64,000 nucleotides of DNA from Planctomycetota bacterium. Its GTDB lineage: Bacteria; Planctomycetota; UBA11346. The notes under the pieces were generated by a model. That model ran no database searches. It was not told the DNA's origin and saw only the letters and a list, made by a program, of their open reading frames with translations. The translations under genes and the position numbers were made by a program. The stretch is taken from NCBI GenBank assembly GCA_014193115.1, contig BJHQ01000012.1:86803-150802 (forward strand), written 5' to 3'. Below, piece after piece: positions 1 to 64,000 of this stretch (positions are counted from its first letter, which is position 1; each line of letters begins with the position of its first letter).

Positions 1-22
1 TCTCCCTATCCGTTTTTCGCAG

Positions 23-1762
23 ATGCTGCCGGGCACCGCCGGGTGGATCGATCACGCCAAGCTGGAGCCTGACCAATGCTATCTCCTCAAGGCCGGAACC
101 CATCGCCTGCTGATCAGCGCTGCCTGCAAGGATGGCGAGAATCCAACCGGACGCCTGGATCCGATCCTGAACCTGGCAAGCAGCGAGATCACCTCGCTGA
201 GGGAATCGCTCCGCCTGTTCGCCGCCCACGAACGAGGCGACTGGCTGGCCAAGAATCGCGTGGATTTCTACAAAGATTATCTGATGGAGTCGGCGCGGAT
301 GCGGAATTACCTGTTCAGTTGGCTCGGCATGGGTGAAGGCGGATTCCAGTCTGAATCCGGAGGTTACAGCGTAGGAGCATCGTGCGATGTCACGCGCTTC
401 GGTCTGATCCATTGGAATGTCATGGGTCGTTTGGCAAGCGCGCGCGGCGATTTGGCGCACTACATTCCCCGGCATGTGTTCAGCAATCCAGTCGGTTCAC
501 AGGTGATGACCCTGGCCGGTTATCTCCACGGCAACCAAGATGCGAACTTGCAGGGGCTGCCGATCAACGGAATCAACTCCCCGATGTCGGAATCATTTGC
601 CTGCTCGCTTCCGTTCATCAAACCAGCCTGGCAGCCGGCGTCGCTCTGGCTGTGGCAGCGTGAGGCCGGATTCGACCCCAAGGTTCCGGAAACGGCCCTT
701 GCCAAGGCCGATTCGCTGATCGTCTTCTGCGCCTATCCCCATACCGTCGAAGCGCAGGCTCCGTCAACAGCAGCCTGGCCACTGACCTGGTCATCGCCAT
801 TGCGCGGATATTATGGATTCCGCAATGGATATACCGCTTCGACCAAGGATGCTTTGATCCAGATCTTCGCCAAGGCGTCGAATGCCATGGGTTGGAACCA
901 TGCCAATGCTGGCACCTTTACCATCCAGGCTCTCGACCAGCCCTGGGCGATCTCGGTCAAGACCCGCGAAGGCTACCGCTTCCAGGAATCCGTCGTGCAG
1001 ATCCCATCGATCATCAATCATGGTGGCGGTTATGGCGTGGTCCGCGGATCCACCACTGAACCGGATGGCTCAGGCACGTTGTCCATCGACCTGGCCAACG
1101 TTTATGTCCCAAGCGAAACCGCGCCGCCATTGCTCGACAAGAACCGGATGTATGTCCCAGGTGTCGCTGAGCCCAGCGGCCCGATCAGCCAAGGGCGCTT
1201 CTTCGCCGTGGATTACAGCGGCAAAGCCGGTGTTCCGGTGGTGGTGGTGATCGTCGATCGCATTGATGGCCTTGATGGTCTGCCGCGCCATTGGCAATGG
1301 ATGCTTCCGCCGCACCTGCGCGACGGGGTGGCCTATGCTGAACATGACTTCACCGCCAATGCCGGCGAGTCCACGCTGCGGGTGACCTTCGCCCATCCAG
1401 CCAAGCCCGTGTTCAAGAAGCCTGGCGAATGCTCGGTGACCGCAACCACCCGGAAAAAAGATGCGAAGAAGGACGCCGCCGAAGCGCTCGATCTGAAAAT
1501 CGAAGGTTCTGACGGGGAAGTCGCCGGTCTGGGTTCGAGCAAAAAGATCAAGGAGGCGAAGAAGGCGGCAGCCACCGAGGCGCATCCTCTGCTGGGAGTC
1601 GGTGCGATCGGCAACGATCATTTCTTCGCCGTGGCGACCATCGGCGCTGGCGCACCGCCGGCGGTCGAAGTGCGCGGCAGCGGCTTGGACGCCGTGGTCG
1701 TGATCGGCAACCGCAGCTACCGCTTCGACGGCTCCCGGGTGGTGGTCGGCGACAAGCCGTGA
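23..1762 (+). CDS. hypothetical protein (579 aa); may be 5'-truncated by the window edge
   Basis: Long ORF with coding-like codon usage. I did not recognise a specific family from the sequence. Confidence 0.35.
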   Translation: MLPGTAGWIDHAKLEPDQCYLLKAGTHRLLISAACKDGENPTGRLDPILNLASSEITSLRESLRLFAAHERGDWLAKNRVDFYKDYLMESARMRNYLFSWLGMGEGGFQSESGGYSVGASCDVTRFGLIHWNVMGRLASARGDLAHYIPRHVFSNPVGSQVMTLAGYLHGNQDANLQGLPINGINSPMSESFACSLPFIKPAWQPASLWLWQREAGFDPKVPETALAKADSLIVFCAYPHTVEAQAPSTAAWPLTWSSPLRGYYGFRNGYTASTKDALIQIFAKASNAMGWNHANAGTFTIQALDQPWAISVKTREGYRFQESVVQIPSIINHGGGYGVVRGSTTEPDGSGTLSIDLANVYVPSETAPPLLDKNRMYVPGVAEPSGPISQGRFFAVDYSGKAGVPVVVVIVDRIDGLDGLPRHWQWMLPPHLRDGVAYAEHDFTANAGESTLRVTFAHPAKPVFKKPGECSVTATTRKKDAKKDAAEALDLKIEGSDGEVAGLGSSKKIKEAKKAAATEAHPLLGVGAIGNDHFFAVATIGAGAPPAVEVRGSGLDAVVVIGNRSYRFDGSRVVVGDKP

Positions 1763-1832
1763 ACTGGGCCGGACGGGTTCGTCCCGATGCCCTGGCCTTG
1801 CGGCTGACCACCATGACGCTGACAGCGTCTTC

Positions 1833-2446
1833 TTGAGTCCTGACCGTGGAGTCCGCGTGACCAACTCCGCCGCTCGTCCGCTGCGCACCATCGAATTGAT
1901 CCTCGATGCCAAGGCATCGCTCGGCGAAGGCCCCTTGTGGTCGGTCAACGCTGGGCGCCTGTACTGGCTCGACATTCACGCACCCCAGATTCACCGCACC
2001 GATCCGGCGGACGGCAGCGACCGGTTTGTAGAGATTGCCGGCTTTCCCGGCTCGGCAGGAGGATTCGCCATCGCCTGGGAACATGGATTCGGCGCCGTCG
2101 CTCTGGGCGATGGCGCCATCGAACCCTGGTGCGTGGTGATCCGCAAAGACGGACACCAGGGCTGGTTCGACGGCATGTGCATTGATGCGGAAGGCGCTTT
2201 ATGGATCGGTCATTGGGCGGTCACTGCCTGACGAGGTGGGACCCCAAGCGTGGCGAATTGCTTGAGAAGATCGATTTCCCGGTGCCCCATGTGACCTCAT
2301 GCTGCTGTGGCGGTGAGCGTTTGGACACCCTCTTCGTCACTACGGCCAGCGATGGCGTCGATCAGGCGCGCTTCCCCCTGGCTGGCGGCGTCTTCCAGAT
2401 GCCGGTCGGCGCCATTGGTCTGCCATCCACTCCGTTCGCTGGCTGA
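1833..2446 (+). pseudogene. SMP-30/gluconolactonase/LRE-like, frameshifted and N-terminally shortened
   Basis: ORF 1833-2231 carries SLGEGPLWS..RLYWLDI and MCIDAEGALWIGHW motifs. It continues in another frame (2201-2446) with PVPHVTSCCCGGERLDTLFVTTAS, the typical C-terminal blade. About 100 aa of a normal ~290 aa protein are missing. Confidence 0.55.
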
Positions 2447-2703
2447 TTCGCAACGGATTTCACGCATCAGTACGGTGCTCCATCCGCCAGCGGTGCCGAC
2501 TGACAGTCAAGACACGGCCAGCCAGCGTGTCCGATGCGGACCGATGGTTGCATGGTGATCGATCAGCCCGAATATAAGGGCTGTCAAACCAATCGCTCAT
2601 CCGGATGGCGCGCTGCTCTTCATCGTGACGAGCCTGCTTCCGCCAAGCCCATTGAGCATGCACCTGGCCAGTCCAGGCGCTCAATCCGTCACGGGGATGC
2701 CGC

Positions 2704-3717
2704 ATGGCCGAAGTCAGCGCCGGACACCAGCGAAACGCCCGTGAGGTCATGGCCGCGACCCGGCCGATGGCTGAGGATGATCCGGCCAAAAGCTGGTGGT
2801 ATGTCGCAACCACGTTGACCATCATGACCGGCCTGCTCGGCATTGCTGCGGCCGCCCCGTGGTGGCCGGTTCGTTTGGTTGCCTCGGTGTTCGGGGCCCT
2901 GGTCATGGTCCGGATGTTCATTCTCTACCATGATTTCATGCATGGCTCGATCCTGCGCCGGTCGTTGCTTGCTCGCGTCGTTCTGCTGTCGTATGGCTAT
3001 CTGGTCCTGGTTCCGGCGCGATCCTGGCGTTTCAGCCATAATTTCCACCATGCCCATCCTGGCATCCCCTCCGACGCCAGCGCCGGTTCATTCCCGCTGC
3101 TGACCACGGACATGTGGCGTGAGGCTTCTTGGCTGAAACGTGCCCGCTACCGGTTCAGCCGGCATCCGATCATCATCCTCTGCGCCTACATCACGGTCTT
3201 CGCCTATAGCCTGACGATCGAGGCGTTCCTCGAAAACCCCAAGAAGAACTGGGATTCGCTGCTCGCCATCGCGGTGCATAGCGCCCTGGTCGCCGGGGTC
3301 TGGTGGTTCGGCGGTTTCGAGATGGCCTTTTTCGCTGTGATCCTGCCGATGATCGTGGCCAGCATGATCGGCGCCTATTTATTCTATGTGCAGCACAACT
3401 TCGTCGGCATGCGCATCGTTCCTGGCGAGGAATGGAGCAATTACCAGGCATCCCTCGATTCATGCAGCTTTCTGCGGGTCGGACCGATCATGCGCTGGTT
3501 CACCGGCGATATCGGTTATCACCATGTCCATCATTTGAATGCAGCCATCCCATTCTACCGTTTGGAAGAGACCATGGCCGCCGTGCCCGAGCTTCAGCAT
3601 CCCGTCGAGACCTCCCTGACGCTCAAGGATATTCTCGCCTGCCTGCGGCTGAAGTTGTGGGACACGCGTTCAGGGAAGATGCTGACCTATGCACAGGCCA
3701 GGCAGCTCGCGAGCTGA
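2704..3717 (+). CDS. membrane fatty-acid desaturase family protein
   Basis: Three histidine boxes (HDFMHGS, HNFHHAHP, HHVHHL) and multiple TM segments. Confidence 0.7.
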   Translation: MAEVSAGHQRNAREVMAATRPMAEDDPAKSWWYVATTLTIMTGLLGIAAAAPWWPVRLVASVFGALVMVRMFILYHDFMHGSILRRSLLARVVLLSYGYLVLVPARSWRFSHNFHHAHPGIPSDASAGSFPLLTTDMWREASWLKRARYRFSRHPIIILCAYITVFAYSLTIEAFLENPKKNWDSLLAIAVHSALVAGVWWFGGFEMAFFAVILPMIVASMIGAYLFYVQHNFVGMRIVPGEEWSNYQASLDSCSFLRVGPIMRWFTGDIGYHHVHHLNAAIPFYRLEETMAAVPELQHPVETSLTLKDILACLRLKLWDTRSGKMLTYAQARQLAS

Positions 3718-3719
3718 CG

Positions 3720-4523
3720 TCACGTTGGCAGCGGCGTCCTGACCGTGCTCGGTGGACGCCCCACCACCCGGCGGAACACCCGGCTGAAGTGGTAGGGATC
3801 GGGGTAGCCGACCATTTCGGCGACCTCGGCCACGCGATACGAACCGGTGATCAGCAGGCGATGCGCCTGCTCCATGCGTTTCTCCGCGATCCAGCGGGCT
3901 GGCGTGCGGCCGGTTTCCGCTAGGAACAGCCTGCGCAGGTGGTCGCGGGCCAGTCCGGCTGCGGCCATGAGCGTACCGACGTGGATCGACGGCTGATCGA
4001 GGTGGTCTGACAGCAACTGCTTCAAGCGTCCGACCGCCGGATGCCCACCCATGGCGAGCCTGCGGCGCAGGTGGACCAGGAGCCCGGCCAGCACAGCAGC
4101 GGTCTCCTCCTGCCAGCCGGGGCTGCGCAGTTGGAATTCCTGATGCAACGCCGCCAGCAGATGGGCGAGAGCGCCGTCCGGCGCGGTGATGAAAGCCGGG
4201 ACCGGCGCAGTTCCAACGTGTCCCCGGTGCAGCCCTTCAATGTGCAGGAAATAATTGGTGTACCCGCCAGGGCAGCGCTCGACATGGGGAATGCTCGGTG
4301 GCAGGCAGAGCAGCGTCCCCGGAGCGATTGGACAGACCTGGTCGCCGACCTCGATGGCGCCATTGCCCGACGTGTAGAACACCACCTCCCACACCGTGTG
4401 GCCGTGACGCGGTGGTCCGCAGCTCGGCTGACCGATCCGCCCGATCAGCCGGAGCGACGGTACCGCGTTTCCATCCATCCGGCCGGGCTTGGGCGCCATG
4501 GATCGGGGCATGCCGCGCACCAT
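3720..4523 (-). CDS. AraC-family transcriptional regulator (cupin N-domain + HTH)
   Basis: The C-terminal AraC HTH signature (..GYPDPYHFSRVFRRVVGRPPS) and an N-terminal cupin-like region. The start may be an internal Met because the divergent neighbour starts 11 bp away. Confidence 0.7.
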   Translation of the reverse strand: MVRGMPRSMAPKPGRMDGNAVPSLRLIGRIGQPSCGPPRHGHTVWEVVFYTSGNGAIEVGDQVCPIAPGTLLCLPPSIPHVERCPGGYTNYFLHIEGLHRGHVGTAPVPAFITAPDGALAHLLAALHQEFQLRSPGWQEETAAVLAGLLVHLRRRLAMGGHPAVGRLKQLLSDHLDQPSIHVGTLMAAAGLARDHLRRLFLAETGRTPARWIAEKRMEQAHRLLITGSYRVAEVAEMVGYPDPYHFSRVFRRVVGRPPSTVRTPLPT

Positions 4524-4534
4524 AGAATGCGGCT

Positions 4535-5509
4535 ATGCACGACGCCACACCTGCCGCCCACGCAACCGGATCGAACTTCGTCGGCCCGACCGAGGTCACC
4601 GCCTTCCGCCGCGATGGATTCCTGATCGTCCGCCGGCTGGTCGATGCGGACGACATCGCGGAGATCGCAGATCATGCCCAGGCGATTCTCGACGGCACTT
4701 TGCCAGGACTTGCCGAACTCATCGGTCGGGACCCTGCCGGCATGACGCAAGCCGACTTGGCGATGGCCTCGACGCGATTGCATATGCTCCATCGCCGTCG
4801 CGCCGAGCATGAGCGCTGGCTGCTTCATGAACGGTTGCTCGACGTGCTGGCCATCCTGATCGGCCCGGATGTGCTGGCCCTGCAATCGATGTTGTTCATC
4901 AAGCCGCCTGGATCCGGCGGCCAGGGTTGGCATCAGGATTCGCTGTATATCCCGACTCAACCGCTGAGCCTGTGCGGAGCGTGGCTGGCCGTCGATCGGG
5001 TCGATGACGAAAACGGGGGCGTGTGGTTCGCCAAAGGCAGCCACGCTGAACCGGTGTACCCTCCAGCGCATCAAGGTGATCTGGCCGAATGGGGCGAAAG
5101 CCACATCCCGGGAGTCCCGGCCCTCGGCGGAAGCAGCGACCAGCGTTTCGCCCCGGTGGCCGAGCGGTACCCCGCGGTTCTCGGGGCCATGGATCCAGGT
5201 GATTGCGTGTTCTTCCATGGTTCACTCCTCCACCGCAGCGGTCCGAACCGCAGTCGCGACCGTCTGCGCCGGGCCTTCGTCGGTCATTACTGCAACGCCA
5301 GATCGTTCGTCGGCTGGGGAGCCGACATCGCCGTGGGCAATGTCCACCGGGCGCCGATCACCGACCCAACCACCGGCATGACCAATGCGTCCCACATCCT
5401 GGCCCGGGGCGACAGCCACCTACCGTTCCGAACAGCTGCCTTCGGCACCCCCTGCGCAGCTGACTGGTCGGCCGAACAGCGGAAGATGCGCAGTTGGTTG
5501 CGGCGGTAA
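4535..5509 (+). CDS. phytanoyl-CoA dioxygenase (PhyH) family Fe(II)/2-oxoglutarate oxygenase
   Basis: PhyH-like N-terminus (FRRDGFLIVRRLV) and a His/Asp-containing core (WHQDSLYIP...HGSLLHRSGPN). Confidence 0.6.
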   Translation: MHDATPAAHATGSNFVGPTEVTAFRRDGFLIVRRLVDADDIAEIADHAQAILDGTLPGLAELIGRDPAGMTQADLAMASTRLHMLHRRRAEHERWLLHERLLDVLAILIGPDVLALQSMLFIKPPGSGGQGWHQDSLYIPTQPLSLCGAWLAVDRVDDENGGVWFAKGSHAEPVYPPAHQGDLAEWGESHIPGVPALGGSSDQRFAPVAERYPAVLGAMDPGDCVFFHGSLLHRSGPNRSRDRLRRAFVGHYCNARSFVGWGADIAVGNVHRAPITDPTTGMTNASHILARGDSHLPFRTAAFGTPCAADWSAEQRKMRSWLRR

Positions 5510-5581
5510 CACGGCGTTCCAACCCACCGCTTTCGAATGTGGTCGGCTGAACGGCACCCTCAGCCCATGAGCTGGTCCGAC

Positions 5582-8500
5582 CTATCCTATCTCCTCAACC
5601 GTGCAGCTCGGCGGCAACAAGTGCAGGTCCTCGATCTGCCCGGCACGGCAGACCAGCCGGCGGAGCGGCTGGCGCACCACCGGGGCGATCGAACGGACTG
5701 CGGTTTTGGCGATGTTCAGGGTGATCAGCTCGGCGGCGTGGAGCGGAGCCAGGTCCCTGACCAGCGGGATGACCAAGAAGAGTTCGACCAAAGGAAGACC
5801 TTCGATGGCGTCGAGCCGATCGAGCCAGGGCAGTTCCAAGGCCATGATCGCCAAGGGCAGCGTGCGCAGCTGGCCCAGATCGCACGGGGTCGCTGAGGAC
5901 ATCAGGAACTGCCGCAAGGGCATCCCCTGCAAAGCCGACAGGTCGCGCAGCTTCCCGCCGTCGATGGACAGGTGGCGCAGCGGGGTGCCGGCCAGGGGTG
6001 TGAGATCCTCGACCTGGACTCCGGCCATGCTCAGGATCTCCAACGGCTGACCGCGCAAGCTGGTGATGTCCGTGGCGCCGTGACTGCGATCAAGGAAGAC
6101 CTGGCGCAAGGCGGCGCCCGATACTGCCTGCAACCGGTGCAAGCGCGGGCACCCGCGCAGGTGCAGGAATTGCAGCTGAGCGCTATCGAGACCACGCACA
6201 TCCGTGATCGGATTCTGGTCAAAGCAGGCGAAACGCAGCGGCAATCCGGCGAGCGGCCGCAGGTCGTCGATCGCGTTGTCCGTCGCCGACACGCCTGTCA
6301 GCTCCATCCCGGCGAGCGGCCCAAGCTCTTTCAGCCCGCAGCCATCGATGCTCAGGTGGTCGATCGGCATGCCGGCCAGGGCGCTCAGGTCGGCAGCGGG
6401 TCCAGGCAAGGTGACGCGCAGGCTGCTGCCGGAGAAGGCGGCGGTTCCTCCGGGACAGGCGCGGGCGGCGGCAGCTTGATACCTTGGCAGCCGGAGCGCC
6501 GATTCCTTGGCCAGCTCGATGCGGCGGAGCAGGGCCTCGGTCAGACGCCGGCGCTGCGGCGGCAGAGGCGTCGCCAACAGTTCAGCACAAAGATCCTCGG
6601 CTCCGGCGGTCTTCCCGGAAATCAGCAGACGCTCCGCCGTGGCCAGGAGATCCTCCAGCTCGGGGGCTCCGGCTTGATGGATGCGCAGGCGATCGATCCG
6701 CATCTCCGTGCCATAGGTCAGCAGGCCAAGCCGGACATGGGCGGCGCCCGAGAGCGGGTCGGGATCCTCAATCGTCGTCATCAGATGATCGTTGACGAAC
6801 ACCGCGATCGTCCGGCCGATGCGGTCCACCCGCAGCCGCACTGGCCGGCCGACGACCAGGGGCGAGGTCCGCTCGGCGTGCAGCCGCCGACCTGCCCGGA
6901 TCACCAGATTGAGGGTGTTGGAGTAGGCACCGATCTTCACCTGATAGCCGCTGTCGAGCACCTTGGTGATGTCGATGCCGTCTCGGGCGGCGAAGAACAC
7001 GCTGGCATCGCTGACCAATCCGCCGAGCGGGGTGAGTTCAGCCTCGATCCGCAGATCGCCAGCCACCGCCTGGTCGAGCAGCGCCGCCGCCAGCTGCCCT
7101 CCGGAGAGCACCAGGCGACCGGACGCACCCACCAGCTTGCCATGCACCGTGAACCGACGGATGGCGTCCTCAGCGAGTTGCCCTGCCAGGTCGTACACCA
7201 GGTGCCACTGCCGCACCGTCGCCCGTTCGATCGCCTGAAGTCGGCCGAGGGCGGCGGCCTCGGCGATGCTGCGCTCGCGGGCGCTGGCGATGGCGATGAG
7301 CGCGGCGGTATGTTCGCTGTCGCTCGGGTCGAGCAGCCGTTCGGCATGGTCAAGGTCGCCGCGGGACAGGGCCGACTGGGCGTGGCGCAGGTGGGCCTCG
7401 CTGAGGCCGCGCTGGGCGACGGCGTTGCCCGGCCACAAGCGCAAGGCCTGCTCGAAGCCCAATCTTGCCCGCAAAAAGCCGTCGCCGTCGCCGGCGGCGA
7501 CCGCCGCCGCCAGATCCCGACCAGCTTCAAGGGCCAGCAGCACGCTGCGCCGGTTCGCACGGCAAGCGACCAGTTCGGCCCGGAACGCTGCGGCATCGGC
7601 TGGCCGCCGCTGCGGATCGCTGGCCAGGCTGCGCTCGGCGACCTGGGCCAGCGGCTCATCGGCCGGGAAGGCCGGCAGCTGGTTGGCCTCGGCCTCCACC
7701 AGGCATTCCACCACGGTCGACCCGCCATGGGGCGGGCGGCCGAGCAGGATCTCGCACAAGATCCCGCCGAGCAGATAGACCTCGCTCGCTGGCCCGATCT
7801 GCGTGGCCTGCCCCTTGGCGACCTCCGGAGGCATGTAAGCCGGCGTGCCCACCGCATGCCCGGCGCGCGGGCGCAGCAGCAACCCGCGCAACTGCGCCGG
7901 CGGATCGCCCCAGGACGCGGCCATGCCCCAGTCGGCCAGATAGATCTGCCCGTGTTCGCCGAGCAGCACGTTCGCCGGTTTGATATCGCGATGCAGGATG
8001 CCGAGGGCGTTGGCGTGGGCGACCGCATCGGTCACGGCGAGCAGGATATCGAGATTGCGCTCCAGGCCGAGGACCGGCATCGATTCGCGCCAGCTCTGCT
8101 GCTCCATCAGGCGCATGGCCAGGAATGGTTGGCCATCCTGGTCGATGGCGAGGTCATACACCGGAAGGATGTGGGGATGCTCAAGCAGCGCGCCGACCAG
8201 CCCTTCGACCAGGAAATTGTGCACCCGGTTGCGCGCGGTCTCGGTCGGTCGTTTCAGAGCCACCGGGCGGTCGAGGAAACCTTGGCGGGCCTCGATCACG
8301 GTCCCGGTGCCGCCGTCGCCCAGCGCTCTGCCGGGCCGGTAATCGGCCAAGGCGCTGGGCCCGACCACCCGGCGCGGCAGCCGCTCCGTGGCATCGATCA
8401 GCGTCCGGCGCAGGACATGGCTGTCGTCTTCGTTCAGGGTCGTGCAGGTGGCGGTGGGATCGCCGCCGGCCCGGATCCGCACCGATCCAAGAGCCGGCGA

Positions 8501-9610
8501 TAAGGGACGGCCGCTGCCGCTGCGGGAGATGGCAACGACTGCGAGGTCGTCTTCGGGCGATCCGCACCAGGCCCCGACCCCGGCCTGCACCGCCGCCGCC
8601 ATCGCCTGTCCGCCGACCGGACGGCGAAGGCCGCGCAGCAGCGCGCACAGCCGGTCGAGGCCGAACAGCGTCCCGTCGCCGGACGCCGCTTCGACCACCC
8701 CATCGGTGAACAGCAGCAAGGAATCGCCAGGGCCGAGCCGGGTGGTGATGGAGCTGGCCTGGGCCAGGAACACCAGATCGGGCAGCAGGCCGATCGCTGC
8801 ACCAGCGGCGCCCACCGGCATGATTTGCTGGCCGGGGAAGGCCGGCACCACCAACGCCTGGTGATGTCCGGCCAGGGCGATGGCGCAGGTGCCGTCCGCC
8901 GGGTCGATCTCCACGGCGCATGCGGTGATGAATCGTCCCGCCGGCAGCTTGGGATGGAGTTCACGATTGAGGGCGGCCAGCAGTTCCACCGGCCCGCGGC
9001 ACCGCGGTCTGGCGAGGCGGATGGTGGTGAGCGCAGTCGTCGCCACCAACGCCCCCTGCACCCCGTGGCCAGCGACATCGCCGATCACCACCGACAGCCG
9101 GCCACCAGGGAGTTCCGCGAGATCGTACAGATCGCCGCTGATTCCGCCGACCCCGGTCCACACAGCGCCGAGATCGAGGCCGGCGATGGTTGGCGGGGTT
9201 CCCACCAGATGCCGCTGCAAAGATTCCGCTCTGGCCAGATCGTCACTGGATACCGCCGTTGGCACCGGGCTCGGCAGATCGATGGTGCCGATCTCCTCGG
9301 CGGTCAGGTGGCCGCTGCGGCTGCGGACCAGGCGCAGTTCCGCCTGGCCGAGGGTCAGGATGTCATCAGGGGTCAATGCGGTTGGCGTGCTGATCAGCTG
9401 GCCATTGCACCGGGTGCCGTTGCGCGAGCCGAGATCCTCGACCAAGAAGACGCCCTCTCGCCAGAACACCCGGCAATGCTCCCGGGACACGCCGTCGATG
9501 GTCAAGCGCACTTCGCAGCCAGGTGAGCGGCCGATGGTCAGCGGTCGATCGGCACTGAGCGGCATCGGCACGCCGCCAGGCAGGATGAGCCACGTGCGAA
9601 CCGCTGCCAT
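5582..9610 (-). CDS. multidomain signalling protein: FHA - PP2C/SpoIIE-type phosphatase - Ser/Thr protein kinase - helical/TPR-like region - leucine-rich repeats (1342 aa)
   Basis: FHA motif (PLTIGRSPGCEVRL...SREHCRV...EDLGSRNGT). RsbU/PP2C motifs (GDVAGHGVQGA, FTDGVVEA). Kinase G-loop/VAIK, HRDIKPANVLL, DWG and GTPAYMPPE. C-terminal LxxLxLxxxxIxDLxPL repeats. Confidence 0.8.
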   Translation of the reverse strand: MAAVRTWLILPGGVPMPLSADRPLTIGRSPGCEVRLTIDGVSREHCRVFWREGVFLVEDLGSRNGTRCNGQLISTPTALTPDDILTLGQAELRLVRSRSGHLTAEEIGTIDLPSPVPTAVSSDDLARAESLQRHLVGTPPTIAGLDLGAVWTGVGGISGDLYDLAELPGGRLSVVIGDVAGHGVQGALVATTALTTIRLARPRCRGPVELLAALNRELHPKLPAGRFITACAVEIDPADGTCAIALAGHHQALVVPAFPGQQIMPVGAAGAAIGLLPDLVFLAQASSITTRLGPGDSLLLFTDGVVEAASGDGTLFGLDRLCALLRGLRRPVGGQAMAAAVQAGVGAWCGSPEDDLAVVAISRSGSGRPLSPALGSVRIRAGGDPTATCTTLNEDDSHVLRRTLIDATERLPRRVVGPSALADYRPGRALGDGGTGTVIEARQGFLDRPVALKRPTETARNRVHNFLVEGLVGALLEHPHILPVYDLAIDQDGQPFLAMRLMEQQSWRESMPVLGLERNLDILLAVTDAVAHANALGILHRDIKPANVLLGEHGQIYLADWGMAASWGDPPAQLRGLLLRPRAGHAVGTPAYMPPEVAKGQATQIGPASEVYLLGGILCEILLGRPPHGGSTVVECLVEAEANQLPAFPADEPLAQVAERSLASDPQRRPADAAAFRAELVACRANRRSVLLALEAGRDLAAAVAAGDGDGFLRARLGFEQALRLWPGNAVAQRGLSEAHLRHAQSALSRGDLDHAERLLDPSDSEHTAALIAIASARERSIAEAAALGRLQAIERATVRQWHLVYDLAGQLAEDAIRRFTVHGKLVGASGRLVLSGGQLAAALLDQAVAGDLRIEAELTPLGGLVSDASVFFAARDGIDITKVLDSGYQVKIGAYSNTLNLVIRAGRRLHAERTSPLVVGRPVRLRVDRIGRTIAVFVNDHLMTTIEDPDPLSGAAHVRLGLLTYGTEMRIDRLRIHQAGAPELEDLLATAERLLISGKTAGAEDLCAELLATPLPPQRRRLTEALLRRIELAKESALRLPRYQAAAARACPGGTAAFSGSSLRVTLPGPAADLSALAGMPIDHLSIDGCGLKELGPLAGMELTGVSATDNAIDDLRPLAGLPLRFACFDQNPITDVRGLDSAQLQFLHLRGCPRLHRLQAVSGAALRQVFLDRSHGATDITSLRGQPLEILSMAGVQVEDLTPLAGTPLRHLSIDGGKLRDLSALQGMPLRQFLMSSATPCDLGQLRTLPLAIMALELPWLDRLDAIEGLPLVELFLVIPLVRDLAPLHAAELITLNIAKTAVRSIAPVVRQPLRRLVCRAGQIEDLHLLPPSCTVEEIG

Positions 9611-9730
9611 TCCGTCATTCCGCCGTGCTGCAGCGAACCCGCAACGGTCGCTGACTGGTCGACCGCTGGCTGCTTCCGAACCGGATCGCCGACGCGCCGT
9701 CCAGCGCTCCTCCGCGCAGCCTGCGTCTGC

Positions 9731-10174
9731 TCACGGCGAGCTGCGGGGCTGCTTCTCCCAGGCTTCGATTCCGCCTGGAACCACCTGGAAGATCGGATGG
9801 GGAAGGATCGGTCTGACGGTTTTATTCCTTGCCCAGGCGCTGGCATCGCGAACCGCTAACTTCAGCTGCAAATGTTCGAATTCGTAGCTGAGCTGCCGGC
9901 GATGGACTGGAATCCTCGACTGCTCATCGATGCGTGCGATCTTACCCACGGAGAAATGATACCCGCGTTTCTCCGATTCTTCGAGGACGAAACGCAGGTA
10001 GTTCCCGATGGCGCCGATCGGGTCGGCAGCCTGCTGGAACCTGATCAGCTGCGGGTGCTTGGTGTAGCCACGGGTCAATCCCTGGAGTACGGCCTGGGCC
10101 AGGAGCGTTTCCCGCCATAACGCCACCAGGCCCTTGGCATCCAGATACTGCGGGTGGAGCGACCAGATGCGCAT
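9731..10174 (-). CDS. pyrimidine dimer DNA glycosylase (T4 endonuclease V-like)
   Basis: N-terminus MRIWSLHPQYLDAKGLVALWRETLLAQ is characteristic of the DenV/Pyr_excise family. It is 147 aa. Confidence 0.6.
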   Translation of the reverse strand: MRIWSLHPQYLDAKGLVALWRETLLAQAVLQGLTRGYTKHPQLIRFQQAADPIGAIGNYLRFVLEESEKRGYHFSVGKIARIDEQSRIPVHRRQLSYEFEHLQLKLAVRDASAWARNKTVRPILPHPIFQVVPGGIEAWEKQPRSSP

Positions 10175-10207
10175 GACCGTCCGACCCGCCCGTGGTGCCG
10201 GCTCGCG

Positions 10208-10825
10208 TCAGATCAGCTTATCGACGATCCCGTAGGCCTTGGCTTCGGCGGCGTCGAGCCAGTAGTCGCGGTCGCAGTCCTCGGCGACTTTCTCGATCGG
10301 CTGGCCGCAGTTCTCGGCGAGCAGCTTGAGCAGCATCTCCTTCGACTTGAGGATCCGCTTGGCGCTGATCTCGATGTCGGTGGCCTGGCCGCGGGCGCCG
10401 CCCAGGGGCTGGTGGAGCAGGACCTCAGCGTGGGCCAGGGCGGCGCGTTCGCCCTTGGTGCAGCCGGACAGGATCACCGCGCCCATGCTCGCGGCCATGC
10501 CGCAGACCACGGCATGGACCGGACATTTGCTGCGCCGGATGCAGTCATAAATGGCCATGCCATCGATGATCGATCCGCCCGGCGAGTTGATGTAGAGCGT
10601 GATCGGCGTGGTCGCGTCTTCGAGCTGCAGGGCCACCAATTGCTGGCACAGGCTGTTGGCGATGGTGTTGTCGATGGCGTCGCCGAGCCACACGATCCGG
10701 TCCTTGAACAGGCGGGACACCAGATCGAGCGCTCGGGAGGAACGGTCGTGGGGAATGAGGACTTTGGGATTCATGGCGTGGCTCGGTTGTTCCTGTTCGT
10801 CGTCTTCGTCATCGGCGTAGGGCAT
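10208..10825 (-). CDS. clpP: ATP-dependent Clp protease proteolytic subunit
   Basis: Catalytic Ser (GMAASMGA), His (HQPLGG) and Asp context. The ORF extends upstream to 10948, and the acidic N-extension is probably not translated. Confidence 0.85.
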   Translation of the reverse strand: MPYADDEDDEQEQPSHAMNPKVLIPHDRSSRALDLVSRLFKDRIVWLGDAIDNTIANSLCQQLVALQLEDATTPITLYINSPGGSIIDGMAIYDCIRRSKCPVHAVVCGMAASMGAVILSGCTKGERAALAHAEVLLHQPLGGARGQATDIEISAKRILKSKEMLLKLLAENCGQPIEKVAEDCDRDYWLDAAEAKAYGIVDKLI

Positions 10826-10978
10826 GGCAGGGGATTCCGATCCGGAGGTGGATGCAGCGTCACAGGTACCGCACCGACGCCAAGGCGCCAATTGCCAAAA
10901 CCTTGCGCTTCTGTGGAAGCCTCGTCGGGCTTCGGGCACAGGCCGCACAGAGTGCGGCGCTCCGGGTTTCTTCCCGGC

Positions 10979-12796
10979 TCAGGCTTTGGCCTGGATCGGC
11001 GCGGCGGTCACCAGGTGCAGTTCCTTCAGCTGGCGGTCGCCAGCCGGGGTCGGGCAGTCGAGCATCTCGTCGCGGGCGCGCTGGGTCTTGGGGAAGGCCA
11101 CCACGTCGCGGATCGATTCGGCGCCGGCCATGAGCATGATCAGACGGTCGAGGCCGAAGGCCATGCCGCCGTGGGGCGGCGCGCCGAACGACAAGGCGTG
11201 CAGCAGGAATCCGAATTTGCGCTGGGCATCCTCGGCCGAGATGCCGAGGGCGGCGAAGACCTTGCCCTGGGTTTCGGCGTCGTGGATACGGATCGAGCCG
11301 CCGCCGATCTCGCAGCCGTTCAGCACCATGTCATAGGATTTCGAACGGACATGGCCGCGGTCGGTCTGGATCCGGTCGATGTCCTCGGCGTAAGGCGCGG
11401 TGAACGGATGGTGGACGGCGACGAACTGCTGGGCCTCTTCGGACCATTCGAACAGCGGCGCCGAGTGGACCCACAGGAACTGCCAGTCGTTGGGCTTGGC
11501 CAGGCCGAGGCGGTTGACGCCAAGTTCGACGCGCAGCGCGCCGAGCACGCTGCACACCGTCTTTTCGACATCGGCGCCGAAGAACAGCACGTCGCCAGCG
11601 GCCACGTCGAGACGGACGCGGAGGGCTTCGCGGGCGGCGTCGCTGATGTTCTTGGCGGCGGGTCCCTGCCAGTCGAGCTTTCCTTCGGCGCCAGCGGCGA
11701 CCTTGATCCAGGCCAGGCCCTTGGCGCCGAGGCCCTTGGCGAACTCGGTCAACTGGTCGAGGGTCCGCCGCGACAACTGTTCGTTGGCGCCCTTAGCGTT
11801 CAACGCGCGGACCACGCCGCGACCAGCGTGGCTGGGCCGGTCGGTGGCGGCCACCGCCGACTGGAACACCGAGAAACCGCAGTCCTTGGCCCAATCGCTG
11901 AGGTCGACAATCGGCATGGCGAAGCGCAGGTCGGGCTTGTCGCTGCCATAGCTGGCCATCGCCTCGGCGTAGGTCATCCGGCGCAGCGGCGGCAGCTCGT
12001 GGTTCATCAGCTTCTTCCACAGACCGCGGACCAGGCCTTCGCCGATGGTCATGATGTCGTCCATGTCGATGAACGACATCTCCAGATCGATCTGGGTGAA
12101 CTCCGGTTGGCGGTCCTGGCGCAGATCCTCGTCGCGGAAGCAGCGGGCGATCTGCACATACCGGTCATAGCCCGAGACCATCAGCAATTGCTTGAACAAC
12201 TGCGGCGATTCGGCCAGGGCATAAAAGCTGCCGGGGTGGACCCGGGACGGCACCAGATAATTGCGGGCGCCGCCGGGGGTGTGCTTGCACAGGATCGGGG
12301 TCTCGATCTCGATGAAGCCGTTGGCGTCGAAATAATCGCGGGCCAGTTTCACCGCCTGGTGGCGGAGGATCAGGTTGCGCTGCATCGCCGGCCGGCGCAG
12401 GTCCAAAAAGCGGTATTTCAGCCGGACCTCTTCGCCGACCTTGGCGTGTTCGTCGATCTCGAACGGCGGAGTCTCGGCCTTGTTGAGCACGGTCAGCGCG
12501 GTGGCAAAGACCTCGATCGCGCCGGTGGCCAGGTTGGGGTTGGTCTTGTCGCCGCGGCTGCGCACGGCGCCGCTGATCTGCAACACCCATTCCGAGCGCA
12601 GCTTGTTGGCCAAATCATGGACGGCCGGACCGCAGATGTCGGGGTCGAAGGTGATCTGAGTGATGCCGGCGCGATCGCGCAGGTCGATGAAGATGATGCC
12701 GCCGTGGTCGCGCCGATTCTGCACCCACCCCGCCAAGGTGACGGTCTGATCGAGATGGGCGGCGCGCAGGTCGCCGCAGGTATGGGTGCGCAGCAT
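10979..12796 (-). CDS. aspS: aspartate--tRNA ligase
   Basis: A 605-aa class II aaRS with an N-terminal OB fold (GWVQNRRDHGGIIFIDLRD) and AspRS motifs throughout. Confidence 0.9.
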   Translation of the reverse strand: MLRTHTCGDLRAAHLDQTVTLAGWVQNRRDHGGIIFIDLRDRAGITQITFDPDICGPAVHDLANKLRSEWVLQISGAVRSRGDKTNPNLATGAIEVFATALTVLNKAETPPFEIDEHAKVGEEVRLKYRFLDLRRPAMQRNLILRHQAVKLARDYFDANGFIEIETPILCKHTPGGARNYLVPSRVHPGSFYALAESPQLFKQLLMVSGYDRYVQIARCFRDEDLRQDRQPEFTQIDLEMSFIDMDDIMTIGEGLVRGLWKKLMNHELPPLRRMTYAEAMASYGSDKPDLRFAMPIVDLSDWAKDCGFSVFQSAVAATDRPSHAGRGVVRALNAKGANEQLSRRTLDQLTEFAKGLGAKGLAWIKVAAGAEGKLDWQGPAAKNISDAAREALRVRLDVAAGDVLFFGADVEKTVCSVLGALRVELGVNRLGLAKPNDWQFLWVHSAPLFEWSEEAQQFVAVHHPFTAPYAEDIDRIQTDRGHVRSKSYDMVLNGCEIGGGSIRIHDAETQGKVFAALGISAEDAQRKFGFLLHALSFGAPPHGGMAFGLDRLIMLMAGAESIRDVVAFPKTQRARDEMLDCPTPAGDRQLKELHLVTAAPIQAKA

Positions 12797-12918
12797 GGGT
12801 GCCTCTGGTGGTGCCGGCGGGGCGCGACTGCAGGGCGTCGCGCGGCCCGGGTCCGGCCGGGGCGAAGCAGCTTAGGTAGGGCCTCCACCGCGGCAATCAG
12901 GTGGCGGCAAACAGGCCA

Positions 12919-14589
12919 TCAATCGCGAAGCAGCCGACCCGCGCCGCGGCCGGTCAGCGCCGAAGCGGTCCACAGCGCGCAGGCCAGGAACAGCATGCAC
13001 CAGGTGGCGAAGGCGCAGGCCAGGGCCGGACCATTGCCGAGGATCTCGGTCAAGCTGTAGAGCACCCGGGTGATCGGCCAGAAATCGCGTTTCTGGGCGA
13101 TGACCAGCGAATCGCTGACTTCGAGCATCGAAAAGCTGAAGGTCAGCAGCATGCCTGCCGCCAGCGAGGCGGCGATCAGCGGCAGCACGATCCGGGTCAG
13201 GCGCAGCCACGGCCCGGCACCGCAGGCGGCAGCGGCTTCTTCCAGCGCCACCGGCGTCTGCTGGAGGCCCGCCGCCACCGCCCGAACGACATACGGCACC
13301 CGGCGCACGGCGTAGGCGCAGATCAGCAACAGCGTGGGATTCTGACGCGGATCGATGATCGGGCCGAGCACCGGCACACTCGCCAAAAGCACGCCCAGTA
13401 CCAACGTGCCGAAGGCGATGATCAGTCCGGGCACCGCCAAGGGCAGCATCGCCAGCAGGTCGAGACCCTGCCAGCCGAACGGCCGGGCGCGCACTGCGAT
13501 CCAAGCGATGGCGGCGCCGAGACTTCCCGCCAGGACGGTGGCGGCGCCAGCGTACAGCAGGCTGTTGAGGATACCCGGCACGACGTGGGGGTGGGCCAGG
13601 GCCTGGGCGTAATGATCGGTGGTGAACCAGCGCGGCAGCACGGTGCCGTACCATTCGCCGCTGAATGAGAGCAGCGCCACCGCCGCGTGAGGTGCAGCGG
13701 CGAGAATGATCACGACCACGAACGGGCTCGCCGCCGCCACCGCCCACCAGCCGCGCAGCGCCACCGTCGGCCACGGAGCCGAGGCGCCTTTGCCCAAAGC
13801 ATCCGCCCGGCGCCCGAAAATCCCTTGGCCGATACCATAGATCAGCGCCGCCAGGGTCAGCATCACCACGACCTGGGCGAAGGGCAGGCGGTTCTTTTCG
13901 ACCTCGGCCAGACCGTTGAAGATCTGCACCGCCAAGTGTCGATCGAAACCGAGCATCAGCGGCGTGCCGAGTTCGGTGAAGCTCCACACGAACACCACCG
14001 AGGCGCCAGCGAACAACCCCGGCGCAAGCAGCGGAAGCAGCACCCGGCGCCACACCGTCAGCGGGCCGGCGCCGGCGGCGCGGGCGGCCTCGACCAGGGC
14101 CGGATCGAGCCGGGCCAAGGCCGCGGTCGTGGTGAGATACAAAAATGGGTACAGATGCAGCGCCTCGATGGCGACCACCGCGGCCAGGCGGTGGTCGCCC
14201 AGCCAGTCGATCTCCTGCCCTGGCGCCACGATTCCGAGGCCGACCAGCAGCGCATTGAGCGCGCCATGGCGGCCGAGGACCTGGACGAAGCCGATGGCGC
14301 CGACGAACGGCGGCAGGATCAGCGGCGCGAGCAGCAGGGCCTCAGCCACGCCCCGTCCGGCGAAGCGATAACGCGCCGCTATCCACGCCAACGGCAAGGC
14401 GATGGCCAGACAGGCGACGGTGGTGACGGAGGCGATGCCGAGGGCATTGAACACACCGTCGCGCAGCACCGGGTGCTGCGCGATCTCGGCCAGGTTGCTG
14501 AGGGAGACCCCGCCGATGGCGATGGCCACCGGCGCGATCAGAAACAGCGTCAGAAAGCCGGCACAGGCGGCGTAGAGCAGCCAGATCAT
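12919..14589 (-). CDS. Fe(3+)-type ABC transporter permease (two fused transmembrane domains, FbpB-like)
   Basis: A 556-aa protein with about 12 TM segments and two BPD-transporter-type repeats. Its first 16 codons (MIWLLYAACAGFLTLF) lie in the duplicated leader element. Confidence 0.8.
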   Translation of the reverse strand: MIWLLYAACAGFLTLFLIAPVAIAIGGVSLSNLAEIAQHPVLRDGVFNALGIASVTTVACLAIALPLAWIAARYRFAGRGVAEALLLAPLILPPFVGAIGFVQVLGRHGALNALLVGLGIVAPGQEIDWLGDHRLAAVVAIEALHLYPFLYLTTTAALARLDPALVEAARAAGAGPLTVWRRVLLPLLAPGLFAGASVVFVWSFTELGTPLMLGFDRHLAVQIFNGLAEVEKNRLPFAQVVVMLTLAALIYGIGQGIFGRRADALGKGASAPWPTVALRGWWAVAAASPFVVVIILAAAPHAAVALLSFSGEWYGTVLPRWFTTDHYAQALAHPHVVPGILNSLLYAGAATVLAGSLGAAIAWIAVRARPFGWQGLDLLAMLPLAVPGLIIAFGTLVLGVLLASVPVLGPIIDPRQNPTLLLICAYAVRRVPYVVRAVAAGLQQTPVALEEAAAACGAGPWLRLTRIVLPLIAASLAAGMLLTFSFSMLEVSDSLVIAQKRDFWPITRVLYSLTEILGNGPALACAFATWCMLFLACALWTASALTGRGAGRLLRD

Positions 14590-14597
14590 GGGCGCCT

Positions 14598-14662
14598 CCT
14601 GGGAGCGCAGGCTTCAGCCTGCCTGCAACGCGTAACGGCAGGCTGAAGCCTGCGCTCCCAGG
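14598..14662. repeat. REP-like palindromic element, copy A1 (26-bp perfect stem CCTGGGAGCGCAGGCTTCAGCCTGCC, 13-nt loop)
   Basis: A perfect inverted repeat read directly from the sequence. Its 3' arm overlaps the AGGAGG SD of the permease. Confidence 0.9.
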
Positions 14663-14728
14663 ACATCATCGTCACTGTGATCAGGAACAGCGTCAGAAAG
14701 CCGGCACAGGCGGCGTAGAGCAGCCAGA

Positions 14729-15274
14729 TCATGGGCGGGCACCAGTGCGCATCGCGTCGTACAGCGCATCAATGACCGTCTTATCAACCAGTGGATCGAA
14801 CGTGCAGACGACCCCGATCGTCATGTCCCCTTCGACCAGGATCGCACGTTCAAAGGTCGTGTTCTCCCTGATATCGCTCCACCTTTTTGCTTTCCGACTC
14901 GAATCGAAAGGGCCGTAGATTTTCACGACGATCCCCTGGGTTCCGGGGACCATCTCGTTCTCCCAGCGGAAACCAGAATCCGGGGATTTTCCATTTGGAT
15001 ACTGGACCTGACCCATCTTTGCGTTGCGCGAAAGCACGGCGATGTTGTGGATGGTATGGTACATCACAATGCTTTCCTTTCCGAGAATCTGCAGGTATTT
15101 CCCGATGAGCTGCTGGTGCTTCGCCTCGGCTGGACCGTCTTCGCTCCAGAGTGCGGCGATGAATAGCAAAGGAAGCAGCAGATGGCCACGTGGCGCTTGC
15201 ATGACGATGGCCACCGGCGCGATCACGAACAGCGTCAGAAAGCCGGCGCAAGCGGCGTAGAGCAGCCAGATCAT
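14729..15274 (-). CDS. small secreted protein, paralog 1 (181 aa incl. leader; predicted signal peptide)
   Basis: It shares about 65% identity with ORF 15414-15968. A signal-peptide-like MQAPRGHLLLPLLFIAALWS follows the 24-aa duplicated leader. Family unknown. Confidence 0.5.
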   Translation of the reverse strand: MIWLLYAACAGFLTLFVIAPVAIVMQAPRGHLLLPLLFIAALWSEDGPAEAKHQQLIGKYLQILGKESIVMYHTIHNIAVLSRNAKMGQVQYPNGKSPDSGFRWENEMVPGTQGIVVKIYGPFDSSRKAKRWSDIRENTTFERAILVEGDMTIGVVCTFDPLVDKTVIDALYDAMRTGARP

Positions 15275-15282
15275 GGGCGACT

Positions 15283-15347
15283 CCTGGGAGCACAGGCTTC
15301 AGCCTGCCTGCAACGCGTAACGGCAGGCTGAAGCCTGCGCTCCCAGG
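15283..15347. repeat. REP-like palindromic element, copy A2 (one mismatch in stem)
   Basis: Same sequence as A1 with a single A/G difference. Confidence 0.9.
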
Positions 15348-15413
15348 ACATCATCGTCACTGTGATCAGGAACAGCGTCAGAAAGCCGGCGCAGGCGGCG
15401 TAGAGCAGCCAGA

Positions 15414-15968
15414 TCATGGGCGGGCACCAGTGCGCATGACCTCGTAGAGTGCGTCGACGAGGTTCTTGTCCGACTGGGGGCCGAACGAACAAGCAACACC
15501 GATCATCACCTTTCCGTCAACCAGGATCGCCCGTTCAAACGATTGGTCATCCCTGCCATCGCTCCAGGGATGTTGCGCTCCACTTAAATCAAAGGGGCCA
15601 CAGATGTTTACGACGATACCGTGTGCTCCAGGAATCATTTCATTTTCCCAGCGAAAACCGCTGTCCCTGGCCATGCCATTCGGGTACTGCACCCGGCCCA
15701 TTTTGCCATTGAGCGACAAGATAGTGACGTTGTCGATGGTCTGATACAGCACCAAGCCGTCTTTTCCAAGTATTTGCGTGTAATGCCCAATGAGCTGCTG
15801 GTGCTTCGCCTCGGCTGGACCGTCTTCGCTCCAGAGTGCGGCGATGAAAAGCAAAGGAAGCAGCCTGCTCAGCAGATGGCCACATGCCACTTGCATGGCG
15901 ATGGCCACCGGCGCGATCAGAAACAGCGTCAGAAAGCCGGCGCAGGCGGCGTAGAGCAGCCAGATCAT
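15414..15968 (-). CDS. small secreted protein, paralog 2 (184 aa incl. leader)
   Basis: Paralog of 14729-15274. Same leader, signal peptide and a conserved GFRWENEM core. Confidence 0.5.
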   Translation of the reverse strand: MIWLLYAACAGFLTLFLIAPVAIAMQVACGHLLSRLLPLLFIAALWSEDGPAEAKHQQLIGHYTQILGKDGLVLYQTIDNVTILSLNGKMGRVQYPNGMARDSGFRWENEMIPGAHGIVVNICGPFDLSGAQHPWSDGRDDQSFERAILVDGKVMIGVACSFGPQSDKNLVDALYEVMRTGARP

Positions 15969-15976
15969 GGGCGCCT

Positions 15977-16041
15977 CCTGGGAGCGCAGGCTTCAGCCTG
16001 CCTGCAACGCGTAACGGCAGGCTGAAGCCTGCGCTCCCAGG
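15977..16041. repeat. REP-like palindromic element, copy A3
   Basis: Identical to A1. It lies between the SBP stop and the small paralog-2 start. Confidence 0.9.
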
Positions 16042-16044
16042 ACA

Positions 16045-17673
16045 TCATCGTCCCTCCCGGGCCAATTGCGCGGCCAGGCGGTACCGCCGGATGGCCTCCA
16101 CCGTCCAGGTCCTGAGCAGCGCGAGGCGGGTCGCCGGATCGTCCAGTTCCTTGCGATCCATCACGGCTTTCGCGTCGGCGTGGCCGCAGGGCAGCCAGGT
16201 GAACTCGGTCCACGCCGCGGGGACCTGCTCGGGGCCGCCGGCAGTGATGATCGCCTGCCACGCCGCCTGCAATTCAGGCAGCGGATCCAGGCAAAGGGCC
16301 TTGGTGTAGGGGCCGATGAAAGGATAGAGCCCTTTGGTCCATTCCGGGCGGAAGGTGAACGCCGCAGCGGTGGCCATCGGATCCAGGTCGGGGTCGCTCA
16401 TCAGTTGGCGGTCGGCGGCGGTATACGCGTCGAGCCGGATCGGGACCCGGCGCAGGTTGTACACCGTCGGACCTCCTGGCGTCCCGACCCGGTAGTTCCA
16501 CAACCGCTGACCTTCGGGCGACAGGACAAAGGTGATGAATTGCACCGCGAGGTCGCGGTTCTTCGCCCCGCGGAGCAGGGCGATGGGATCCGCCGACAGC
16601 GACGTGCCGCCCGCCGGCACCACGAACACCAGGCGCGCCGTCCCGGGAGTCTTCCCTGGGCCGCCGGCTTCGCGGGTCGTCCAGTCGGCCTCGCTGCGGC
16701 CGTGGAAATCAATGGCAACGCCGGCCGCGGCATCGCCACGGGCCACATCGCGCACCGCCTTCGACGATCCGTCGGCCACCGAGCGGGCGTTGCCGGCCAG
16801 GCGCTTGATCAGCATCCACGCGTCGCGCCAGCCGCTCTCCAGGGCTTTTTCATCAGCGGTCACCTTGGCCGGATCGACCGGCTGGCCGGCCGAAGCCGCG
16901 AGGCGGATGCGCTCCTGGATGATCCGCTCCATGGCCGTCGCCGGCACCGCCGAGCGGGTCGGGTCCGAGAACGTGGTCTGGTGGAACAGACGCGGATCGC
17001 CGAGATCGGCCCAGCCGGTGGGCAGGGGCAGGCCGAGGGCGGCCAGGCGCTCGGGTGAGGCGCAGATCCCGAAGACGCTCAGACAAGCACCGAAATACCG
17101 GCCCTTGGCGTCGTACATGGTCTCGCCGCTGAGGGTCTGGGGAATGATTGCTGGGGCGAACCAGTCGGCGTGATCGCGGAGCAGCCCGGCATCGACCAGA
17201 TAGCCTTTTCCGGCCAGCTGACGGTGCGGGAACTCGCCGCCGCCGAAGAACACATCGTGGTCGCAGCTGGTCTGTGAATCGAGGAACGCCGCCCGGCAGG
17301 CCTTGCGCCGCGCGGCTTGTTCCGCAGGGAGATCCTTGGGCAATTTGTCGGAGGTCATCGCTTCGGCGACATCCTTGCCGAGATCAGCGAAGTCGCGGCC
17401 GGCGCCAGCGGCGAACGCCGCGGCGTAGCGGGCATCGAGCATCCGGGTGATGTCGTTGGTCCCGCCCGGGCTGCGCCAGTCCACCGCCACGTCCTCGCCG
17501 CTGGTCCGCTTCATGAACGAGGCAAAGGCGACGCCAAATTCGTAGCGGATCTGCTCTCCATGGGGACTGACCACGATCACCGAGCGCTGCGGCGCCGGTT
17601 TCGCCGCCGGGCGCAGCAGCAGCGGCGCCGCGATCAACGCCAGCAGCAGAGCGAGGGGCAGCCAGCGGATCAT
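16045..17673 (-). CDS. ABC transporter periplasmic substrate-binding protein (Fe(3+)/solute family 1-like)
   Basis: Signal peptide (MIRWLPLALLLALIAAPLLL), 542 aa. It sits between the ABC ATPase and the permease. Family assignment comes from context and weak similarity. Confidence 0.5.
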   Translation of the reverse strand: MIRWLPLALLLALIAAPLLLRPAAKPAPQRSVIVVSPHGEQIRYEFGVAFASFMKRTSGEDVAVDWRSPGGTNDITRMLDARYAAAFAAGAGRDFADLGKDVAEAMTSDKLPKDLPAEQAARRKACRAAFLDSQTSCDHDVFFGGGEFPHRQLAGKGYLVDAGLLRDHADWFAPAIIPQTLSGETMYDAKGRYFGACLSVFGICASPERLAALGLPLPTGWADLGDPRLFHQTTFSDPTRSAVPATAMERIIQERIRLAASAGQPVDPAKVTADEKALESGWRDAWMLIKRLAGNARSVADGSSKAVRDVARGDAAAGVAIDFHGRSEADWTTREAGGPGKTPGTARLVFVVPAGGTSLSADPIALLRGAKNRDLAVQFITFVLSPEGQRLWNYRVGTPGGPTVYNLRRVPIRLDAYTAADRQLMSDPDLDPMATAAAFTFRPEWTKGLYPFIGPYTKALCLDPLPELQAAWQAIITAGGPEQVPAAWTEFTWLPCGHADAKAVMDRKELDDPATRLALLRTWTVEAIRRYRLAAQLAREGR

Positions 17674-17797
17674 GGCTGGGAACGCCGAGCGCCAGCCCGG
17701 CCCGCTGGGCTGGAGACGGAAATCCAGGGCTTACGCGAAAACAAGGTGCGCGCTTTCCGCGGCGGCGATGCCCACCTCTCCAATGTCTGTGCACACT

Positions 17798-17990
17798 CCA
17801 GCCGAGCTGGTGCTCGGCGCTCCCAGGCAAGCTCCAGCTCAAACTCCAGCTCAAACTCCAGCCGAGCTGGTGCTCGGCGCTCCCAGGCAAGCTCCAGCTC
17901 AAACTCCAGCCGAGCTGGTGCTCGGCGCTCCCAGGCAAGCTCCAGCTCAAACTCCAGCCGAGCTGGTGCTCGGCGCTTCCAGGCAAGCAT
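17798..17990. repeat. tandem repeat (about 3.7 copies of a 48-60-bp unit) with palindromic core GCCGAGCTGGTGCTCGGC
   Basis: The unit ccagccgagctggtgctcggcgctcccaggcaagctccagctcaaact repeats directly between the ABC ATPase stop and the SBP start. Confidence 0.85.
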
Positions 17991-19048
17991 CATGGCAGCA
18001 CCACGACATGTTCAGGAGAAACAGCTAAACGCAGGGCGTCACCTGGACGACGTTCCGGTGCGGCCGGTTCACTGACCACCAGGCGGACCTCGCCGCAACG
18101 CACCGTCCACAGCGCGACCGGGCCGAGGAACGTGCCCGATTCGATGACCCCGCTGATCGTTCCGGGGTCGCCGATCCGTAGCCGTTCCGGACGCAGACAA
18201 AGCGTGGCTGGGCCGGTGGCGGCGGAGGACGCTGTTGCCAGTCGGCCGAGGGCGGATTCGACCACGCCTTTTTCCACCACTCGGCCAGGGATGAGGTTCG
18301 CATCGCCGATGAACGAGGCCACCACCCGGCTGGCTGGGCGGTCGTACAGTTCGCGGGGCGTCCCGACCTGGGCGATGCGGCCGCCATCCATCAGCGCGAT
18401 CCGGTCGGCGGTGGACAGCGCCTCGGCCTGATCGTGGGTGACCGAAATCGCGGTCACGCCGGCGGCTTTGCAGGCGGTACGGATCTCGGCCCGCATCTCG
18501 ACCCGCAGCCGGGCATCGAGATTCGACAGCGGTTCATCGAGCAGCAGCACCCGGGGCCTGGTCACCAGGGCCCGGGCCAAGGCCACCCGCTGCTGCTGGC
18601 CGCCGGACAGCTCGCCGACCCGGCGGCCGGAGAAACCGCCTAGGCCGACCTGATCCAGGGCTTCGCCGATCCGCTTCGCCCGATCTTTGCTTGGAATAGC
18701 GAGGACTTCCAGGCCGAAGCCGACATTGCCGGCCACGTCCAGATGCGGCCACAAGGCATAATGCTGGAAGACCATGCCGATCCCGCGCCGTTCCGGCGGC
18801 AGCTTGGTCACGTCCTGGTCGGCGAAACGAACGCTGCCCGCATCCGGGGCCAGGAAGCCGGCAACGATGCGCAGCAACGTGGTCTTGCCGCAGCCGCTGC
18901 CGCCGAGCAGGAAGAAGATCTCTCCGGCGGCGATGGCCAGTTCTATCCCGGCCAGGACCCGGTTCTTACCGTCATAGGATTTCTCCACGGCCTGGATCGA
19001 CACGGCGGTCGCCTGCTGGCGGGCGGATGGCGCAGCGCGGTCGCTCAT
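17990..19048 (-). CDS. ABC transporter ATP-binding protein (FbpC/PotA-like with C-terminal TOBE-like domain)
   Basis: Walker A (GGSGCGKTT), signature (LSGGQQQRVALARAL), Walker B (LLLDEP). The ORF extends to 19408, but the Gly/Ala-rich extension is probably untranslated. Start chosen at MSDRAAPS. Confidence 0.85.
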   Translation of the reverse strand: MSDRAAPSARQQATAVSIQAVEKSYDGKNRVLAGIELAIAAGEIFFLLGGSGCGKTTLLRIVAGFLAPDAGSVRFADQDVTKLPPERRGIGMVFQHYALWPHLDVAGNVGFGLEVLAIPSKDRAKRIGEALDQVGLGGFSGRRVGELSGGQQQRVALARALVTRPRVLLLDEPLSNLDARLRVEMRAEIRTACKAAGVTAISVTHDQAEALSTADRIALMDGGRIAQVGTPRELYDRPASRVVASFIGDANLIPGRVVEKGVVESALGRLATASSAATGPATLCLRPERLRIGDPGTISGVIESGTFLGPVALWTVRCGEVRLVVSEPAAPERRPGDALRLAVSPEHVVVLP

Positions 19049-19193
19049 GGCGGCAGCCTCGCGCCGGCCGGATCCAGGCAAGTGCTCCAACCACCGAGCC
19101 GGATCGCTGCCCAGCGTTGCCTCGCTGCCATGCCAACCTAGCGTGCGTCCCCCCTCCCGGCCCGCAGCCCCGCCTGGAACCACGCCGACCACC

Positions 19194-20963
19194 ATGACCG
19201 ATGCTCCTCGCCCGCCGGGTCCTCCGGCTCTTCCTTCGGCCAACCCGGCAGCCCCTGCGAAGCAGGCGCCGACCGCGACCAAACCTGAGCCGGTGGCCGA
19301 CGACGCAGCCGCTCCTGCGGTCGGACTGACCTTCGGGCAGCATGTCTTCATCTGGTCGATGATCCTGCTGGTCGGCATCATTTTCGGCATCGGTTCAACC
19401 GTCGGCATCCTGCAACAGGGGCCGAGCTACATCGACGATCAGAAGGACATCACCGCCGCCGAGGTCACCGCCCGCCGGGTGGTCACCGACCGGCTTGAGA
19501 TCGCCCTGAACCCCAATCCCGAACGAGCCGGCCGGCTCCTGTTCCGGCGCGGCGAGCCCCAATGGGCCGCCCACATCCGGCTGGCGCGGATCGCGGCCAA
19601 GGATGGCCTGGTGCCCACCGGCGCCACCCTCGACCGCCTGGTCGCCGAGTTCCTGGCCGAAAAATCCGAGTCCGGCCGTACCTATGGGGCCGTGCTGAAG
19701 GACCAGGTCGGCAGCAAGTACGAAGTCGATCTGCTCGATCTGCGGATGTTCCTGGCCGAACGCCAGGGCGTCGATGCCCTGATGCAGCGGACTTCGTCGG
19801 TCCCGGCCGTGCCGACCGTCGCCGCCGAGCTGATGGCCGAGGAAAAAATCACCGTGGATCAGGTCGAATTGACCGCGGCCCAATTCCTCAAGCCGGTGGC
19901 GGAGGACGACCCGGAGATCGAAACCGCCTATCAGCGGCTGCGCCCGACCCGGTTCACCGCCCCCGCCGCCGCCGACCTGAAGGTGGCCTTTGCCGACATC
20001 AATGTCCTGCGTTCCAAGCTGGTGAATGGTCTGACCGAAGCCGACCTGAAGGCCTGGTATGACAGCCATCCCGGAGCGATCACCCGCCCCAAGGCCGATA
20101 AGCCGACCGAGACCGAGCCCGTCCCGTTCGCCGAGGCCAAGGACCAGGTCCGCGACAAGCTGTCCCGGGAACGGGCCGTCCCCGAGGCGTTGAAGCTGGT
20201 GTCGGCGTTCAACGAAATCGTCTCTGCCGACGGCCTGACCGAGAAGGATTCCGCAGCATTTTCAGCGGCCGCCGAGAAAGCCGGCTTGAAGGTCCAGACC
20301 CATACCATCGCCGAACAGACCGATGGCAAAGCCTACGCCTTGGGCGACCTAGGCTCGGTCCATGACCTGGTCGGCTTCTTCAATCGCAGCCAGGCGCCGG
20401 GGCTGATCACCAACCTGATCCACACCGAAGGCGCGGAGAGCAACGCGGTGATCATCCGCCTGGAAGCCCGCCGCGAATCCGGATTCAAGCTCCTGGCCGA
20501 GGTCAAACCCCAGGTCCGCGAATGGCTGGCCGGCCGGCGGGCGTGGAAGGACCTGCTCGCCGCTGCCGAGGTCGCCCGGGTGGCTGCGGCCAAGACCGGT
20601 CTGGCCGCTTGGGCCGCGGCTCCCGAGCAGGCCGTCTGGAAAACCACGGTGAAATCCGAACCCTCCCGGCCGACCCGCAAAATTCAGGCGCCACCGGCGG
20701 AGTCCGACGGACCACCTGGCGAGAGCCAGCCCGTCGCCGCCCTGGCCCTGCCCGGCCGGCCGGTGGCCCTCGACCGGATGGAACCCGCCAAGGGCAGCGA
20801 TCTGCCCAGGGTACGCCTGGTCCAGGTGGCCAAGGTCGAACCGGGTCCGGCCCAGACCGCGGAGAATTCCAAATACATGGTCGAGTACTATCGCTACTTG
20901 CTCCGCGGGTACCTGAACGACCTCGCCCAGGAACGCCTGCGCGACCGCATGGGCGGACGCTGA
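19194..20963 (+). CDS. membrane-anchored periplasmic protein, PpiD-like chaperone with degenerate parvulin domain (tentative)
   Basis: An N-terminal Pro/Ala-rich tail, one TM (HVFIWSMILLVGIIFGIGSTVGIL), a long periplasmic region and a weak parvulin-like segment (ALGDLGSV...). Confidence 0.4.
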   Translation: MTDAPRPPGPPALPSANPAAPAKQAPTATKPEPVADDAAAPAVGLTFGQHVFIWSMILLVGIIFGIGSTVGILQQGPSYIDDQKDITAAEVTARRVVTDRLEIALNPNPERAGRLLFRRGEPQWAAHIRLARIAAKDGLVPTGATLDRLVAEFLAEKSESGRTYGAVLKDQVGSKYEVDLLDLRMFLAERQGVDALMQRTSSVPAVPTVAAELMAEEKITVDQVELTAAQFLKPVAEDDPEIETAYQRLRPTRFTAPAAADLKVAFADINVLRSKLVNGLTEADLKAWYDSHPGAITRPKADKPTETEPVPFAEAKDQVRDKLSRERAVPEALKLVSAFNEIVSADGLTEKDSAAFSAAAEKAGLKVQTHTIAEQTDGKAYALGDLGSVHDLVGFFNRSQAPGLITNLIHTEGAESNAVIIRLEARRESGFKLLAEVKPQVREWLAGRRAWKDLLAAAEVARVAAAKTGLAAWAAAPEQAVWKTTVKSEPSRPTRKIQAPPAESDGPPGESQPVAALALPGRPVALDRMEPAKGSDLPRVRLVQVAKVEPGPAQTAENSKYMVEYYRYLLRGYLNDLAQERLRDRMGGR

Positions 20964-20967
20964 TCGC

Positions 20968-21865
20968 CATGGATGCGATCACCACCACCAACCTCGCCGG
21001 GCTCGAACTGGTCGCCCGCGGCAAGGTCCGGGATGTCTATTCCGTCGACGCGGATCTCCTGCTCTTCGTCGCCACCGATCGGATCAGCGCCTTCGACGTG
21101 GTCATGACCAATGGCATTCCGGGCAAAGGTGTCATCCTCACCGCGCTCAGCCGGTTCTGGTTCGACCTGTTGCAGGATCTCTGTCCGAACCATTTGGTGA
21201 CCACCGACCTGGCGGCGATGCCAGCCACTGTCCAGCGCCACGGCGCGATCCTGGCCGGGCGGAGCATGCTGGTGCGCCGCCTGGCGATCCTGCCGGTGGA
21301 GGCCATCGTCCGCGGTTACCTGGCCGGTACGGGCTGGAAGGAATACCGCGAGAACCGCACCGTCTGCCGCCTGCCCCTGCCTCAAGGATTGCAGGAGAGC
21401 AGCCGTCTGCCCGAGCCGATCTATACGCCTTCGACCAAGGCCGAAGCCGGCCGCCACGACCAGAACATCCATCCGGAGCAGGCGGCGCGGCTGCTCGGAC
21501 CCCACGCCGGCGCGGTGCGCAACCTGTCGCTGGCGCTCTATGGCAAAGCCCGCGACCACGCCAGATCGAAGGGCCTGATCATCGCCGACACCAAGTTCGA
21601 GTTCGGTGTCGATCCGGCCGGACAGGTGGTGCTGGCCGACGAAGTACTGACTCCGGACAGCAGCCGGTTCTGGCCGCTGCACGGGTATGCCCCCGGACGC
21701 GCCCAGGACTCCTTCGACAAGCAGTATGTGCGTGACTACCTGGAACGCATCCAATTCAACAAGGATGGTCCCGGGATCGTGCTGCCCGACGAGGTGGTCC
21801 AGCGGACCCTCGACAAATATCGCGAGGCTTTCCGGCTGCTGACCGGACACGACGCGCCGGCCTGA
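20968..21865 (+). CDS. purC: phosphoribosylaminoimidazole-succinocarboxamide synthase
   Basis: Full-length SAICAR synthetase similarity (LVARGKVRDVYSVD..., ADTKFEFG). Confidence 0.9.
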
Positions 21866-21954
21866 GCGTCAAACCGGATTCCTCCAGGAATCTACAAAAC
21901 AACGGCCGAGCGGGTGTTCCCCGCTCGGCCGTTTCCCTTCAAACCGTCGCTGAT

Positions 21955-23343
21955 TCAGGGAGCCAGGTTCACGTAGAACGACCAGAAGTCGTATTCCACC
22001 TGATCGGCATAGGGAATGGCGATGGATCGGACCTTCGACCGGAAGGCATCGTGGTTGCCGTTGATCCGGTTGTAAACTTGCTGATCGAAATCGTAGGGGA
22101 CGTTGGTGGCATTGGCATCCAGGTCGGCGCGGCAGTGGGCGGTAGCGAGGATCGCACCCCATTGCTCGGCCATCTTGGTCACTTTGTCGAAGGTGGTCAG
22201 GGTGGTGGTGTCGATGTCATCCTTGGTCGGCGAGCGTTCCTTGACGCTGTAGGCCTGCCCCGACACGGTCATCCAGCCGAGGTAATCATCGACGTAATTA
22301 CCCAGCGCTTTGGCGGCGGTGACCACCCGCTTGGCGTGGTTGCTGCCGGCCGCGGTGTTGGTGGCGGTGACCGACGAGGCGCTCAGGTTCAGGTAGGCGC
22401 TCGGGGCTGATTGCGCTTTCACGTCCAGGATCACATCATCGTCCTGACCGGTGGTCGGGCCTTCGATCAGCACATAATAGCGGGTGGTGCCGAGTGAGCC
22501 GACCCCGGCGTGCAGCCGTTGGGCGACGCTCTTCACTGCGAATTTGCTGGCCGAATAGGAGATCCCGCCGGACAGCGTGGCGCCATAGCTCGCGATCTGG
22601 GCGGTGATCGCCGAAGCGACGGCGCCGCTGACCGCCGCCAGGTCGCTGTTGATCGCCGGATTCAGGTAGCGGATGCCGCTGCCGTTCTTGGAGGTCCATT
22701 TGTCCAGCATCTGCTTGCGGGTTTTGCCTTCGGCCGAGATCAGTAGGTCGTCGAGTTGGCCATAGGTGTTGGACTTGGTGTAGGTTGCCGTGGTTTCGCT
22801 GCTGTTTCCACGACGGGCTTCGACGGTATCAAGATACCATTCGGTGAAGCTGTCGACGACGTTGTTTTCGTCGGTGGCCGAGAAACCGCCATTGTCGCGC
22901 ATGATCAGGACCAGCGACACCGCCGCCCGCCACACGTCGAGCTGGTAATCGCCGAGCACCGCTTCGTCGAAGTCGTTTGCGTCATAGACGACTTTGTTCT
23001 GGTCGTTGGTGAACGATCCGAAATTGCTCGCGTGCATGTCGCCTTGCAGCCAGATCCGGGTGGCCGCGACATTGCCATAGGTCGACAGCTGCGACGAGGT
23101 GCCGTAGTCCTTCCAATACAGGTGGTTGCTGCCGCGATAGAACGCAAAGAAACCCGCTTCCATCAGCGTGTATTTCTCGGTGCGCAGGGCGCTGGTGAGA
23201 GCAGCGTTCTTGGCGTTCAGCTCAGCGACCACGTAGGCGGTGCGGTCGGCGGCGCCGAGCGGAGCGAGGGAAGCGAGACCGATGGCGCCGAAGGCGGCGA
23301 GAATCCATCCGAGGTCGGAGAACGATGCGCGGGGCAGGGCCAT
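21955..23343 (-). CDS. DUF2252-family secreted protein (tentative)
   Basis: Signal peptide plus FYRG...DxH.SNFG-type motifs reminiscent of DUF2252. 463 aa from Met34. Confidence 0.45.
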   Translation of the reverse strand: MALPRASFSDLGWILAAFGAIGLASLAPLGAADRTAYVVAELNAKNAALTSALRTEKYTLMEAGFFAFYRGSNHLYWKDYGTSSQLSTYGNVAATRIWLQGDMHASNFGSFTNDQNKVVYDANDFDEAVLGDYQLDVWRAAVSLVLIMRDNGGFSATDENNVVDSFTEWYLDTVEARRGNSSETTATYTKSNTYGQLDDLLISAEGKTRKQMLDKWTSKNGSGIRYLNPAINSDLAAVSGAVASAITAQIASYGATLSGGISYSASKFAVKSVAQRLHAGVGSLGTTRYYVLIEGPTTGQDDDVILDVKAQSAPSAYLNLSASSVTATNTAAGSNHAKRVVTAAKALGNYVDDYLGWMTVSGQAYSVKERSPTKDDIDTTTLTTFDKVTKMAEQWGAILATAHCRADLDANATNVPYDFDQQVYNRINGNHDAFRSKVRSIAIPYADQVEYDFWSFYVNLAP

Positions 23344-23627
23344 GGGCTGGTTCCTGGGCAGGGGTGTTGGGGCGGAGCATGGGTCAGCTCCGGGCAAATC
23401 AAGAATTTTTTTACTCAAACAAATACCCATATTGTCCAGCAAGGGTCAGGATGGTCCGATTTTTTCCGTCGGCGACCATGTGACCACGATGGCTGGTTCA
23501 CCGATAGCAAACCCATAAACGCACTCTTCCTGATACATTTTCCTTCGATAACGATGACTGGGATGAGGCTGGCAGGGTGTTTGGTATTTTACTGGCCATG
23601 TTTAGGTCTAATGATAGATTCGCTGGC

Positions 23628-23936
23628 ATGAGCGAATTGCCTGAACCACTTGAGCACCGCGGCCGCGGGCGCCCAGCCAAGGCCAATCCCCGCAACCAGA
23701 TGATCAAAGTCGCCTTCAGCGATGAGGAATACCGTTGGGTCGTCGAACGCGCAGGGAGCCACGACCTGAGTTTGTCCGATTATTGCCGACGCAAAGTCCT
23801 CGGCCGCACCGTGCCCTTCAGCGACGGGGGAGCTGCGGTGGCCAGTGCAGATTTCACCGAGGCCCTGTCCCGCCTGGAACCACGTGAACCGGACCAGGGA
23901 GCGCCGGGCAGCGAACGGTTCACCAAACCGAGCTGA
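23628..23936 (+). CDS. MobC-like ribbon-helix-helix protein, paralog 1
   Basis: GRGRPAKANPRNQMIKVAFSDEEYRWVVERAGSHDLSLSDYCRRKVLGR matches the MobC-family RHH consensus (basic arm, 'vRLt.eE', 'glS.SeyiRr..lg'). Confidence 0.5.
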   Translation: MSELPEPLEHRGRGRPAKANPRNQMIKVAFSDEEYRWVVERAGSHDLSLSDYCRRKVLGRTVPFSDGGAAVASADFTEALSRLEPREPDQGAPGSERFTKPS

Positions 23937-24104
23937 GTCTGGAACAGCGGACGACCAACGACGACCTCATCGACAACTGGCGCATGGGCAAAGGAAGTTC
24001 CTGGCTGCTCCGCACGCAGCTCGGCGCTTCGCTGTTTCGGCGACTGCCCATGAGGTCGATGGTCGCCAGTGGTCTTCGCCGTCATCGATAATACCCTCAG
24101 CAGA

Positions 24105-24416
24105 ATGCATGAGCAGCCCGAGGTGGAGCCGCGCGGACGTGGTGGCCGACCGGCCAAAGCCCACCCCCGCAACCTGATGATCAAAGTTGCCTTCAGTGAT
24201 GAAGAACATCGCTGGGTCGTCGAACGCGCCGCGGCCCACGACCTGAGCCTGTCGGACTATTGCCGGCGCAAGGTGCTTGGCCGGACGGTACCCTTCGGCG
24301 AAACCTCGGGCAAAGCGAGCGGCGATTTCAGCGAGACCTTGGCCCGCATGGAAGGTTCGTCATCGGCCCGCGACGCAAGCGAACCCGCCGACAAACGGCC
24401 TGCCAATCCCGGCTGA
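24105..24416 (+). CDS. MobC-like ribbon-helix-helix protein, paralog 2
   Basis: About 75% identical to paralog 1 over the RHH core, 480 bp downstream. Confidence 0.5.
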   Translation: MHEQPEVEPRGRGGRPAKAHPRNLMIKVAFSDEEHRWVVERAAAHDLSLSDYCRRKVLGRTVPFGETSGKASGDFSETLARMEGSSSARDASEPADKRPANPG

Positions 24417-24418
24417 GC

Positions 24419-25162
24419 TCACCGCTTTACGTTGGCGAACACCTGGTTTTGCGGCTGGTTTTTGGGCTTGGGAGGGAAGATCTTGTCGCGTACTGCTGGG
24501 CGCAATCTGACCCTGACCGGTGTGCTGGCGGGAATCCGTTCGGTGACTCCGATGACTTCAAGAGCGTCGAGCACCGCTGGCGAGCATCCAAGCTCCGCCA
24601 CTGATTTTCCTGCCTCATCCCGCCCGAGCCGGACGACGGCTGCATCGCCGGCCTCGATCCCGGCAGGGTCGAGAACGATCCGCTCGGTGGATGCCTGCCA
24701 GGCCTGCTGGCCGAGCTTCGGTCCGGCCAGGATCCACTGCCCGACCTGGTGATTGACGAACGGCGGCGGTGGGATCGGAATCGGATCAGCCGCGCTGGGC
24801 AGGCCATAGGCGACTCGGCGTTCCGCAGTCGCCGCCTGGGCGGTGCGGTGCAACCCCCAGAACCACCAGCCGAAGGCACCGGCCACAGCCAGAGCGCCGA
24901 GCATCGCACCGTCGAAGAACACCAATCGCACCACCAGCCAGCCGACGAGCATGCCGGCGAACCACGCCCAGGCCGCGGCGAAGGCGAAGAACCACATGAT
25001 TCCCCGCTGATTTTCGTTGTGGACGACGACCGCCTCGACAAAGGACCAGGTCGTGGCCGGGGCGCTCGGCGCGGGCGCCACCATCGGCATGATTGCGACG
25101 GGCTTGGCGCGGTTCGGCTTGGGCGTCCCCTCGTCGATCTCGAATTCGCTGGCATCGGGCAT
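24419..25162 (-). CDS. hypothetical membrane protein (3 predicted TM helices)
   Basis: Hydrophobic segments MWFFAFAAAWAWFAGMLVGWLVV and AMLGALAVAGAFGWWFWG. Start uncertain: the ORF extends to 25258. Confidence 0.4.
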   Translation of the reverse strand: MPDASEFEIDEGTPKPNRAKPVAIMPMVAPAPSAPATTWSFVEAVVVHNENQRGIMWFFAFAAAWAWFAGMLVGWLVVRLVFFDGAMLGALAVAGAFGWWFWGLHRTAQAATAERRVAYGLPSAADPIPIPPPPFVNHQVGQWILAGPKLGQQAWQASTERIVLDPAGIEAGDAAVVRLGRDEAGKSVAELGCSPAVLDALEVIGVTERIPASTPVRVRLRPAVRDKIFPPKPKNQPQNQVFANVKR

Positions 25163-25388
25163 CGCTGGACGCTGGCGCGCAGCACGCGGTCGGCAAGCCG
25201 GCGAACGGCTCCAGCGATCAGGGTGACCCAGAGCGAATCCTGCGCTTCCAATCTGCATTCAGTTCAGTCCTGACACAGCGAAGCCAGGATCGCCACGGGG
25301 GCGTCCTGGCTTCGCTGGTCGGGATCAGCGCGCCGGCAATGGCGCGCTGGGTTTATGCGATCGCTTGGCTTAGGCCAATTTGCCTAGT

Positions 25389-25841
25389 TCAGGCGAACGC
25401 TTTGATGATCGCGCCAATGGCCTTCCGCTTGGAAGTATCGGCATTCGCGACGAGCAGGGCCAGATCGTCGGACAGGATGTTCTGGGCCGCCTCGATGGCG
25501 TTCCGGATCGTTTCGAGAGCGGCCGCGACGTCGCCGCCGGCGCTCTTGCGCGGCTTCCGGCCGGGCTTCGCCTTGCGTCCCGGACCGCGGGTGCCTTTGG
25601 CTTTTGCAGCCTTGGGCTTGGAGGCGGAATCGCGGCTGGCGGTAGCCAGGGCCTTCAGATCCTCGACGCTCTTGTCCAGGAAAGCAGCGTACTTTCCGAT
25701 CGAACGGGCATTGGGCACCGAGGCGCCATTGACCACCTTGCGGAAGCTGGGCTGGGCGACGCCGAGCTTCTCGGCGGCTTGGGCGATCGACAAGCCTTCG
25801 GCTGCGAGTTTGTCGGTGAGGAGGCTGGACAGGGAGGACAT
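25389..25841 (-). CDS. XRE-family helix-turn-helix DNA-binding protein with Lys/Pro-rich basic tail
   Basis: Cro/C1-type HTH (LSIAQAAEKLGVAQPSFRKVVNG) followed by a KPKAAKAKGTRGPGRKAKPGRKPRK histone-H1-like segment. Confidence 0.6.
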   Translation of the reverse strand: MSSLSSLLTDKLAAEGLSIAQAAEKLGVAQPSFRKVVNGASVPNARSIGKYAAFLDKSVEDLKALATASRDSASKPKAAKAKGTRGPGRKAKPGRKPRKSAGGDVAAALETIRNAIEAAQNILSDDLALLVANADTSKRKAIGAIIKAFA

Positions 25842-25920
25842 GCTGGTTCCTTCGTGCGGAATGACCGCGGATGGTGCGGCGGTTTGCCGCGGAAAGTTCC
25901 CGGCGGGCGGGTGCCCAGCT

Positions 25921-25980
25921 CGGAAATAACTTGGTTAGGTCGAACCATACATCCGAACTTATGGTCCACAACTTATTTCC
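25921..25980. promoter_or_regulatory. low-GC putative operator/promoter: inverted repeat GGAAATAACTTGG...CCACAACTTATTTCC with three AACTT(A/G)T half-sites
   Basis: Seen directly upstream of the XRE regulator gene. It marks one island boundary. Confidence 0.25.
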
Positions 25981-26158
25981 TTGCTGCCTCGACAACCGTC
26001 GCCGGGAATGTTGCATCGTGATGATCAGGAAGGGACAGAACAGGAATTGGCGGAACGACCCGCGCTCGGCCGGATGGAACTATCGGCTGGTTGGAACTTC
26101 GCCCCGGGCGGACGGTCGGCGTGCTGGCGGCCAGGCCTGCGGCAGCCATCATGCGCCC

Positions 26159-26665
26159 ATGTCCTGGCGTCCGATGCTCCTCAGCCTGGCCCTGACTTCG
26201 GCGCTGCTCGCCGGTGATCCGTCGATTCCGCTGATCATTCCGGGAACGAGCTGCGAAATCGCACTTCCATCCGGCTGGGTTCCGGCCGCTGACCCGGGCG
26301 GGACAGCGCTGGTGCTCATCCGCCGCGACGCCTCCGCCAAGCTCAGCCTGGTCGCCGGACGCCTGCTGGTCGGCGAGGATCTCGAAGCCTTCAACCGGCG
26401 CTGCCAGGATGATCTGGCCCGCCTGCTCCCCGGTTTTGCGGCGATCGCTCCGGGCGGCGTCGTGCTCGGCGGCCATCCCTGGAGACGGCTCGATTATCGG
26501 TTCGGCCTGGGACAGCAGACGATCGAACAGCGCCAGTACATCGCCGTGGTCGATGGGATCGGACTGGTCGGCACCTGCGCCGGCCGAAGCGGGACGACCG
26601 CTGATGCGATCGAAGATCTGCTCGGCAGCATCGGCGGAAGCCGGCCTTCGTTGATCCGGCGCTGA
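26159..26665 (+). CDS. hypothetical secreted protein
   Basis: Signal peptide [19 protein letters not shown]. No recognisable family. Confidence 0.35.
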   Translation: MSWRPMLLSLALTSALLAGDPSIPLIIPGTSCEIALPSGWVPAADPGGTALVLIRRDASAKLSLVAGRLLVGEDLEAFNRRCQDDLARLLPGFAAIAPGGVVLGGHPWRRLDYRFGLGQQTIEQRQYIAVVDGIGLVGTCAGRSGTTADAIEDLLGSIGGSRPSLIRR

Positions 26666-26667
26666 CC

Positions 26668-28902
26668 ATGGCCATCGATCCGTTCCACGGGATGAATCCC
26701 GAACAGCGTGAAGCAATCGCCCATCTCGATGGTCCGCTGTTGGTGGTGGCCGGCGCGGGATCAGGGAAAACCCGGGTCATCACCCACCGCATCGTCCATA
26801 TCATCCAATCCAAAGGGATCCGTCCCGACCGGGTCCTGGCGATCACCTTCACCAACAAGGCCGCGGGAGAGATGAAGGAGCGGATCGAACGGCTGGTGCA
26901 TCTCAAGACGCCGTGGATCACCACCTTCCACTCCGCTGGGCTGCGCATGCTCAAGATCGAACGGGCGCGGCTGGGTTTCGCCAACGAGTTCACCATCGCC
27001 GATCCCGACGACCAGCTCCGCCGCTGGCGCAAGATCGTCGAGGAGAAGCAATGGGACCCGAAAGAGTTCGAACCGCGCCGGGTCCAGGAGCTGGTCTCGA
27101 AATGGAAGAACGATCTGGTCGACGTCGACAAGCTCGACAGCGACGATCCGTTCCGCATGGGCTGCAAGGAGCTGTTCCTGATCTACCGCGAGCGCAACCG
27201 CCAGGAATGCGTCCTCGATTTCGACGACCTGCTGTGCGAGCCGGTTCGGCTGCTCGAAAGCGATGCCGAACTGCGCGAGAAATGGGTGGCGCGGTTCCCG
27301 TACATCCTGATCGACGAGTTCCAGGACACCAATCCGGTGCAATACCGCTTGATCCGGCTGCTCGGCGTCCACCGCAATGTCTGCGCCACCGGCGATCCCG
27401 ACCAGGCGATCTACGGCTGGCGCGGCGCCGACCTCAAGAACATCCTGCAGTTTGAAAAAGATTACTCGCCGTGCCGCAAGGTCCTGCTCGAAACCAACTA
27501 CCGCTCGACCAAGCTGATCCTGCGCGCCGCCCAGGCGGTGGTCGAACGCAACACGGCGCGGATCGACAAAGTCATCCGCACCGACAACAGCGAAGGCGCC
27601 CCGATCGTCCAGCTCGCGGTCGATGACGAGATCGACGAGTCGTGGGCGGTGGCGGCGGCGGTCGACCGGATGCGCAGCGAAGGCCGGCCGCTGAAGGACA
27701 TCGCCGTGTTCTATCGCATCGGCCGGCTGTCGCGGGTGCTCGAAGATGGTCTGCGCCGGCGCGACATTCCCTACCACATCGTCGGCGACGTGCGGTTCTA
27801 TGATCGCCAGGAGATCAAGGATCTGCTGAGCTATCTGAAACTGCTGATCAATCCCGCCGACCGGCTGAGCTTCGCACGGATGAGCCAGGTGCCCAAGCGC
27901 GGGGTCGGCGACCGCTCGCTGGAACTGCTCTACGAGGTCGCCGACGAGGCCGAAGCAACCGCCTGCGCCGTGCTCGAGCGCGACGACCTGCTGGAGCGGT
28001 GCGCGGTCGGCCGCCTCGGCGCCGGATTGCGCGAGCTGTCGCGGATTTGGCGCACGATCCGCAACCTGCCGCTGGGCGATCCGGTGGCCTGCGTGAAAGG
28101 CGTGATCGAGGCCAGCGGGATCGAACCGTGGTATGCCGACCACGATCCCGAGAAGGCCCAGGACCGCATCGCCAACATCCGCGAGCTGGCCAGCGCCGCC
28201 GAGGCCTATCGCGAGGCCCATGCCGACCAGGGCCTCTCCGGATTCCTCGACCACGTCGCGCTGGTGACCAGCGCCGACACCGAGGCCGCCGACCGCGACC
28301 AGCTCCGCCTGATGACCATCCACGCCGCCAAAGGCCTGGAGTTCCCCATCGTTTTCATCGTCGGACTCGAACAGGAGGTGTTCCCGCTCGCTCGCGGCCG
28401 GGTCATCCAGGACCTGGAGGAGGAACGTCGGTTGATGTACGTCGGCATCACCCGCGCGAAAGAACTGCTCTATCTGTCATGGGCCAAGACCCGCAGCCTG
28501 TACGGCGAGACCAAACGCAACGAACCGAGCCAGTTCCTGGCCGAGATCCCCGCCGTCTGTTTGCGGCAGCGCGATGTCAGCGGACGACGCCAGGCGCCCG
28601 CGCCAGGCCCGCGTCCCGGCATGTTCCAGCGGTCGCCGCCACCGACACGCCCCAGCCGGCCGCCAAGCGGCGCAGCCCCGGACGTTCCGCAGGATGGACC
28701 GGACCCCGCTCCACCCGATGGGAGCACCACGACGTTCAGCGCCGGCGATCTGATCATCCACCAGGCCTTCGGTCGCGGACGGATCCTCGGCCACAAGAAC
28801 TCCGGCGCCGAACGGGTGCTGGTGGTCCACTTCGACCAGCACGGCATGAAGCAGCTCAATCCTGGCCTGGCCGCGGCCCGGATGCGACTGGTCGACGAGT
28901 GA
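26668..28902 (+). CDS. ATP-dependent DNA helicase UvrD/PcrA family
   Basis: Walker A (AGAGSGKT), UvrD motifs throughout, a Pro-rich linker and a C-terminal UvrD/PcrA tudor-like domain. Confidence 0.9.
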   Translation: MAIDPFHGMNPEQREAIAHLDGPLLVVAGAGSGKTRVITHRIVHIIQSKGIRPDRVLAITFTNKAAGEMKERIERLVHLKTPWITTFHSAGLRMLKIERARLGFANEFTIADPDDQLRRWRKIVEEKQWDPKEFEPRRVQELVSKWKNDLVDVDKLDSDDPFRMGCKELFLIYRERNRQECVLDFDDLLCEPVRLLESDAELREKWVARFPYILIDEFQDTNPVQYRLIRLLGVHRNVCATGDPDQAIYGWRGADLKNILQFEKDYSPCRKVLLETNYRSTKLILRAAQAVVERNTARIDKVIRTDNSEGAPIVQLAVDDEIDESWAVAAAVDRMRSEGRPLKDIAVFYRIGRLSRVLEDGLRRRDIPYHIVGDVRFYDRQEIKDLLSYLKLLINPADRLSFARMSQVPKRGVGDRSLELLYEVADEAEATACAVLERDDLLERCAVGRLGAGLRELSRIWRTIRNLPLGDPVACVKGVIEASGIEPWYADHDPEKAQDRIANIRELASAAEAYREAHADQGLSGFLDHVALVTSADTEAADRDQLRLMTIHAAKGLEFPIVFIVGLEQEVFPLARGRVIQDLEEERRLMYVGITRAKELLYLSWAKTRSLYGETKRNEPSQFLAEIPAVCLRQRDVSGRRQAPAPGPRPGMFQRSPPPTRPSRPPSGAAPDVPQDGPDPAPPDGSTTTFSAGDLIIHQAFGRGRILGHKNSGAERVLVVHFDQHGMKQLNPGLAAARMRLVDE

Positions 28903-29004
28903 CCGCGGGCGAACGGTCGAGCACCGCCGATCCGCCATCGCCGCCGCCACGCTCGCGTGGTAGACTGACCTGGCGAGCATCGCCATCCAACCGAGGAGCC
29001 TGCC

Positions 29005-29676
29005 ATGGAACTCACCAAGACCGAGAAAAACGCCTGGCGGATGTTCCGCATCATGGGCGAGTTCGTCGATGGCTTCCAAACCCTCACCGAGTTCCCCCGG
29101 GCGATCACGATCTTCGGATCAGCCCGGACCAAGCCGGATTCGCCCTATTACCAGGCGGCGGTGAAGATCGCCGAACTGGCGGTGCGCCGCGGCTTTCCGG
29201 TCATCACCGGTGGCGGGCCCGGCATCATGCAGGCCGGAAACCAGGGTGCCCACGGCGCCGGCGGCCGGTCGATCGGCTTGTGCATCCAGCTGCCGATGGA
29301 GCAGTCGGGCAATCCGTACATCAACGTCAAACTCGACTTCCACTATTTCTTCGTGCGCAAGGTGATGTTCCTGAAGCACACCTGCGCGGTGGTGGTGATG
29401 CCTGGCGGGTTCGGCACCCTCGATGAGCTGTTCGAGACCATCACCCTGGTCCAGACTCGGAAGATCCCGCCGATGCCGATCCTGCTCTATGGAAAGAGCT
29501 TCTGGAAAGGCATGCTCACCTGGGCGCGCAAGACCATGGAGGTCGAACATGCCTATATCAGTCCTGGCGACCTCGACCTGATCACCGTGGTCGACTCCCC
29601 CGAAGAAGCGATGGCTGCACTGGGCGAGGTCCATCCGGAACCGCCGCATCAGGTCGGTGAGACGCCATTGGATTGA
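29005..29676 (+). CDS. LOG-family protein (cytokinin riboside 5'-monophosphate phosphoribohydrolase / TIGR00730)
   Basis: GGGPGIMQA and PGGFGTLDEL motifs. Confidence 0.8.
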   Translation: MELTKTEKNAWRMFRIMGEFVDGFQTLTEFPRAITIFGSARTKPDSPYYQAAVKIAELAVRRGFPVITGGGPGIMQAGNQGAHGAGGRSIGLCIQLPMEQSGNPYINVKLDFHYFFVRKVMFLKHTCAVVVMPGGFGTLDELFETITLVQTRKIPPMPILLYGKSFWKGMLTWARKTMEVEHAYISPGDLDLITVVDSPEEAMAALGEVHPEPPHQVGETPLD

Positions 29677-29986
29677 GGGCATGACCCTCGTGATCCGCCA
29701 AGACATCAAGGAAAAACCTGGGAAAGGATGCCCTGGCTGATCGACCAACCGGGTGCGGATGGAACTTCTTCCAACCGTCCACCGCGTGCTGGCTCGGCGC
29801 TTTGGCGTCTTTGCGGTTCCCCAACGGCATCATCCGTGATCCTGGGCAAGTCGGCGTTGCGCGGTCCTGGTTTGGACGCATCGCTGCGCATGGTTGGCGA
29901 TGCGCCGGCGGAACCGGCGCACGATGCGCGCTTGCGCCGGGCCGGCCGGCGCGCTTGCTCCGGCCCCAAGCCCGGACGCCACCGCC

Positions 29987-31198
29987 ATGAGCCTGCCCAC
30001 CAGCGACGACAAACCCCACGAAAACGCTGCCCATGACCCGGCCGCCGACCAGGCGCTGCTGATCATGAAAGCGGTCTGGGCCGAGTTGGAATCCAGCATC
30101 GGCCGCCAGCGCCTGCGTTTCCCCAAGGAGATCATCTGGCTGAACGGCGCCCCTGGGTCGGGCAAAGGGACCAACACCCCGTTCATCCAGCGCGAGCGCG
30201 GCATCACCGCCCCTCCGCTGGTGGTCAGCGCCCTGCTCGACACGCCGGAGTTCAACCGCCTGAAGGACGCCGGCAACCTGATCGGCGACCGCGAGGTGGT
30301 CGGCCTGCTGTTCCGCAAGCTGCTCGCCTCTGAATACGCCAACGGCGTGCTGGTCGATGGCTATCCACGGACCCGGGTCCAGTCCGAATGCCTGAAGCTG
30401 CTTCATCAAAAAATGCTGGAGTTGCGCAAGGAATTCGCTGATACACCGCTTGCGGTGCATTTCCCCCGGCCGGTCTTCAGGATCACTGTGCTCTATGTCG
30501 AAGAGCGCGAAGCCATCGCCCGCCAGCTGAAGCGCGGCAAGCAGGCCCAGTCCCACAACCAGCGGGTCAAGGACACCGGCCTGGGCGAACCGATGGAGGA
30601 ACGCGCCACCGACCACAGCGAGGATGCGGCGCGCAAACGCTACCGGATCTTCCGCGAGCAGGCCTTCGATGCCCTGCAAGGGTTGAAGAAGCATTTCCAT
30701 TATCATCTGATCAATGCCCAGGGCGACCTGGCCGCGGTCGAAGCCAACATCATCCGGGAATTCCAATACCAGTCCTCGCTGGAGCTCGAAGCCGAGACCA
30801 TCGACTCGCTCAACCATATCCCGCTCGCGTCGGACCTCGGCAATGGCGCGCGGCAGAATCTGGTCCGCCGGCTCGACTCCTATCAGCGCGAGCACACCGC
30901 TCTGTTCAAGCAGGTGATCTGGACCATTGAACGCGAGTTCATGCCCGAACTGCATTTGCACGCGATCACCGGCCTGGCCTATCTGCTGACCGAGAATCCG
31001 CTGTTCGACCAGCCGTTGGCCCGCACCATGGTGGTCGACATCCTCAGCGAGCGCGGCTATTTCACCGTCGCCCAGGTCGAACTGCGCGATCAGCCGACCC
31101 GCATCGACACCTCCACCGGTGAAGTGCACTATAAGAAGAAAAGCTGGTACCGCTTCCAGATCCGCTTCCCCGGCTCGGTCATCCGCCGCGGGCATTGA
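29987..31198 (+). CDS. adenylate kinase-like NMP kinase with about 200-aa C-terminal extension
   Basis: P-loop GAPGSGKGT and LVDGYPRT motifs. Its roughly 404-aa length is double a normal Adk. Confidence 0.55.
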   Translation: MSLPTSDDKPHENAAHDPAADQALLIMKAVWAELESSIGRQRLRFPKEIIWLNGAPGSGKGTNTPFIQRERGITAPPLVVSALLDTPEFNRLKDAGNLIGDREVVGLLFRKLLASEYANGVLVDGYPRTRVQSECLKLLHQKMLELRKEFADTPLAVHFPRPVFRITVLYVEEREAIARQLKRGKQAQSHNQRVKDTGLGEPMEERATDHSEDAARKRYRIFREQAFDALQGLKKHFHYHLINAQGDLAAVEANIIREFQYQSSLELEAETIDSLNHIPLASDLGNGARQNLVRRLDSYQREHTALFKQVIWTIEREFMPELHLHAITGLAYLLTENPLFDQPLARTMVVDILSERGYFTVAQVELRDQPTRIDTSTGEVHYKKKSWYRFQIRFPGSVIRRGH

Positions 31199-31452
31199 AC
31201 GCCTCGGGCGCGGACCCCTGCGGCAGTCTCGGCCATGCCGAGACTGCCCCGCGCCTTACATGATCACCGCAGCTTTGCGCAGCGACCAGAAAAATGCCTC
31301 CGCTTGTGCCGTATCCGACGGGTGCCCTGAACCGATGGGTTCAGGTGGGAGCCGCCCCTTCCGGGCTGGGCCCGGTCAGGCGTCGGCCCCCTGGGTGTAT
31401 GAAAGGTCAGGGGCTTCGGCCGGACCTCGAACACAGCAGGGGCAACTGCATT

Positions 31453-33483
31453 CTATGGGGCGAATGCCGCGTCGCCATCCCCATCGAAGACATCCTCGCT
31501 GTTCGATGACGCATCCGTGTCGCCGGCGCCGACCAGGCGCGCCGCCGCTGCGGTGTCGCGACCGGCGAGCACCGCCAGCACCGCGGCTCCATAGCGTTTG
31601 GCCTTGGCCTCACCTATGCCTTTGACCGCCAGCAGCTGTTCAACCGTGGCCGGGCGCAGCCCCGCCAGACCGTGCAGGACGCTGTCATGGAACACCACGT
31701 ACGGCGGCACGCCGAGCTGATCGGCGACCCGGCGGCGCCAGGCACGCAACCGATCGAAGGCGTCGCGTCCGGCGGCGTCGAGGGCGCTGGCCGCTGCGGG
31801 CACGGCGCTCTTGCCGCTGCGCCGCTGTTGTTCGCGGCTGTCCTTTTTCGGTCGGCTGGCCGCAGCCGTGCCCAGACGGACGGTGCCGTCGCCCTTGCAC
31901 AGCCGACGGCCGGAATCGGTGAGGCGCAGCACAGGGTATTCGTCTTCGCTGACCTCGCACAAACCCTGCAAGGCGAGCTGGTCGATCCACGACCGCAGGC
32001 TACCCTCGCCTGAGGACTTCATCAGGCCGAACACGCTGAGGTCGGCGTGGCCGCGACGGCGGACGCTGTCCTTGTCGCGGCCGAGCAGCACATCGACCAC
32101 GTGGCCGGTGCCGAAGCGGCCGCCGCAGCGCCACACCGCGCTGAGGATCTTCTGGGCGGTGAGCAGCGCCTCGGCGGCGGGGAGCTCGGTGGTCTCCCCA
32201 GCGCAGACATCGCAGGCTCCGCAGCCAGCCGTGGGATCGGCGCCAGCAACGCCCGGAGGCGGATAGGGCTGGCCAAAATGCTCGGTGAGCAGGCGGTGCC
32301 GGCATACCGGCGCCACCGCATAGCGGCCGACCTCGCGCAGCTGGCGCTCCATCGCCTGCTGGCGCTCCGGGGTCAGGGTCTGGTCTTTTTTCATCAGCCA
32401 GCGCCAGGTGGCGAAATCGCTCGCCGACCACAGCAGCACGCATTCCGCCGGTTCGCCATCACGGCCGGCGCGACCGGCCTCCTGCTGGTAATGCTCCAGT
32501 GATTTCGGGCAGTTGGCGTGGATGACGAAACGCACGTTGCTGCGGTCGATGCCCATGCCGAAGGCGATGGTGGCGACCACCACTTGCAGCCGCTCGTTGA
32601 CGAAATCGTCCTGCGCCGCCTTGCGCACGCTGGCATCCAGGCCGGCGTGATAAGGCCGGGCGTCGACGCCGCAGGCCTTCAACCGTTCGGCCAAGGATTC
32701 GACCTCTTTGCGGGTCTGGGCATAGACGATGCCGCCTTCGTCGCCGTGGCGGCGGACCACCGCCAACACTTGATCGAGGGCGTCGCGCCGCGGCAGGCTG
32801 CGGTAATTGAGGTTGTCGCGGTCGACGTGGCCGACCAGGCGCTCCGGCCGACTGAGGGCGAGCTGGGCGATGATGTCGTCTTGCACCGCTGGAGTCGCGG
32901 TGGCGGTCAGGGCCATCCGCGCGACTCGCGGCAGACGATCGAACGTCGCCGCCAATTGACGGTATTCGGGCCGGAAATCGTGGCCCCAGTGGGACACGCA
33001 GTGGGCCTCGTCCACCGCCACCAGGGCCAGCCGGCGGGCGATGGCAGGCAGCAGATCGCCAGGAATCAGCCGTTCGGGCGAGACGTAGACCAGATCGATC
33101 GTGCCGTTCTCCAGCTCGCTGCGCACCCGGCGGCGTTCACTTTCGGTCAGGTTGGCGTGCAGGGCTCCAGCGCGCAGGCCGGCTTCCCGGGCAGCTGCCA
33201 CCTGGTCGTCCATCAGGGCAACGAGCGGGCTGACCACCAGCACGAGCCCGGCGCCACAGGCGGCCGGCACCTGATAACACAGGGATTTTCCACCGCCGGT
33301 GGGCAGCAGCACCAGGCAGTCGCGCTTGCCCAGGGCGGCGCCGACCGCCTCGCGCTGCAACGGCCGGAAGGCGTCGTAGCCCCAGTGGCGACGCAGGGCG
33401 TCCTCCGGGCGAAGACGGTTTTCCGGGCGCACCACGGTCTCTTGACGATATCCGGCGGGCTTGGCGGCCGCCTGATAATTCAT
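31453..33483 (-). CDS. recQ: ATP-dependent DNA helicase RecQ (with HRDC-containing C-terminus)
   Basis: LRRHWGYDAFRPLQREAV, DEAH box (VAVDEAHCVSHWGHDFRPEY), RecQ C-terminal and HRDC-like segments. The ORF extends to 33771, and alternative starts exist at 33627 and 33771. Confidence 0.85.
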   Translation of the reverse strand: MNYQAAAKPAGYRQETVVRPENRLRPEDALRRHWGYDAFRPLQREAVGAALGKRDCLVLLPTGGGKSLCYQVPAACGAGLVLVVSPLVALMDDQVAAAREAGLRAGALHANLTESERRRVRSELENGTIDLVYVSPERLIPGDLLPAIARRLALVAVDEAHCVSHWGHDFRPEYRQLAATFDRLPRVARMALTATATPAVQDDIIAQLALSRPERLVGHVDRDNLNYRSLPRRDALDQVLAVVRRHGDEGGIVYAQTRKEVESLAERLKACGVDARPYHAGLDASVRKAAQDDFVNERLQVVVATIAFGMGIDRSNVRFVIHANCPKSLEHYQQEAGRAGRDGEPAECVLLWSASDFATWRWLMKKDQTLTPERQQAMERQLREVGRYAVAPVCRHRLLTEHFGQPYPPPGVAGADPTAGCGACDVCAGETTELPAAEALLTAQKILSAVWRCGGRFGTGHVVDVLLGRDKDSVRRRGHADLSVFGLMKSSGEGSLRSWIDQLALQGLCEVSEDEYPVLRLTDSGRRLCKGDGTVRLGTAAASRPKKDSREQQRRSGKSAVPAAASALDAAGRDAFDRLRAWRRRVADQLGVPPYVVFHDSVLHGLAGLRPATVEQLLAVKGIGEAKAKRYGAAVLAVLAGRDTAAAARLVGAGDTDASSNSEDVFDGDGDAAFAP

Positions 33484-33623
33484 GGCGGATTCGCGGACCC
33501 GGCCCGGTATTGCCGGGCGGCTCGCGCTGGCTGGCAGAGGCTGCCCAGCCGACAGTGCTTTCAGTTCGGCCAACGTCCGCACCGGCGCGAGGCCGCTGAC
33601 ATCAGGAAGATCCTCGTCGTCGC

Positions 33624-34085
33624 TCATGACCGAGTCTGCTCCGGCGAAGCCCGGAACCCAGTCGCCGCGTACGGCAGCCGGCCGGCACGGTAGATCTCGT
33701 CGCGCTCCTTCAGCCACGGATCGGCATCCTGCAGCTGGTGGCACAGGACGATCAGTCCGATTTCTTCGCACACATAGGCAGCCAGTTCGTGGTGCTGGGT
33801 GGCAGCATAGATCCGATCGAACACCACGTCGCGGATCTCCTGGATCCCGGGCTCGAATTGGTCGCCGACCCGATTGATGATGGCGATGAAAGCCGCATGG
33901 CCGGCCTCGTCAGCGTCCCACTGGGAAAACACCGCGTCGACGTCCAGGCTCCTGAGGTAGCCGGTGGCGAAGATCCGCCCCCCGCGGATCAGCTCCACCA
34001 GCGGGTGGTTGCCTGGCACTCGCCCGGCGCCCGCCTCCGGCGCTGCTCCGAGCGTGTTCCCATCGCGCAGCTTGCGGCTGCTCAT
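33624..34085 (-). CDS. hypothetical protein, possibly ferritin-like/diiron fold
   Basis: Paired E..H-type motifs (DEAGHAAF, QHHELAAYVCEE). The assignment is weak. Confidence 0.3.
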   Translation of the reverse strand: MSSRKLRDGNTLGAAPEAGAGRVPGNHPLVELIRGGRIFATGYLRSLDVDAVFSQWDADEAGHAAFIAIINRVGDQFEPGIQEIRDVVFDRIYAATQHHELAAYVCEEIGLIVLCHQLQDADPWLKERDEIYRAGRLPYAATGFRASPEQTRS

Positions 34086-34333
34086 GCGTCCACCACTTCC
34101 ACACGCACCTGGGCATTGATCCGGCGCAGACCTGCCACCGCCTGCTCAGCCATGGTCAGGGCTGCGCGCAGGGATTCCTCCACCTCGTCGCCATGCAGCG
34201 CTGCTCCGCAGTTGTGGGCGGCGGTGCGCAGCACCAGCTGCAAATCGGCCAGATCCTCCCGCTGTTCGGCGGACAAGGCGGGGGTGTTGGCAGCGGGCAT
34301 CAGCGCATCGTGTCGGGAGCGCCAGCGAGCCAA
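34082..34333 (-). CDS. hypothetical small protein (83 aa)
   Basis: ORF whose stop overlaps the start of the downstream gene by ATGA. No homolog recognised. Confidence 0.25.
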   Translation of the reverse strand: MARWRSRHDALMPAANTPALSAEQREDLADLQLVLRTAAHNCGAALHGDEVEESLRAALTMAEQAVAGLRRINAQVRVEVVDA

Positions 34334-34427
34334 GCGAGCCCCAGCGCCAGCGAGCCCCAGCCCCAGCCCCAGCGAGCTCTGCGGCTGCGCTTGGTACCCG
34401 CTGGTGCGAGCGGCGATTCCGGTTTGC

Positions 34428-34985
34428 TCACCGTTCCAGCGGAATCTGCAATGCGATCTTCAGCACCTCAGCGCCGGGATTGGCGCCGCCGGCGATCTGG
34501 GCATTGCTGAAATGAGCCAGGGACAGCGCGATCCGCCAGCCGTCGGCGCTGTCGCCGCAGGCACGGCTCAGCTCGATCTGGGTGCGCATCTCCAAGGCTG
34601 TGCCGAGGTTCAGTCCATGTCCGTCATCAGCATATCCGCCCAGGCCGAACCCTGGGCTGAACCGCCAGCGCTCGAAAAAGCGCAGCTCGCCGACGACACC
34701 TCCGCCTGCCCACCAATCGTGGGGTCCGAGTTCGACCGCCGCCCACAGGCCGAAGTTCCACAGCCGGGGAACCGTGCGAATTTCAGCGAATCCCCAGGGA
34801 TCCTGCTGACGGTCGAAGATCCCCGAGACGCCCGGACCGGCACACACCAGCAGGTCGGCGGCCAGCGGCGTGGTTGCGGCGGCGTCTGACAGCGTGGCAG
34901 CGGCCAGGGGCGTGGCAGCGGCCAGGGACGCGGCAGTCAGCAGGACGGTGATCGCCCATCCGGGCGCTGGCAGAGATGCCTTCAC
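34428..34985 (-). CDS. PagL-like lipid A deacylase / outer-membrane beta-barrel protein (tentative)
   Basis: Signal peptide, a small beta-barrel size and a HFSNA motif as in the PagL catalytic His-Ser. Its start overlaps the stop of the upstream Hsp70-like gene. Confidence 0.45.
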   Translation of the reverse strand: MKASLPAPGWAITVLLTAASLAAATPLAAATLSDAAATTPLAADLLVCAGPGVSGIFDRQQDPWGFAEIRTVPRLWNFGLWAAVELGPHDWWAGGGVVGELRFFERWRFSPGFGLGGYADDGHGLNLGTALEMRTQIELSRACGDSADGWRIALSLAHFSNAQIAGGANPGAEVLKIALQIPLER

Positions 34986-36613
34986 GCTTCGCGGGCCTTC
35001 GCGAAATCGAGGGTCAGTGGCACCATCCGGTCGGCGACGGCGATGACGATGTCGACCAGGCCATCGGGGCGCAGGGCATAACGCTCTTCGACTTCAACCC
35101 CGGGATCGGCCTCGACCACCGCCACCGCGTCGAGCTGGTCGGACGCTTTGGCCCGCAGGGCCGAGGCGAAACCGATGCGCAGCGGGTGGGGATATTCCAG
35201 GATTTCTCCGGCGGGGCGCAGATCACGGCGGTCGTCGGCGTCCTCCAGGTCGGACACATCCACCGGGCTGCCGCCGCCATCCACCAGCTCGCTGCACTGG
35301 ACATAGCGGAACTCGCCGAGGTTGTGGGCCGGGCGATAGGCCACGGTGCGCTCTTCGCCATGCAGCGGATCGCCGCGCCGTTGCAGGACATGGAACCAGT
35401 CGTGGCCATGCTCGACCCGCCACACCCCGAAGTGGAGGGCGGAACGGCGTTCGAGGGTCGGCACCGCATCAGCCAGCCGGCCGGCGTACCACGCCGCGCC
35501 GAAGGCCACGTCGTGCATCCGGCGGTCGCTGGTGACCACCCGCACCTGATCGCAACCAAGGGCGGCGAGCAAATCGTGGGCACGATCGGCGATGCCAGGC
35601 AACCCGGCGCTGCCACCGGTGAGCACCAGCGAGCCCAGCTCGGGCAGGGCCTGGGGATTGCGGCTGAGCAGTTTCTTCAAAGTCGCGAAACTGCGGTCGA
35701 TCAGCGGACCGGCGGCGGCATCGAGGTCGTCGCGGTCGAGTTCGACCTGTTGTCGGCGCAGCGCGGCGTGCTGCGACCGGGTGCCGATGACATTGGTCAG
35801 GGTGACCGCGTGGGACTCGAGTCCGCGATCGCTGGCCAGGGCGATCTTTGCTTTTTCCGCCAACCGGCGCAGCCGGCCGAGATGGGCCGCCTCCGGTTTC
35901 CAGCCGGCGCCGCGCACCGCGTCCTTGGCCAGGAACCGGTCCACCAGCAATTTCGCGAGGGCCGCGTCGATATCATCGCCACCGAGCTTGCGCACGCCTT
36001 CGCTGTCGACCTCGGTGAAGCGTCCGTCGCCGTCGGCCCGGACCAGGCTGGCGTCGAAGGTCCCACCGCCGAAGTCATAAACCGCGACGTGGCGGCCAGG
36101 CTCGACCGCCACGGTCACCCCGAGCACGGCCAGGGACAGCGCCGCAGCGGTGGGTTCGTTGAGGATGTCGAGCACCCGGAAACCCGCGGATTCCGCGGCA
36201 TCCCGAACCGCCCGCCGCTGCAAGTCGTGGCAGTTCTGGGGGACGGTGGGCACCAGATCCGGGCGTTCGTCCAAGGTGATGCCTCGGGCATCGAGATCCG
36301 TCGCGGCCTGGGCTTTCAGCCAGGCGAACCACTGGCCCAGCACCTGGTCGAGGGGCAGGGTCGCGGATTCGAACTTCACCACCGGGCGGCCCCGGCCACG
36401 GTGGTCGCGAAGCAGGCTCTTCACGCCGGCGACCAGGTCCTCGCCGCCCACCGCGTCATCTCCGAAGCGCAGGTTGCCGCCATCCAGGGCGACCAGCGAC
36501 GGCGCGTGGTCGGCGCCGCCGGCGAAGCGCACCGGAACCGGTTGATCCTCGCCTGGACGGAGCCTGGCCATGACCGTGTTGGTGGTGCCGAAGTCGAGAC
36601 CAAAGCGGAGCAT
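34982..36613 (-). CDS. Hsp70-family ATPase (actin-like NBD) with unrelated about 170-aa C-terminal domain
   Basis: GLDFGTTNT, VYDFGGGTFDASLV and LTGGSAGLPGI motifs. There is no canonical DnaK substrate-binding domain. Confidence 0.65.
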   Translation of the reverse strand: MLRFGLDFGTTNTVMARLRPGEDQPVPVRFAGGADHAPSLVALDGGNLRFGDDAVGGEDLVAGVKSLLRDHRGRGRPVVKFESATLPLDQVLGQWFAWLKAQAATDLDARGITLDERPDLVPTVPQNCHDLQRRAVRDAAESAGFRVLDILNEPTAAALSLAVLGVTVAVEPGRHVAVYDFGGGTFDASLVRADGDGRFTEVDSEGVRKLGGDDIDAALAKLLVDRFLAKDAVRGAGWKPEAAHLGRLRRLAEKAKIALASDRGLESHAVTLTNVIGTRSQHAALRRQQVELDRDDLDAAAGPLIDRSFATLKKLLSRNPQALPELGSLVLTGGSAGLPGIADRAHDLLAALGCDQVRVVTSDRRMHDVAFGAAWYAGRLADAVPTLERRSALHFGVWRVEHGHDWFHVLQRRGDPLHGEERTVAYRPAHNLGEFRYVQCSELVDGGGSPVDVSDLEDADDRRDLRPAGEILEYPHPLRIGFASALRAKASDQLDAVAVVEADPGVEVEERYALRPDGLVDIVIAVADRMVPLTLDFAKAREA

Positions 36614-36759
36614 GCGGAGGATCCCGGGGGCGGAAGGAGGCCCGCCGTTCACCATCATCCGGCTGCACCCGGTGGAGCAACCGCCAGGAACAGTCCGGCT
36701 GAACATCAGTATTCCGTAAAAATACCGGGAAGATCACGGTTCGAGGGGCCGTGTCTGCG

Positions 36760-36902
36760 CCGAGCGCCAGCTCGGCAGAAGGTCGATGAAGCTGCAAAAG
36801 ACCTGGGATCAGGACACGGCATGCACCGCCCTGGGAGCGCCGAGCGCCAGCTCGGCAGATGGTCGATGAAGCTGCAAAAGACCTGGGATCAGGACACGGC
36901 AT
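36760..36902. repeat. tandem duplication (2 x 72 bp) spanning the 3' end of hpt
   Basis: Two near-identical copies containing the palindrome GCCGAGCGCCAGCTCGGC. Each copy carries the last 12 codons of hpt. Confidence 0.85.
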
Positions 36903-37410
36903 GCACCGCCGGCCAATGGCGGAAATGCCCATCGAGATCGAGCCCGTACCCGACGACGAACACATCGGGAATGGTGAAACCGATGTGGTCCGCCGTGGCC
37001 AACCCGCCAGGCACCCGCCGCGCCGGTTTGTCGAGCAGCACCGCGGTGCGCACCGAACGAGCGCCAGCGGCCTGCACCGCCGCCACCGCCGACGCCAAGG
37101 TCCGCCCAGTATCGAGGATATCATCGACGATCACGACCTCGGCGCCGCCGAGGTCGCCCAAGCCATCGATAGCCACGATTCCGCTCGACGAGGTGCCGGC
37201 ATAACTCCGCGCCCGAACAGAGCGCAGTTCCAGCTCGGGCAGGGTCATGCCCCGGGCGAGATCCGCCGCGAACAGCCAGGCGCCATCGAGCAATGCCAAC
37301 AAAACCGGCCGCTGCGCCGGGCTCAGAACCTGATCGAGCTCCCCTGCCAACCGCTGCACCGCGGCGGCAATCGCATGGGCCGAAATCAGGGGGTCAGGGT
37401 TGGGGCGCAT
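36889..37410 (-). CDS. hpt: hypoxanthine-guanine phosphoribosyltransferase
   Basis: PRPP-binding motif VVIVDDILDTGRT and full-length HGPRT similarity. Confidence 0.85.
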   Translation of the reverse strand: MRPNPDPLISAHAIAAAVQRLAGELDQVLSPAQRPVLLALLDGAWLFAADLARGMTLPELELRSVRARSYAGTSSSGIVAIDGLGDLGGAEVVIVDDILDTGRTLASAVAAVQAAGARSVRTAVLLDKPARRVPGGLATADHIGFTIPDVFVVGYGLDLDGHFRHWPAVHAVS

Positions 37411-37470
37411 GGTGCAGCGGGCCACAGTTGGCGGAGACCGCCCTGGGCCGGGTCGTCGCGGTCGGGTTGG

Positions 37471-38220
37471 TCAGTTGGCGGCGTGCCGCTCTTGGCGCAG
37501 ACGTTCCGCCAACAAACGCTCAGCGGTGGCCAGGTCCGCCGGTGTATTCACGCCGAGCACCGCTGCCGGGTCCTCGGTGATGACCAGTTCGACCGGCGCG
37601 CCTTCGCCGCGCAGCAGCGCGATGACATCGGTCAGGTAGTATTCGCCCTGGGCATTTTGCGGTGTGATCTTCGCCAACAGGCGGAACAGCGCGGCCCGTT
37701 CAAAGGCGTAGATGCCGCTGTTGATCAGGTCGATGGTGCGTTGGGCCGCGCTGGCGTCCTTATGCTCGACGATCCGTTCGAGCCGGCCATCGCCGCCCAC
37801 CACCATCCGGCCATAGCCGGTGGGATCGGGCATGCGCGCCGCCACCGCGACTCCCGGTGCTGCCGAACGCCGGTCGAGCACGCTGCGCAGCAGAGACGGC
37901 GGCGTCAGCGGGCAGTCGCCGCACAGCACCAGCACGGTGTCGCCGATGCAGGCGGCCTCGGCGCAGCGCACCGCATGGCCGGTACCGAGTTGGCGATCCT
38001 GCACCACGCAGGTCGGGCTCCACGGCGCCACCGAGGCCTCAACCCGATCGCGCTGATGGCCGACCACGACCACGATGCGCGCGACACCCAAGGCGCGGCA
38101 CGTGTCGAGAACGTGGTGGATCAGCGGCCGACCGGCCAACGGGTGGAGGACCTTGGCCAGATCGGACCCCATGCGGGTGCCCTTGCCGGCGGCGAGGATG
38201 ACGGCGGTGGTTGGAGTCAT
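37471..38220 (-). CDS. sugar-phosphate nucleotidyltransferase (GlmU N-terminal uridyltransferase-like domain only)
   Basis: AVILAAGKGTRMGSDLAKVLHPLAGRPLIHHVL matches the GlmU N-domain. There is no acetyltransferase hexapeptide-repeat region. Confidence 0.6.
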   Translation of the reverse strand: MTPTTAVILAAGKGTRMGSDLAKVLHPLAGRPLIHHVLDTCRALGVARIVVVVGHQRDRVEASVAPWSPTCVVQDRQLGTGHAVRCAEAACIGDTVLVLCGDCPLTPPSLLRSVLDRRSAAPGVAVAARMPDPTGYGRMVVGGDGRLERIVEHKDASAAQRTIDLINSGIYAFERAALFRLLAKITPQNAQGEYYLTDVIALLRGEGAPVELVITEDPAAVLGVNTPADLATAERLLAERLRQERHAAN

Positions 38221-38282
38221 GGAAGGCTCAGTAGGGGTGCCAGGGGTCGCGATCCAGGTTTCAGATCTCAATCACAGTCCAA

Positions 38283-38440
38283 ACTTATGCTGGCCAAAAC
38301 CAACCCAACCAAGCCCAACCCAGCCGAGCTGGCGCTCGGCGCTGCCAGGGCTGGCGCTTGGCGCTGCCGGGGCTGGCGCTTGGCGCTGCCGGGGCTGGCG
38401 CTTGGCGCTCCTGGGCTTGGCACTCGGTCATGCCGTTTCT
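38283..38440. repeat. tandem repeat array (about 4 x 22 bp GGGGCTGGCGCTTGGCGCTGCC) seeded by GCCGAGCTGGCGCTCGGCGCTGCC
   Basis: Direct repeats between the nucleotidyltransferase start and the lgt stop. The motif is related to the 17798-17990 array. Confidence 0.85.
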
Positions 38441-39793
38441 CGGGACGACGGGGTGAGCTGATACAAGTCAGGACGCGGTCCGCGTTTCCAGGCCCACCAC
38501 AGCACGACCACGCCAGCCAGGAACAGCGGGATGGTCAGGGCCTGGCCTTTGCTCATGAAACCGAGGATGAACGCCCCGCCATCGACGCCGCCGGGTTGGC
38601 CCTTGTCCGGCTCGCGGAAGAACTCGCCGATGAAGCGGCCCAGGCCGTAGGTCAGCAGCGCGGCCGCTGTGGTCAGACCGGGACTCCGGTGCAGGCGGTG
38701 GGCGGTCACGGCCACCACCAGCACCAGCACCCCCTCCAGTCCGACGGCATAAAGCTGGCTGGGATGGCGTGGGACGTTTTCTGAGGCAACGAGCGGAGCG
38801 TCCGGGAAGACCACCGCCCACGACACGTCGGTCGGCCGGCCCCACAGTTCGCCATTGATGAAGTTGGCGATGCGACCGAGAGCGACGCCGATGCCGACGA
38901 CCGCCGCCGAGGCATCGGCCATCACCGGCATCGACACGCGGTTGCGCCGGCACCACCAGAACCAGGCGATGACCATGCCGACCAGACCGCCATGGCTGGC
39001 CATGCCGCCGTCGTGGAAATAGAACACGCCCCACCACGGTAGGCTCGATGAAAACGTGATGAACAGCTCGGGATCGTAGAACAGGCAATAGCCCAGCCGG
39101 CCACCGGCGATGATCCCCAAGGCCATGAACGTGGCGAAATCGATGACCTGTTCGGGCACCAGCGGCAGCCGGCCGATCCGGCACCACCGGCGTAGCCACA
39201 GCGCACCGAGGATGACTCCGGTGACATAGGCTAGGCCGTACCAGCGGACGCCAGGGAAGCGCACGGCGGTACCTGGGATCATGAACGGCGGGACGGCGAA
39301 CGGATTGAGGTCATGGTGCCAATAAGTGGCGAAACGATCTTCCGACGTGATGTCCGGTGGTTCCAGGAGATCGAGCCGCCGCCGGATGTCCCACGGACCT
39401 TTCGCATCGAGGATGAGCTTGCCCGCATCGAACAGCAGGCATCGGGGAAGCGGCGGCCGCTCCAGATCGCCGACCTTGGCGGAGGCCACCACGCTGACCT
39501 GATCGCTGCCACCGTTGGCGGTCCAGGCGTCGCGGATCTCCTGCACACTGCCGTCGCTGGCGTGGGCGGCCACCACCGCCGCCCGAGGATGATGCCTGAC
39601 GATCGCCGACAGCTCCGGGATCGCATAGAGGCATTCGGCGCAGCCGCGGCCCCAGAAAGCGATCACCACAAATCGGTCCGAGCGAACCTGCTGCGGACCG
39701 GAGAGCACCGGACCGAAGCTGGCATCGGCCACGGTCAGCTCGCCAGCGCTGGCGATGGCGCAGAGCAGCACCAGGAGGATTCCTGGGAGCACA
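38428..39793 (-). CDS. lgt: fusion protein: TlpA-like thioredoxin domain (CxxC) - prolipoprotein diacylglyceryl transferase
   Basis: Lgt signature (HHDLNPFAV...GVRWYGLAYVTG...GRIANFINGELWGRPT...) preceded in frame, without an intervening start codon, by FWGRGCAECLYAIPEL and a signal/anchor segment. A probable GTG start lies at 39793, and the ORF extends to 40014 through a REP element. Confidence 0.6.
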
Positions 39794-39802
39794 GGACGGG
39801 AT

Positions 39803-39866
39803 CCTGGGAGCGCAGGCTTCAGCCTGCCCGCAGCGCTGTTGAGCAGGCTGAAGCCTGCGCTCCCAG
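39803..39866. repeat. REP-like palindromic element, copy A4 (variant loop, preceded by a partial copy at 39781-39795)
   Basis: Same 26-bp arms as A1-A3. Confidence 0.85.
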
Positions 39867-40010
39867 CCTGCCTGCCGCGAAAGAACTCCCCCGCCGCGCG
39901 GGGCTCCGGCTCGGCCGGAGGGGCCGGCTGTGCCGTCCCGGGTTCTTGTTTGCCCGGGGGTAGCCCCCCGGACGCGCCACCCGGCGCTCCCCCGAGCAGC
40001 CTGCGGCTGC

Positions 40011-41417
40011 TCACGGCTGATCGAAGAACGTCAGGTAAGGCTTCCGCTTCGCTTCAAGACGCTGCAAATACAGGGCGAGTTCAAGCGCGTGGTAGTCGCC
40101 CCACAGCGCTGATTCACCGCAAGGGATTTTACTGCCCTTGGGGATGTGATCCCAACCATTGGGACGATGGTAGACAGTGTGCAGGAGCAGGCCCTGATGC
40201 TTCGGCGACGTGCTCAGATAGGGCTCGGCGAACAAGGATTTCGCCACGGTCAGCCCGGCTTGGGTGTAGCGGCGGCCGAGACCGGCGCCTCCCCGTTGCG
40301 CCCCCAGCCAACGGCCGAGGCGGAGCAGGCCCTGGGCGGCGATGGCGGCAGCCGAGCTGTCCACCGGCTCGGCGTCATTGAACGGGTCGGCTGGGCGCTG
40401 CTGCCAGTCGCCGAGCTTGACCAGCAGCGGCGCGCCGGTGTCCCAATAGGGAATGCCGTCGAGGGCGGTGCCGCGGTCGATCCAGAAATCGCACACGGCT
40501 TCGGCGGCGCGGCGATAGGCGGCGAGCACATCCTTCTTGGCGGGCAGGCCGGCAGGTGAAAAGTCGCTTGCTGGCAACGTGTCGAGAAACTCCAGCTGTT
40601 CGGCGTATCCGAGGATCGCCCAGGCCAGACCGCGGGTCCAGGTGGAAAAGGGCGCGAAGCCCTGCTGGCTGCTCGGGCAGCGGAAGGCGCCATCGGTGCG
40701 GTTGAAGATCGATTCGTGGGCAGTGCGACCGCGCACATCGTAGGTGTCGCGGCCTTCGCCATAGTAGATGTTCCAGCGGGCGCTGGTCAGGCCGTGGATC
40801 ACCGACCGGCCGAGCAGGCTGATGACCGCGTCGCCCTCGCCTTGGAAGCGATGACCGAGCTGATGGGCCACGCCGAGGATGCGCACGGTGCGGATGGTGT
40901 CGATGAACAGCGAATGCGGGCCGTTGAACGAATGGACGAACCCGCCGGCGATGCCGTCCTTTTCCTTGCGCTCGGTCCAGCGGCTGGCCTGGGCGCAGGC
41001 GCTGGCGGCGATGGCCAGGGCGTAGAAACGCTGCTGCCAATCATCGTCTGCAGCTCCGGCCTCGCGGCCGAGCCGGCGCAGGTTGCCATAGGTCGACAGA
41101 TTATTGAAGCCGTGATCGTGGACGCCGATGTGGGTGACGTGGGGCGCCATCGCAGCCAGGGTCTGGCTGCGGCCGAGTTCGACCAGGTCGGCATCGCCCA
41201 GGCCGTCGCCAGCCAAAATCGCGCAACCGTACTGGAATCCCTGGGTCCATTCGGTCCAACCGCGGGTGGCATAACGCCCGGCGATGGTGAACACCGGCGT
41301 GCCTTTGCGCGGATCCCAGGTGGCGTGGATCGCCCGGACCTTGTCGGCGGCCAAGGAAAAGACCTGGGCGCAAGCGGCGGAGAGAGAGGCGGGAGTGAGA
41401 GAGTCGTCGAGGCGCAT
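40011..41417 (-). CDS. six-hairpin glycosidase-like protein (GH88/GH105-like, tentative)
   Basis: Size and WGDYHALE-type C-terminal motif. Weak. Confidence 0.3.
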   Translation of the reverse strand: MRLDDSLTPASLSAACAQVFSLAADKVRAIHATWDPRKGTPVFTIAGRYATRGWTEWTQGFQYGCAILAGDGLGDADLVELGRSQTLAAMAPHVTHIGVHDHGFNNLSTYGNLRRLGREAGAADDDWQQRFYALAIAASACAQASRWTERKEKDGIAGGFVHSFNGPHSLFIDTIRTVRILGVAHQLGHRFQGEGDAVISLLGRSVIHGLTSARWNIYYGEGRDTYDVRGRTAHESIFNRTDGAFRCPSSQQGFAPFSTWTRGLAWAILGYAEQLEFLDTLPASDFSPAGLPAKKDVLAAYRRAAEAVCDFWIDRGTALDGIPYWDTGAPLLVKLGDWQQRPADPFNDAEPVDSSAAAIAAQGLLRLGRWLGAQRGGAGLGRRYTQAGLTVAKSLFAEPYLSTSPKHQGLLLHTVYHRPNGWDHIPKGSKIPCGESALWGDYHALELALYLQRLEAKRKPYLTFFDQP

Positions 41418-41508
41418 GATGGGTCAGGATGCGTGAGGCGGGAGGGCGGTGGCCAAGCTCACCGGGGAGGATGCATAGGAATACCGACGTTTCCGGCGGC
41501 GCGGGTGA

Positions 41509-42324
41509 TCACGCCAACTTTCCGGCGAACAGCGGGGCGTCGGCGCTCGGCCGGGACAGGTCGCGGATGAAGGCGGCGGTGCGCTCCAAGGCGATGTGTC
41601 CGGCTTTTTCCAGGGGATGGTCAAGGAACTGATGTCCGGCGCCGGACAAGGTGACGAAGATCGCTTCGGGGCCGAGATGCTGATGAAGCCGCATGGCGAT
41701 CTTGGTGGTGACCTCGCCATCGCCGTCGCCGTGGAGAAGAAGCGCCGGGGGAAAGCCGGCGGCGGCCAGGGCCAGCGGACTCAGGCCCGACCGGTCCGGG
41801 CCGGCGAACTGGTCGCAGATGGTGCGCAGGTTCGACGAGCAGTCGCCGGGCTCCAGGCCGATGGTGATGCCGGCGGCGACCACGCCGCGCACCAGCAGGC
41901 CGCCGGCGTCGGGATTGGCGGCGAGGCGATGGGCGGCGACCAACGCGGTCAGGCTGCCGGCGCCGCTGCCGACCAGCACCACGCCGCCCCGGCTGGGCAA
42001 GCCGAGCAGGCCGGCCTCTTCACCGATGCGCTCGATGCCTTCCAGCACATCGCCGATGATGTCGCTGCCGTCGCGGGCGGTTTCGCTCAGCCGGCGATGG
42101 CCGAGGGCCGCCGCCGGGATGCCCAGGTTGGCCAGCGCCAGCAGCAAGGGCCGCAGATCGGTCCAAGTCTGGGCTTTGCCCACCGGCGGATGAGCCGACC
42201 ACCAACCGCCGGGCAGGCAGATTGCCACCGCCTCGGCGGCCGGCCGCTCGGGCACCACCAGGTCGAAGGTCTGGTGGGGATCGCGGCCGTAGGACACGGC
42301 GAGCAGGGCACGGCAGTCGGTCAT
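41509..42324 (-). CDS. alpha/beta hydrolase (esterase/lipase-like)
   Basis: Nucleophile elbow GSGAGS and the HGDGDxxV context. The ORF extends to 42582 as an Arg-rich extension, assumed untranslated. Confidence 0.5.
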   Translation of the reverse strand: MTDCRALLAVSYGRDPHQTFDLVVPERPAAEAVAICLPGGWWSAHPPVGKAQTWTDLRPLLLALANLGIPAAALGHRRLSETARDGSDIIGDVLEGIERIGEEAGLLGLPSRGGVVLVGSGAGSLTALVAAHRLAANPDAGGLLVRGVVAAGITIGLEPGDCSSNLRTICDQFAGPDRSGLSPLALAAAGFPPALLLHGDGDGEVTTKIAMRLHQHLGPEAIFVTLSGAGHQFLDHPLEKAGHIALERTAAFIRDLSRPSADAPLFAGKLA

Positions 42325-42401
42325 TGGCCGGTGGATGCTGGCGGTGGAAGCCGGGCGACAACCGGGATTGGCTCGGCCGAGTGCGCGGCCAGCATCCAAC
42401 C

Positions 42402-42755
42402 ATGCATGGACTGCTGCTGGTCGATCACGGTTCGCGGCGAAGCGAGGCCAATGCCATGGTCGGCGAGCTGGCCAGCCGCATCGCCGGGCTGCGCCCCGAC
42501 GCGCTGGTGTCCTTCGCCCATCTGGAGCTGGCCGAGCCGTCGATTGCCGACGGCGTGGCCGAGTTGGCCCGGCGCGGCGCAACCGACATCACGGTTCTGC
42601 TGCTGTTCCTCACCGATGGTCGCCACGCCCGCGAGGACGTGCCGCGCCTGGCCGCATCCGCAGCCACGGCCCTCGGCATCACGGTCCGGGTCGGCCCGCC
42701 GCTGGGGGTCAGCGATGCCTTGGCGGAACTGCTGCTGGCGCGGGCCGGCTGTTGA
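42402..42755 (+). CDS. CbiX-type small sirohydrochlorin chelatase
   Basis: MHGLLLVDHGSRR... with an about 117-aa CbiX(S)-like fold. Confidence 0.55.
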   Translation: MHGLLLVDHGSRRSEANAMVGELASRIAGLRPDALVSFAHLELAEPSIADGVAELARRGATDITVLLLFLTDGRHAREDVPRLAASAATALGITVRVGPPLGVSDALAELLLARAGC

Positions 42756-42911
42756 ACTTCGAGCCGGTCGATCGCGCATGCAGCTGAATAACCCATTTTG
42801 GGAATCGCCCAAACGCCCAAGCCCCACGGGGCGGATGGTGGGAGCAAGCGCCGTCGACGCCCGGCGGGTGTTCCAGCGAGCTGAGCATCTCTCAGGTTTT
42901 TCCTTGGCGAC

Positions 42912-44087
42912 TTGGCGACTTGGCGGTTCATCTGTGGCATTGAGGAAAAAAGGCATGGCTCGGTGATCTACCTCGACTGGAACGCCACGGCGCCGCTGCG
43001 CCCAGCCGCCCGCTCCGCCTGGCTCGCCGCCCAGGACACCTCCTGGGGCAATCCGAGTTCGGTCCACGGCATCGGCCAGCGAGCGCGGGCGGCGATCGAT
43101 GGCGCGAAGACCGCCATGGCCCGGCTGCTCGGCTGCCGGGGATATGAACTAGTCCTGACCAGCGGCGGCAGCGAGGCCAATGCCTTGGCGATCCATGCGG
43201 CACTGTCCCTGGATCCGCAGCGCAACAGCATCGTCGCTTCAGCCATCGAGCACAGCTCGGTGCTGCGCAATGCCTCCGCCCGTGGCGCGCTGACCGTGGT
43301 CGGCGTCGATCCGGTCGGCCGCATCGACCCCGCGGCGCTGGCCGCCGCCTGCGGACCTGCAACCGCGTTGGTCTGCTTCCAATACGCCAACAATGAAATC
43401 GGCACGCTCCAGGAGATCCCCGCCCTGATCGCGGCGGTCCGCGCTGTGGCGCCAGCGGCGCTGATCCTGCTCGACGCCGCCCAAGGCGCCGGCAAACGGC
43501 CGCTGCATCTCGGCGCGCTCGGCGTCGATTTCGCCAGCATCGCCGGCCACAAGTTCGGCGCGCCGCTCGGCGCCGGCCTGCTCTATGCCCGCACCGGCCT
43601 CAAGGTCCCGCCGCTGATCCACGGTGGCCGCCAGCAGCAGGACCGGCGCAGCGGCACCGAGGACGTGGCCGGCGCGGTGGCCCTGGCGGCGGCCCTGGGC
43701 GACGCCTTGCACGACTCGGCCCAGAGCGAGGAGCGATGCCGAAACCTGTTGGATTCGTGTTTTTCCACCATCGCCGCTGAACTGCCTGAGGCCGCCTGGA
43801 TCGCCCGCGCCGCGCCGCGGCTCGGCCACACCCTCAGCCTGGCTCATCCCGGGATCGATCAGACCGCGCTGGTCCAGCGCCTTGATCTCGCGGGCATCGC
43901 CGTGTCCACCGGCGCCGCCTGCATGGCGGCCCGCGGCGAGCCGAGCCACGTCCTGCGTGCCCTGGGCATTGCGTCAGAACTGGCTCGCGGGGCGATCAGA
44001 GTCTCGATCGGACACCAGACCACCACCAGCGAGCTGGATGCTTTCGCCGCAGCCTATGTGCGGGAAGTGCGATTGATGCTGCGCTGA
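42912..44087 (+). CDS. cysteine desulfurase / class V aminotransferase (IscS/NifS-like)
   Basis: YLDWNATAP, SGGSEANALAI and the PLP-lysine context SIAGHKFGAP. The true start may be the in-frame GTG at about 42961. Confidence 0.8.
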   Translation: MATWRFICGIEEKRHGSVIYLDWNATAPLRPAARSAWLAAQDTSWGNPSSVHGIGQRARAAIDGAKTAMARLLGCRGYELVLTSGGSEANALAIHAALSLDPQRNSIVASAIEHSSVLRNASARGALTVVGVDPVGRIDPAALAAACGPATALVCFQYANNEIGTLQEIPALIAAVRAVAPAALILLDAAQGAGKRPLHLGALGVDFASIAGHKFGAPLGAGLLYARTGLKVPPLIHGGRQQQDRRSGTEDVAGAVALAAALGDALHDSAQSEERCRNLLDSCFSTIAAELPEAAWIARAAPRLGHTLSLAHPGIDQTALVQRLDLAGIAVSTGAACMAARGEPSHVLRALGIASELARGAIRVSIGHQTTTSELDAFAAAYVREVRLMLR

Positions 44088-44103
44088 CCTGGACGCGGGA
44101 ACC

Positions 44104-45102
44104 CTATTCGCACGACCAGGCCAACGTTTCACCGGCGCGGTACGGCACCACCGGGCCGTAGGCGTCAGGCACCACGCAGGGTCGGCGTTCGAGTCGGATG
44201 GTTCCGGTCTGACGCGGCAGGCGATAGAATTCGCGGCCGAAGCGACAGGCGAAATCGCGCAGCCGATCGAGCCGGCCGAAGCGCTCGAAGGCGTCGGCGA
44301 GATACGGCATCAGCAGCGGCTGGGTGAAGACCCCGGCGCAGGCGCAGGCGGTCTCCTTGTCGTGGCGCGGGTGCGGCGCCGAGTCGCTGCCCAGGAAGAA
44401 CCGTGGATGCCCGCTGGTCGCGGCGGCGCGCAGGGCGGCGCGATCGCTCGGCAGCTTGGCCACCGGCTTGCAGAAATTGTGGTTGCGGCCGGCCCAATGG
44501 TCGACCACCAGGTCGAGGTGATGGACGGTGATGGTGGCGGCGACGGTGTCGCCGAGCCGCTCGACGCAGGCACAGGCGGCGGCGGTGGTGATGTGTTCCA
44601 GCACGATGCGCAAACGGGGAAAATCCCGGTGGAGCTGTTCAAGGTGGGTCAGGAACCGGGCCTCGGCGTCGAGGATGCTGGTGCCGCGATCCGGGTCGCT
44701 GGGCACCTCGCCATGCAGCGACAGCACCAGCCCGGCGGTCTCCATCGCCGCGAACAGCGGGTAATGCGGCGCGTAGGATTCGATGCCGGATTCGCTGTTG
44801 GTGGTCACGCCCTTGGGATAGCTCTTCACCGCCACCACGCCGGCGGCAGCGGCGCCGACCAGAGACTCGGCGGTCAGCTCAGGCGACAGATACAGGGTCA
44901 TCAGAAATTCGACCCCCGGAGCCACCGCCTGCAATTCCCGGCGATAGGCTGCGGCGCGCGCCACCGTCGTCACCGGCGGTTTCAGGTTGGGCATGACCAG
45001 GACCCGGCCGGCGCCGCCAGTGCGGATGGTCGGCGCCACCAGCGCCAGCAGATCGCCCTGACGGAGGTGGACGTGGAGGTCATCGGCGAGGGGCAGTTCC
45101 AT
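44104..45102 (-). CDS. pyrC: dihydroorotase (class II, homodimeric type)
   Basis: [16 protein letters not shown] and SDSAPH motifs. The ORF extends to 45246. Confidence 0.85.
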
Positions 45103-45238
45103 GGCTGGTCGGATGATGGGGCGGCTGCGATCAGGCCAAGGCGGAGGAGGTTCCCTCGGCGCTGGAAAGCCGGAGGACCGAAACTCCGCGGTCCGGGTGC
45201 CGCCTTGGCGTTCGGCTCGGGCCGGGATCATCCCCGAC

Positions 45239-46672
45239 ATGCCCACCGACCGCTACGATTCTCCCCTGTGCAGCCGCTATGCATCGAAGCAGATGCAGGC
45301 GATCTTCAGCGATGATCGGCGTTTCGGCACCTGGCGGCGGATCTGGCTGGAATTGGCCAGGGCCCAGCAGCGGCTGGGATTGGCGATCAGCGATGCCCAG
45401 ATCACGGCGCTGGCGGCGCATCTCGACCACATCGATTATGCGGTTGCCAAGGCCGAGGAGCAGCGCCGCCGCCACGATGTGATGGCCCATGTGCATGCCT
45501 TCGCCGTGGCTGCGCCCGAGGCGGCGCCCATCATCCACCTCGGCGCAACTTCGTGCGACATCACCGACAACGCCGATCTGATCCTGTTCCGCGAGGCCCT
45601 GCACCGGGTTGCCGAGCGCCTGGCCCGGGCGATCGATCGCCTCGCCAAGTTCGCCGGGCAGCACGCGGCGGTGCCGACCCTCGGTTTCACTCATTTCCAG
45701 GCCGCCCAGCTGACCACCGTCGGCAAGCGCGCCTGCCTGTGGCTGAATGACCTGGTGCGCGATCTGGCGGCAATCGAGCGCCAGGCCCGGGATCTCCATT
45801 TCCGCGGCATCAAGGGCACCACCGGCACCCAGGCCAGCTTTTTGGCGCTGTTCCATGGCGATGCCGACAAGGTCGACGATCTTGACCGACTGCTTGCCAG
45901 GGCCTTTGGATTCACCGCGATCGAGCCGGTCACCGGCCAGACCTACAGCCGGCGGGTCGATACCGAAATCCTCAACGTCCTCGCCACGCTGGGCGCCAGC
46001 CTGCACAAGATCGGCACCGACCTGCGTCTGCTGGCCCATCTCAAGGAAGCCGAGGAACCGATTGAGGCCGACCAGATCGGCTCCTCGGCCATGGCCTATA
46101 AACGCAATCCGATGCGGGCCGAGCGGATGTGCTCGCTGTCGCGCCACCTGATGACCTTGGCCGCCGACGGACTGAACACCCAGGCGGTGCAATGGATGGA
46201 GCGGACCCTGGACGACAGCGCGGTGCGCCGCATCGCCCTGCCCGAGGCTTTCCTCGCTGCCGACGCCTGCTGCGGATTGCTCCAAAACATCGCCGAAGGA
46301 CTGGAGATCCATCCCGGGGTCATCGCCAAGCACATCGCCGAGGAGCTGCCGTTCATGGCCACCGAGAACCTGATCATGGCCATGGTCGAAGCCGGCGGGA
46401 ACCGCCAGGACGTGCACGAGGCGATCCGCGTCCATAGCCGCGCCGCTGCCGCCGAGGTCAAGGCGTTCGGCCGAGCCAACGATCTGATCGATCGGATTCG
46501 CGGCGACGGATTCTTTGCGCCGATCCATGGCAAAATCGACCAGCTGCTGGATCCGGCGACCTTCACCGGTCTGGCCGAGCGCCAGTGCCGGCGGTTCCTT
46601 GATCAGCAGATCGCTCCGGCTCTGGCGCCCTATGCCGACCGGCTGGATGCGGCGGCGGCGTTGACGGTGTGA
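45239..46672 (+). CDS. purB: adenylosuccinate lyase
   Basis: [12 protein letters not shown]...GATSCDITD, the fumarate-lyase signature region and the PurB C-terminal domain. Confidence 0.9.
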
Positions 46673-47052
46673 TGGTGAAGGGACTGGGGGCTGGGGGCTG
46701 GGGGCTGTTGATCGTCTGCGCCGTTTCTGGCTGCGGCGGAGTGCGGATCGAGGTCAGCGATGCCACCACCGGCGCGCTGATCGCAGCGGCGCGGATTTCC
46801 TGCGCAGATCGCGTGGTGGCGCGCACCGGCAGCGACGGCGCAGCCAGTGTTTCTGGCCAGGGTGGCCGGCTGTGGATCAGCGCCGACGGCTACGCTCCGA
46901 TCGGTGTCGATCCGCCGGAACATGGCACCCTGCGCATCGCGCTGGAACCTGCCTGGCAAGAGCGTTTCCTGCGTCAACAGCCGCTCCGCCCGCTGCCGGA
47001 ACCGGGCGATCCAGCCTACCGGCCGAATCCGTGTCCCGGCTGCCCACGCTGA
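46669..47052 (+). CDS. hypothetical lipoprotein
   Basis: Signal peptide with lipobox-like LIVCAVSGC. Its start overlaps the purB stop (ATGA). Confidence 0.4.
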
Positions 47053-47090
47053 GGCCAGCGGCCAGTACTGCTTTTAGAGGCCAGCGCAGT

Positions 47091-47534
47091 TCATGAGCGG
47101 CCCTGCTCCCACCATCCGGCGAGCATTCCAGCTGCCGGAAGCGACAGCAGCACCAGCGGCGCGAATGCCAGCCACGGTCCCTGTTCCGGCGGTGTCGCTC
47201 CGGCGGCATAGGCCGCCATGATCCGGTCCAGTCCAGTCATCGCCGCCGGCAGCACGATTGCCGCCAGGCAACCGAAGGTGTGCAGCACCATGGCCGACAA
47301 GGGCCCACACGGTCCACGGCGGATGGCGATCGCGGCGACCACCGCCCACAGGATCGGCGGAATCGCCACGCGCCAGGTTCCGCCGCCGATTGATAAACCG
47401 GCAATCCCTGCGGAGCTCGCCAGGATGGCGAGCAGCACGACGAACGTAGCAACCGTGGCCACGGCGCTCGGTGCGCGGTACGGCGGGACCAGCGGGAGCG
47501 CGGAAGATTCCGAATCTGACAGCGGCCGATCCAC
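47091..47534 (-). CDS. hypothetical membrane protein
   Basis: Four hydrophobic segments. No family recognised. Confidence 0.3.
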   Translation of the reverse strand: MDRPLSDSESSALPLVPPYRAPSAVATVATFVVLLAILASSAGIAGLSIGGGTWRVAIPPILWAVVAAIAIRRGPCGPLSAMVLHTFGCLAAIVLPAAMTGLDRIMAAYAAGATPPEQGPWLAFAPLVLLSLPAAGMLAGWWEQGRS

Positions 47535-47567
47535 ACCGATTGGACGGAATCAGCACCGGTGCGATCC

Positions 47568-47592
47568 CTGGGAGCGCAGGCTTCAGCCTGCT
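47568..47592. repeat. REP-like element, half copy A5 (left arm only)
   Basis: CCTGGGAGCGCAGGCTTCAGCCTGC without the matching right arm. Confidence 0.7.
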
Positions 47593-47614
47593 GGAGTGAC
47601 GCCCACCGAGAACC

Positions 47615-48355
47615 TCAGAACCGCCAGCCCAGGGAGATCGTCCCGCCCAGGCCGGTGCGCTTGACCCGCTCTTTGAACGTGACCGAGGCGCCGCCCGGAT
47701 CGTTGGCGGTCGGTTCTGGGTCGGGCCGGGTGCGGCCCTGGCCTTTTACTTCGATCCGCTGATCCATCAGACGCAGGTCGGCGGCGAGCTGCCACTGGCC
47801 CAGGTTCAAAGTTCCGCCGGCGCGCAGACCGTATTCCACCAGCCAGCCGGTGGCATTGGCGACCGTGCCGTTGGATGACTCGATCCGCCCTTCGTGGCGG
47901 TTGGCCTCGGCGAAGCCCAGGCCGGCGAACACGGCGGTTTCGAAGGCGATCACCCGATTGCCTGCGGCCCAGGCGAGCTCCAGATCGCCGATCAGCGCTG
48001 AGTGGTCGTGATCGGCCTTGGCTGCGACCACGGTGAAACGCTGGTAAACTCCAGTAATGCCGAAGCGCCATCCGGTGCTGTCGAGTGCATCCTCATCGAT
48101 ATCTGCGACCAAGGACAAGCCGAAGCGCCAGGCCCGCGACGACGGTCCCAGGGTTTCCGATTCGGCCTCGCTCAGTCCCGGCGCGCCAGTCTCGGCATTG
48201 GACTTGCCCGAGGCCTCGGCGGAAAAACTGCCGGAATCCGGCGCCATGCCGAGTTGGAGCCGCAGGTCGGCGGCGGTCGCCGACGCCGCCAGTGCCATCC
48301 CGGCCACGATGGCGCCAAATCGCCCAACTGATTCGGCCATGGATGATGCGGCCAT
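47615..48355 (-). CDS. outer-membrane beta-barrel protein (porin/OmpW-like), paralog 1
   Basis: Signal peptide, alternating amphipathic strands and a C-terminal ...SLGWRF. Confidence 0.45.
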   Translation of the reverse strand: MAASSMAESVGRFGAIVAGMALAASATAADLRLQLGMAPDSGSFSAEASGKSNAETGAPGLSEAESETLGPSSRAWRFGLSLVADIDEDALDSTGWRFGITGVYQRFTVVAAKADHDHSALIGDLELAWAAGNRVIAFETAVFAGLGFAEANRHEGRIESSNGTVANATGWLVEYGLRAGGTLNLGQWQLAADLRLMDQRIEVKGQGRTRPDPEPTANDPGGASVTFKERVKRTGLGGTISLGWRF

Positions 48356-48362
48356 GGATGGT

Positions 48363-49182
48363 TCAGAAGCGCCAGCCGGTGGATAGCGAGAAAGACAAAC
48401 CATTGAGCGTCAGGGTGTCCTTGGTCTTGCCGACGCCCCAGGTCGGGTCGGTGTACGTATCTTCGCCAGAGGTCTGGAAATAGAGGTAGCGGACGTCGCC
48501 GGCCACCTGCCAACCGCCAGGAAGGGTGAAGATCATCCCGGCGCGCAGGCCGACCTCATAGGCCCAGCCCCAGCCTTTGCCATCGATCGGAGCGGTCTTC
48601 ACGGTCACGCCAGCTTCATCCGAGGCGCTGACCGTGCGGTCGCGGCTGATGTACGAACCGCCGGCACCGGCCAGGGCCGCGAACTCGATCTGCCAGGACG
48701 AGGTCGACACCGGGTGGAAGGCCCAGGCCAGGTCGCCATCTACCAAAATACTCTGGAATTTCGTGGTGCCACGGTGCTCGCCGCCCGATTTGTCGACCGA
48801 CAGCGACTGGTAGCCGAGGGACAATCCAACGACCCCGACGCCGTTGCCGCGGTCGTTTCCGTTGGAATGGGTCAGGCCGACCTGGCCACGGATCCGCTCA
48901 CGCAGCGACACCGTGACGTCTTCGCGCTCCGTGCCCCGGGTCTGGCCGGGGCCTTCGTCGTCCGGGTTGAATTTGCGCCGGGGAACGTGGGTATCGATGG
49001 CCAACGTGCCGGTGGCCGGCATCACCAGCAGGCTCACCCGCACATCGGTGTATTCCTGACGTTGACGTTGGATTTCTTCCCATTCGCTGATGTCGCCATC
49101 GGCGGCGGACAGCCGACCGGTGCACAGGATGAGGCCGGACAGCGTGGCCAGGCCAACGGTGCGGCGGGCGTAGGACGACATG
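48363..49182 (-). CDS. outer-membrane beta-barrel protein, paralog 2
   Basis: Signal peptide MSSYARRTVGLATLSGLILC... and a C-terminal ...LSTGWRF. Adjacent to paralog 1 in the same orientation. Confidence 0.45.
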
Positions 49183-49360
49183 CAGACCTCCACAGACCGG
49201 CCTGAGTAGCGGCAGCCTGCGCAGATGTCGAGACGGGACGAGCCATTTCGCTGTGCACCGTGTGGGCAGGTGGCCACCAGCTGATCCCGGCATCGCTGAC
49301 GGATCCGCGCGCTGGTCTCTAACTTGCTATCCTTTTCCAACCACGCCAAACCGACACGCC

Positions 49361-49735
49361 ATGCCCACCTATGAATATGCCTGCCGGACCTGCGGCATCG
49401 TCGAAGCCTTCCAGTCGATGCGCGATCCGCCCCTGACCAAGTGTCCGTCCTGCGGCAAAAGCGGTGCGCAGCGGATCATCTCCGGCGGGGCCGGCGTGAT
49501 CTTCCGTGGTGATGGTTTCTGGGAAACCGACTACAACCGCAGCGCGGACTACAAGGCCAAGCAAAAGGCAGATAAGGCGCCCGACGCCACGCAATCGGCA
49601 CCGGCCCCCAAACCCGAGCCCAAGCCGGAACTGAAACCGACCAAGTCCGATGCCGCTCCGAAAGCCGCACCAACCGCCAAGCCGGACAAACCTGCGCCAC
49701 CACCCAAGCAACCCGACAGCAGATCGGCGGGATAG
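49361..49735 (+). CDS. FmdB-family zinc-ribbon protein with Lys/Pro/Ala-rich tail
   Basis: MPTYEYACRTCG...CPSCG and the CxxC...CxxC zinc ribbon. Confidence 0.6.
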   Translation: MPTYEYACRTCGIVEAFQSMRDPPLTKCPSCGKSGAQRIISGGAGVIFRGDGFWETDYNRSADYKAKQKADKAPDATQSAPAPKPEPKPELKPTKSDAAPKAAPTAKPDKPAPPPKQPDSRSAG

Positions 49736-49825
49736 GATCATGTCACTTAGACCATCCCGCCTACGCCGGTCCGACAGTCTTCGTGTAAATCATGTCATGA
49801 TAATAGGTTACAAATCAACCCCGGG

Positions 49826-49841
49826 TGGCACGCAGCATGCT
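49826..49841 (+). promoter_or_regulatory. candidate sigma-54 type promoter (TGGCACG-N4-ATGCT) about 88 bp upstream of groEL1
   Basis: Sequence match to the -24/-12 consensus TGGCACG-N4-TTGCW with one mismatch. No CIRCE inverted repeat was found upstream of any chaperonin gene. Confidence 0.25.
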
Positions 49842-49928
49842 ACTCGGAACCGCGACGGCTGACCGTCCAGTCTGACGCTGCCTCGCCATTCTTTCGAACA
49901 CCACGCACCAACCCACCAGGAGCACCCC

Positions 49929-51593
49929 ATGCCCGCCAAGAAGATCATCTTCAACGAAGACGTCCGCGATAAGATCAAGTCCGGCGTTGAAAAGCTCGCC
50001 CGCGCGGTCAAGGCGACCCTCGGCCCGTCCGGCCGCAACGTCGTGATCGGCAAGTCCTGGGGCTCGCCCCAGGTGACCAAGGACGGCGTCACCGTTGCCG
50101 AACAAATCGAGCTGCGCGACCCCTTCGAGAACATCGGCGCCAGGCTGGTTCGCGAAGTCGCATCGAAAACCGGTAGCCAGGCTGGTGACGGCACCACCAC
50201 CGCCACCGTGCTCGCTGAAGCGATCTTCCTGAAGGGCCTGAAGGCCGTGAACAGCGGCGTCAACCCGCTCGAACTGAAGAAAGGCATCGACGCCGCCGTG
50301 GCCGCGGTCATCGCCAGCCTCGACAAGCAGGCGGTCAAGGTGAAGGGTGATTTCAAGGCAATCGCCAACGTCGGTTCGATCAGTGCCAACAACGAAGCCG
50401 AAATCGGCCGGCAGATCGCCGACGCCGTGCAGAAGGTCGGCGAAGACGGCGTCATCACCGTCGAAGAAGGCAAGGGCGTCAAGGACGAGGTCGACGTCGT
50501 CGAAGGCATGCAGTTCGATCGCGGCTATGTCAGCCCGAACTTCATCACCGACCACGACCACCTGACCGCCGATCTGGAAAACCCCTACATCCTGGTCCAC
50601 GAAAAGAAGATCTCGAACGTTCAGGAGATCGTCCCGCTGCTCGAAAAGGTCGCTAAGGCCAATCGCAGCCTGCTGATCATCGCTGAAGAAGTCGAAGGCG
50701 AGGCCCTGGCCACCCTGGTGGTCAACAACCTGCGCAAGGTCCTCAAGAGCGTGGCGGTCAAAGCACCCGGCTACGGCGACCGCCGCAAGGCCCTGCTCGA
50801 AGACATCGCCAAGCTCACCGGCGGCAAGGCGATCTTCGAAGACCTCGGCATCGAGCTGAAGAACATCGAGCTCAGCGACCTCGGCCAGGCCAAGTCGGTG
50901 AAGGTCGAGAAGGAAAACACCACGATCATCGAAGGCGCCGGAAAGCGCGCCGACGTCCAAGCCCGGATCAAGCAGATCCGCCGCGAGATCGAGGACACCA
51001 AGAGCGACTACGACCGCGAAAAGCTGCAAGAGCGCCTCGCCAAGTTGGCCGGCGGCGTCGCGGTCATCCGCGTCGGTGCAGCCACCGAGGCCGAGATGAA
51101 AGAGCGCAAGGACCGCGTTGATGATGCCCTGCACGCCACCCGGGCGGCCATCGAGGAAGGCATCGTCGCCGGCGGCGGCACGGCCTATCTGCGGGCATTG
51201 GGCGCCATCGACGCCCTCGGCCTGTCGGGCGATGCCAAGACCGGCGCTGAAATCATCCGCGCAGCCATCCAGCTCCCGACCATCACCATCGCCGACAATG
51301 CCGGCAAGGACGGCCTGGTGGTGGTGAATGCCGTGCTCAAAGAGAAGGGCAACGTCGGCTACAACGCCAAAACGGATGTCTACGAGGACCTCGTCAAGTC
51401 CGGCGTCATCGACCCGGTCAAGGTCGCCAAGAGCGCGCTGGTCAATGCGGTCAGCGTCGCCAGCCTGTTGCTGTCCACCGAGGCTCTCGTCGCCGAGATC
51501 AAAGAGCCCAAGAAGGACGCCAAGAAGGGCGGCCAGGGCGGCGGCGAAGATGACGAAATGGGTGGCATGGGTGGCATGGGCGGGGATTTCTGA
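49929..51593 (+). CDS. groL: chaperonin GroEL, copy 1 (with C-terminal GGM repeat tail)
   Basis: Full-length 60-kDa chaperonin ending in ...[11 protein letters not shown]. Confidence 0.95.
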
Positions 51594-51659
51594 TCTCCGG
51601 TCTGCCCACCTGCAATACCACCATCTCACCAAACAAACCAACTCTCCAAGGAAACAACC

Positions 51660-51971
51660 ATGGCTGGCAAGCCCGCTCCCAAACTCACCCTCAAGCCCCT
51701 TGATGACCGCATCGTGGTCATCCGTCTCGAACCCGAGACCAAGACCACCGGCGGCATCCTGCTCCCCGAAAACGCCAAGGAAAAGCCCACCCAGGGCAAG
51801 GTCCTGGCGGTCGGACCCGGTAAGCTGCTCGACGATGGCACCCGGGCCAAGCCGGACATCGCCGAAGGCGATACCATCCTGTTCGGCAAGTACAGCGGCT
51901 CGGAAATCACCGTCGAAGGCCAGGAGGTCGTCATCCTCCGCGAATCCGACATCCTCGCCAAAGTGCTCTAG
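51660..51971 (+). CDS. groS: co-chaperonin GroES
   Basis: [10 protein letters not shown]...GGILLPE...GKVLAVGPG. Confidence 0.95.
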
Positions 51972-52103
51972 TCGCACGGGGAGGGACTTGGCGCCTGCGG
52001 CGCGGGATGGCTGACGCCAGTATCCCCCGCGCCTCCGGCAGTCGGCCCTCCCTCCCCCTTCCTTCCCAGCATACTCATCAACCTTTTCCTAGGAAAAACT
52101 CAT

Positions 52104-53717
52104 ATGGCCAAACAACTCCTCTTCGCTGACGATGCGCGCCGCAAGGTCCTCGCCGGCATCCAGACCCTCAACAACGCCGTCAAGGTGACGATGGGCCCGA
52201 CCGGCAAGGTCGTAGTAATCGAGAAGTCGTTCGGTGCGCCGAATGTCACCAAGGACGGCGTCACCGTCGCCAAAGAGATCGAACTCAAAGACCCCTTCGA
52301 GCAGCTCGGCGCCGCCCTGGTTAAGGAAGTCGCTGAAAAATCCTCAAAGGTCGCCGGCGACGGCACCACCACCGCCACCGTCCTCACCGAGGCGATCTTC
52401 CGCGAAGGCCTGAAAGTCACCGCCAGCGGTGCCAACCCGACCGAGATCAAGCGCGGCATCGACAAGGCCGTCGCGGCTGCGGTCGAAGCCATCGCCAAGC
52501 TGGCGGTGAAGGTCAAGGGCAGCAACGACATCACCCAGGTCGGCACGATCAGCGCCAACAATGATCTTGAGATCGGCAAGCTGCTGGCCGAGGCGATGGA
52601 CAAGGTCGGCAAAGACGGCGTTATCACCGTCGAAGAGGCCAAGAGCACCGAGACCAAGCTCGACCTGGTCGAAGGTCTTCAATTCGACAAGGGCTACATC
52701 TCGCCGTACTTCGCCGCCGGCAGCGAGAACCAGGAGATCAGCCAGGAGAAGCCGCTGATCCTGGTCTACGAGAAGAAGATCAGCAACCTGCGCGAGTTCC
52801 TCCCGCTGCTGGAGAAAGTTGCCCAGGCCGGCCGGCCGTTCCTGGTCATCGCCGAAGAGGTCGAAGGCGAGGCCCTGGCAGCACTGGTGGTCAACAAGCT
52901 GCGCGGCGTGCTCAACGTCGCCGCAGTCAAAGCGCCTGGCTTCGGTGATCGCCGCAAGGAAATCCTCAAGGACATCGCCATCGTCACCGGCGCCAAGTTC
53001 GTCGCTGAAGACCTCGGCGAAAAGCTCGAGAACATCGAGATCGCCGATCTCGGCACGGCCAAGAACGTCACGATCGAGAAGGAGAACACCCTGATCATCG
53101 AAGGCGGCGGCAAGAAGGCCGATATCACCGCTCGGATCAATCAGATCAAGCAGCAGGTCGAAGAGACCACCAGCGACTATGACCGCGAGAAGCTCCAGGA
53201 ACGTCTGGCGAAACTCGCCGGCGGCGTGGCAGTGATCAAGGTCGGCGCTGCGACCGAACCGGAAATGAAAGAGAAGAAGGCCCGCATCGAGGACGCACTG
53301 CACGCTACCCGGGCAGCCGTCGAGGAAGGCATCGTTGCTGGCGGCGGCGTCGCCCTGCTCCGCTCAAAGAAGGCGATCGAGGAATTGATCAAAGGACTTG
53401 AGGGCGACCAGAAGCTGGGCGCCGAGATCATCCTGCGCGCAGTCGAATCCCCTGCCAAGCAGATCGCTGAGAACTCCGGTCAGAACGGCGCCGTGGTGGT
53501 TGCCGAAATCCTGGCCAACAAGGGTGCCAGCTACGGCTACAACGCCCGCACTGGCAACTACGAGGATCTGATCAAGGCCGGCATCGTCGATCCGGCCAAG
53601 GTGACCCGCGTGGCCCTGCAGAACAGCGCCAGTATCGCTGGCCTGCTGCTGACGGTCGAGGCCCTGATCTCGGACCTCAAGGACGATGAGAAGCCGGTCG
53701 CCGGCTCGGTCTACTGA
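52104..53717 (+). CDS. groL: chaperonin GroEL, copy 2 (no GGM tail)
   Basis: Full-length. About 70% identical to copy 1. C-terminus ...[11 protein letters not shown]. Confidence 0.95.
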
Positions 53718-53744
53718 TCGTTCCGAGAAGCGAAGCGAAGTTCC

Positions 53745-53781
53745 GCGGCCCGGGGCAAACGCCCCGGGCCGCTGCGTTTCC
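53745..53781 (+). terminator. intrinsic-terminator-like hairpin after groEL2 (GCGGCCCGGGGC-aaac-GCCCCGGGCCGC followed by tgcgtttcc)
   Basis: A perfect 12-bp stem and a weak U-tract, 28 bp after the stop. Confidence 0.45.
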
Positions 53782-53892
53782 GGTCCGGCCGCGTCGCTCA
53801 TTGACCGCCTGGCGATCGTTTGCTCGACTCTCAACACAGCAGATGAAGCATGAAGGACCCGCACAAAAACAACATGAGCAATGTTCCACTTG

Positions 53893-54120
53893 GACGTCCC
53901 GTAGGGACGCCACGGCACCAGCCCGGGGCTTCAGCCCCGGGTAGGATGGATTGCATGGGAAGCCCCGCAGGGGCGGCTGAATTCTCTGCGGGCTTCAGCC
54001 CACTAGGGCGTTCATACTGATCACCCGGACTCAACCGTCCCTACGGGACTGAGTCCTGAACGGGCTATGATACCCGGGGTTGAAACCCCGGGCTCAACTC
54101 GTGGCGTCCACGGGACGCCT
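53893..54120. repeat. cluster of about 8 short hairpins sharing stems GGACG/CGTCC (x3) and CCCGGGG/CCCCGGG (x2)
   Basis: Read directly from the sequence. Local GC is about 57%, lower than the flanks. Confidence 0.7.
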
Positions 54121-54352
54121 GCTTCCCGCCATGGAAATCACATTTGCAAGGCGCTCAAGTTGTTCTTGCGTGCGCCCTCAGCTCAGACCCCAAGGAAATA
54201 CGTGGGACTCCCCGCTCGTAGGAAGAACCACAAAGTGAGAACGATTTTCCTCCAACTTTCAATCTCTTGGCGTCTTAGCGACTCCCCAACAGCGTGATTC
54301 GGGTTGACACCAGCGAGTTTATGGTATCAGATGTTATCAAACGGAGACCACC

Positions 54353-54727
54353 ATGCCTATGGCCCGAATCCTGCCCGTCGCTATTGCCGTGCTCCTTCTG
54401 GCCGGATGTTGTTACGACGATTCCAGCGGCAGTAATTCCCGCTCCTTTTCCGTCGCCATCGAAAACGATACCGCCGTCGACATCGAGGTCCGCTTTCTGC
54501 GCGGCGCCAGCGATGACGACTGGCGGTGGTCGAGCATCCATCTCGATTCCTATCAGTTCAAGAACGAGCTCGTGCTGTTCAATGACCGCAGCGATACCAT
54601 CCTGTTCATTTATTCGGGTGGCGTCCTGAAAAAAGAGAAACTCGCGGTGCGCCGCAATAAGATCACCATCGAGCCGTCAGATGTCGGCCTGGCGCCGGAT
54701 CCCGTCAGGCTGAACGGGAAGACCTGA
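54353..54727 (+). CDS. hypothetical lipoprotein (124 aa)
   Basis: Signal peptide with lipobox LLAGC. Lower-GC codon usage than neighbours. Confidence 0.4.
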   Translation: MPMARILPVAIAVLLLAGCCYDDSSGSNSRSFSVAIENDTAVDIEVRFLRGASDDDWRWSSIHLDSYQFKNELVLFNDRSDTILFIYSGGVLKKEKLAVRRNKITIEPSDVGLAPDPVRLNGKT

Positions 54728-54925
54728 GGCTCGACCGGCCTCGCCACAGTGAGACCTGGGGCTCGTGCAGGTGCCTCACGCAGATCCGGCGCGGCGATGC
54801 CCACATCGCCGGAATGGCTCGGAGTCGCATTCCCAAACCAGCGGCCACGATCTGATCAAGCGACCATCGGAACCAACGTCGCGCCGGCGATGAGGGCATC
54901 GCCGCTCCGAAACGCGCGGCCTTGT

Positions 54926-55486
54926 TCAGTGCTTCTTCGCCGGCGCCAGCATCGCGTGCATCCGCTTGCCCTCCATCTTGGGCTCCTGTTCCAGCTTCGC
55001 GAGGTCTTCGACCTGGACGGTGAATTTCTTGATCATTTCCAGACCTAACTCGCGATGGGCGAGCTGGCGGCCACGGAAGACCACCATCAGGAGCACCTTG
55101 TGGCCAGCCTCCAGGAACTCCCTGGCGTGCTTGACCTTGATGTCCACATCGCCCTGGCCGGTGACCGGAGTCAGTCGGACTTCCTTGGTCTCGGTGCGGT
55201 GGGCGTGGGATTTGGTCTGCCGCTCTTTTTTCTGCTGTTCGAACAGGAACTTGCTGTAATCCTGGATCCGGCAGACCGGCGGTTTGGCTTCGGCGGCGAC
55301 TTCGACCAGATCGAGTCCGGCAGCCTGTGCACGCTGGAGCGCGTCGAGGATCGACACCACCCCGACTTGTTCTCCCTGCTGGTCGATCAGGCGCACCTGG
55401 GGCGAACGGATCTTGTCGTTGCAACGGGCGCGATTGGCGTGCTCAGGGGGTGGAAGGGGAATGCGACTGCGGCGGCGACCGATCAA
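54926..55486 (-). CDS. infC: translation initiation factor IF-3 (probable non-AUG start)
   Basis: VRLIDQQGEQVGVV...LVEVAAEAKPPVCRIQDY and the C-domain. There is no in-frame ATG near the expected N-terminus. A TTG/ATC start as in other infC genes is likely. The ORF runs to 55519. Confidence 0.8.
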   Translation of the reverse strand: MIGRRRSRIPLPPPEHANRARCNDKIRSPQVRLIDQQGEQVGVVSILDALQRAQAAGLDLVEVAAEAKPPVCRIQDYSKFLFEQQKKERQTKSHAHRTETKEVRLTPVTGQGDVDIKVKHAREFLEAGHKVLLMVVFRGRQLAHRELGLEMIKKFTVQVEDLAKLEQEPKMEGKRMHAMLAPAKKH

Positions 55487-55637
55487 GTGGAGAGGCTCCG
55501 AGGTGGGGGACGCCGCCACATGGGCGGCAGGATGCGTGGGTGGTTTATGCCGTGGAATGTCCGTGGTACAATCCCTGGACGGGACGCTTGGACCACCAGC
55601 AGGCCAGAATGGCTCTGACCAGCTGGCGCTTGCGGGC

Positions 55638-58600
55638 TCACGGATTCTTTGGCTTGGCCAGGATGCCTTGGCTCGGATCGGGGCCGGTCTCCTCCGGACG
55701 CTCGACCGCCGGGACGATCACGCGGCCTTTGAACGACAGCAGCAACGGCGCGGCCACGAAGATCGAGCTGTACAGGCCCGAGAGCATACCGATCAGCAAC
55801 GTGGCGGTGAACGGGCGCAACGCATCACCGCCGAAGATCAGCAGGACCACCAGGGTGCTGAGCACGGTGCCTGAGGTCAGCGTCGTCCGCGCCATGGTCT
55901 GGGCCACCGACAGGTCGATGATCTCAGGCAGCGGCAAGTTGAGCCGGCGGAGGTTCTCGCGGATCCGGTCATAGATGATGATCGTCTCGTTGATCGATGC
56001 GCCGATGATGGTGAGCAGCGCCGCCACCACGGTCAGGTCGATTCGGAAGCCCAGGGCAGTGATCAGGCCGACGGTCATCAGCACGTCATGGACCAGGGCG
56101 ACCACCGCGCCGATGCCGAAGCGGAACTCGAACCGGGCTGCGATATAGGCCATGATCGCCGCCAGGCTGAGGATCAGGGCGACCAGGGCGCTCAGCTTCA
56201 TCTGGTCGGCCACCTGGCCAGAAAAATGTTCGCTGGCCGGGAATGGACGGACCACGGTGATGTTCAATCCGGCGGCGACATCCGCGACCTTGTGGGCCAG
56301 TTCCGAAGCCACCTGAGCGACGGTGGTGGCGTCTGGGCCGGCAGATTTTTCCAGCAGGGACGCGAAGCGGATCGCCTGGGGATCATCGAGCGGCCCGGTC
56401 TTGGGCACCGGCGGGGCCTTGTAATCGACGGTGATCGCAAGCGAGGAATCCTTTGCGCTGATGCTGACGTTGGCGAACCGGCTGAGCTTGCGCACCAGTT
56501 CTTCGACCGATGCGGTTTTGGGCGGGTCGAGGGTCGCCAACCGGAACGACAAGACCTTTCCAGTCAGGCTGGCTTCAAGGATCTCTTCGCCTTCGGCTGC
56601 GATCTGGCCAGGGAAGGCCTTGGCGAGCTGCTCCTTGAAGACATCGGTCCGCCGCGAAATCTGATGGGCGAGCTGGGCGACCTCGGCCTCGACCGGCTGC
56701 TGCTCGGCCAGCTTGGCTTTGACCGCCTGGGTATTGCCTGGCTGTTGACGCAGAACTTCGACCTCACGGCGCAGCGCGGCGTTCTTGTCTTCGACCTGAC
56801 GTCGCTTGGCTTCGAGTGCGGAGCCCTCGTCGTCGCGCACCCGGAAGGTCCATTGGCGGCTGGTCGCGGCGCCGCCGAATTCGGAGTAATACGCCTGGAT
56901 GCGCAGCTCATGGGGATTGATCAACGAGGATTTCTGCTGGTCGGGCGGCAGGGTCGAGAAGGCCTCTTTCACCGATTGCTCGATCTGGCCAAGCCCCTTG
57001 GCTTCCTTGAAGGTCACCTGGACCATGCTGCCGCCGGTGAAGTCGATGTCGAAATTGCGTTCGAACGTGGTGCCCATCACCAGGTGCCCACAGCTGAACC
57101 AGAACAATCCGGCCACGGCGGTGATGATGGAGAAATAATAGGCGAACCACCGGCCATTGACGTAAGGCAGGCGCAGGGCCGGGACCCACGAGGCCATGGT
57201 CAGGGTGGTCTGGTTCCGGCACAGCCAGTCGGTGAGCAGCCGGCCGATGTACACGCCGCTGAACAGGTTGACCACGATGCCGATCATCAAGGTCAGGCCG
57301 AAACCCTTGACCGGGCCGGTGCCGATCAGGAACAGGATGAAGGCGGTGGCGAAGGTCGTCAGGTGCGAATCGATGATGGTCAGGAAGGCGCGGTCGTAGC
57401 CTGCCTCGATCGCCGCCTTCAGCCCTTTGTCCTCTTTCAATTCCTCTCGGATGCGTTCGAAGATCAGGATGTTGGTATCGACCGCCATGCCGATGATCAG
57501 CACCAGTCCGGCCAAGCCGGGGAGGGTGATGGTGGCGTCGAAGATCGACAAGGTCGCGACGATCAGCAGGGCGGTGCACAGCAGGCAGAGATTGGCCACC
57601 GTGCCCAGCCGCCGGTAGTACACCCACATGAAAGCGACCATGGCCAGGATGGCCACCACGCGGATGACCACCGTGCGGTTGATGGCGTCTTCGCCGAGGC
57701 TGGCGCCAACCACCCGTTCCGACAGCACTTCAGGGGTCACGGACAGCGACCCGCCTTTCAACGTCGAGCGCAGGCTGTCGATCTCGTCCTGGGTGAAGCG
57801 GCCATAGATGATGCAACTGGCACTGGAGGGCGAGGTGACGTGGGCTGCGGACTTGACCACGCCGTCAAACAGGATGGCGAGGGTGCCGGTGCCCTGTCCG
57901 CCGCGTTCCTTGTCCTGATTGAACAGGGCGCGGGTGAATTCCTCGTTCTTGCCAGCGCCGACCGCGGTGAAGGCGATCGACACCGCCAGCTGGCCCTGAT
58001 GCATGGTCGAACCGGCGTCGGACACGTCCAAACCGGTCAGGCGGACCGGACCGAGTCGATAGAAGGTGCTTGGCGGTTCGCCCAGCTCGGGCTCCTTGGG
58101 TGCCAGAAGGTCCTCGCGGCCGAGATAGATTTTGCTGCCCGGAGCCAGGCCGAAGCGGCCATTGCCGAGGTCGATGACCTGCGATCCGGGCATGTCGGGC
58201 CGGCCATCGATGGTCATCTGGTTATGGTCGGCGGTCGGCCACAGCACTTCGCGGAATTCCAGCCGGCCGCTGGATTCCAGCACTTTGCGGGTACGGGCGG
58301 CATCGGCCTTGGTGCCGCCGGGAATGACGACTTGCAGATCGCCGTTCGACATGCGGGTGACGGTGGGCTCGGTCAGTCCGCGTTCATCAAGTCGGCTGCG
58401 CAGGATCGCCATGACCTCATCGGTGGCCGCGACATCCTCGCCCTGCTGGTTGCGCAGGTGGCAGATGAACTCGACGCCGCCGCGGATGTCGATGCCGCGG
58501 TTCATGTGGGCCAGATCCCGGGCCGGGTTGGCATAGGACACTGGCCGGCCCGACAGCCGGCTGCGCAGCTCGGCGAAATGGACCTCCTTGGCAGGACGCA

Positions 58601-58934
58601 AGGTCACGGTCTTGTCGGAGTTCCAGCGTGGCGCCTCGACCAAGGGGATGGCCTTCTCGCCGTCCCTGGCGCTGAGCCGCCGGGTCAATTCGCCCTCCAG
58701 GACCTTCCAATCAGCTTCGGTGGTGAGATCCTTGGGCAGGCCGGCGACGTCCTTCAGCACCACCCGGTAGGCCTTGGCCTCATCGGCCGGGGCGCTGGCG
58801 GCCGCCGGCACCTCGCGCAGCTCGATCTGGAATTCCTGGTAACCGGTATCGACCCAGTTCTTGAGGACGAGCAGGAGCAGGGCGACGAGCCCGACCGCGC
58901 TCACCACCACCAGGCGGCGGTAGATCGGATTCAC
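55638..58934 (-). CDS. secDF: protein translocase subunit SecDF (fused, 1098 aa)
   Basis: SecD N-terminal TM, a large periplasmic domain, two 6-TM RND-like bundles, and a long insertion with coiled-coil-like AEQQ.. segments. Confidence 0.9.
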   Translation of the reverse strand: MNPIYRRLVVVSAVGLVALLLLVLKNWVDTGYQEFQIELREVPAAASAPADEAKAYRVVLKDVAGLPKDLTTEADWKVLEGELTRRLSARDGEKAIPLVEAPRWNSDKTVTLRPAKEVHFAELRSRLSGRPVSYANPARDLAHMNRGIDIRGGVEFICHLRNQQGEDVAATDEVMAILRSRLDERGLTEPTVTRMSNGDLQVVIPGGTKADAARTRKVLESSGRLEFREVLWPTADHNQMTIDGRPDMPGSQVIDLGNGRFGLAPGSKIYLGREDLLAPKEPELGEPPSTFYRLGPVRLTGLDVSDAGSTMHQGQLAVSIAFTAVGAGKNEEFTRALFNQDKERGGQGTGTLAILFDGVVKSAAHVTSPSSASCIIYGRFTQDEIDSLRSTLKGGSLSVTPEVLSERVVGASLGEDAINRTVVIRVVAILAMVAFMWVYYRRLGTVANLCLLCTALLIVATLSIFDATITLPGLAGLVLIIGMAVDTNILIFERIREELKEDKGLKAAIEAGYDRAFLTIIDSHLTTFATAFILFLIGTGPVKGFGLTLMIGIVVNLFSGVYIGRLLTDWLCRNQTTLTMASWVPALRLPYVNGRWFAYYFSIITAVAGLFWFSCGHLVMGTTFERNFDIDFTGGSMVQVTFKEAKGLGQIEQSVKEAFSTLPPDQQKSSLINPHELRIQAYYSEFGGAATSRQWTFRVRDDEGSALEAKRRQVEDKNAALRREVEVLRQQPGNTQAVKAKLAEQQPVEAEVAQLAHQISRRTDVFKEQLAKAFPGQIAAEGEEILEASLTGKVLSFRLATLDPPKTASVEELVRKLSRFANVSISAKDSSLAITVDYKAPPVPKTGPLDDPQAIRFASLLEKSAGPDATTVAQVASELAHKVADVAAGLNITVVRPFPASEHFSGQVADQMKLSALVALILSLAAIMAYIAARFEFRFGIGAVVALVHDVLMTVGLITALGFRIDLTVVAALLTIIGASINETIIIYDRIRENLRRLNLPLPEIIDLSVAQTMARTTLTSGTVLSTLVVLLIFGGDALRPFTATLLIGMLSGLYSSIFVAAPLLLSFKGRVIVPAVERPEETGPDPSQGILAKPKNP

Positions 58935-59365
58935 GGCTTGGCTCCCTTCGCCGCCTCTTCAGCGGTCAGGTTGGTGCTGATCGCTCCCAGGTTGAAGGTC
59001 ACCACCGCGCTCTTGTCGGTGCCCAGGCGCAGATCGACGGTCTTTTCACCGACCGAATCGACCACTCCGTGGGCGCCGCCGATGGTCACCACCCGATCGC
59101 CGCGCTTGATCGCGGCGATCATCTCCTTGCGTCGTTTCTCCTCTTTCTGCTGGGGGCGGATCAGCACGAAATACATGAAGGCGACGACCGCCAGCATCAT
59201 CAGGAAGAAGAACAGGTTGTTCCCGCCTCCGTCCGCCGCAGCCGGATGGCCGGGGGCCGCCGGCGCAGGGTCGCCGGGGATGGAGGGCCCGCCTTCGCCA
59301 GCGACGAGGCCGATGGCGAGCGTCACGGCGAGCAGTGAGACGGTAGACAGGATGCGGAAGAACAT
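58931..59365 (-). CDS. yajC: preprotein translocase subunit YajC (with Ala/Pro/Gly-rich insert)
   Basis: A TM plus RPQQKEEKRRKEMIAAIKRGDRVVTIGGAHGVV. Its stop overlaps the secDF start (ATGA). Confidence 0.8.
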   Translation of the reverse strand: MFFRILSTVSLLAVTLAIGLVAGEGGPSIPGDPAPAAPGHPAAADGGGNNLFFFLMMLAVVAFMYFVLIRPQQKEEKRRKEMIAAIKRGDRVVTIGGAHGVVDSVGEKTVDLRLGTDKSAVVTFNLGAISTNLTAEEAAKGAKP

Positions 59366-59960
59366 GGGGATCCAGAGGAAGGAGGAGGGGCGGCGGGGGA
59401 ACGCTGAACCGCGACACCGATGCGGTCCGCATCGGTGTGGGCACGGCGGTCGCCGATGGTCAGGGCGCCCGTGGACCGCGGGCGGAACCGAGGCGCGGCG
59501 ACGGCGCGGCGGACCGGTCCTGGGACCGCGGGGCAAGTCGGTTGGCGACCGCCCATCGTTCCAGCGGTGGAGTCGGTGCGACGCAGTCGGCTGACGCTGC
59601 TACAGGCGTCGGCAGCCCGGCCGGAACCGCCAATGGCGCCGCCAGGACCTGACCTTCGCCGGAGAAACCGGCCAAGGGCGAGGCGGCGCGGGCGCTGGCC
59701 GATGACAGCAGCAGCGCGAGCAGCGCCACCAGCGGCCGCCACGACCAGACGCCAGAGGCGGCCAGGCAGCGGAGCACGGACGACAGGCCAAGCGGCATGG
59801 GCGGGGCAGGCTCCGCAGCTTACGGCCGACCGCAAGGAGGAAGCCGATCAATCGCGCCGGGCAGACCCCGCGGCCCGCCCGGAGCATGGAGCGAGCCGCC
59901 GTGCGGCCCGGTCGACACTGGGCGTACTCGGGTTCGGCGAACCCGGCGTCCCAGGACAAG

Positions 59961-60338
59961 TCAGGCGATCAGGCTGTTGCGCAGGACCATCAGCCGTTTG
60001 GCGGCGTCGCGTTCGCGGCAGGTGCGGGCGGCGGCATCGATGGCGTTGGCCAAGGCCAGCTTCAAATCCGGCGGGCAGTCAGGGATGGCCTCGACCAGAG
60101 GCAGCTCGACGGTGTCGACCACGGCAACGATGGCAGCGCTGTCGCCGCGATCGGCAAGTTGCTGAAATAACCGGATCGCCGCCAGGCAGCGGGCAGGTCC
60201 GATGGAGCGCAGGACATCCTCGACCAGCTGGTGCGAGGCCGGGCCGAGCAGCCGGTTGCGCAGCCACCAGCCGAGCAGGATGCCGCCGCCGACAGCGATC
60301 AGGGCGGCGATGACGGGGATAAGGACTTTGAGCATCAC
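59961..60338 (-). CDS. hypothetical membrane-anchored protein
   Basis: N-terminal TM (VLIPVIAALIAVGGGILLGWW). Last gene of the flotillin cluster. Confidence 0.3.
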   Translation of the reverse strand: MMLKVLIPVIAALIAVGGGILLGWWLRNRLLGPASHQLVEDVLRSIGPARCLAAIRLFQQLADRGDSAAIVAVVDTVELPLVEAIPDCPPDLKLALANAIDAAARTCRERDAAKRLMVLRNSLIA

Positions 60339-60835
60339 TCCCCTTTGAATCGGAATGAGGTGACCAGCTGCATGAAATCCTGAATATCCTGCTCGGATCG
60401 AGCGGTCATGTCGAAATGTCCGCAGTTGGTCAGACGGGCTTTGATGACCGAGGCGGTCACCGTTTGGGGAAAGACCTTCCCCGAAATTTTGATCAACAGG
60501 ACATCGGACAGGTGCTCTTTGTCCTGGCTGTCGGTGATGGTCAACCCAGCCATCTTCCCAATATCCGCGGATATGATCGAGCCGGTCGCCTGGCTGACGA
60601 ACCGACCTCGTTCGGAATCGATGGTTCCGGTCCGTTCGTACGCATATCCCGCAGGCAAAGCGACGGCATAGGTCTTGGGCTGATCATCGGCCGAATGAAC
60701 TGCCGGTATGAGCAGAACGAGCAATGAAAAGACAGGAAAAAATGCTCTGAAGGGAGACCGGATCGTTCTTTCATTTGCACCGGAACGGGTGATCGCATCA
60801 ACGTGGTTCACGGCCGACCTTTTTGGCAAAATCAT
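60335..60835 (-). CDS. hypothetical secreted protein (low-GC gene)
   Basis: Signal-peptide-like FFPVFSLLVLLIPAVHSADD. About 52% GC against a 67% background. Confidence 0.3.
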   Translation of the reverse strand: MILPKRSAVNHVDAITRSGANERTIRSPFRAFFPVFSLLVLLIPAVHSADDQPKTYAVALPAGYAYERTGTIDSERGRFVSQATGSIISADIGKMAGLTITDSQDKEHLSDVLLIKISGKVFPQTVTASVIKARLTNCGHFDMTARSEQDIQDFMQLVTSFRFKGE

Positions 60836-61061
60836 CGCTGATATAATACGGGTAGACCTGCCGCAGATTGTGGATCTTCATGTCGATCCAGGAAATCGGA
60901 TAGAAAAAGATTTTCGCGAGACTGCTTTGCGTGCAGTAGCAGGTACCGATGCCGCCCTCTTTGATCGGGAAGGAAAAGCGGTGGATAAACACGTAAAAGG
61001 ACGACACGTAGAGCAAGAGCAGGCAGAGCGCCAGCGTCGCAACTACGATGGCTACCTTCAT
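60798..61061 (-). CDS. hypothetical small membrane protein (low-GC gene)
   Basis: MKVAIVVATLALCLLLLYVSSFYVFI hydrophobic N-terminus. Overlaps the previous ORF by about 38 nt. Confidence 0.25.
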   Translation of the reverse strand: MKVAIVVATLALCLLLLYVSSFYVFIHRFSFPIKEGGIGTCYCTQSSLAKIFFYPISWIDMKIHNLRQVYPYYISDDFAKKVGREPR

Positions 61062-61075
61062 GGCGGCGCTTCGAT

Positions 61076-62689
61076 TCAGCGCTTGGGCGTCGAAACTGGC
61101 GCGGCCGGGGCCGCTTCGCTGGCCGTTGGCGCGAGCATCCGCCCCAGGATCGTGCCGGCCAAAGCGTCGCCGGTGCCGCCACCTGAACCAGTCACCATCA
61201 CCTGCGGCGTGATCTGGATTTTCCCTTCCGATACCGCTTTCAGCAATTCCAGGGTGGTCACGCCCTGGGCGCCGATGGCGCCGGCCAGGCTGCGGTAGGC
61301 CTCGGTGCGGGCCTGGGCGGTGATGGTGATGTAGCGCGCTTCGCCGTTGGCTTCGGCCTCGCGGGCCTTGGCCTGCTGCTCCTTGACCAGCACCTGATAG
61401 CTGGCGGCGGCGAGTTGACGCTGCTGCTCGGCTTCTTCCTGGGCCTTGATGAAGGTCGCGCGGGTCTCCTCGGCCCGCTTCTTTTCCGAGAACATCTGCT
61501 GCTGATTGACCGCGACTACGCGATCGGTCTGGGTCGCGATCAGGGCTTTGCCGGCGTCGGTTTTGTCGAGTTCAATGTTGGCCACGAACACGCCGTCGGT
61601 GCGCAGGTGGTAATGCTTCAGTTCTTCGCGCATGCGCTTGGTGGCTTCGGCCTCGACGCTGCTCCGGCTGTCGATGAACTGCAAGGCGCTCATGGTCTCA
61701 GCGACATCGCGGAAGGTGGTGCGGATCAGCGGCAGGACGACCTTCGATTCGATCAACGGCAGGGGCTCATCCTCTTGCAGATCTTTTACGACTTTATCGG
61801 GATCGGCGAGGATCGCGGCCAATCGCGGCGCGTCCTCGGCAGTGACCTCGACGGCGACCCGGACATCGACCGGGAAGCTGAAGCCATCTTTCGAGCGCAC
61901 CCGGATCGCCCATTTGTCGTCCTGATAGGTGTAGATGCGCTTGGTCGTGGCGACCCGCACCACCTGATAGGCGTCCGGGTGCAAATTGTAGGCGCCTGGG
62001 AGCAGCGCTTCGCGCCACAGTCCGAAGTGGCCGCGGGGCACCAGCGGCGTGCCATTGATGATCTCGGCATCGGCGGGCGGCTTGTACTCGGGACCGGCGT
62101 TGGCCTTGATCACCGCCACTTCACCGATGTGGACGACCAGGGCGTCTTTCGCTTTGATATCGAACAGGCGGGGATTGTAGCGGTAGCGGCCCGGGGCGAG
62201 GATGGTCAGCTGCGGTCCGCGCTGGCCCTGGCCGCTGGTCAGGAAGCGTTTCCCGTCGAGCAGTTCTTCGCTGGAGGTCCACGCATCGGCGAAGACCTGG
62301 CCGACGGTCAGCGGCTTGCCGTCGAGGGCGACGATCACGCCGACTTTTCCCTGCTGGATGGTGATGGTATCGACCAGGCTCACCGAATAGGCCCACGGCC
62401 AGTAGCCGAAATGCCAGCCCGGGCCGAGGACTTCGGCCTGGGGTCCCTTTTCGCCATTGATCGCCACCACCCGGTTGGTGGGCAGGTCGTCGCCGAGGGT
62501 GCGGACCACGACGCCGCCTTTGTCGTCATCGATAAATACGGCGCTGGCGAGCAGCACCGAGCCGATACCGACCAGCAGGCAGACGATGCCGGCAAGCCGG
62601 CCAAGGGCTTTGGAACCAGCCGCGTCGGGAGCCACCAGCAAGGCGGCGGCGGCCACGAACAGGACAAGGGCGAGGAGGAACAGGGTCAT
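61076..62689 (-). CDS. SPFH/band-7 flotillin-like protein (YqiK-type)
   Basis: An N-terminal TM hairpin, an SPFH domain and an EA-rich coiled-coil (EEAEQQRQLAAASYQVLVKEQQAKAREAEA). Confidence 0.75.
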   Translation of the reverse strand: MTLFLLALVLFVAAAALLVAPDAAGSKALGRLAGIVCLLVGIGSVLLASAVFIDDDKGGVVVRTLGDDLPTNRVVAINGEKGPQAEVLGPGWHFGYWPWAYSVSLVDTITIQQGKVGVIVALDGKPLTVGQVFADAWTSSEELLDGKRFLTSGQGQRGPQLTILAPGRYRYNPRLFDIKAKDALVVHIGEVAVIKANAGPEYKPPADAEIINGTPLVPRGHFGLWREALLPGAYNLHPDAYQVVRVATTKRIYTYQDDKWAIRVRSKDGFSFPVDVRVAVEVTAEDAPRLAAILADPDKVVKDLQEDEPLPLIESKVVLPLIRTTFRDVAETMSALQFIDSRSSVEAEATKRMREELKHYHLRTDGVFVANIELDKTDAGKALIATQTDRVVAVNQQQMFSEKKRAEETRATFIKAQEEAEQQRQLAAASYQVLVKEQQAKAREAEANGEARYITITAQARTEAYRSLAGAIGAQGVTTLELLKAVSEGKIQITPQVMVTGSGGGTGDALAGTILGRMLAPTASEAAPAAPVSTPKR

Positions 62690-62818
62690 GGTCGGTTCAG
62701 GTCAGTGGGGAGAGATTGCAGGAGGGTTGCGACAACGGCATCGTGGGTGACGGCTGCGCGGCGGAAGAGCGCACAACTGGTGAGCTGAGAGCAAGCCCGA
62801 TGGGGTAGGGACGGCCAC

Positions 62819-63276
62819 TCATCGTGGCCGCCCGTCCCGCCGAACCGTACGGGCAATTTTCCCGCATACGGCCCTCCGGGTGGTGGTGGCATGTCGACAC
62901 GACTGGACTTGGGAGCGATGGCCAACATCCAGAGAGAATAGCCCATGATCCCCGAAGTATGCGTTTGTCATCGCCGGTTGGCGATGCAGGTTCCCCAGCC
63001 GTCCGGCACGGAATCCGTTGCGGTGAATCGAGAAGGTCGGATCGATAAGCCGGGTCAGCACCTGCGCGATCGCCTGTTGGACCAGGCGATCCACCACGGT
63101 CGGAATGCCGAGCTGCCGCATGCCGCCCCCGGTTTGGGAATCCTCTGCTCGCGCACCGTTTGCGGCTGATAGCTACCGTTCGGCAATCGCCCGATCAGTT
63201 CGGCCTTATGCGAAAGACGCCACGTCTTCAAGTCGTCGGCGGTTATCCCATCCGCGCCCGGCGCACCGCCGTTCAC
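62819..63276 (-). pseudogene. group II intron-type reverse transcriptase remnant (frameshifted, truncated after RT domain 2)
   Basis: Frame 1 (63276-63055): GAPGADGITADDLK...GSYQPQTVREQRIPKPGAA. Frame 2 (63121-62819): LGIPTVVDRLVQQAIAQVLTRLIDPTFSIHRNGFRAGR. These are the RT0-RT2 motifs of intron-encoded RTs. RT3-7, the maturase domain and intron RNA domains are absent. Confidence 0.5.
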
Positions 63277-63370
63277 CGGGGTGGGGAATGGAGCTGGAAA
63301 AGAGGCGCGCCGCGCATCACGGAAAATTGCTAGCCACGACTGAACCCAGATTCCCGTTCAATGCACCCAG

Positions 63371-63406
63371 AAAACAACAAACCCCAGGCTTACACCTGGG
63401 GTTTTT
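63371..63406. terminator. bidirectional intrinsic terminator (CCCCAGGCTTACACCTGGGG flanked by A-rich/T-rich tracts)
   Basis: A stem-loop with TTTTT on the plus strand and TTTGTTGTTTT on the minus strand, immediately 3' of tRNA-Cys. Confidence 0.55.
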
Positions 63407-63408
63407 AG

Positions 63409-63482
63409 TGGAGGCGCCGTCCGGATTCGAACCGGAGTACACGGATTTGCAATCCGCTGCGTAGCCGCTCCGCCACGGCGCC
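63409..63482 (-). tRNA. tRNA-Cys (GCA), CCA encoded
   Basis: Manual fold: acceptor GGCGCCG/CGGCGCC, anticodon stem GCGGA/UCCGU, loop UUGCAAA, T-arm CCGGUUCGAAUCCGG, 3' UCCA. Confidence 0.85.
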
Positions 63483-63542
63483 ATCGTTTGAGATGGGTGG
63501 CGGGATGCTAGCTGTCCCGCCTGAATGCCAATCCGGTCCGGA

Positions 63543-63806
63543 TCAGTTGGCGGCGGCAGCGGCCGGCGCCGCTTTGATCTTGGATGGGCGGATGACCAGG
63601 CCACGCTTCATCGCCCGGGTGCTGACCCAGGCCATGGTGGTCTGGCCGTCGACCACGATCTTCAGGCGCTTCAAGTTGGGCTTCACCTTCCGCTTGGTGC
63701 GGCCCTTGATCTTGTTGCCCACGCCGCCGTCGCGGCGGGCGCCTTTTTCCGAGCGGGTCCAGCCGACCGAGGTGCGCTTTCCGGTGAAGATGCAGACGCG
63801 GGACAT
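63543..63806 (-). CDS. rpmB: 50S ribosomal protein L28
   Basis: MSRVCIFTGKRTSVG...KPNLKRLKIVVDG, an L28 family signature, with a poly-Ala C-terminus. Confidence 0.85.
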   Translation of the reverse strand: MSRVCIFTGKRTSVGWTRSEKGARRDGGVGNKIKGRTKRKVKPNLKRLKIVVDGQTTMAWVSTRAMKRGLVIRPSKIKAAPAAAAAN

Positions 63807-64000
63807 GGGAGGCTCCGGCTCGTGGCGAGGGGGCGGATTCATAGGACCGGAACGAGCGCGGTCAAGTGGATTGGCAGGGCGATTGCATAACCCCCCGCTG
63901 GGTTGCCTTGAAAAAAGTCCTTCGGACGGATCCAGGCCTCTTGGAGCGTTGTGCGGATGCTCCCATCCGCCGATCCTTCGTGCGTCTCCTCCACCTTTCT

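Follow-up and report, generated by a model that had tools for sequence, protein, structure and literature searches.

Two small secreted-protein genes in a lake planctomycete transporter operon apparently split by a dispersed palindromic repeat of the REP/REPIN type

Organization of the transporter operon

The locus lies in a 64-kb window (the whole stretch of DNA that was analysed) and consists of an ABC transporter operon encoded, with all its features, on the minus strand (Table 1). The earlier designation of this transporter as Fe(3+)-type stands as a source label only, all NCBIfam matches being below their cutoffs. The true start of the ATPase gene is probably about 120 codons 3' of the first ATG of the ORF, since the ORF encodes 472 aa and its relatives have 336-346 aa. 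Permease homologues have 553-569 aa and matching N-termini; this N-terminus (MIWLLY...PVAIA) is the first transmembrane segment and is conserved across the family.

Three homologous operons have the order ATPase-SBP (substrate-binding protein)-permease; neighbouring genes overlap by 4 nt (ATGA) at both junctions, and no further gene lies between them. The contig of the closest relative stops within the permease gene. The ancestral state is reconstructed as ATPase-SBP-permease with two ATGA stop/start overlaps and nothing between. The planctomycete operon looks like one that was split by a dispersed palindromic repeat of the REP/REPIN type: repeat inserts are present at both junctions and are flanked by copies of the old overlap, GCCATGAT at one and ATGAT at the other. 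The insert in the ATPase-SBP spacer is bounded by GCCATGAT on either side, and its REP-like units have the CCTGGGAGCGC head of the hairpin family together with a different mini-palindrome. At the other junction, as read directly from the sequence, the SBP stop TGA (16045-16047) is 2 nt from the start of hairpin A3.

The initial annotation described an operon rebuilt around a repeated hairpin and a start-donating leader, with two inserted paralogous secreted-protein genes chained by ATGA overlaps, and this anatomy was confirmed. The hairpin does occur three times, but its arms have 27 nt instead of 26 and only A1 and A3 are perfect: A2, which lies between them, carries one C>U, with a G-U pair retained in the RNA. 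The hairpin RNA is very stable (MFE -74 to -83 kcal/mol over 111-139 nt, z about -7), the number of copies expected by chance is zero, and the hairpins are not U-tract terminators. One identical spacer is common to A1, A2 and A3, while every other copy of the family has its own; the three are therefore local copies of one another and not independent insertions.

The leader, present in five copies at the locus, corresponds to the 5' end of the permease gene and encodes the native, family-conserved N-terminus of the permease. The element described before as 55 bp with a 16-codon N-terminus is indeed repeated, although the part common to all five copies is 18 identical codons (54 nt, MIWLLYAACAGFLTLFLI); the copies at the starts of P2 (15968), P1 (15274) and the permease (14589) have 74 nt in common. 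An AGGAGG Shine-Dalgarno (SD) sequence, AGGAGT in the middle copy, stands 5 nt ahead of each ATG with its AGGA inside the 3' arm of the hairpin, as had been noticed. The two 48-codon leader ORFs were also found as described: both read through a hairpin, across which no other frame is open, and end in an ATGA on the next start. The four ATGA overlaps are at 15414-15417, 15271-15274, 14729-14732 and 14586-14589. The first module, from the SBP to P2, has no ORF through hairpin A3, and the middle module carries its own SNPs beside the ACAGT junction.

Table 1. Positions of the features in the window
Feature	Position	Strand	Remarks
ABC transporter ATPase gene	17990..19408	-	Pfam ABC_tran + TOBE_2 matches
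ATPase-SBP spacer	17674..17989	-	filled with ~4 tandem REP-like units; repeat array 17795-17988
SBP gene	16045..17673	-	Pfam SBP_bac_6/8/11/1 matches
Hairpin A3, REPIN-like inverted doublet	15976..16042	-	27-nt arms, 13-nt spacer
Copy of the first 74 nt of the permease gene, annotated P2 start	15895..15968	-	AGGAGG SD at 15974-15979
Small gene P2, 184 aa as annotated	15414..15968	-	divergent core about 15439-15788; internal ATG at 15894-15896 (native-type start)
Leader ORF 2, 48 codons	15271..15417	-	ATGA overlaps at both ends; permease 5' 54 nt (15364-15417), ACAGT filler (15359-15363), SBP 3'-end copy GACGATGA (15351-15358), A2, SD
Hairpin A2	15282-15348	-	27-nt arms, 13-nt loop
Small gene P1, 181 aa as annotated	14729..15274	-	divergent core about 14754-15103; first 74 nt = permease 5' copy (15201-15274); internal ATG at 15200-15202
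Leader ORF 1, 48 codons	14586..14732	-	ATGA overlaps at both ends; permease 5' copy (14679-14732), ACAGT (14674-14678), GACGATGA (14666-14673), A1, SD
Hairpin A1	14597-14663	-	27-nt arms, 13-nt loop
Fused two-domain ABC permease gene	12919..14589	-	Pfam BPD_transp_1, two stretches
Second inverted doublet of the REP unit	39802..39868	.	different spacer; intergenic, upstream of lgt
Single REP unit (lone arm)	47566..47592	+	between two co-directional ORFs

The repeat family and the small genes

The arm of the hairpin corresponds to a dispersed unit, CCT-GGGAGC-GCAGGCTTCAGCCTGC, which contains a mini-palindrome of its own. Both in the window and in other genomes this unit occurs alone or in inverted doublets, the spacers of which vary. 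The exact 22-mer of the arm occurs at 48 loci in several phyla, and these loci of other genomes hold 67 further arm copies. According to Bertels & Rainey 2011 (PMC3337134, PMC3116915), REPINs are REP doublets that form hairpins and are associated with RAYT transposases, and the features of the hairpin match the published definition (PMC3337134): the unit has about 25 nt with an imperfect palindrome at its core, most of its dispersed copies are intergenic, and it occurs as singletons and inverted doublets whose spacers vary in length and sequence. Furthermore, in one genome carrying the family, a Fimbriimonas MAG, two inverted units enclose a gene that passes NCBIfam REP_Tyr_transpos (92 bits, cutoff 80) and Pfam Y1_Tnp, and is thereby verified as a REP-associated tyrosine transposase (RAYT). 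Unlike typical REPINs, the three identical-spacer copies at the locus come from local segmental duplication. Published REPIN-RAYT systems are said to be specific to a lineage and to be inherited vertically for the most part (10.1101/2022.05.22.493013), whereas the exact 22-mer is common to several phyla; moreover, no RAYT was seen in the 64-kb window of the planctomycete.

The two small proteins are paralogous as noted, with a measured identity of 69% (about 65% had been given). P1 and P2 have to be considered real coding genes under purifying selection, because dN/dS is 0.15 in their cores and changes at third positions number 65 versus 30 and 21. The cores have 53% GC versus 66-70% GC, and a GC3 of 0.64-0.69 versus 0.85 in the host; they are compositionally foreign and best read as horizontally acquired. 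The statement that they belong to no known family holds for every curated library searched, where the family is unannotated, but about 17 distant relatives exist. These form a sparse family of secreted-type proteins of about 160 aa, encoded elsewhere in single copy in DNA of 40-50% GC, and their N-terminal signal peptides line up with the internal MQ... start of P1 and P2, behind which cleavage is likely between AEA and K.

It was proposed earlier that the pair serves metal uptake, and the small proteins might be dedicated periplasmic accessory factors, e.g. substrate chaperones or receptors, recruited for better uptake. Purifying selection and the position of secreted-type proteins between the SBP and permease genes would suit such a role. 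We consider it very unlikely: the relatives are found in unrelated contexts, no transporter adjoins any of those examined, all three homologous operons examined are without a gene at this position, the family has no annotation in the libraries searched, and the fold matches are too weak for a function to be assigned.

Rearrangement of the SBP-permease junction

The synonymous divergence of P1 and P2 is very uneven: dS is about 1.9 in the cores and about 0.1 in the flanks, and the near-identical flanks reach about 100 nt into the ORF at the 5' end and about 20 nt at the 3' end. Such old cores in near-identical flanks argue for segmental duplication followed by gene conversion, and against the simple recent tandem duplication that the initial annotation held as its fallback.

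We propose that a REPIN invasion was followed by the junction-duplicating insertion and the amplification of a horizontally acquired gene, and we give this history a probability of about 0.6; the locus thus looks like the result of an unusual genome rearrangement, rather than a translation relay built for that purpose or a mobile cassette. How the steps proceeded, and in which order, is deduced from the junction sequences alone, and no intermediate state of the rearranged locus was found in any database searched. REP/REPIN-type palindromic repeats would have split the two ancestral ATGA overlaps, and a foreign ORF for a small secreted protein, with its own signal peptide, would have been fused in frame to the first 24 codons of the permease. 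A junction segment comprising the SBP stop, the REPIN, the SD and the 5' end of the permease gene would have been duplicated, and an intact permease gene would therefore have been regenerated downstream. Three novel junction types are present, namely permease nt 74 followed by the insert, the insert followed by CGCCC-ATG, and permease nt 54 linked via ACAGT to the SBP 3' end, which implies at least two illegitimate or template-switch events. Unequal recombination between repeats of about 150-350 bp may then have fixed the copy number at two, and gene conversion may hold the flanks near-identical while the cores diverge.

The insert is cut almost exactly to its ORF: it begins with the ATG and stops a few codons short of the end. 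This trimming is neater than expected from random illegitimate recombination, and could come from selection, from microhomology at CCATG-type junctions or from some capture mechanism.

Integron gene cassettes are ORFs with attC sites, organized in arrays. The locus resembles them in its promoterless ORFs separated by a repeated palindromic element, with diverged ORFs between near-identical repeats. It differs from them, however, since its palindrome is a perfect one from a REP family, part of the repeats is host coding sequence, and there are only two ORFs, paralogous ones, into which the near-identical flanks extend. The mobile, gene-capturing cassette suggested by the initial annotation would be a composite unit bounded by the hairpins, carrying host start signals and a foreign ORF and moved either by a transposase of the RAYT type or by recombination directed by the hairpins. 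The bounding hairpins are identical and belong to a family with a verified RAYT in another genome, the two diverged cores are embedded in near-identical sequence, much as in cassette arrays, and the insert is trimmed to the ORF. Nevertheless this origin is highly improbable. The leader is absent from all 67 arm copies at the 48 loci elsewhere and from the two other sites in the window, and a start codon follows the arm copies elsewhere in 18% of cases versus 18.7% at random positions, so there is no excess. Neither the unit nor the leader was found at a second site in the window, the 48 REP loci or the JGI and viral collections. Additionally, the flanks run into the ORFs instead of ending at hairpin-defined ends, all flanking pieces are local operon sequence, and the window is without a visible RAYT.

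The MAG was assembled with metaSPAdes from 2x300-bp reads, and the two-copy state rests on such short-read assemblies. If there were in reality one small gene, its P1-type and P2-type strain alleles could have been threaded in series through the repeats, which are about 150-350 nt long and 97-100% identical; old cores in young flanks do resemble two alleles. In two other scaffolds of the locus the sequence is interrupted by N-gaps within the hairpins; one of these scaffolds has only P2 ahead of the gap, and P1 was not found in its sample. An artefact of this kind is nevertheless quite unlikely: an independent single-sample assembly is contiguous through P2, hairpin, P1, hairpin and permease with the same leader and hairpin spacing, the middle module has private SNPs next to the ACAGT junction, and a dS of 1.9 is very high for alleles of one population with identical flanking genes. 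Even if it were true, a locus with a single small gene would still have the hairpins, the leader copies and one leader ORF.

Expression of the rearranged operon

In the proposed rearrangement each small gene would use the ribosome-binding site and start of the permease, and the mature secreted product would probably be the same from either ATG, because the native signal peptide follows. In bacterial operons translational coupling is achieved by overlapping stop and start codons and by ribosome-binding sites masked in structures. The locus has the appearance of such coupling, with four ATGA overlaps and SDs that lie in part within a stem, which a ribosome coming from upstream could open; it departs from the classic cases in that the upstream ORFs are duplicated fragments of the permease gene, with no independent conservation. 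For the downstream genes we infer that ribosomes probably terminate and reinitiate at the ATGA overlaps. The leader ORFs are best read as by-products of the duplication of a 5' gene fragment, which may incidentally carry ribosomes through the hairpins.

A stronger version would be a selected relay, in which the hairpins block the ribosome-binding sites, the leader ORFs exist to melt them, and the three genes are translated strictly in series and in fixed ratios by ribosomes started upstream. The overlaps, the position of each AGGA in a very stable stem, the leader frame alone being open across the hairpin and ending exactly on the next ATG, and the sole stem substitution (C>U) preserving RNA pairing are all consistent with it, and a working transporter would still need the permease to be made. 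We find this unlikely, however, since the first module has no ORF through its hairpin and yet must permit downstream expression, and the permease, prior to the insertion, must itself have been expressed from behind a hairpin alone. The two leader ORFs go back to one and the same event and do not count as independent evidence; the leader itself is plain permease sequence, and for a duplicated 5' fragment in GC-rich DNA an open frame with an ATGA would be expected with a prior of about 1 in 3 to 1 in 6. Furthermore, no conservation beyond this population was found in database searches.

The hairpins would act like the usual intercistronic REPs, as a barrier to 3'-exonucleases and as a ribosome obstacle beside the SBP stop, and would partially occlude the SD. 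REP structures are reported to block exonucleases, and REPs not more than 15 nt from a stop codon to stall ribosomes (Liang et al. 2015, via PMC12306157); A3, which begins 2 nt past the stop, falls inside that range. Intercistronic REPs are described in the ABC importer operons malE-malF and hisJ-hisQ (Higgins et al. 1982; Stern et al. 1988), and here too a stable palindrome follows immediately on the SBP gene and precedes the permease gene. Unlike those REPs, the present repeat split a former ATGA overlap and holds part of the next SD, and it has been duplicated together with coding sequence, lying inside an ORF in two of its three copies.

Repeats in the junctions of an ABC transporter operon

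The best description of the locus is a REPIN-invaded transporter operon (a REPIN is an inverted doublet of REP elements), in which a horizontally acquired secreted-protein gene has been wired in and amplified by junction duplications; known kinds drawn on here are REP elements in operons and segmental duplication with gene conversion. The observation reported in the initial annotation was confirmed, while its interpretation was only partly supported.

The gene layout is that of an Fe(III) importer of the FbpABC/AfuABC type, with genes for a fused two-domain permease of about 550 aa, a substrate-binding protein (SBP) and an ATPase; aspS lies past the permease, and the locus is bordered by transporter genes and aspS. 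A putative assignment to an Fe(3+)-type transporter agrees with this layout and with the JGI label of the permease homologues ('iron(III) transport system permease'), but not with the substrate-specific curated models, since every NCBIfam match was far below the cutoff, the best being with molybdate, sulfate and aminoethylphosphonate models.

Features of the transporter locus, with strand and domain or structural content
Feature	Position	Strand	Content
ATPase gene	19408-17990	minus	ABC_tran + TOBE_2
SBP gene	17673-16045	minus	SBP_bac_6/8/11/1
Hairpin A3 (before P2)	15976-16042	minus	27-nt arms, 13-nt spacer
Small gene P2	15968-15414	minus	
Hairpin A2 (before P1)	15282-15348	minus	27-nt arms, 13-nt spacer
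Small gene P1	15274-14729	minus	
Hairpin A1 (before permease)	14597-14663	minus	27-nt arms, 13-nt spacer
Fused two-domain permease gene, 556 aa	14589-12919	minus	BPD_transp_1 in two stretches

Three homologous operons have the ancestral-type order ATPase-SBP-permease; neighbouring genes share a 4-nt overlap or almost touch, and in all three no gene stands between SBP and permease. In the window, repeats have split both junctions. Between ATPase and SBP (spacer 17674-17989) there are about four tandem units of 48-60 nt, sharing the CCTGGGAGCGC head and having a different mini-palindrome (GCCGAGC-ACCA-GCTCGGC), and this insert is flanked on either side by GCCATGAT; its end carries an inverted head-like sequence, which gives it a MITE-like look. 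At the SBP-permease junction ATGAT is found before the hairpin and again at the start codon. Judged by these sequences, an old ATGA overlap appears to have been duplicated at both junctions, with the upstream stop and the downstream start both kept; we infer either a target-site duplication or a product of selection. If this reconstruction is right, selfish palindromic repeats can part overlapping genes while killing neither.

The longest ATPase ORF (the one tabulated) has 472 aa compared with about 340 in relatives, owing to a long N-terminal extension, and the longest lgt ORF (38428-40014) has 528 aa and its Pfam match starts only at residue 255, its N-terminal extension crossing a REP doublet; the true starts of both genes are probably well downstream of the longest-ORF starts.

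The hairpin arm as a dispersed REP-type element

The thrice-repeated hairpin was found as previously reported, with three copies of identical dimensions. Its arm is a repeat unit, CCT-GGGAGC-GCAGGCT-TC-AGCCTGC, conserved over 78 copies, with CCTGGGAGC as conserved head and a 7-bp mini-palindrome of its own; it has the short unit (about 20-40 nt), the imperfect palindromic core and the conserved flank of a REP element. The 64-kb window holds five elements at three loci: the three local hairpin copies lie partly within ORFs, and the further two, an inverted doublet with another spacer (39802-39868) and a single unit (47566-47592), are both intergenic. The exact 22-mer GGGAGCGCAGGCTTCAGCCTGC was found in 48 loci (L006-L053) of species-representative genomes: one Planctomycetota MAG from Lake Mendota has about 20 of them, two Fimbriimonas MAGs and 'bacterium Bin_7_3' have many, and Acidobacteriota, Verrucomicrobiota and others have single copies. 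The Lake Mendota loci have the repeats alone in common with the window, with no synteny.

Elsewhere the units occur as singles or as inverted doublets, each doublet with a different spacer about 6-30 nt long (that at 39802-39868 included), which matches the published anatomy of REPs and REPINs, namely singles, inverted doublets forming hairpins, and spacers differing between copies (PMC3337134). The three local hairpins have one identical spacer, therefore they are local copies of one another. The arrangement of units is taxon-specific: Planctomycetota have inverted doublets, whereas Fimbriimonas has a direct second mini-hairpin, ATGGGTCC-GCAGRATTCAYCCTGC.

A gene for a REP-associated tyrosine transposase (RAYT) of 206 aa was located at 2625-3245, minus strand, of a Fimbriimonas sp. 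SMAG_U3636 locus (L039) as the one hit of an E. coli RAYT probe, and its identity was checked independently with NCBIfam and Pfam: it passes the NF047646 equivalog model (92 bits against a cutoff of 80) and also matches PF01797 (Y1_Tnp). It is flanked on both sides by inverted REP units of the hairpin-arm family (2588-3335). A second, partial RAYT copy lies at 1391-1522 of the same locus (66% identity over 44 aa). No RAYT was present in the 64-kb window or in the Planctomycetota loci examined. REPIN-RAYT systems are described as lineage-specific and vertically inherited (10.1101/2022.05.22.493013); that an identical 22-nt core spans Planctomycetota, Armatimonadota (Fimbriimonas), Acidobacteriota, Verrucomicrobiota and others is unexpected, and a REP-RAYT family at odds with that picture is worth pursuing.

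An integron cassette array, in which attC-type palindromes would bound each ORF, is not supported by the palindromes seen here: attC sites are imperfect palindromes with unpaired bases, whereas the stems here are perfect, 27 bp long and of a dispersed REP family, and the repeats also include host SBP and permease coding sequence. The hairpin belongs to no Rfam family, its matches there being sub-threshold ones to miRNA-like hairpins, and neither the hairpin arm nor the small protein was present in the viral contigs searched. At 36757-36910 lies a nearly perfect 80-bp tandem duplication (98%) that contains a CCTGGGAGCGC head together with a GCGCCGAGCGCCAGCTCGGC palindrome and probably belongs to the same repeat superfamily.

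The leader, the hairpin RNA and the chain of overlapping ORFs

The repeated start-donor leader of the initial annotation was confirmed: the first 54 nt of the permease gene occur five times, and three of these copies reach 74 nt and are the annotated starts of P2, P1 and the permease. Homologues of the permease (553-569 aa) open with the same pattern, M-R/K-W-x-x-Y...FL-x-VFL-x-x-PV...A; therefore the permease does start at MIWLLY, as had been supposed, and by this comparison the leader is the permease's own N-terminus. It was not found outside this locus, either in the window or at the further arm loci, and metagenome scans with a degenerate back-translation of the leader and with the hairpin carrying its specific spacer gave no match.

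Hairpin and leader had also been proposed to form a mobile module, a proposal to be given up if the hairpin did not accompany the leader and its start codon elsewhere. This is what was found, because none of 67 further 3' arms had the leader beside it and a start codon with a long ORF followed within 15 nt in 18% of them versus 18.7% of random positions; the supposed module is two unrelated things. Donation of a Shine-Dalgarno sequence (SD) as a general property of the repeat family was rejected on the same start-codon counts.

As RNA the hairpins are very stable, with minimum free energies from -74 to -83 kcal/mol over 111-139 nt (z about -7). After the SBP gene the 27-bp stem starts 2 nt past the stop (-74 kcal/mol, z -7.7), and the AGGA of the SD AGGAGG is buried in the stem. 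It is thus a stable stem-loop between cistrons near the upstream stop, in the same position as classical REPs between SBP and permease genes. PMC12306157 reports, from Liang et al. 2015, that REPs at most 15 nt from a stop codon stall terminating ribosomes and, from that study and earlier work, that REP structures block 3' exonucleases. A ribosome that arrives at the SBP stop would melt the lowest part of the stem, where the SD is paired. A reading of the hairpin as a U-tract intrinsic terminator was rejected, and the promoter scan gave no sigma-70-like promoter.

The previously reported 48-codon leader ORFs and their chain were also recovered: there are two such ORFs, each beginning in an ATGA overlap with the stop before it, crossing a hairpin and ending in an ATGA overlap with the following start, which makes four ATGA overlaps between successive ORFs. 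In the second and third modules a ribosome that reinitiates at the ATGA where a small gene ends would read the 48-codon fragment, crossing the hairpin, and terminate on the next ATG, and such read-through could help expression. The arrangement is not evidence of design, because the first module must work without such an ORF, both ORFs were copied from one event, and in a duplicated 5' fragment a frame that stays open and ends in ATGA is fairly likely to occur by chance. The leader ORFs and the ATGA chain are best described as by-products with possible functional side-effects; if the reconstruction is right, small read-through ORFs can arise in this way and later be co-opted for coupling. The locus as it stands reveals no new regulatory mechanism.

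The small secreted-protein genes and the build-up of the array

In the divergent core of P1 and P2 (about 350 nt) dN/dS is 0.15, the changes by codon position are 30/21/65, and the other two frames contain stops; by these substitution patterns P1 and P2 are genuine coding genes. They are compositionally foreign, the cores having 53% GC and a GC3 of 0.64-0.69, while host GC3 is 0.85 and the GC content of the window averages 66%. No second source of the insert was present in the window.

The statement that the proteins belong to no known family holds for curated libraries, with no significant match in Pfam, NCBIfam, PHROGs, PADLOC or PDB, and a word-indexed protein search with the small-protein body returned only the two paralogues; but an exhaustive profile search of 1.84 billion representatives revealed about 17 distant relatives of 155-200 aa. 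The family (P0123-P0144; loci L054-L058) comprises secreted proteins of about 160 aa with the motifs LSK..VSGQ, NAKLGRV.P.G, G.R.E.E.VP..G.V..FYGP and QK.W, shared over the whole domain. AlphaFold gave a pLDDT of 39 (unusable) with 2 sequences and of 86 with 15, so that a confident fold is predicted for this unannotated family, which is worth pursuing. Two-domain members exist (P0137), and a 4372-aa protein (P0128) has 14 partial matches to the family.

The relatives start with ordinary signal peptides, to which the internal MQ...LLPLLFIAALW...AEA/K segment of the window proteins aligns; therefore, by this alignment, the native start is most likely the internal ATG (15896 in P2, 15202 in P1), the 24 permease residues being an add-on, and cleavage would follow AEA. 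Whether the permease-derived SD and ATG or the own internal ATG is used, the same mature secreted product would be expected. A lipoprotein reading was rejected, as there is no lipobox. The initial annotation had considered an accessory pair for metal uptake. On longer contigs the relatives are single-copy in DNA of 40-50% GC, among small hypothetical genes near ruvAB or DUF3300, and none of these is in a transporter operon, thus a conserved accessory role in uptake receives no support.

The build-up of the locus was reconstructed from its junction sequences. A unit of about 690 nt contains, in order, GACGATGA (the SBP 3' end), the hairpin, the SD, permease nt 1-74, the foreign ORF, CGCCC with permease nt 1-54, and ACAGT, and it is followed by the next unit or by the real permease. 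There are three novel junction types. In the first two the host coordinate joined to the 5' end of the insert is later than the one joined to its 3' end, the signature expected of insertion with a duplication of about 79 bp (e.g. by template switch or a sister-chromatid event); a single step would have fused the ORF behind the permease start signals and restored a complete permease gene downstream of it. The third junction (nt 54 / ACAGT / SBP end) would be a tandem-duplication joint, and the present array would then have resulted from unequal recombination among the repeats. If so, a junction duplication can plug a horizontally acquired ORF into an operon and lend it the signals for ribosome binding and translation start, and even a membrane segment.

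The units are 97-100% identical from the hairpin and leader into the first approximately 100 nt of the ORF, and also over the last approximately 80 nt; identity is 60-75% in the core, where dS is 1.9 versus about 0.1 in the flanks. From this mosaic divergence the duplication is neither simple nor recent, and the simple recent tandem duplication named earlier as the fallback explanation does not hold. The pattern suggests either that gene conversion among the three to five repeat copies kept the flanks homogeneous or that recombination through the shared flanks brought in a second, diverged allele.

A more far-reaching alternative is that REPINs are a scaffold for gene capture and amplification, where a unit between two identical REPINs, with the host ribosome-binding site, start codon and first transmembrane segment, takes foreign ORFs exactly from start to stop and multiplies in the operon, the leader ORFs being required to thread ribosomes in an obligatory serial translation; we regard this as quite improbable.

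No related population with an intermediate structure was found among the relatives' contigs or in the metagenome scans; in the closest permease relative (94% identical; P0004 on L003) the contig ends inside the permease. The MAG was assembled with metaSPAdes from 2x300-bp reads (10.1101/655167), and the two-copy state rests on short-read assemblies and needs long-read confirmation. In a separate single-sample assembly of the same locus (L001) the element spacing is the same and the two-copy state contiguous. Two other scaffolds of the locus carry N-gaps inside hairpins, and in independent scaffolds gaps of 100 N lie exactly there at L001 1853-1952 and L002 2207-2305. L002, with only P2 before its gap, was considered as a single-copy variant, but with its gap in the hairpin it gives no information on this point. 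Evidently short-read assemblies break off at this palindrome, and genomes with many copies of the repeat may generally become fragmented for this reason.

Two pairs of diverged direct repeats were also noted in the window, 50003-51424 with 52175-53602 (71% over 1.4 kb) and 23667-23879 with 24144-24353 (76% over 215 bp), and both suggest neighbouring paralogous genes.

What the first reader, a model, noticed from the sequence alone, without database searches (positions are those of the whole stretch)
23390..25990. Low-GC-bounded islet with two tandem MobC-like RHH paralogs, a membrane protein and an XRE/H1-tailed regulator but no relaxase or integrase
GC falls to about 45% at 23400-23620 and at about 25920-25990 against an about 67% background. 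Between these boundaries are two adjacent, roughly 75%-identical ribbon-helix-helix proteins. Both match the plasmid-mobilisation MobC pattern (GRGRPAKA.PRN.MIKVAFSDEE.RWVVERA..HDLSLSDYCRRKVLGRTVPF). A convergent 3-TM protein and a divergent HTH regulator with a histone-H1-like KPKAAKAKG...RKPRK tail follow. A relaxosome accessory protein normally partners a MobA/relaxase, and none is here. This may be a decayed integrative mobilisable element. Alternatively the RHH pair and the regulator have been domesticated, for example as a paired transcription-factor or antitoxin-like module.
Basis: partly seen in the sequence, partly recalled or inferred. Interest (0 to 1): 0.6.

Follow-up and report, generated by a model that had tools for sequence, protein, structure and literature searches.

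The report
Duplicated chromosomal RHH regulator, not a mobile islet
The supposed mobile "islet" is ordinary chromosome: two old tandem copies of a small DNA-binding (ribbon-helix-helix) protein that only distantly resembles plasmid-mobilisation proteins, is inherited vertically in Planctomycetota, and most likely acts as a transcription regulator beside a kinase-like gene.

Summary
Two tandem ribbon-helix-helix (RHH) genes lie at 23628-23936 and 24105-24416 and are 73% identical. A membrane protein and an HTH_3 protein follow, with two 44%-GC stretches nearby. The "islet" reading fails. The low-GC stretches are the two divergent-promoter intergenic regions. The interior has 65.3% GC against 65.7% for the window. 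There is no integrase, relaxase, boundary repeat or adjacent tRNA, and all 64 kb is housekeeping.

A close relative keeps DUF2252-RHH1-RHH2-TM, and others keep HTH-DcrB-UvrD-LOG. The RHHs belong to a tiny family (17 clusters at 90% identity among 5.8 billion proteins). All located members with named genomes are Planctomycetota, always chromosomal, never next to a relaxase, and absent from plasmid, phage and viral collections. They pass Pfam NikA-like only marginally, on the RHH core alone, and lack the MobC motif.

The duplication is old (dS about 1.4). It forms a clade with 93% bootstrap support, and both copies are under purifying selection (dN/dS 0.10 and 0.21). A more distant single-copy orthologue is also divergently paired with a DUF2252 orthologue across an AT-rich spacer.

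Best reading: a lineage-specific duplication of a chromosomal RHH transcription factor with a conserved RGRP arm. It probably regulates itself and DUF2252. Interest is low.

The parts
21955..23343 (-). DUF2252 (protein-kinase-like clan) gene with a hydrophobic N-terminus (probable signal peptide). It is divergent from RHH1 and is the candidate regulatory target.
   Evidence: PF10009 at 243 bits. The start at 23343 is inferred from conservation with L001. An orthologue with 58% identity is again divergently paired with an RHH in L022/L023. DUF2252 is listed in Pfam's PKinase clan in PMC9758233.
23344..23627 (.). Two blocks are conserved with L001: 23393-23427 and 23583-23606. These are candidate promoter/operator sequences.
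   Evidence: The equivalent spacer is also AT-rich in L001 (0.36) and L022 (0.52-0.55). The segment 23568-23593 resembles the conserved leader of the single-copy orthologues.
23628..23936 (+). RHH1, 102 aa. It has an N-terminal RGRGRP arm, a ribbon-helix-helix core at about residues 21-62, and a low-complexity tail.
   Evidence: PF21983 at 31.3 bits. AF2 places helices at 32-44 and 49-57. The L001 orthologue is 88% identical with dN/dS 0.105. Alternative in-frame starts exist at GTG 23577 and ATG 23598.
23937..24104 (+). RHH1-RHH2 spacer. It folds into a long imperfect hairpin whose 3' arm covers the conserved TGGTCTTCGCCG block just upstream of RHH2.
   Evidence: Fold z-score is -2.3 in the window and -2.8 in L001, although the sequences have diverged. 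The two-sequence alifold shows 7 pairs changed on both sides. This is suggestive only.
24105..24416 (+). RHH2, 103 aa (115 aa if GTG 24069 is the start). It is a paralogue of RHH1.
   Evidence: PF21983 at 32.1 bits. It is 73% identical to RHH1. The L001 orthologue P0002 gives dN/dS 0.208. NCBI names it hypothetical protein LBMAG53_27900.
24419..25165 (-). Membrane protein of 248 aa with a two-helix TM hairpin. It is convergent on RHH2, with 2 nt between the stop codons. It has no family assignment and is not a conserved partner of the RHH family.
   Evidence: No hit in Pfam, NCBIfam, PADLOC, PHROGs or PDB. AF2 places TM helices at 41-82 and 87-118 and gives low confidence elsewhere. It is present in L001/L002 only. 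It shows no similarity to the convergent genes next to other family members.
25389..25841 (-). XRE-type HTH_3 protein of 150 aa with an internal K/A/G/R-rich linker and a C-terminal helix. It is divergent from the DcrB-like/UvrD operon and is an independent chromosomal gene.
   Evidence: PF01381 at 28.1 bits. Family alignment. Close relatives keep HTH-DcrB-UvrD-LOG. A distant homologue, P0033, sits between carbonic anhydrase and radical-SAM genes with no RHH nearby.
25842..26158 (.). It has an AT-rich core at 25920-25990.
   Evidence: Overall GC is 0.62 and the core is 0.437. No repeat is shared with the left region.

Best explanation
The region is native chromosome of a Planctomycetota bacterium (LBMAG53 lineage), not a mobile-element remnant. 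Its core is a lineage-specific tandem duplication of a small, vertically inherited ribbon-helix-helix DNA-binding protein.

This protein family is related at the level of the RHH core to the NikA/MobC relaxosome-accessory clade. It has lost, or never had, the C-terminal MobC part and any relaxase partner.

Proposed mechanism (inferred): each RHH dimerises and inserts its beta-ribbon into the major groove of an operator. The conserved N-terminal Arg-Gly-Arg-Pro arm contacts the minor groove of AT-rich DNA. The targets are probably the AT-rich spacer shared with the divergently transcribed DUF2252 kinase-like gene, and the gene's own conserved leader. That would give autoregulation plus control of DUF2252. 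After duplication the two paralogues act as homodimers on separate sites or as a heterodimer.

The membrane protein and the HTH_3 protein are separate neighbouring genes.
For: Shown:
- The 37 ORFs scanned across the 64 kb are ordinary chromosomal genes (purC, UvrD, RecQ, GroEL x2, SecDF, YajC, AspRS, ClpP, Lgt and others) or have no Pfam match. None is a relaxase or integrase.
- Interior GC equals the window mean.
- Synteny is kept in close relatives.
- The family is tiny. An exhaustive HMM search gave 26 hits at E<=1e-3 and 5 at <=1e-10 among 1.84 billion representatives. A second search found 17 clusters among 5.8 billion proteins.
- Every related locus with a named genome is a Planctomycetota or unclassified MAG. 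Neighbours are DUF4388/PatA_N, HlyD, hemerythrin, MenB-like ECH, LigA, SmpB and Suf genes, and no mobility gene.
- There are no hits in plasmids, phages or viral contigs.
- The tree places RHH1 and RHH2 as a clade (93% bootstrap), each with its own L001 orthologue (100%).
- Paralogue dS is about 1.4 against orthologue dS of about 0.55-0.6. dN/dS is 0.105 and 0.208 for the orthologue pairs, and 0.056 for the core between paralogues.
- In L022/L023 a 56%-identical single-copy RHH is divergently paired with a 58%-identical DUF2252 across an AT-rich spacer.
- RGRP is invariant in the eight aligned full-length members.
- A conserved leader of about 45 nt travels with the gene in the main clade.
- The RHH fold is supported by Pfam, the AF2 core and RHH-only top Foldseek hits.

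Precedent: plasmid RA3 MobC is both an autorepressor and a transfer accessory protein (PMC4175270).
Against: - No binding site has been demonstrated. The shared GTATTTTA-type motif in the three DUF2252-RHH spacers is not statistically convincing.
- Most family members (the hemerythrin/PatA_N context) are not next to DUF2252, so DUF2252 control cannot be the family's general role.
- The Pfam AT_hook match is below threshold, at 13 against 17.4 bits.
- Foldseek E-values are all above 0.3.
- RHH1 and RHH2 have the lowest GC3 in the window (z -2.6 and -2.1), although this is close to sampling noise for genes of about 100 codons.
- Only 64 kb of the roughly 150-kb contig (contig length), and not the rest of the genome, could be checked for a relaxase.
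Confidence: 0.6

Rival explanations
1. General architectural or nucleoid-associated protein. The RHH core and RGRP arm bind AT-rich DNA broadly, and the protein shapes local chromosome structure rather than controlling one promoter.
For: The RGRP arm is invariant. The family is conserved in several different chromosomal neighbourhoods. The sequence is very strongly conserved across genomes of 61-75% GC. The neighbouring HTH protein also has an H1/AT-hook-like linker.
Against: A leader of about 45 nt with short palindromes is conserved immediately upstream of the gene, which points to a specific cis target. The proteins are single-copy small RHHs with a sequence-specific type of fold. AT_hook is below the Pfam threshold.
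Confidence: 0.2
2. Relic of an integrative mobilisable element. The RHH pair is what remains of a relaxosome module whose relaxase and integrase were lost.
For: The nearest recognisable relatives are NikA-like/MobC mobilisation proteins. Two RHH accessory proteins occur together on plasmid pLS20 (PMC5675868). RHH GC3 is slightly low and the flanking stretches are AT-rich.
Against: There is no integrase, relaxase, att repeat or adjacent tRNA. Interior GC is native. Both copies are under purifying selection, and the duplication is older than the split from L001. Orthologues in more than 12 chromosomal loci never lie next to mobility genes. There are no plasmid, phage or viral homologues. The only RP4-type nic motif in the region lies inside the HTH coding sequence.
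Confidence: 0.05
3. Trans-acting relaxosome accessory proteins. RHH1/RHH2 still assist a relaxase encoded elsewhere in the genome or on a plasmid of this organism.
For: Both pass the Pfam NikA-like gathering score. The rest of the genome could not be examined.
Against: They cover only the RHH core of the profile and lack the PF05713 motif that bona fide relatives carry. A conserved chromosomal position beside housekeeping genes in many MAGs is unlike accessory genes, which are normally adjacent to their relaxase and oriT (established knowledge; for example the mobC-nic operon of RA3, PMC4175270).
Confidence: 0.05
4. Orphan RHH antitoxins of a type II toxin-antitoxin system.
For: There are weak NCBIfam RelB_antitoxin matches at 17.7-18.5 bits. 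The top, non-significant, Foldseek hits are the RHH antitoxins AtaR, VapB and TacA.
Against: The scores are far below the cut-off of 50. No co-directional toxin ORF follows the RHH in any locus, and the next gene is always convergent or unrelated. PADLOC finds nothing.
Confidence: 0.04

Closest known systems
NikA-like / MobC / MbpA relaxosome accessory RHH proteins (Pfam PF21983, PF05713; NikA of R64, PDB 2BA3; MobC of RA3)
   Same: Same RHH core, with the signature S-L-S-(D/E)-Y-x-R-R-x-x-L-G and a basic GRP-containing N-terminal arm. They are the best Pfam and NCBIfam matches. The weaker hits of the family profile are genuine MobC/NikA-like proteins. RA3 MobC also acts as an autorepressor (PMC4175270).
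   Different: Only profile positions 2-43 of 72 match, at 31-32 bits. Bona fide relatives from the same search that also carry the MobC motif score 61-79 bits (P0020, P0025). There is no PF05713 motif. There is no adjacent relaxase or oriT in the window or in more than 12 related loci. The genes are chromosomal and vertically inherited, and they are absent from plasmid collections.
Two-RHH auxiliary pair Aux1/Aux2 of Bacillus plasmid pLS20 (PMC5675868)
   Same: Two RHH genes side by side.
   Different: The pLS20 proteins are encoded on a conjugative plasmid and are essential for conjugation (PMC5675868, title). Here the two are recent paralogues, 73% identical, in a housekeeping neighbourhood.
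CopG/Arc/MetJ-type RHH transcriptional repressors (for example CopG, Arc, AmrZ)
   Same: Small size, the RHH fold, and a likely dimeric operator-binding autorepressor located at its own promoter. All of these appear among the Foldseek hits.
   Different: No significant sequence or Foldseek match (E>0.3). PF01402 RHH_1 is not matched by the window proteins. They have an extra RGRP arm and a roughly 40-aa low-complexity tail.
RHH antitoxins (AtaR, TacA, RelB/ParD type)
   Same: An RHH followed by a flexible C-terminal tail. These are the top-ranked Foldseek neighbours.
   Different: No toxin partner is present, and family scores are far below the cut-offs.

Membership tests
Relaxosome accessory RHH (NikA-like PF21983 / MobC PF05713) | RHH domain scoring above the curated Pfam threshold for PF21983 | tested here: met
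   31.3 and 32.1 bits against a cut-off of 27, but only profile positions 2-43 of 72 are covered. The orthologue P0006 falls below the cut-off at 25.1 bits.
Relaxosome accessory RHH (NikA-like PF21983 / MobC PF05713) | C-terminal part of the family (profile positions 44-72, or the MobC 'GNNLNQIA' motif of PF05713) | tested here: not met
   No PF05713 hit at E<=1. Bona fide relatives cover profile positions from 2-6 to 67-71 at 61-79 bits (P0012, P0020, P0022, P0025), and P0020 and P0025 also hit PF05713.
Relaxosome accessory RHH (NikA-like PF21983 / MobC PF05713) | Adjacent relaxase gene and oriT | tested here: not met
   No relaxase among the 37 ORFs scanned in the 64-kb window, nor in the flanks of L003-L008, L021-L027 and two no-DNA contigs. 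There is no RP4-type nic motif in the intergenic regions. Other nic types were not tested.
Relaxosome accessory RHH (NikA-like PF21983 / MobC PF05713) | Carried on a plasmid, ICE or IME | tested here: not met
   No tblastn hit in 72,556 plasmids or 50,697 phages, and none in IMG/VR. All contexts are chromosomal.
Relaxosome accessory RHH (NikA-like PF21983 / MobC PF05713) | Binds oriT and stimulates relaxase nicking | not testable with these tools
   Requires biochemistry.
Integrative mobilisable element / genomic island | Integrase or recombinase gene | tested here: not met
   None among the scanned ORFs of the window.
Integrative mobilisable element / genomic island | Flanking direct repeats (att) and/or insertion next to a tRNA | tested here: not met
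   There is no boundary repeat longer than chance 12-15-mers. The only tRNA, tRNA-Cys, is at 63409, about 37 kb away.
Integrative mobilisable element / genomic island | Composition different from the host | tested here: not met
   The interior has 65.3% GC against 65.7% for the window. Only the intergenic stretches are AT-rich, as at other places in the window. RHH GC3 is mildly low (z about -2), within sampling noise for 100 codons.
Integrative mobilisable element / genomic island | Variable presence among relatives | tested here: not met
   The same gene order is found in L001/L002 and in L010/L014. DUF2252-RHH adjacency is found even at 56-58% identity. The TM-HTH junction itself was not spanned by any relative's contig.
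RHH transcription factor superfamily (CopG/Arc/MetJ-like) | Ribbon-helix-helix fold | tested here: inconclusive
   The AF2 monomer gives helices 32-44 and 49-57, with pLDDT of about 70-88 for residues 21-60. No beta-strand was modelled, and none is expected to form without the dimer partner. All top Foldseek hits are RHH proteins but have E>0.3. The sequence-level Pfam RHH-family match is significant.
RHH transcription factor superfamily (CopG/Arc/MetJ-like) | Sequence-specific operator binding and repression | not testable with these tools
   The only evidence is candidate cis elements: conserved blocks at 23393-23427 and 23583-23606, and the family leader.
Type II antitoxin (RHH class) | Co-transcribed toxin gene | tested here: not met
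   No co-directional downstream ORF exists in any locus. RelB_antitoxin scores 17.7-18.5 bits against a cut-off of 50.
AT-hook | Pfam PF02178 match with a GRP core flanked by basic residues | tested here: inconclusive
   RHH1 residues 11-20 score 13 bits against a cut-off of 17.4. The R-G-R-P core is invariant in 8 aligned members.

The most novel reading that the evidence does not exclude
A relaxosome-accessory-type RHH was exapted early in a Planctomycetota lineage into a chromosomal regulator. It has an AT-hook-like arm and carries its own conserved operator/leader. In the LBMAG53 lineage it controls a secreted kinase-like DUF2252 protein. There it has duplicated into a pair that may work as a heterodimer, with a structured RNA hairpin between the two genes tuning expression of the second copy.
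Probability: 0.3. Interest if true: 0.35.

Novelty: new member of a known kind. Interest (0 to 1): 0.2.

Why it matters
The result removes a false mobile-element call. AT-rich intergenic promoters in a high-GC genome can mimic island boundaries. A marginal Pfam "mobilisation protein" hit on an RHH core does not imply a relaxosome. It also defines a small, uncharacterised Planctomycetota-restricted RHH family with a conserved RGRP arm and a conserved upstream leader. This gives one testable regulatory hypothesis, control of a DUF2252 kinase-like gene, in a phylum where few transcription factors are characterised. The wider significance is modest.

Tried and rejected
- **PDB sequence searches.** The RHH profile and the TM and HTH proteins gave no hits.
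- **Foldseek of the RHH model.** It returned only non-significant hits, so it cannot separate NikA/MobC from CopG/Arc or antitoxins.
- **AF2 of the TM protein.** Run from a single sequence, it resolved only the TM hairpin, so no fold search was run.
- **PADLOC and PHROGs.** Nothing was found for the RHH or TM proteins.
- **Rfam.** The only match over 23000-26300 is a spurious miRNA hit on the 25276-25317 hairpin.
- **RP4-type nic motif YATCCTGY.** There are 19 copies in the window, mostly in coding sequence, and none in the RHH intergenic regions. It is uninformative.
- **Motif GGTATTTTAC.** It occurs exactly once in the window. The shuffle test is inflated by AT-rich patches, and the shared 8-mer with L022 could be chance. 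I rejected it as proof of an operator.
- **RNA structure for the main-clade leader.** There is no support: -1.9 kcal/mol and no covariation.
- **Upstream ORF in the leader.** The upstream ATG is out of frame with the RHH in most loci (35 nt before the start), and no stop is created at the ATGTCC start. I rejected this reading.
- **Homology between the TM protein and the convergent ~140-aa gene of the main clade, or the HEAT protein of L022.** None was found.
- **Linking the ends of contigs L001 and L014/L010 across the TM-HTH junction.** The intergenic sequences have diverged, so adjacency of TM and HTH in relatives stays unproven.
- **Repeats of the intergenic segments elsewhere in the window.** None were found.
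Full report
**What is there.** The window is from a Planctomycetota MAG. NCBI names two of the proteins LBMAG53_27900 and LBMAG53_27920. Gene order around the finding is:
- DUF2252 at 21955-23343(-)
- a 284-nt AT-rich spacer
- RHH1 at 23628-23936(+)
- a 168-nt spacer
- RHH2 at 24105-24416(+)
- a membrane protein at 24419-25165(-), whose stop codon lies 2 nt from that of RHH2
- an HTH_3 protein at 25389-25841(-)
- a 317-nt spacer
- a DcrB-like gene at 26159-26665(+), directly followed by UvrD/PcrA at 26668-28902(+)

RHH1 and RHH2 are 73% identical over 85 residues. Their core DNA is 82% identical over 158 nt at a spacing of 477 nt.

**Checking the observation.** Both stretches lie in intergenic regions between divergently transcribed genes. 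The sequence between them has 65.3% GC, the same as the genome. The window holds about six such low-GC patches with GC below 52% in 150-nt windows, and the one at 23360-23672 is the deepest. RHH1 and RHH2 have the lowest GC3 of the 46 ORFs taken as genes in the window (0.70 and 0.72 against 0.81 +/- 0.04). For about 100 codons that is close to sampling noise.

Three details needed correcting.
- The membrane protein has two long TM helices, not three.
- The basic KPKAAKAKG...RKPRK stretch of the HTH protein is an internal linker, not a tail.
- The family match is Pfam NikA-like (PF21983), at 31.3 and 32.1 bits against a cut-off of 27. It covers only positions 2-43 of the 72-position profile. 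PF05713 (MobC) is not matched. NCBIfam MbpA, MobA and RelB matches are far below their cut-offs.

**Is it an islet?** Every larger ORF of the 64 kb that could be annotated is housekeeping or ordinary chromosomal. These include fatty-acid desaturase, an FHA-PP2C-kinase, ClpP, AspRS, an ABC transporter, purC, UvrD, LOG, RecQ, an Hsp70-like protein, Lgt, purB, two GroEL genes, SecDF, YajC and an SPFH protein. There is no integrase, relaxase or T4SS gene. The only tRNA is about 37 kb away. No repeat marks the two supposed boundaries.

Metagenomic contigs from close relatives keep the same order. L001 and L002 carry DUF2252-RHH1-RHH2-TM, with protein identities of 93%, 89%, 77% and 85%. L010 and L014 carry HTH-DcrB-UvrD-LOG. 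No contig from a relative spans the TM-HTH junction, so that one adjacency is unverified.

**What the RHH proteins are.** The family is very small. An exhaustive HMM search of 1.84 billion representatives found 26 proteins at E<=1e-3, and only 5 at <=1e-10. A profile search of 5.8 billion proteins found 17 clusters at 90% identity. Scans of genome and metagenome contigs gave 13 loci. Two of them (L009, L020) are weak 40%-identity matches outside the family. All loci from the genome scan that belong to the family come from Planctomycetota or unclassified MAGs.

In these loci the gene is single-copy and about 86-90 aa long. It is strongly conserved (PRPRGRPRSENPRDQVIKVSLTAEEYAWVVARARVHDLPLADYCRRKILGRSVPADELG) across genomes of 61-75% GC. 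Its neighbours are chromosomal:
- a giant PatA_N/DUF4388 protein, some copies with HlyD-type domains, lies upstream;
- a conserved convergent protein of about 140 aa and a hemerythrin gene lie downstream;
- in other loci the neighbours are MenB-like enoyl-CoA hydratase, URO-D-like, LigA, SufE, SmpB, ThiG and sensor kinases.

No locus has a relaxase or integrase nearby. tblastn against 72,556 plasmids and 50,697 phages found nothing, and a scan of IMG/VR found nothing.

The weaker hits of the family profile are genuine mobilisation proteins. They cover the whole NikA-like profile at 61-79 bits, and two of them also carry the PF05713 MobC motif. The family therefore looks like an offshoot of the mobilisation-type RHH clade that keeps only the RHH core.

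The AF2 model shows the two helices (32-44 and 49-57) with a core pLDDT of 70-88. Foldseek's best PDB neighbours are all RHH proteins: AtaR, VapB, TacA, Arc, CopG, AmrZ and NikA 2BA3. None is significant, so structure cannot discriminate between the RHH sub-families.

**The duplication.** In a neighbour-joining tree RHH1 and RHH2 form a clade with 93% bootstrap support. Each groups with its own L001 orthologue at 100%, and P0004 is the next outgroup at 95%. Synonymous divergence between the paralogues is saturated (dS about 1.4), against about 0.55-0.6 between orthologues. dN/dS is 0.105 for RHH1 and 0.208 for RHH2, and 0.056 for the core between paralogues. Both copies are therefore old, functional and maintained, not decaying.

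**What it probably does.** A more distant single-copy member, P0006 in L022/L023 (56% identity), is again divergently paired with a DUF2252 orthologue (58% identity over 460 aa) across an AT-rich spacer. The window clade and L022 fall on different sides of the family tree. The DUF2252<->RHH arrangement is thus either ancestral or recurrent, and both suggest a functional link. DUF2252 belongs to Pfam's protein-kinase-like clan (PMC9758233). The copy here has a hydrophobic N-terminus typical of a signal peptide (inference from the sequence).

Between the window and L001 the spacer is mostly unalignable, apart from two blocks: 23393-23427 (about 30 of 34 identical) and 23583-23606 (24 of 24). In the main clade a leader of about 45 nt (AGGATCCCATGGCGCTG...GGTGTGATTAGGGTACCCGA) lies directly upstream of the start codon. 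It is conserved even where the upstream gene differs. It shows no RNA-structure signal. The window's 23568-23593 resembles the L005 version of this leader, sharing the 11-mer CTGGCAGGGTG.

All full-length members carry an invariant R-G-R-P just before the beta-strand. This is an AT-hook-like core, although it scores below Pfam's AT_hook threshold.

I infer a dimeric RHH repressor. Its ribbon would read an operator in its own leader or the shared spacer, and its RGRP arm would sit in the AT-rich minor groove. It would control itself and, in this lineage, DUF2252. The autorepressor activity of RA3 MobC is a precedent within the nearest known family (PMC4175270). No binding has been shown. The recurring GTATTTTA-type motif is not statistically convincing.

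**The other two genes.** The membrane protein has no detectable family. It occurs next to the RHHs only in the closest relatives. It is unrelated to the convergent genes found beside other family members. The HTH_3 protein belongs to a small family built of an HTH, a basic linker and a helix. Its close members stay beside DcrB-UvrD. A distant member sits between carbonic anhydrase and radical-SAM genes, with no RHH nearby. Neither gene forms a conserved module with the RHHs.

**Verdict.** The region is native chromosome. It carries an old tandem duplication of a Planctomycetota-specific RHH DNA-binding protein that is most likely a transcriptional (auto)regulator linked to DUF2252. It is a new member of a known kind, and interest is low (0.2).

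Noticed in passing
L003:9895-9943, L007:8835-8882, L008, L017, L018, L019, L024 (upstream of the RHH start); compare window 23568-23593: A leader of about 45 nt, AGGATCCCATGGCGCTG..GGTGTGATTAGGGTACCCGA, with three 6-bp palindromes (GGATCC, CCATGG, GGTACC), is conserved directly upstream of the single-copy RHH gene. It is conserved even where the upstream neighbour differs. RNAalifold gives no structure support, so it is probably a DNA operator/promoter or a translation-initiation element.
   Followed up: partly
window 23937-24104; L001:1605-1813: The spacer between RHH1 and RHH2 folds into a long imperfect hairpin in both organisms (z -2.3 and -2.8), although the sequences have diverged. The 3' arm includes the conserved TGGTCTTCGCCG block just before RHH2. 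It may be a structured mRNA element affecting RHH2 expression. Only two sequences are available.
   Followed up: partly
L022:3080-4851 and L023:1666-3437: A DUF2252 orthologue (58% identity) and a single-copy RHH orthologue (56% identity) are divergently paired across an AT-rich spacer of 146 nt. This is the same arrangement as window 21955-23936.
   Followed up: yes
L021, L024, L025, L027 and contigs: The main-clade neighbourhood recurs: giant PatA_N/DUF4388 protein -> RHH -> convergent uncharacterised ~140-aa protein (MSLTD...VELTLFKGQLASVRV) -> hemerythrin. The ~140-aa protein has no Pfam family.
   Followed up: partly
window 25389-25841(-); P0033-P0035: There is a small protein family built of an HTH_3 domain, a K/A/G/R-rich H1/AT-hook-like linker and a C-terminal helix. 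Distant members carry GRGRPAKAAK, the same motif type as the RHH arm. It may be a nucleoid-associated regulator family of Planctomycetota.
   Followed up: partly
window 25276-25317: A perfect 14-bp inverted repeat with a 14-nt loop (CAGCGAAGCCAGGA / TCCTGGCTTCGCTG) lies between the HTH stop and the membrane-protein start on the - strand. No T-run follows it. L010 has a different hairpin at the same place. It is probably a transcript-end or stability hairpin.
   Followed up: no
window 24414-24421; L001:2126-2133: The stop codons of RHH2 and the convergent membrane-protein gene are 2 nt apart in both organisms, so their transcripts must overlap or terminate within each other's coding sequence.
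   Followed up: no
window 49929-53717: Two GroEL (Cpn60) paralogues are separated by a 103-aa ORF at 51660-51971 that was not scanned.
   Followed up: no
window 5582-9610(-): A large 1342-aa multidomain signalling protein combines FHA, PP2C (SpoIIE), a Ser/Thr kinase domain and LRR in one polypeptide.
   Followed up: no
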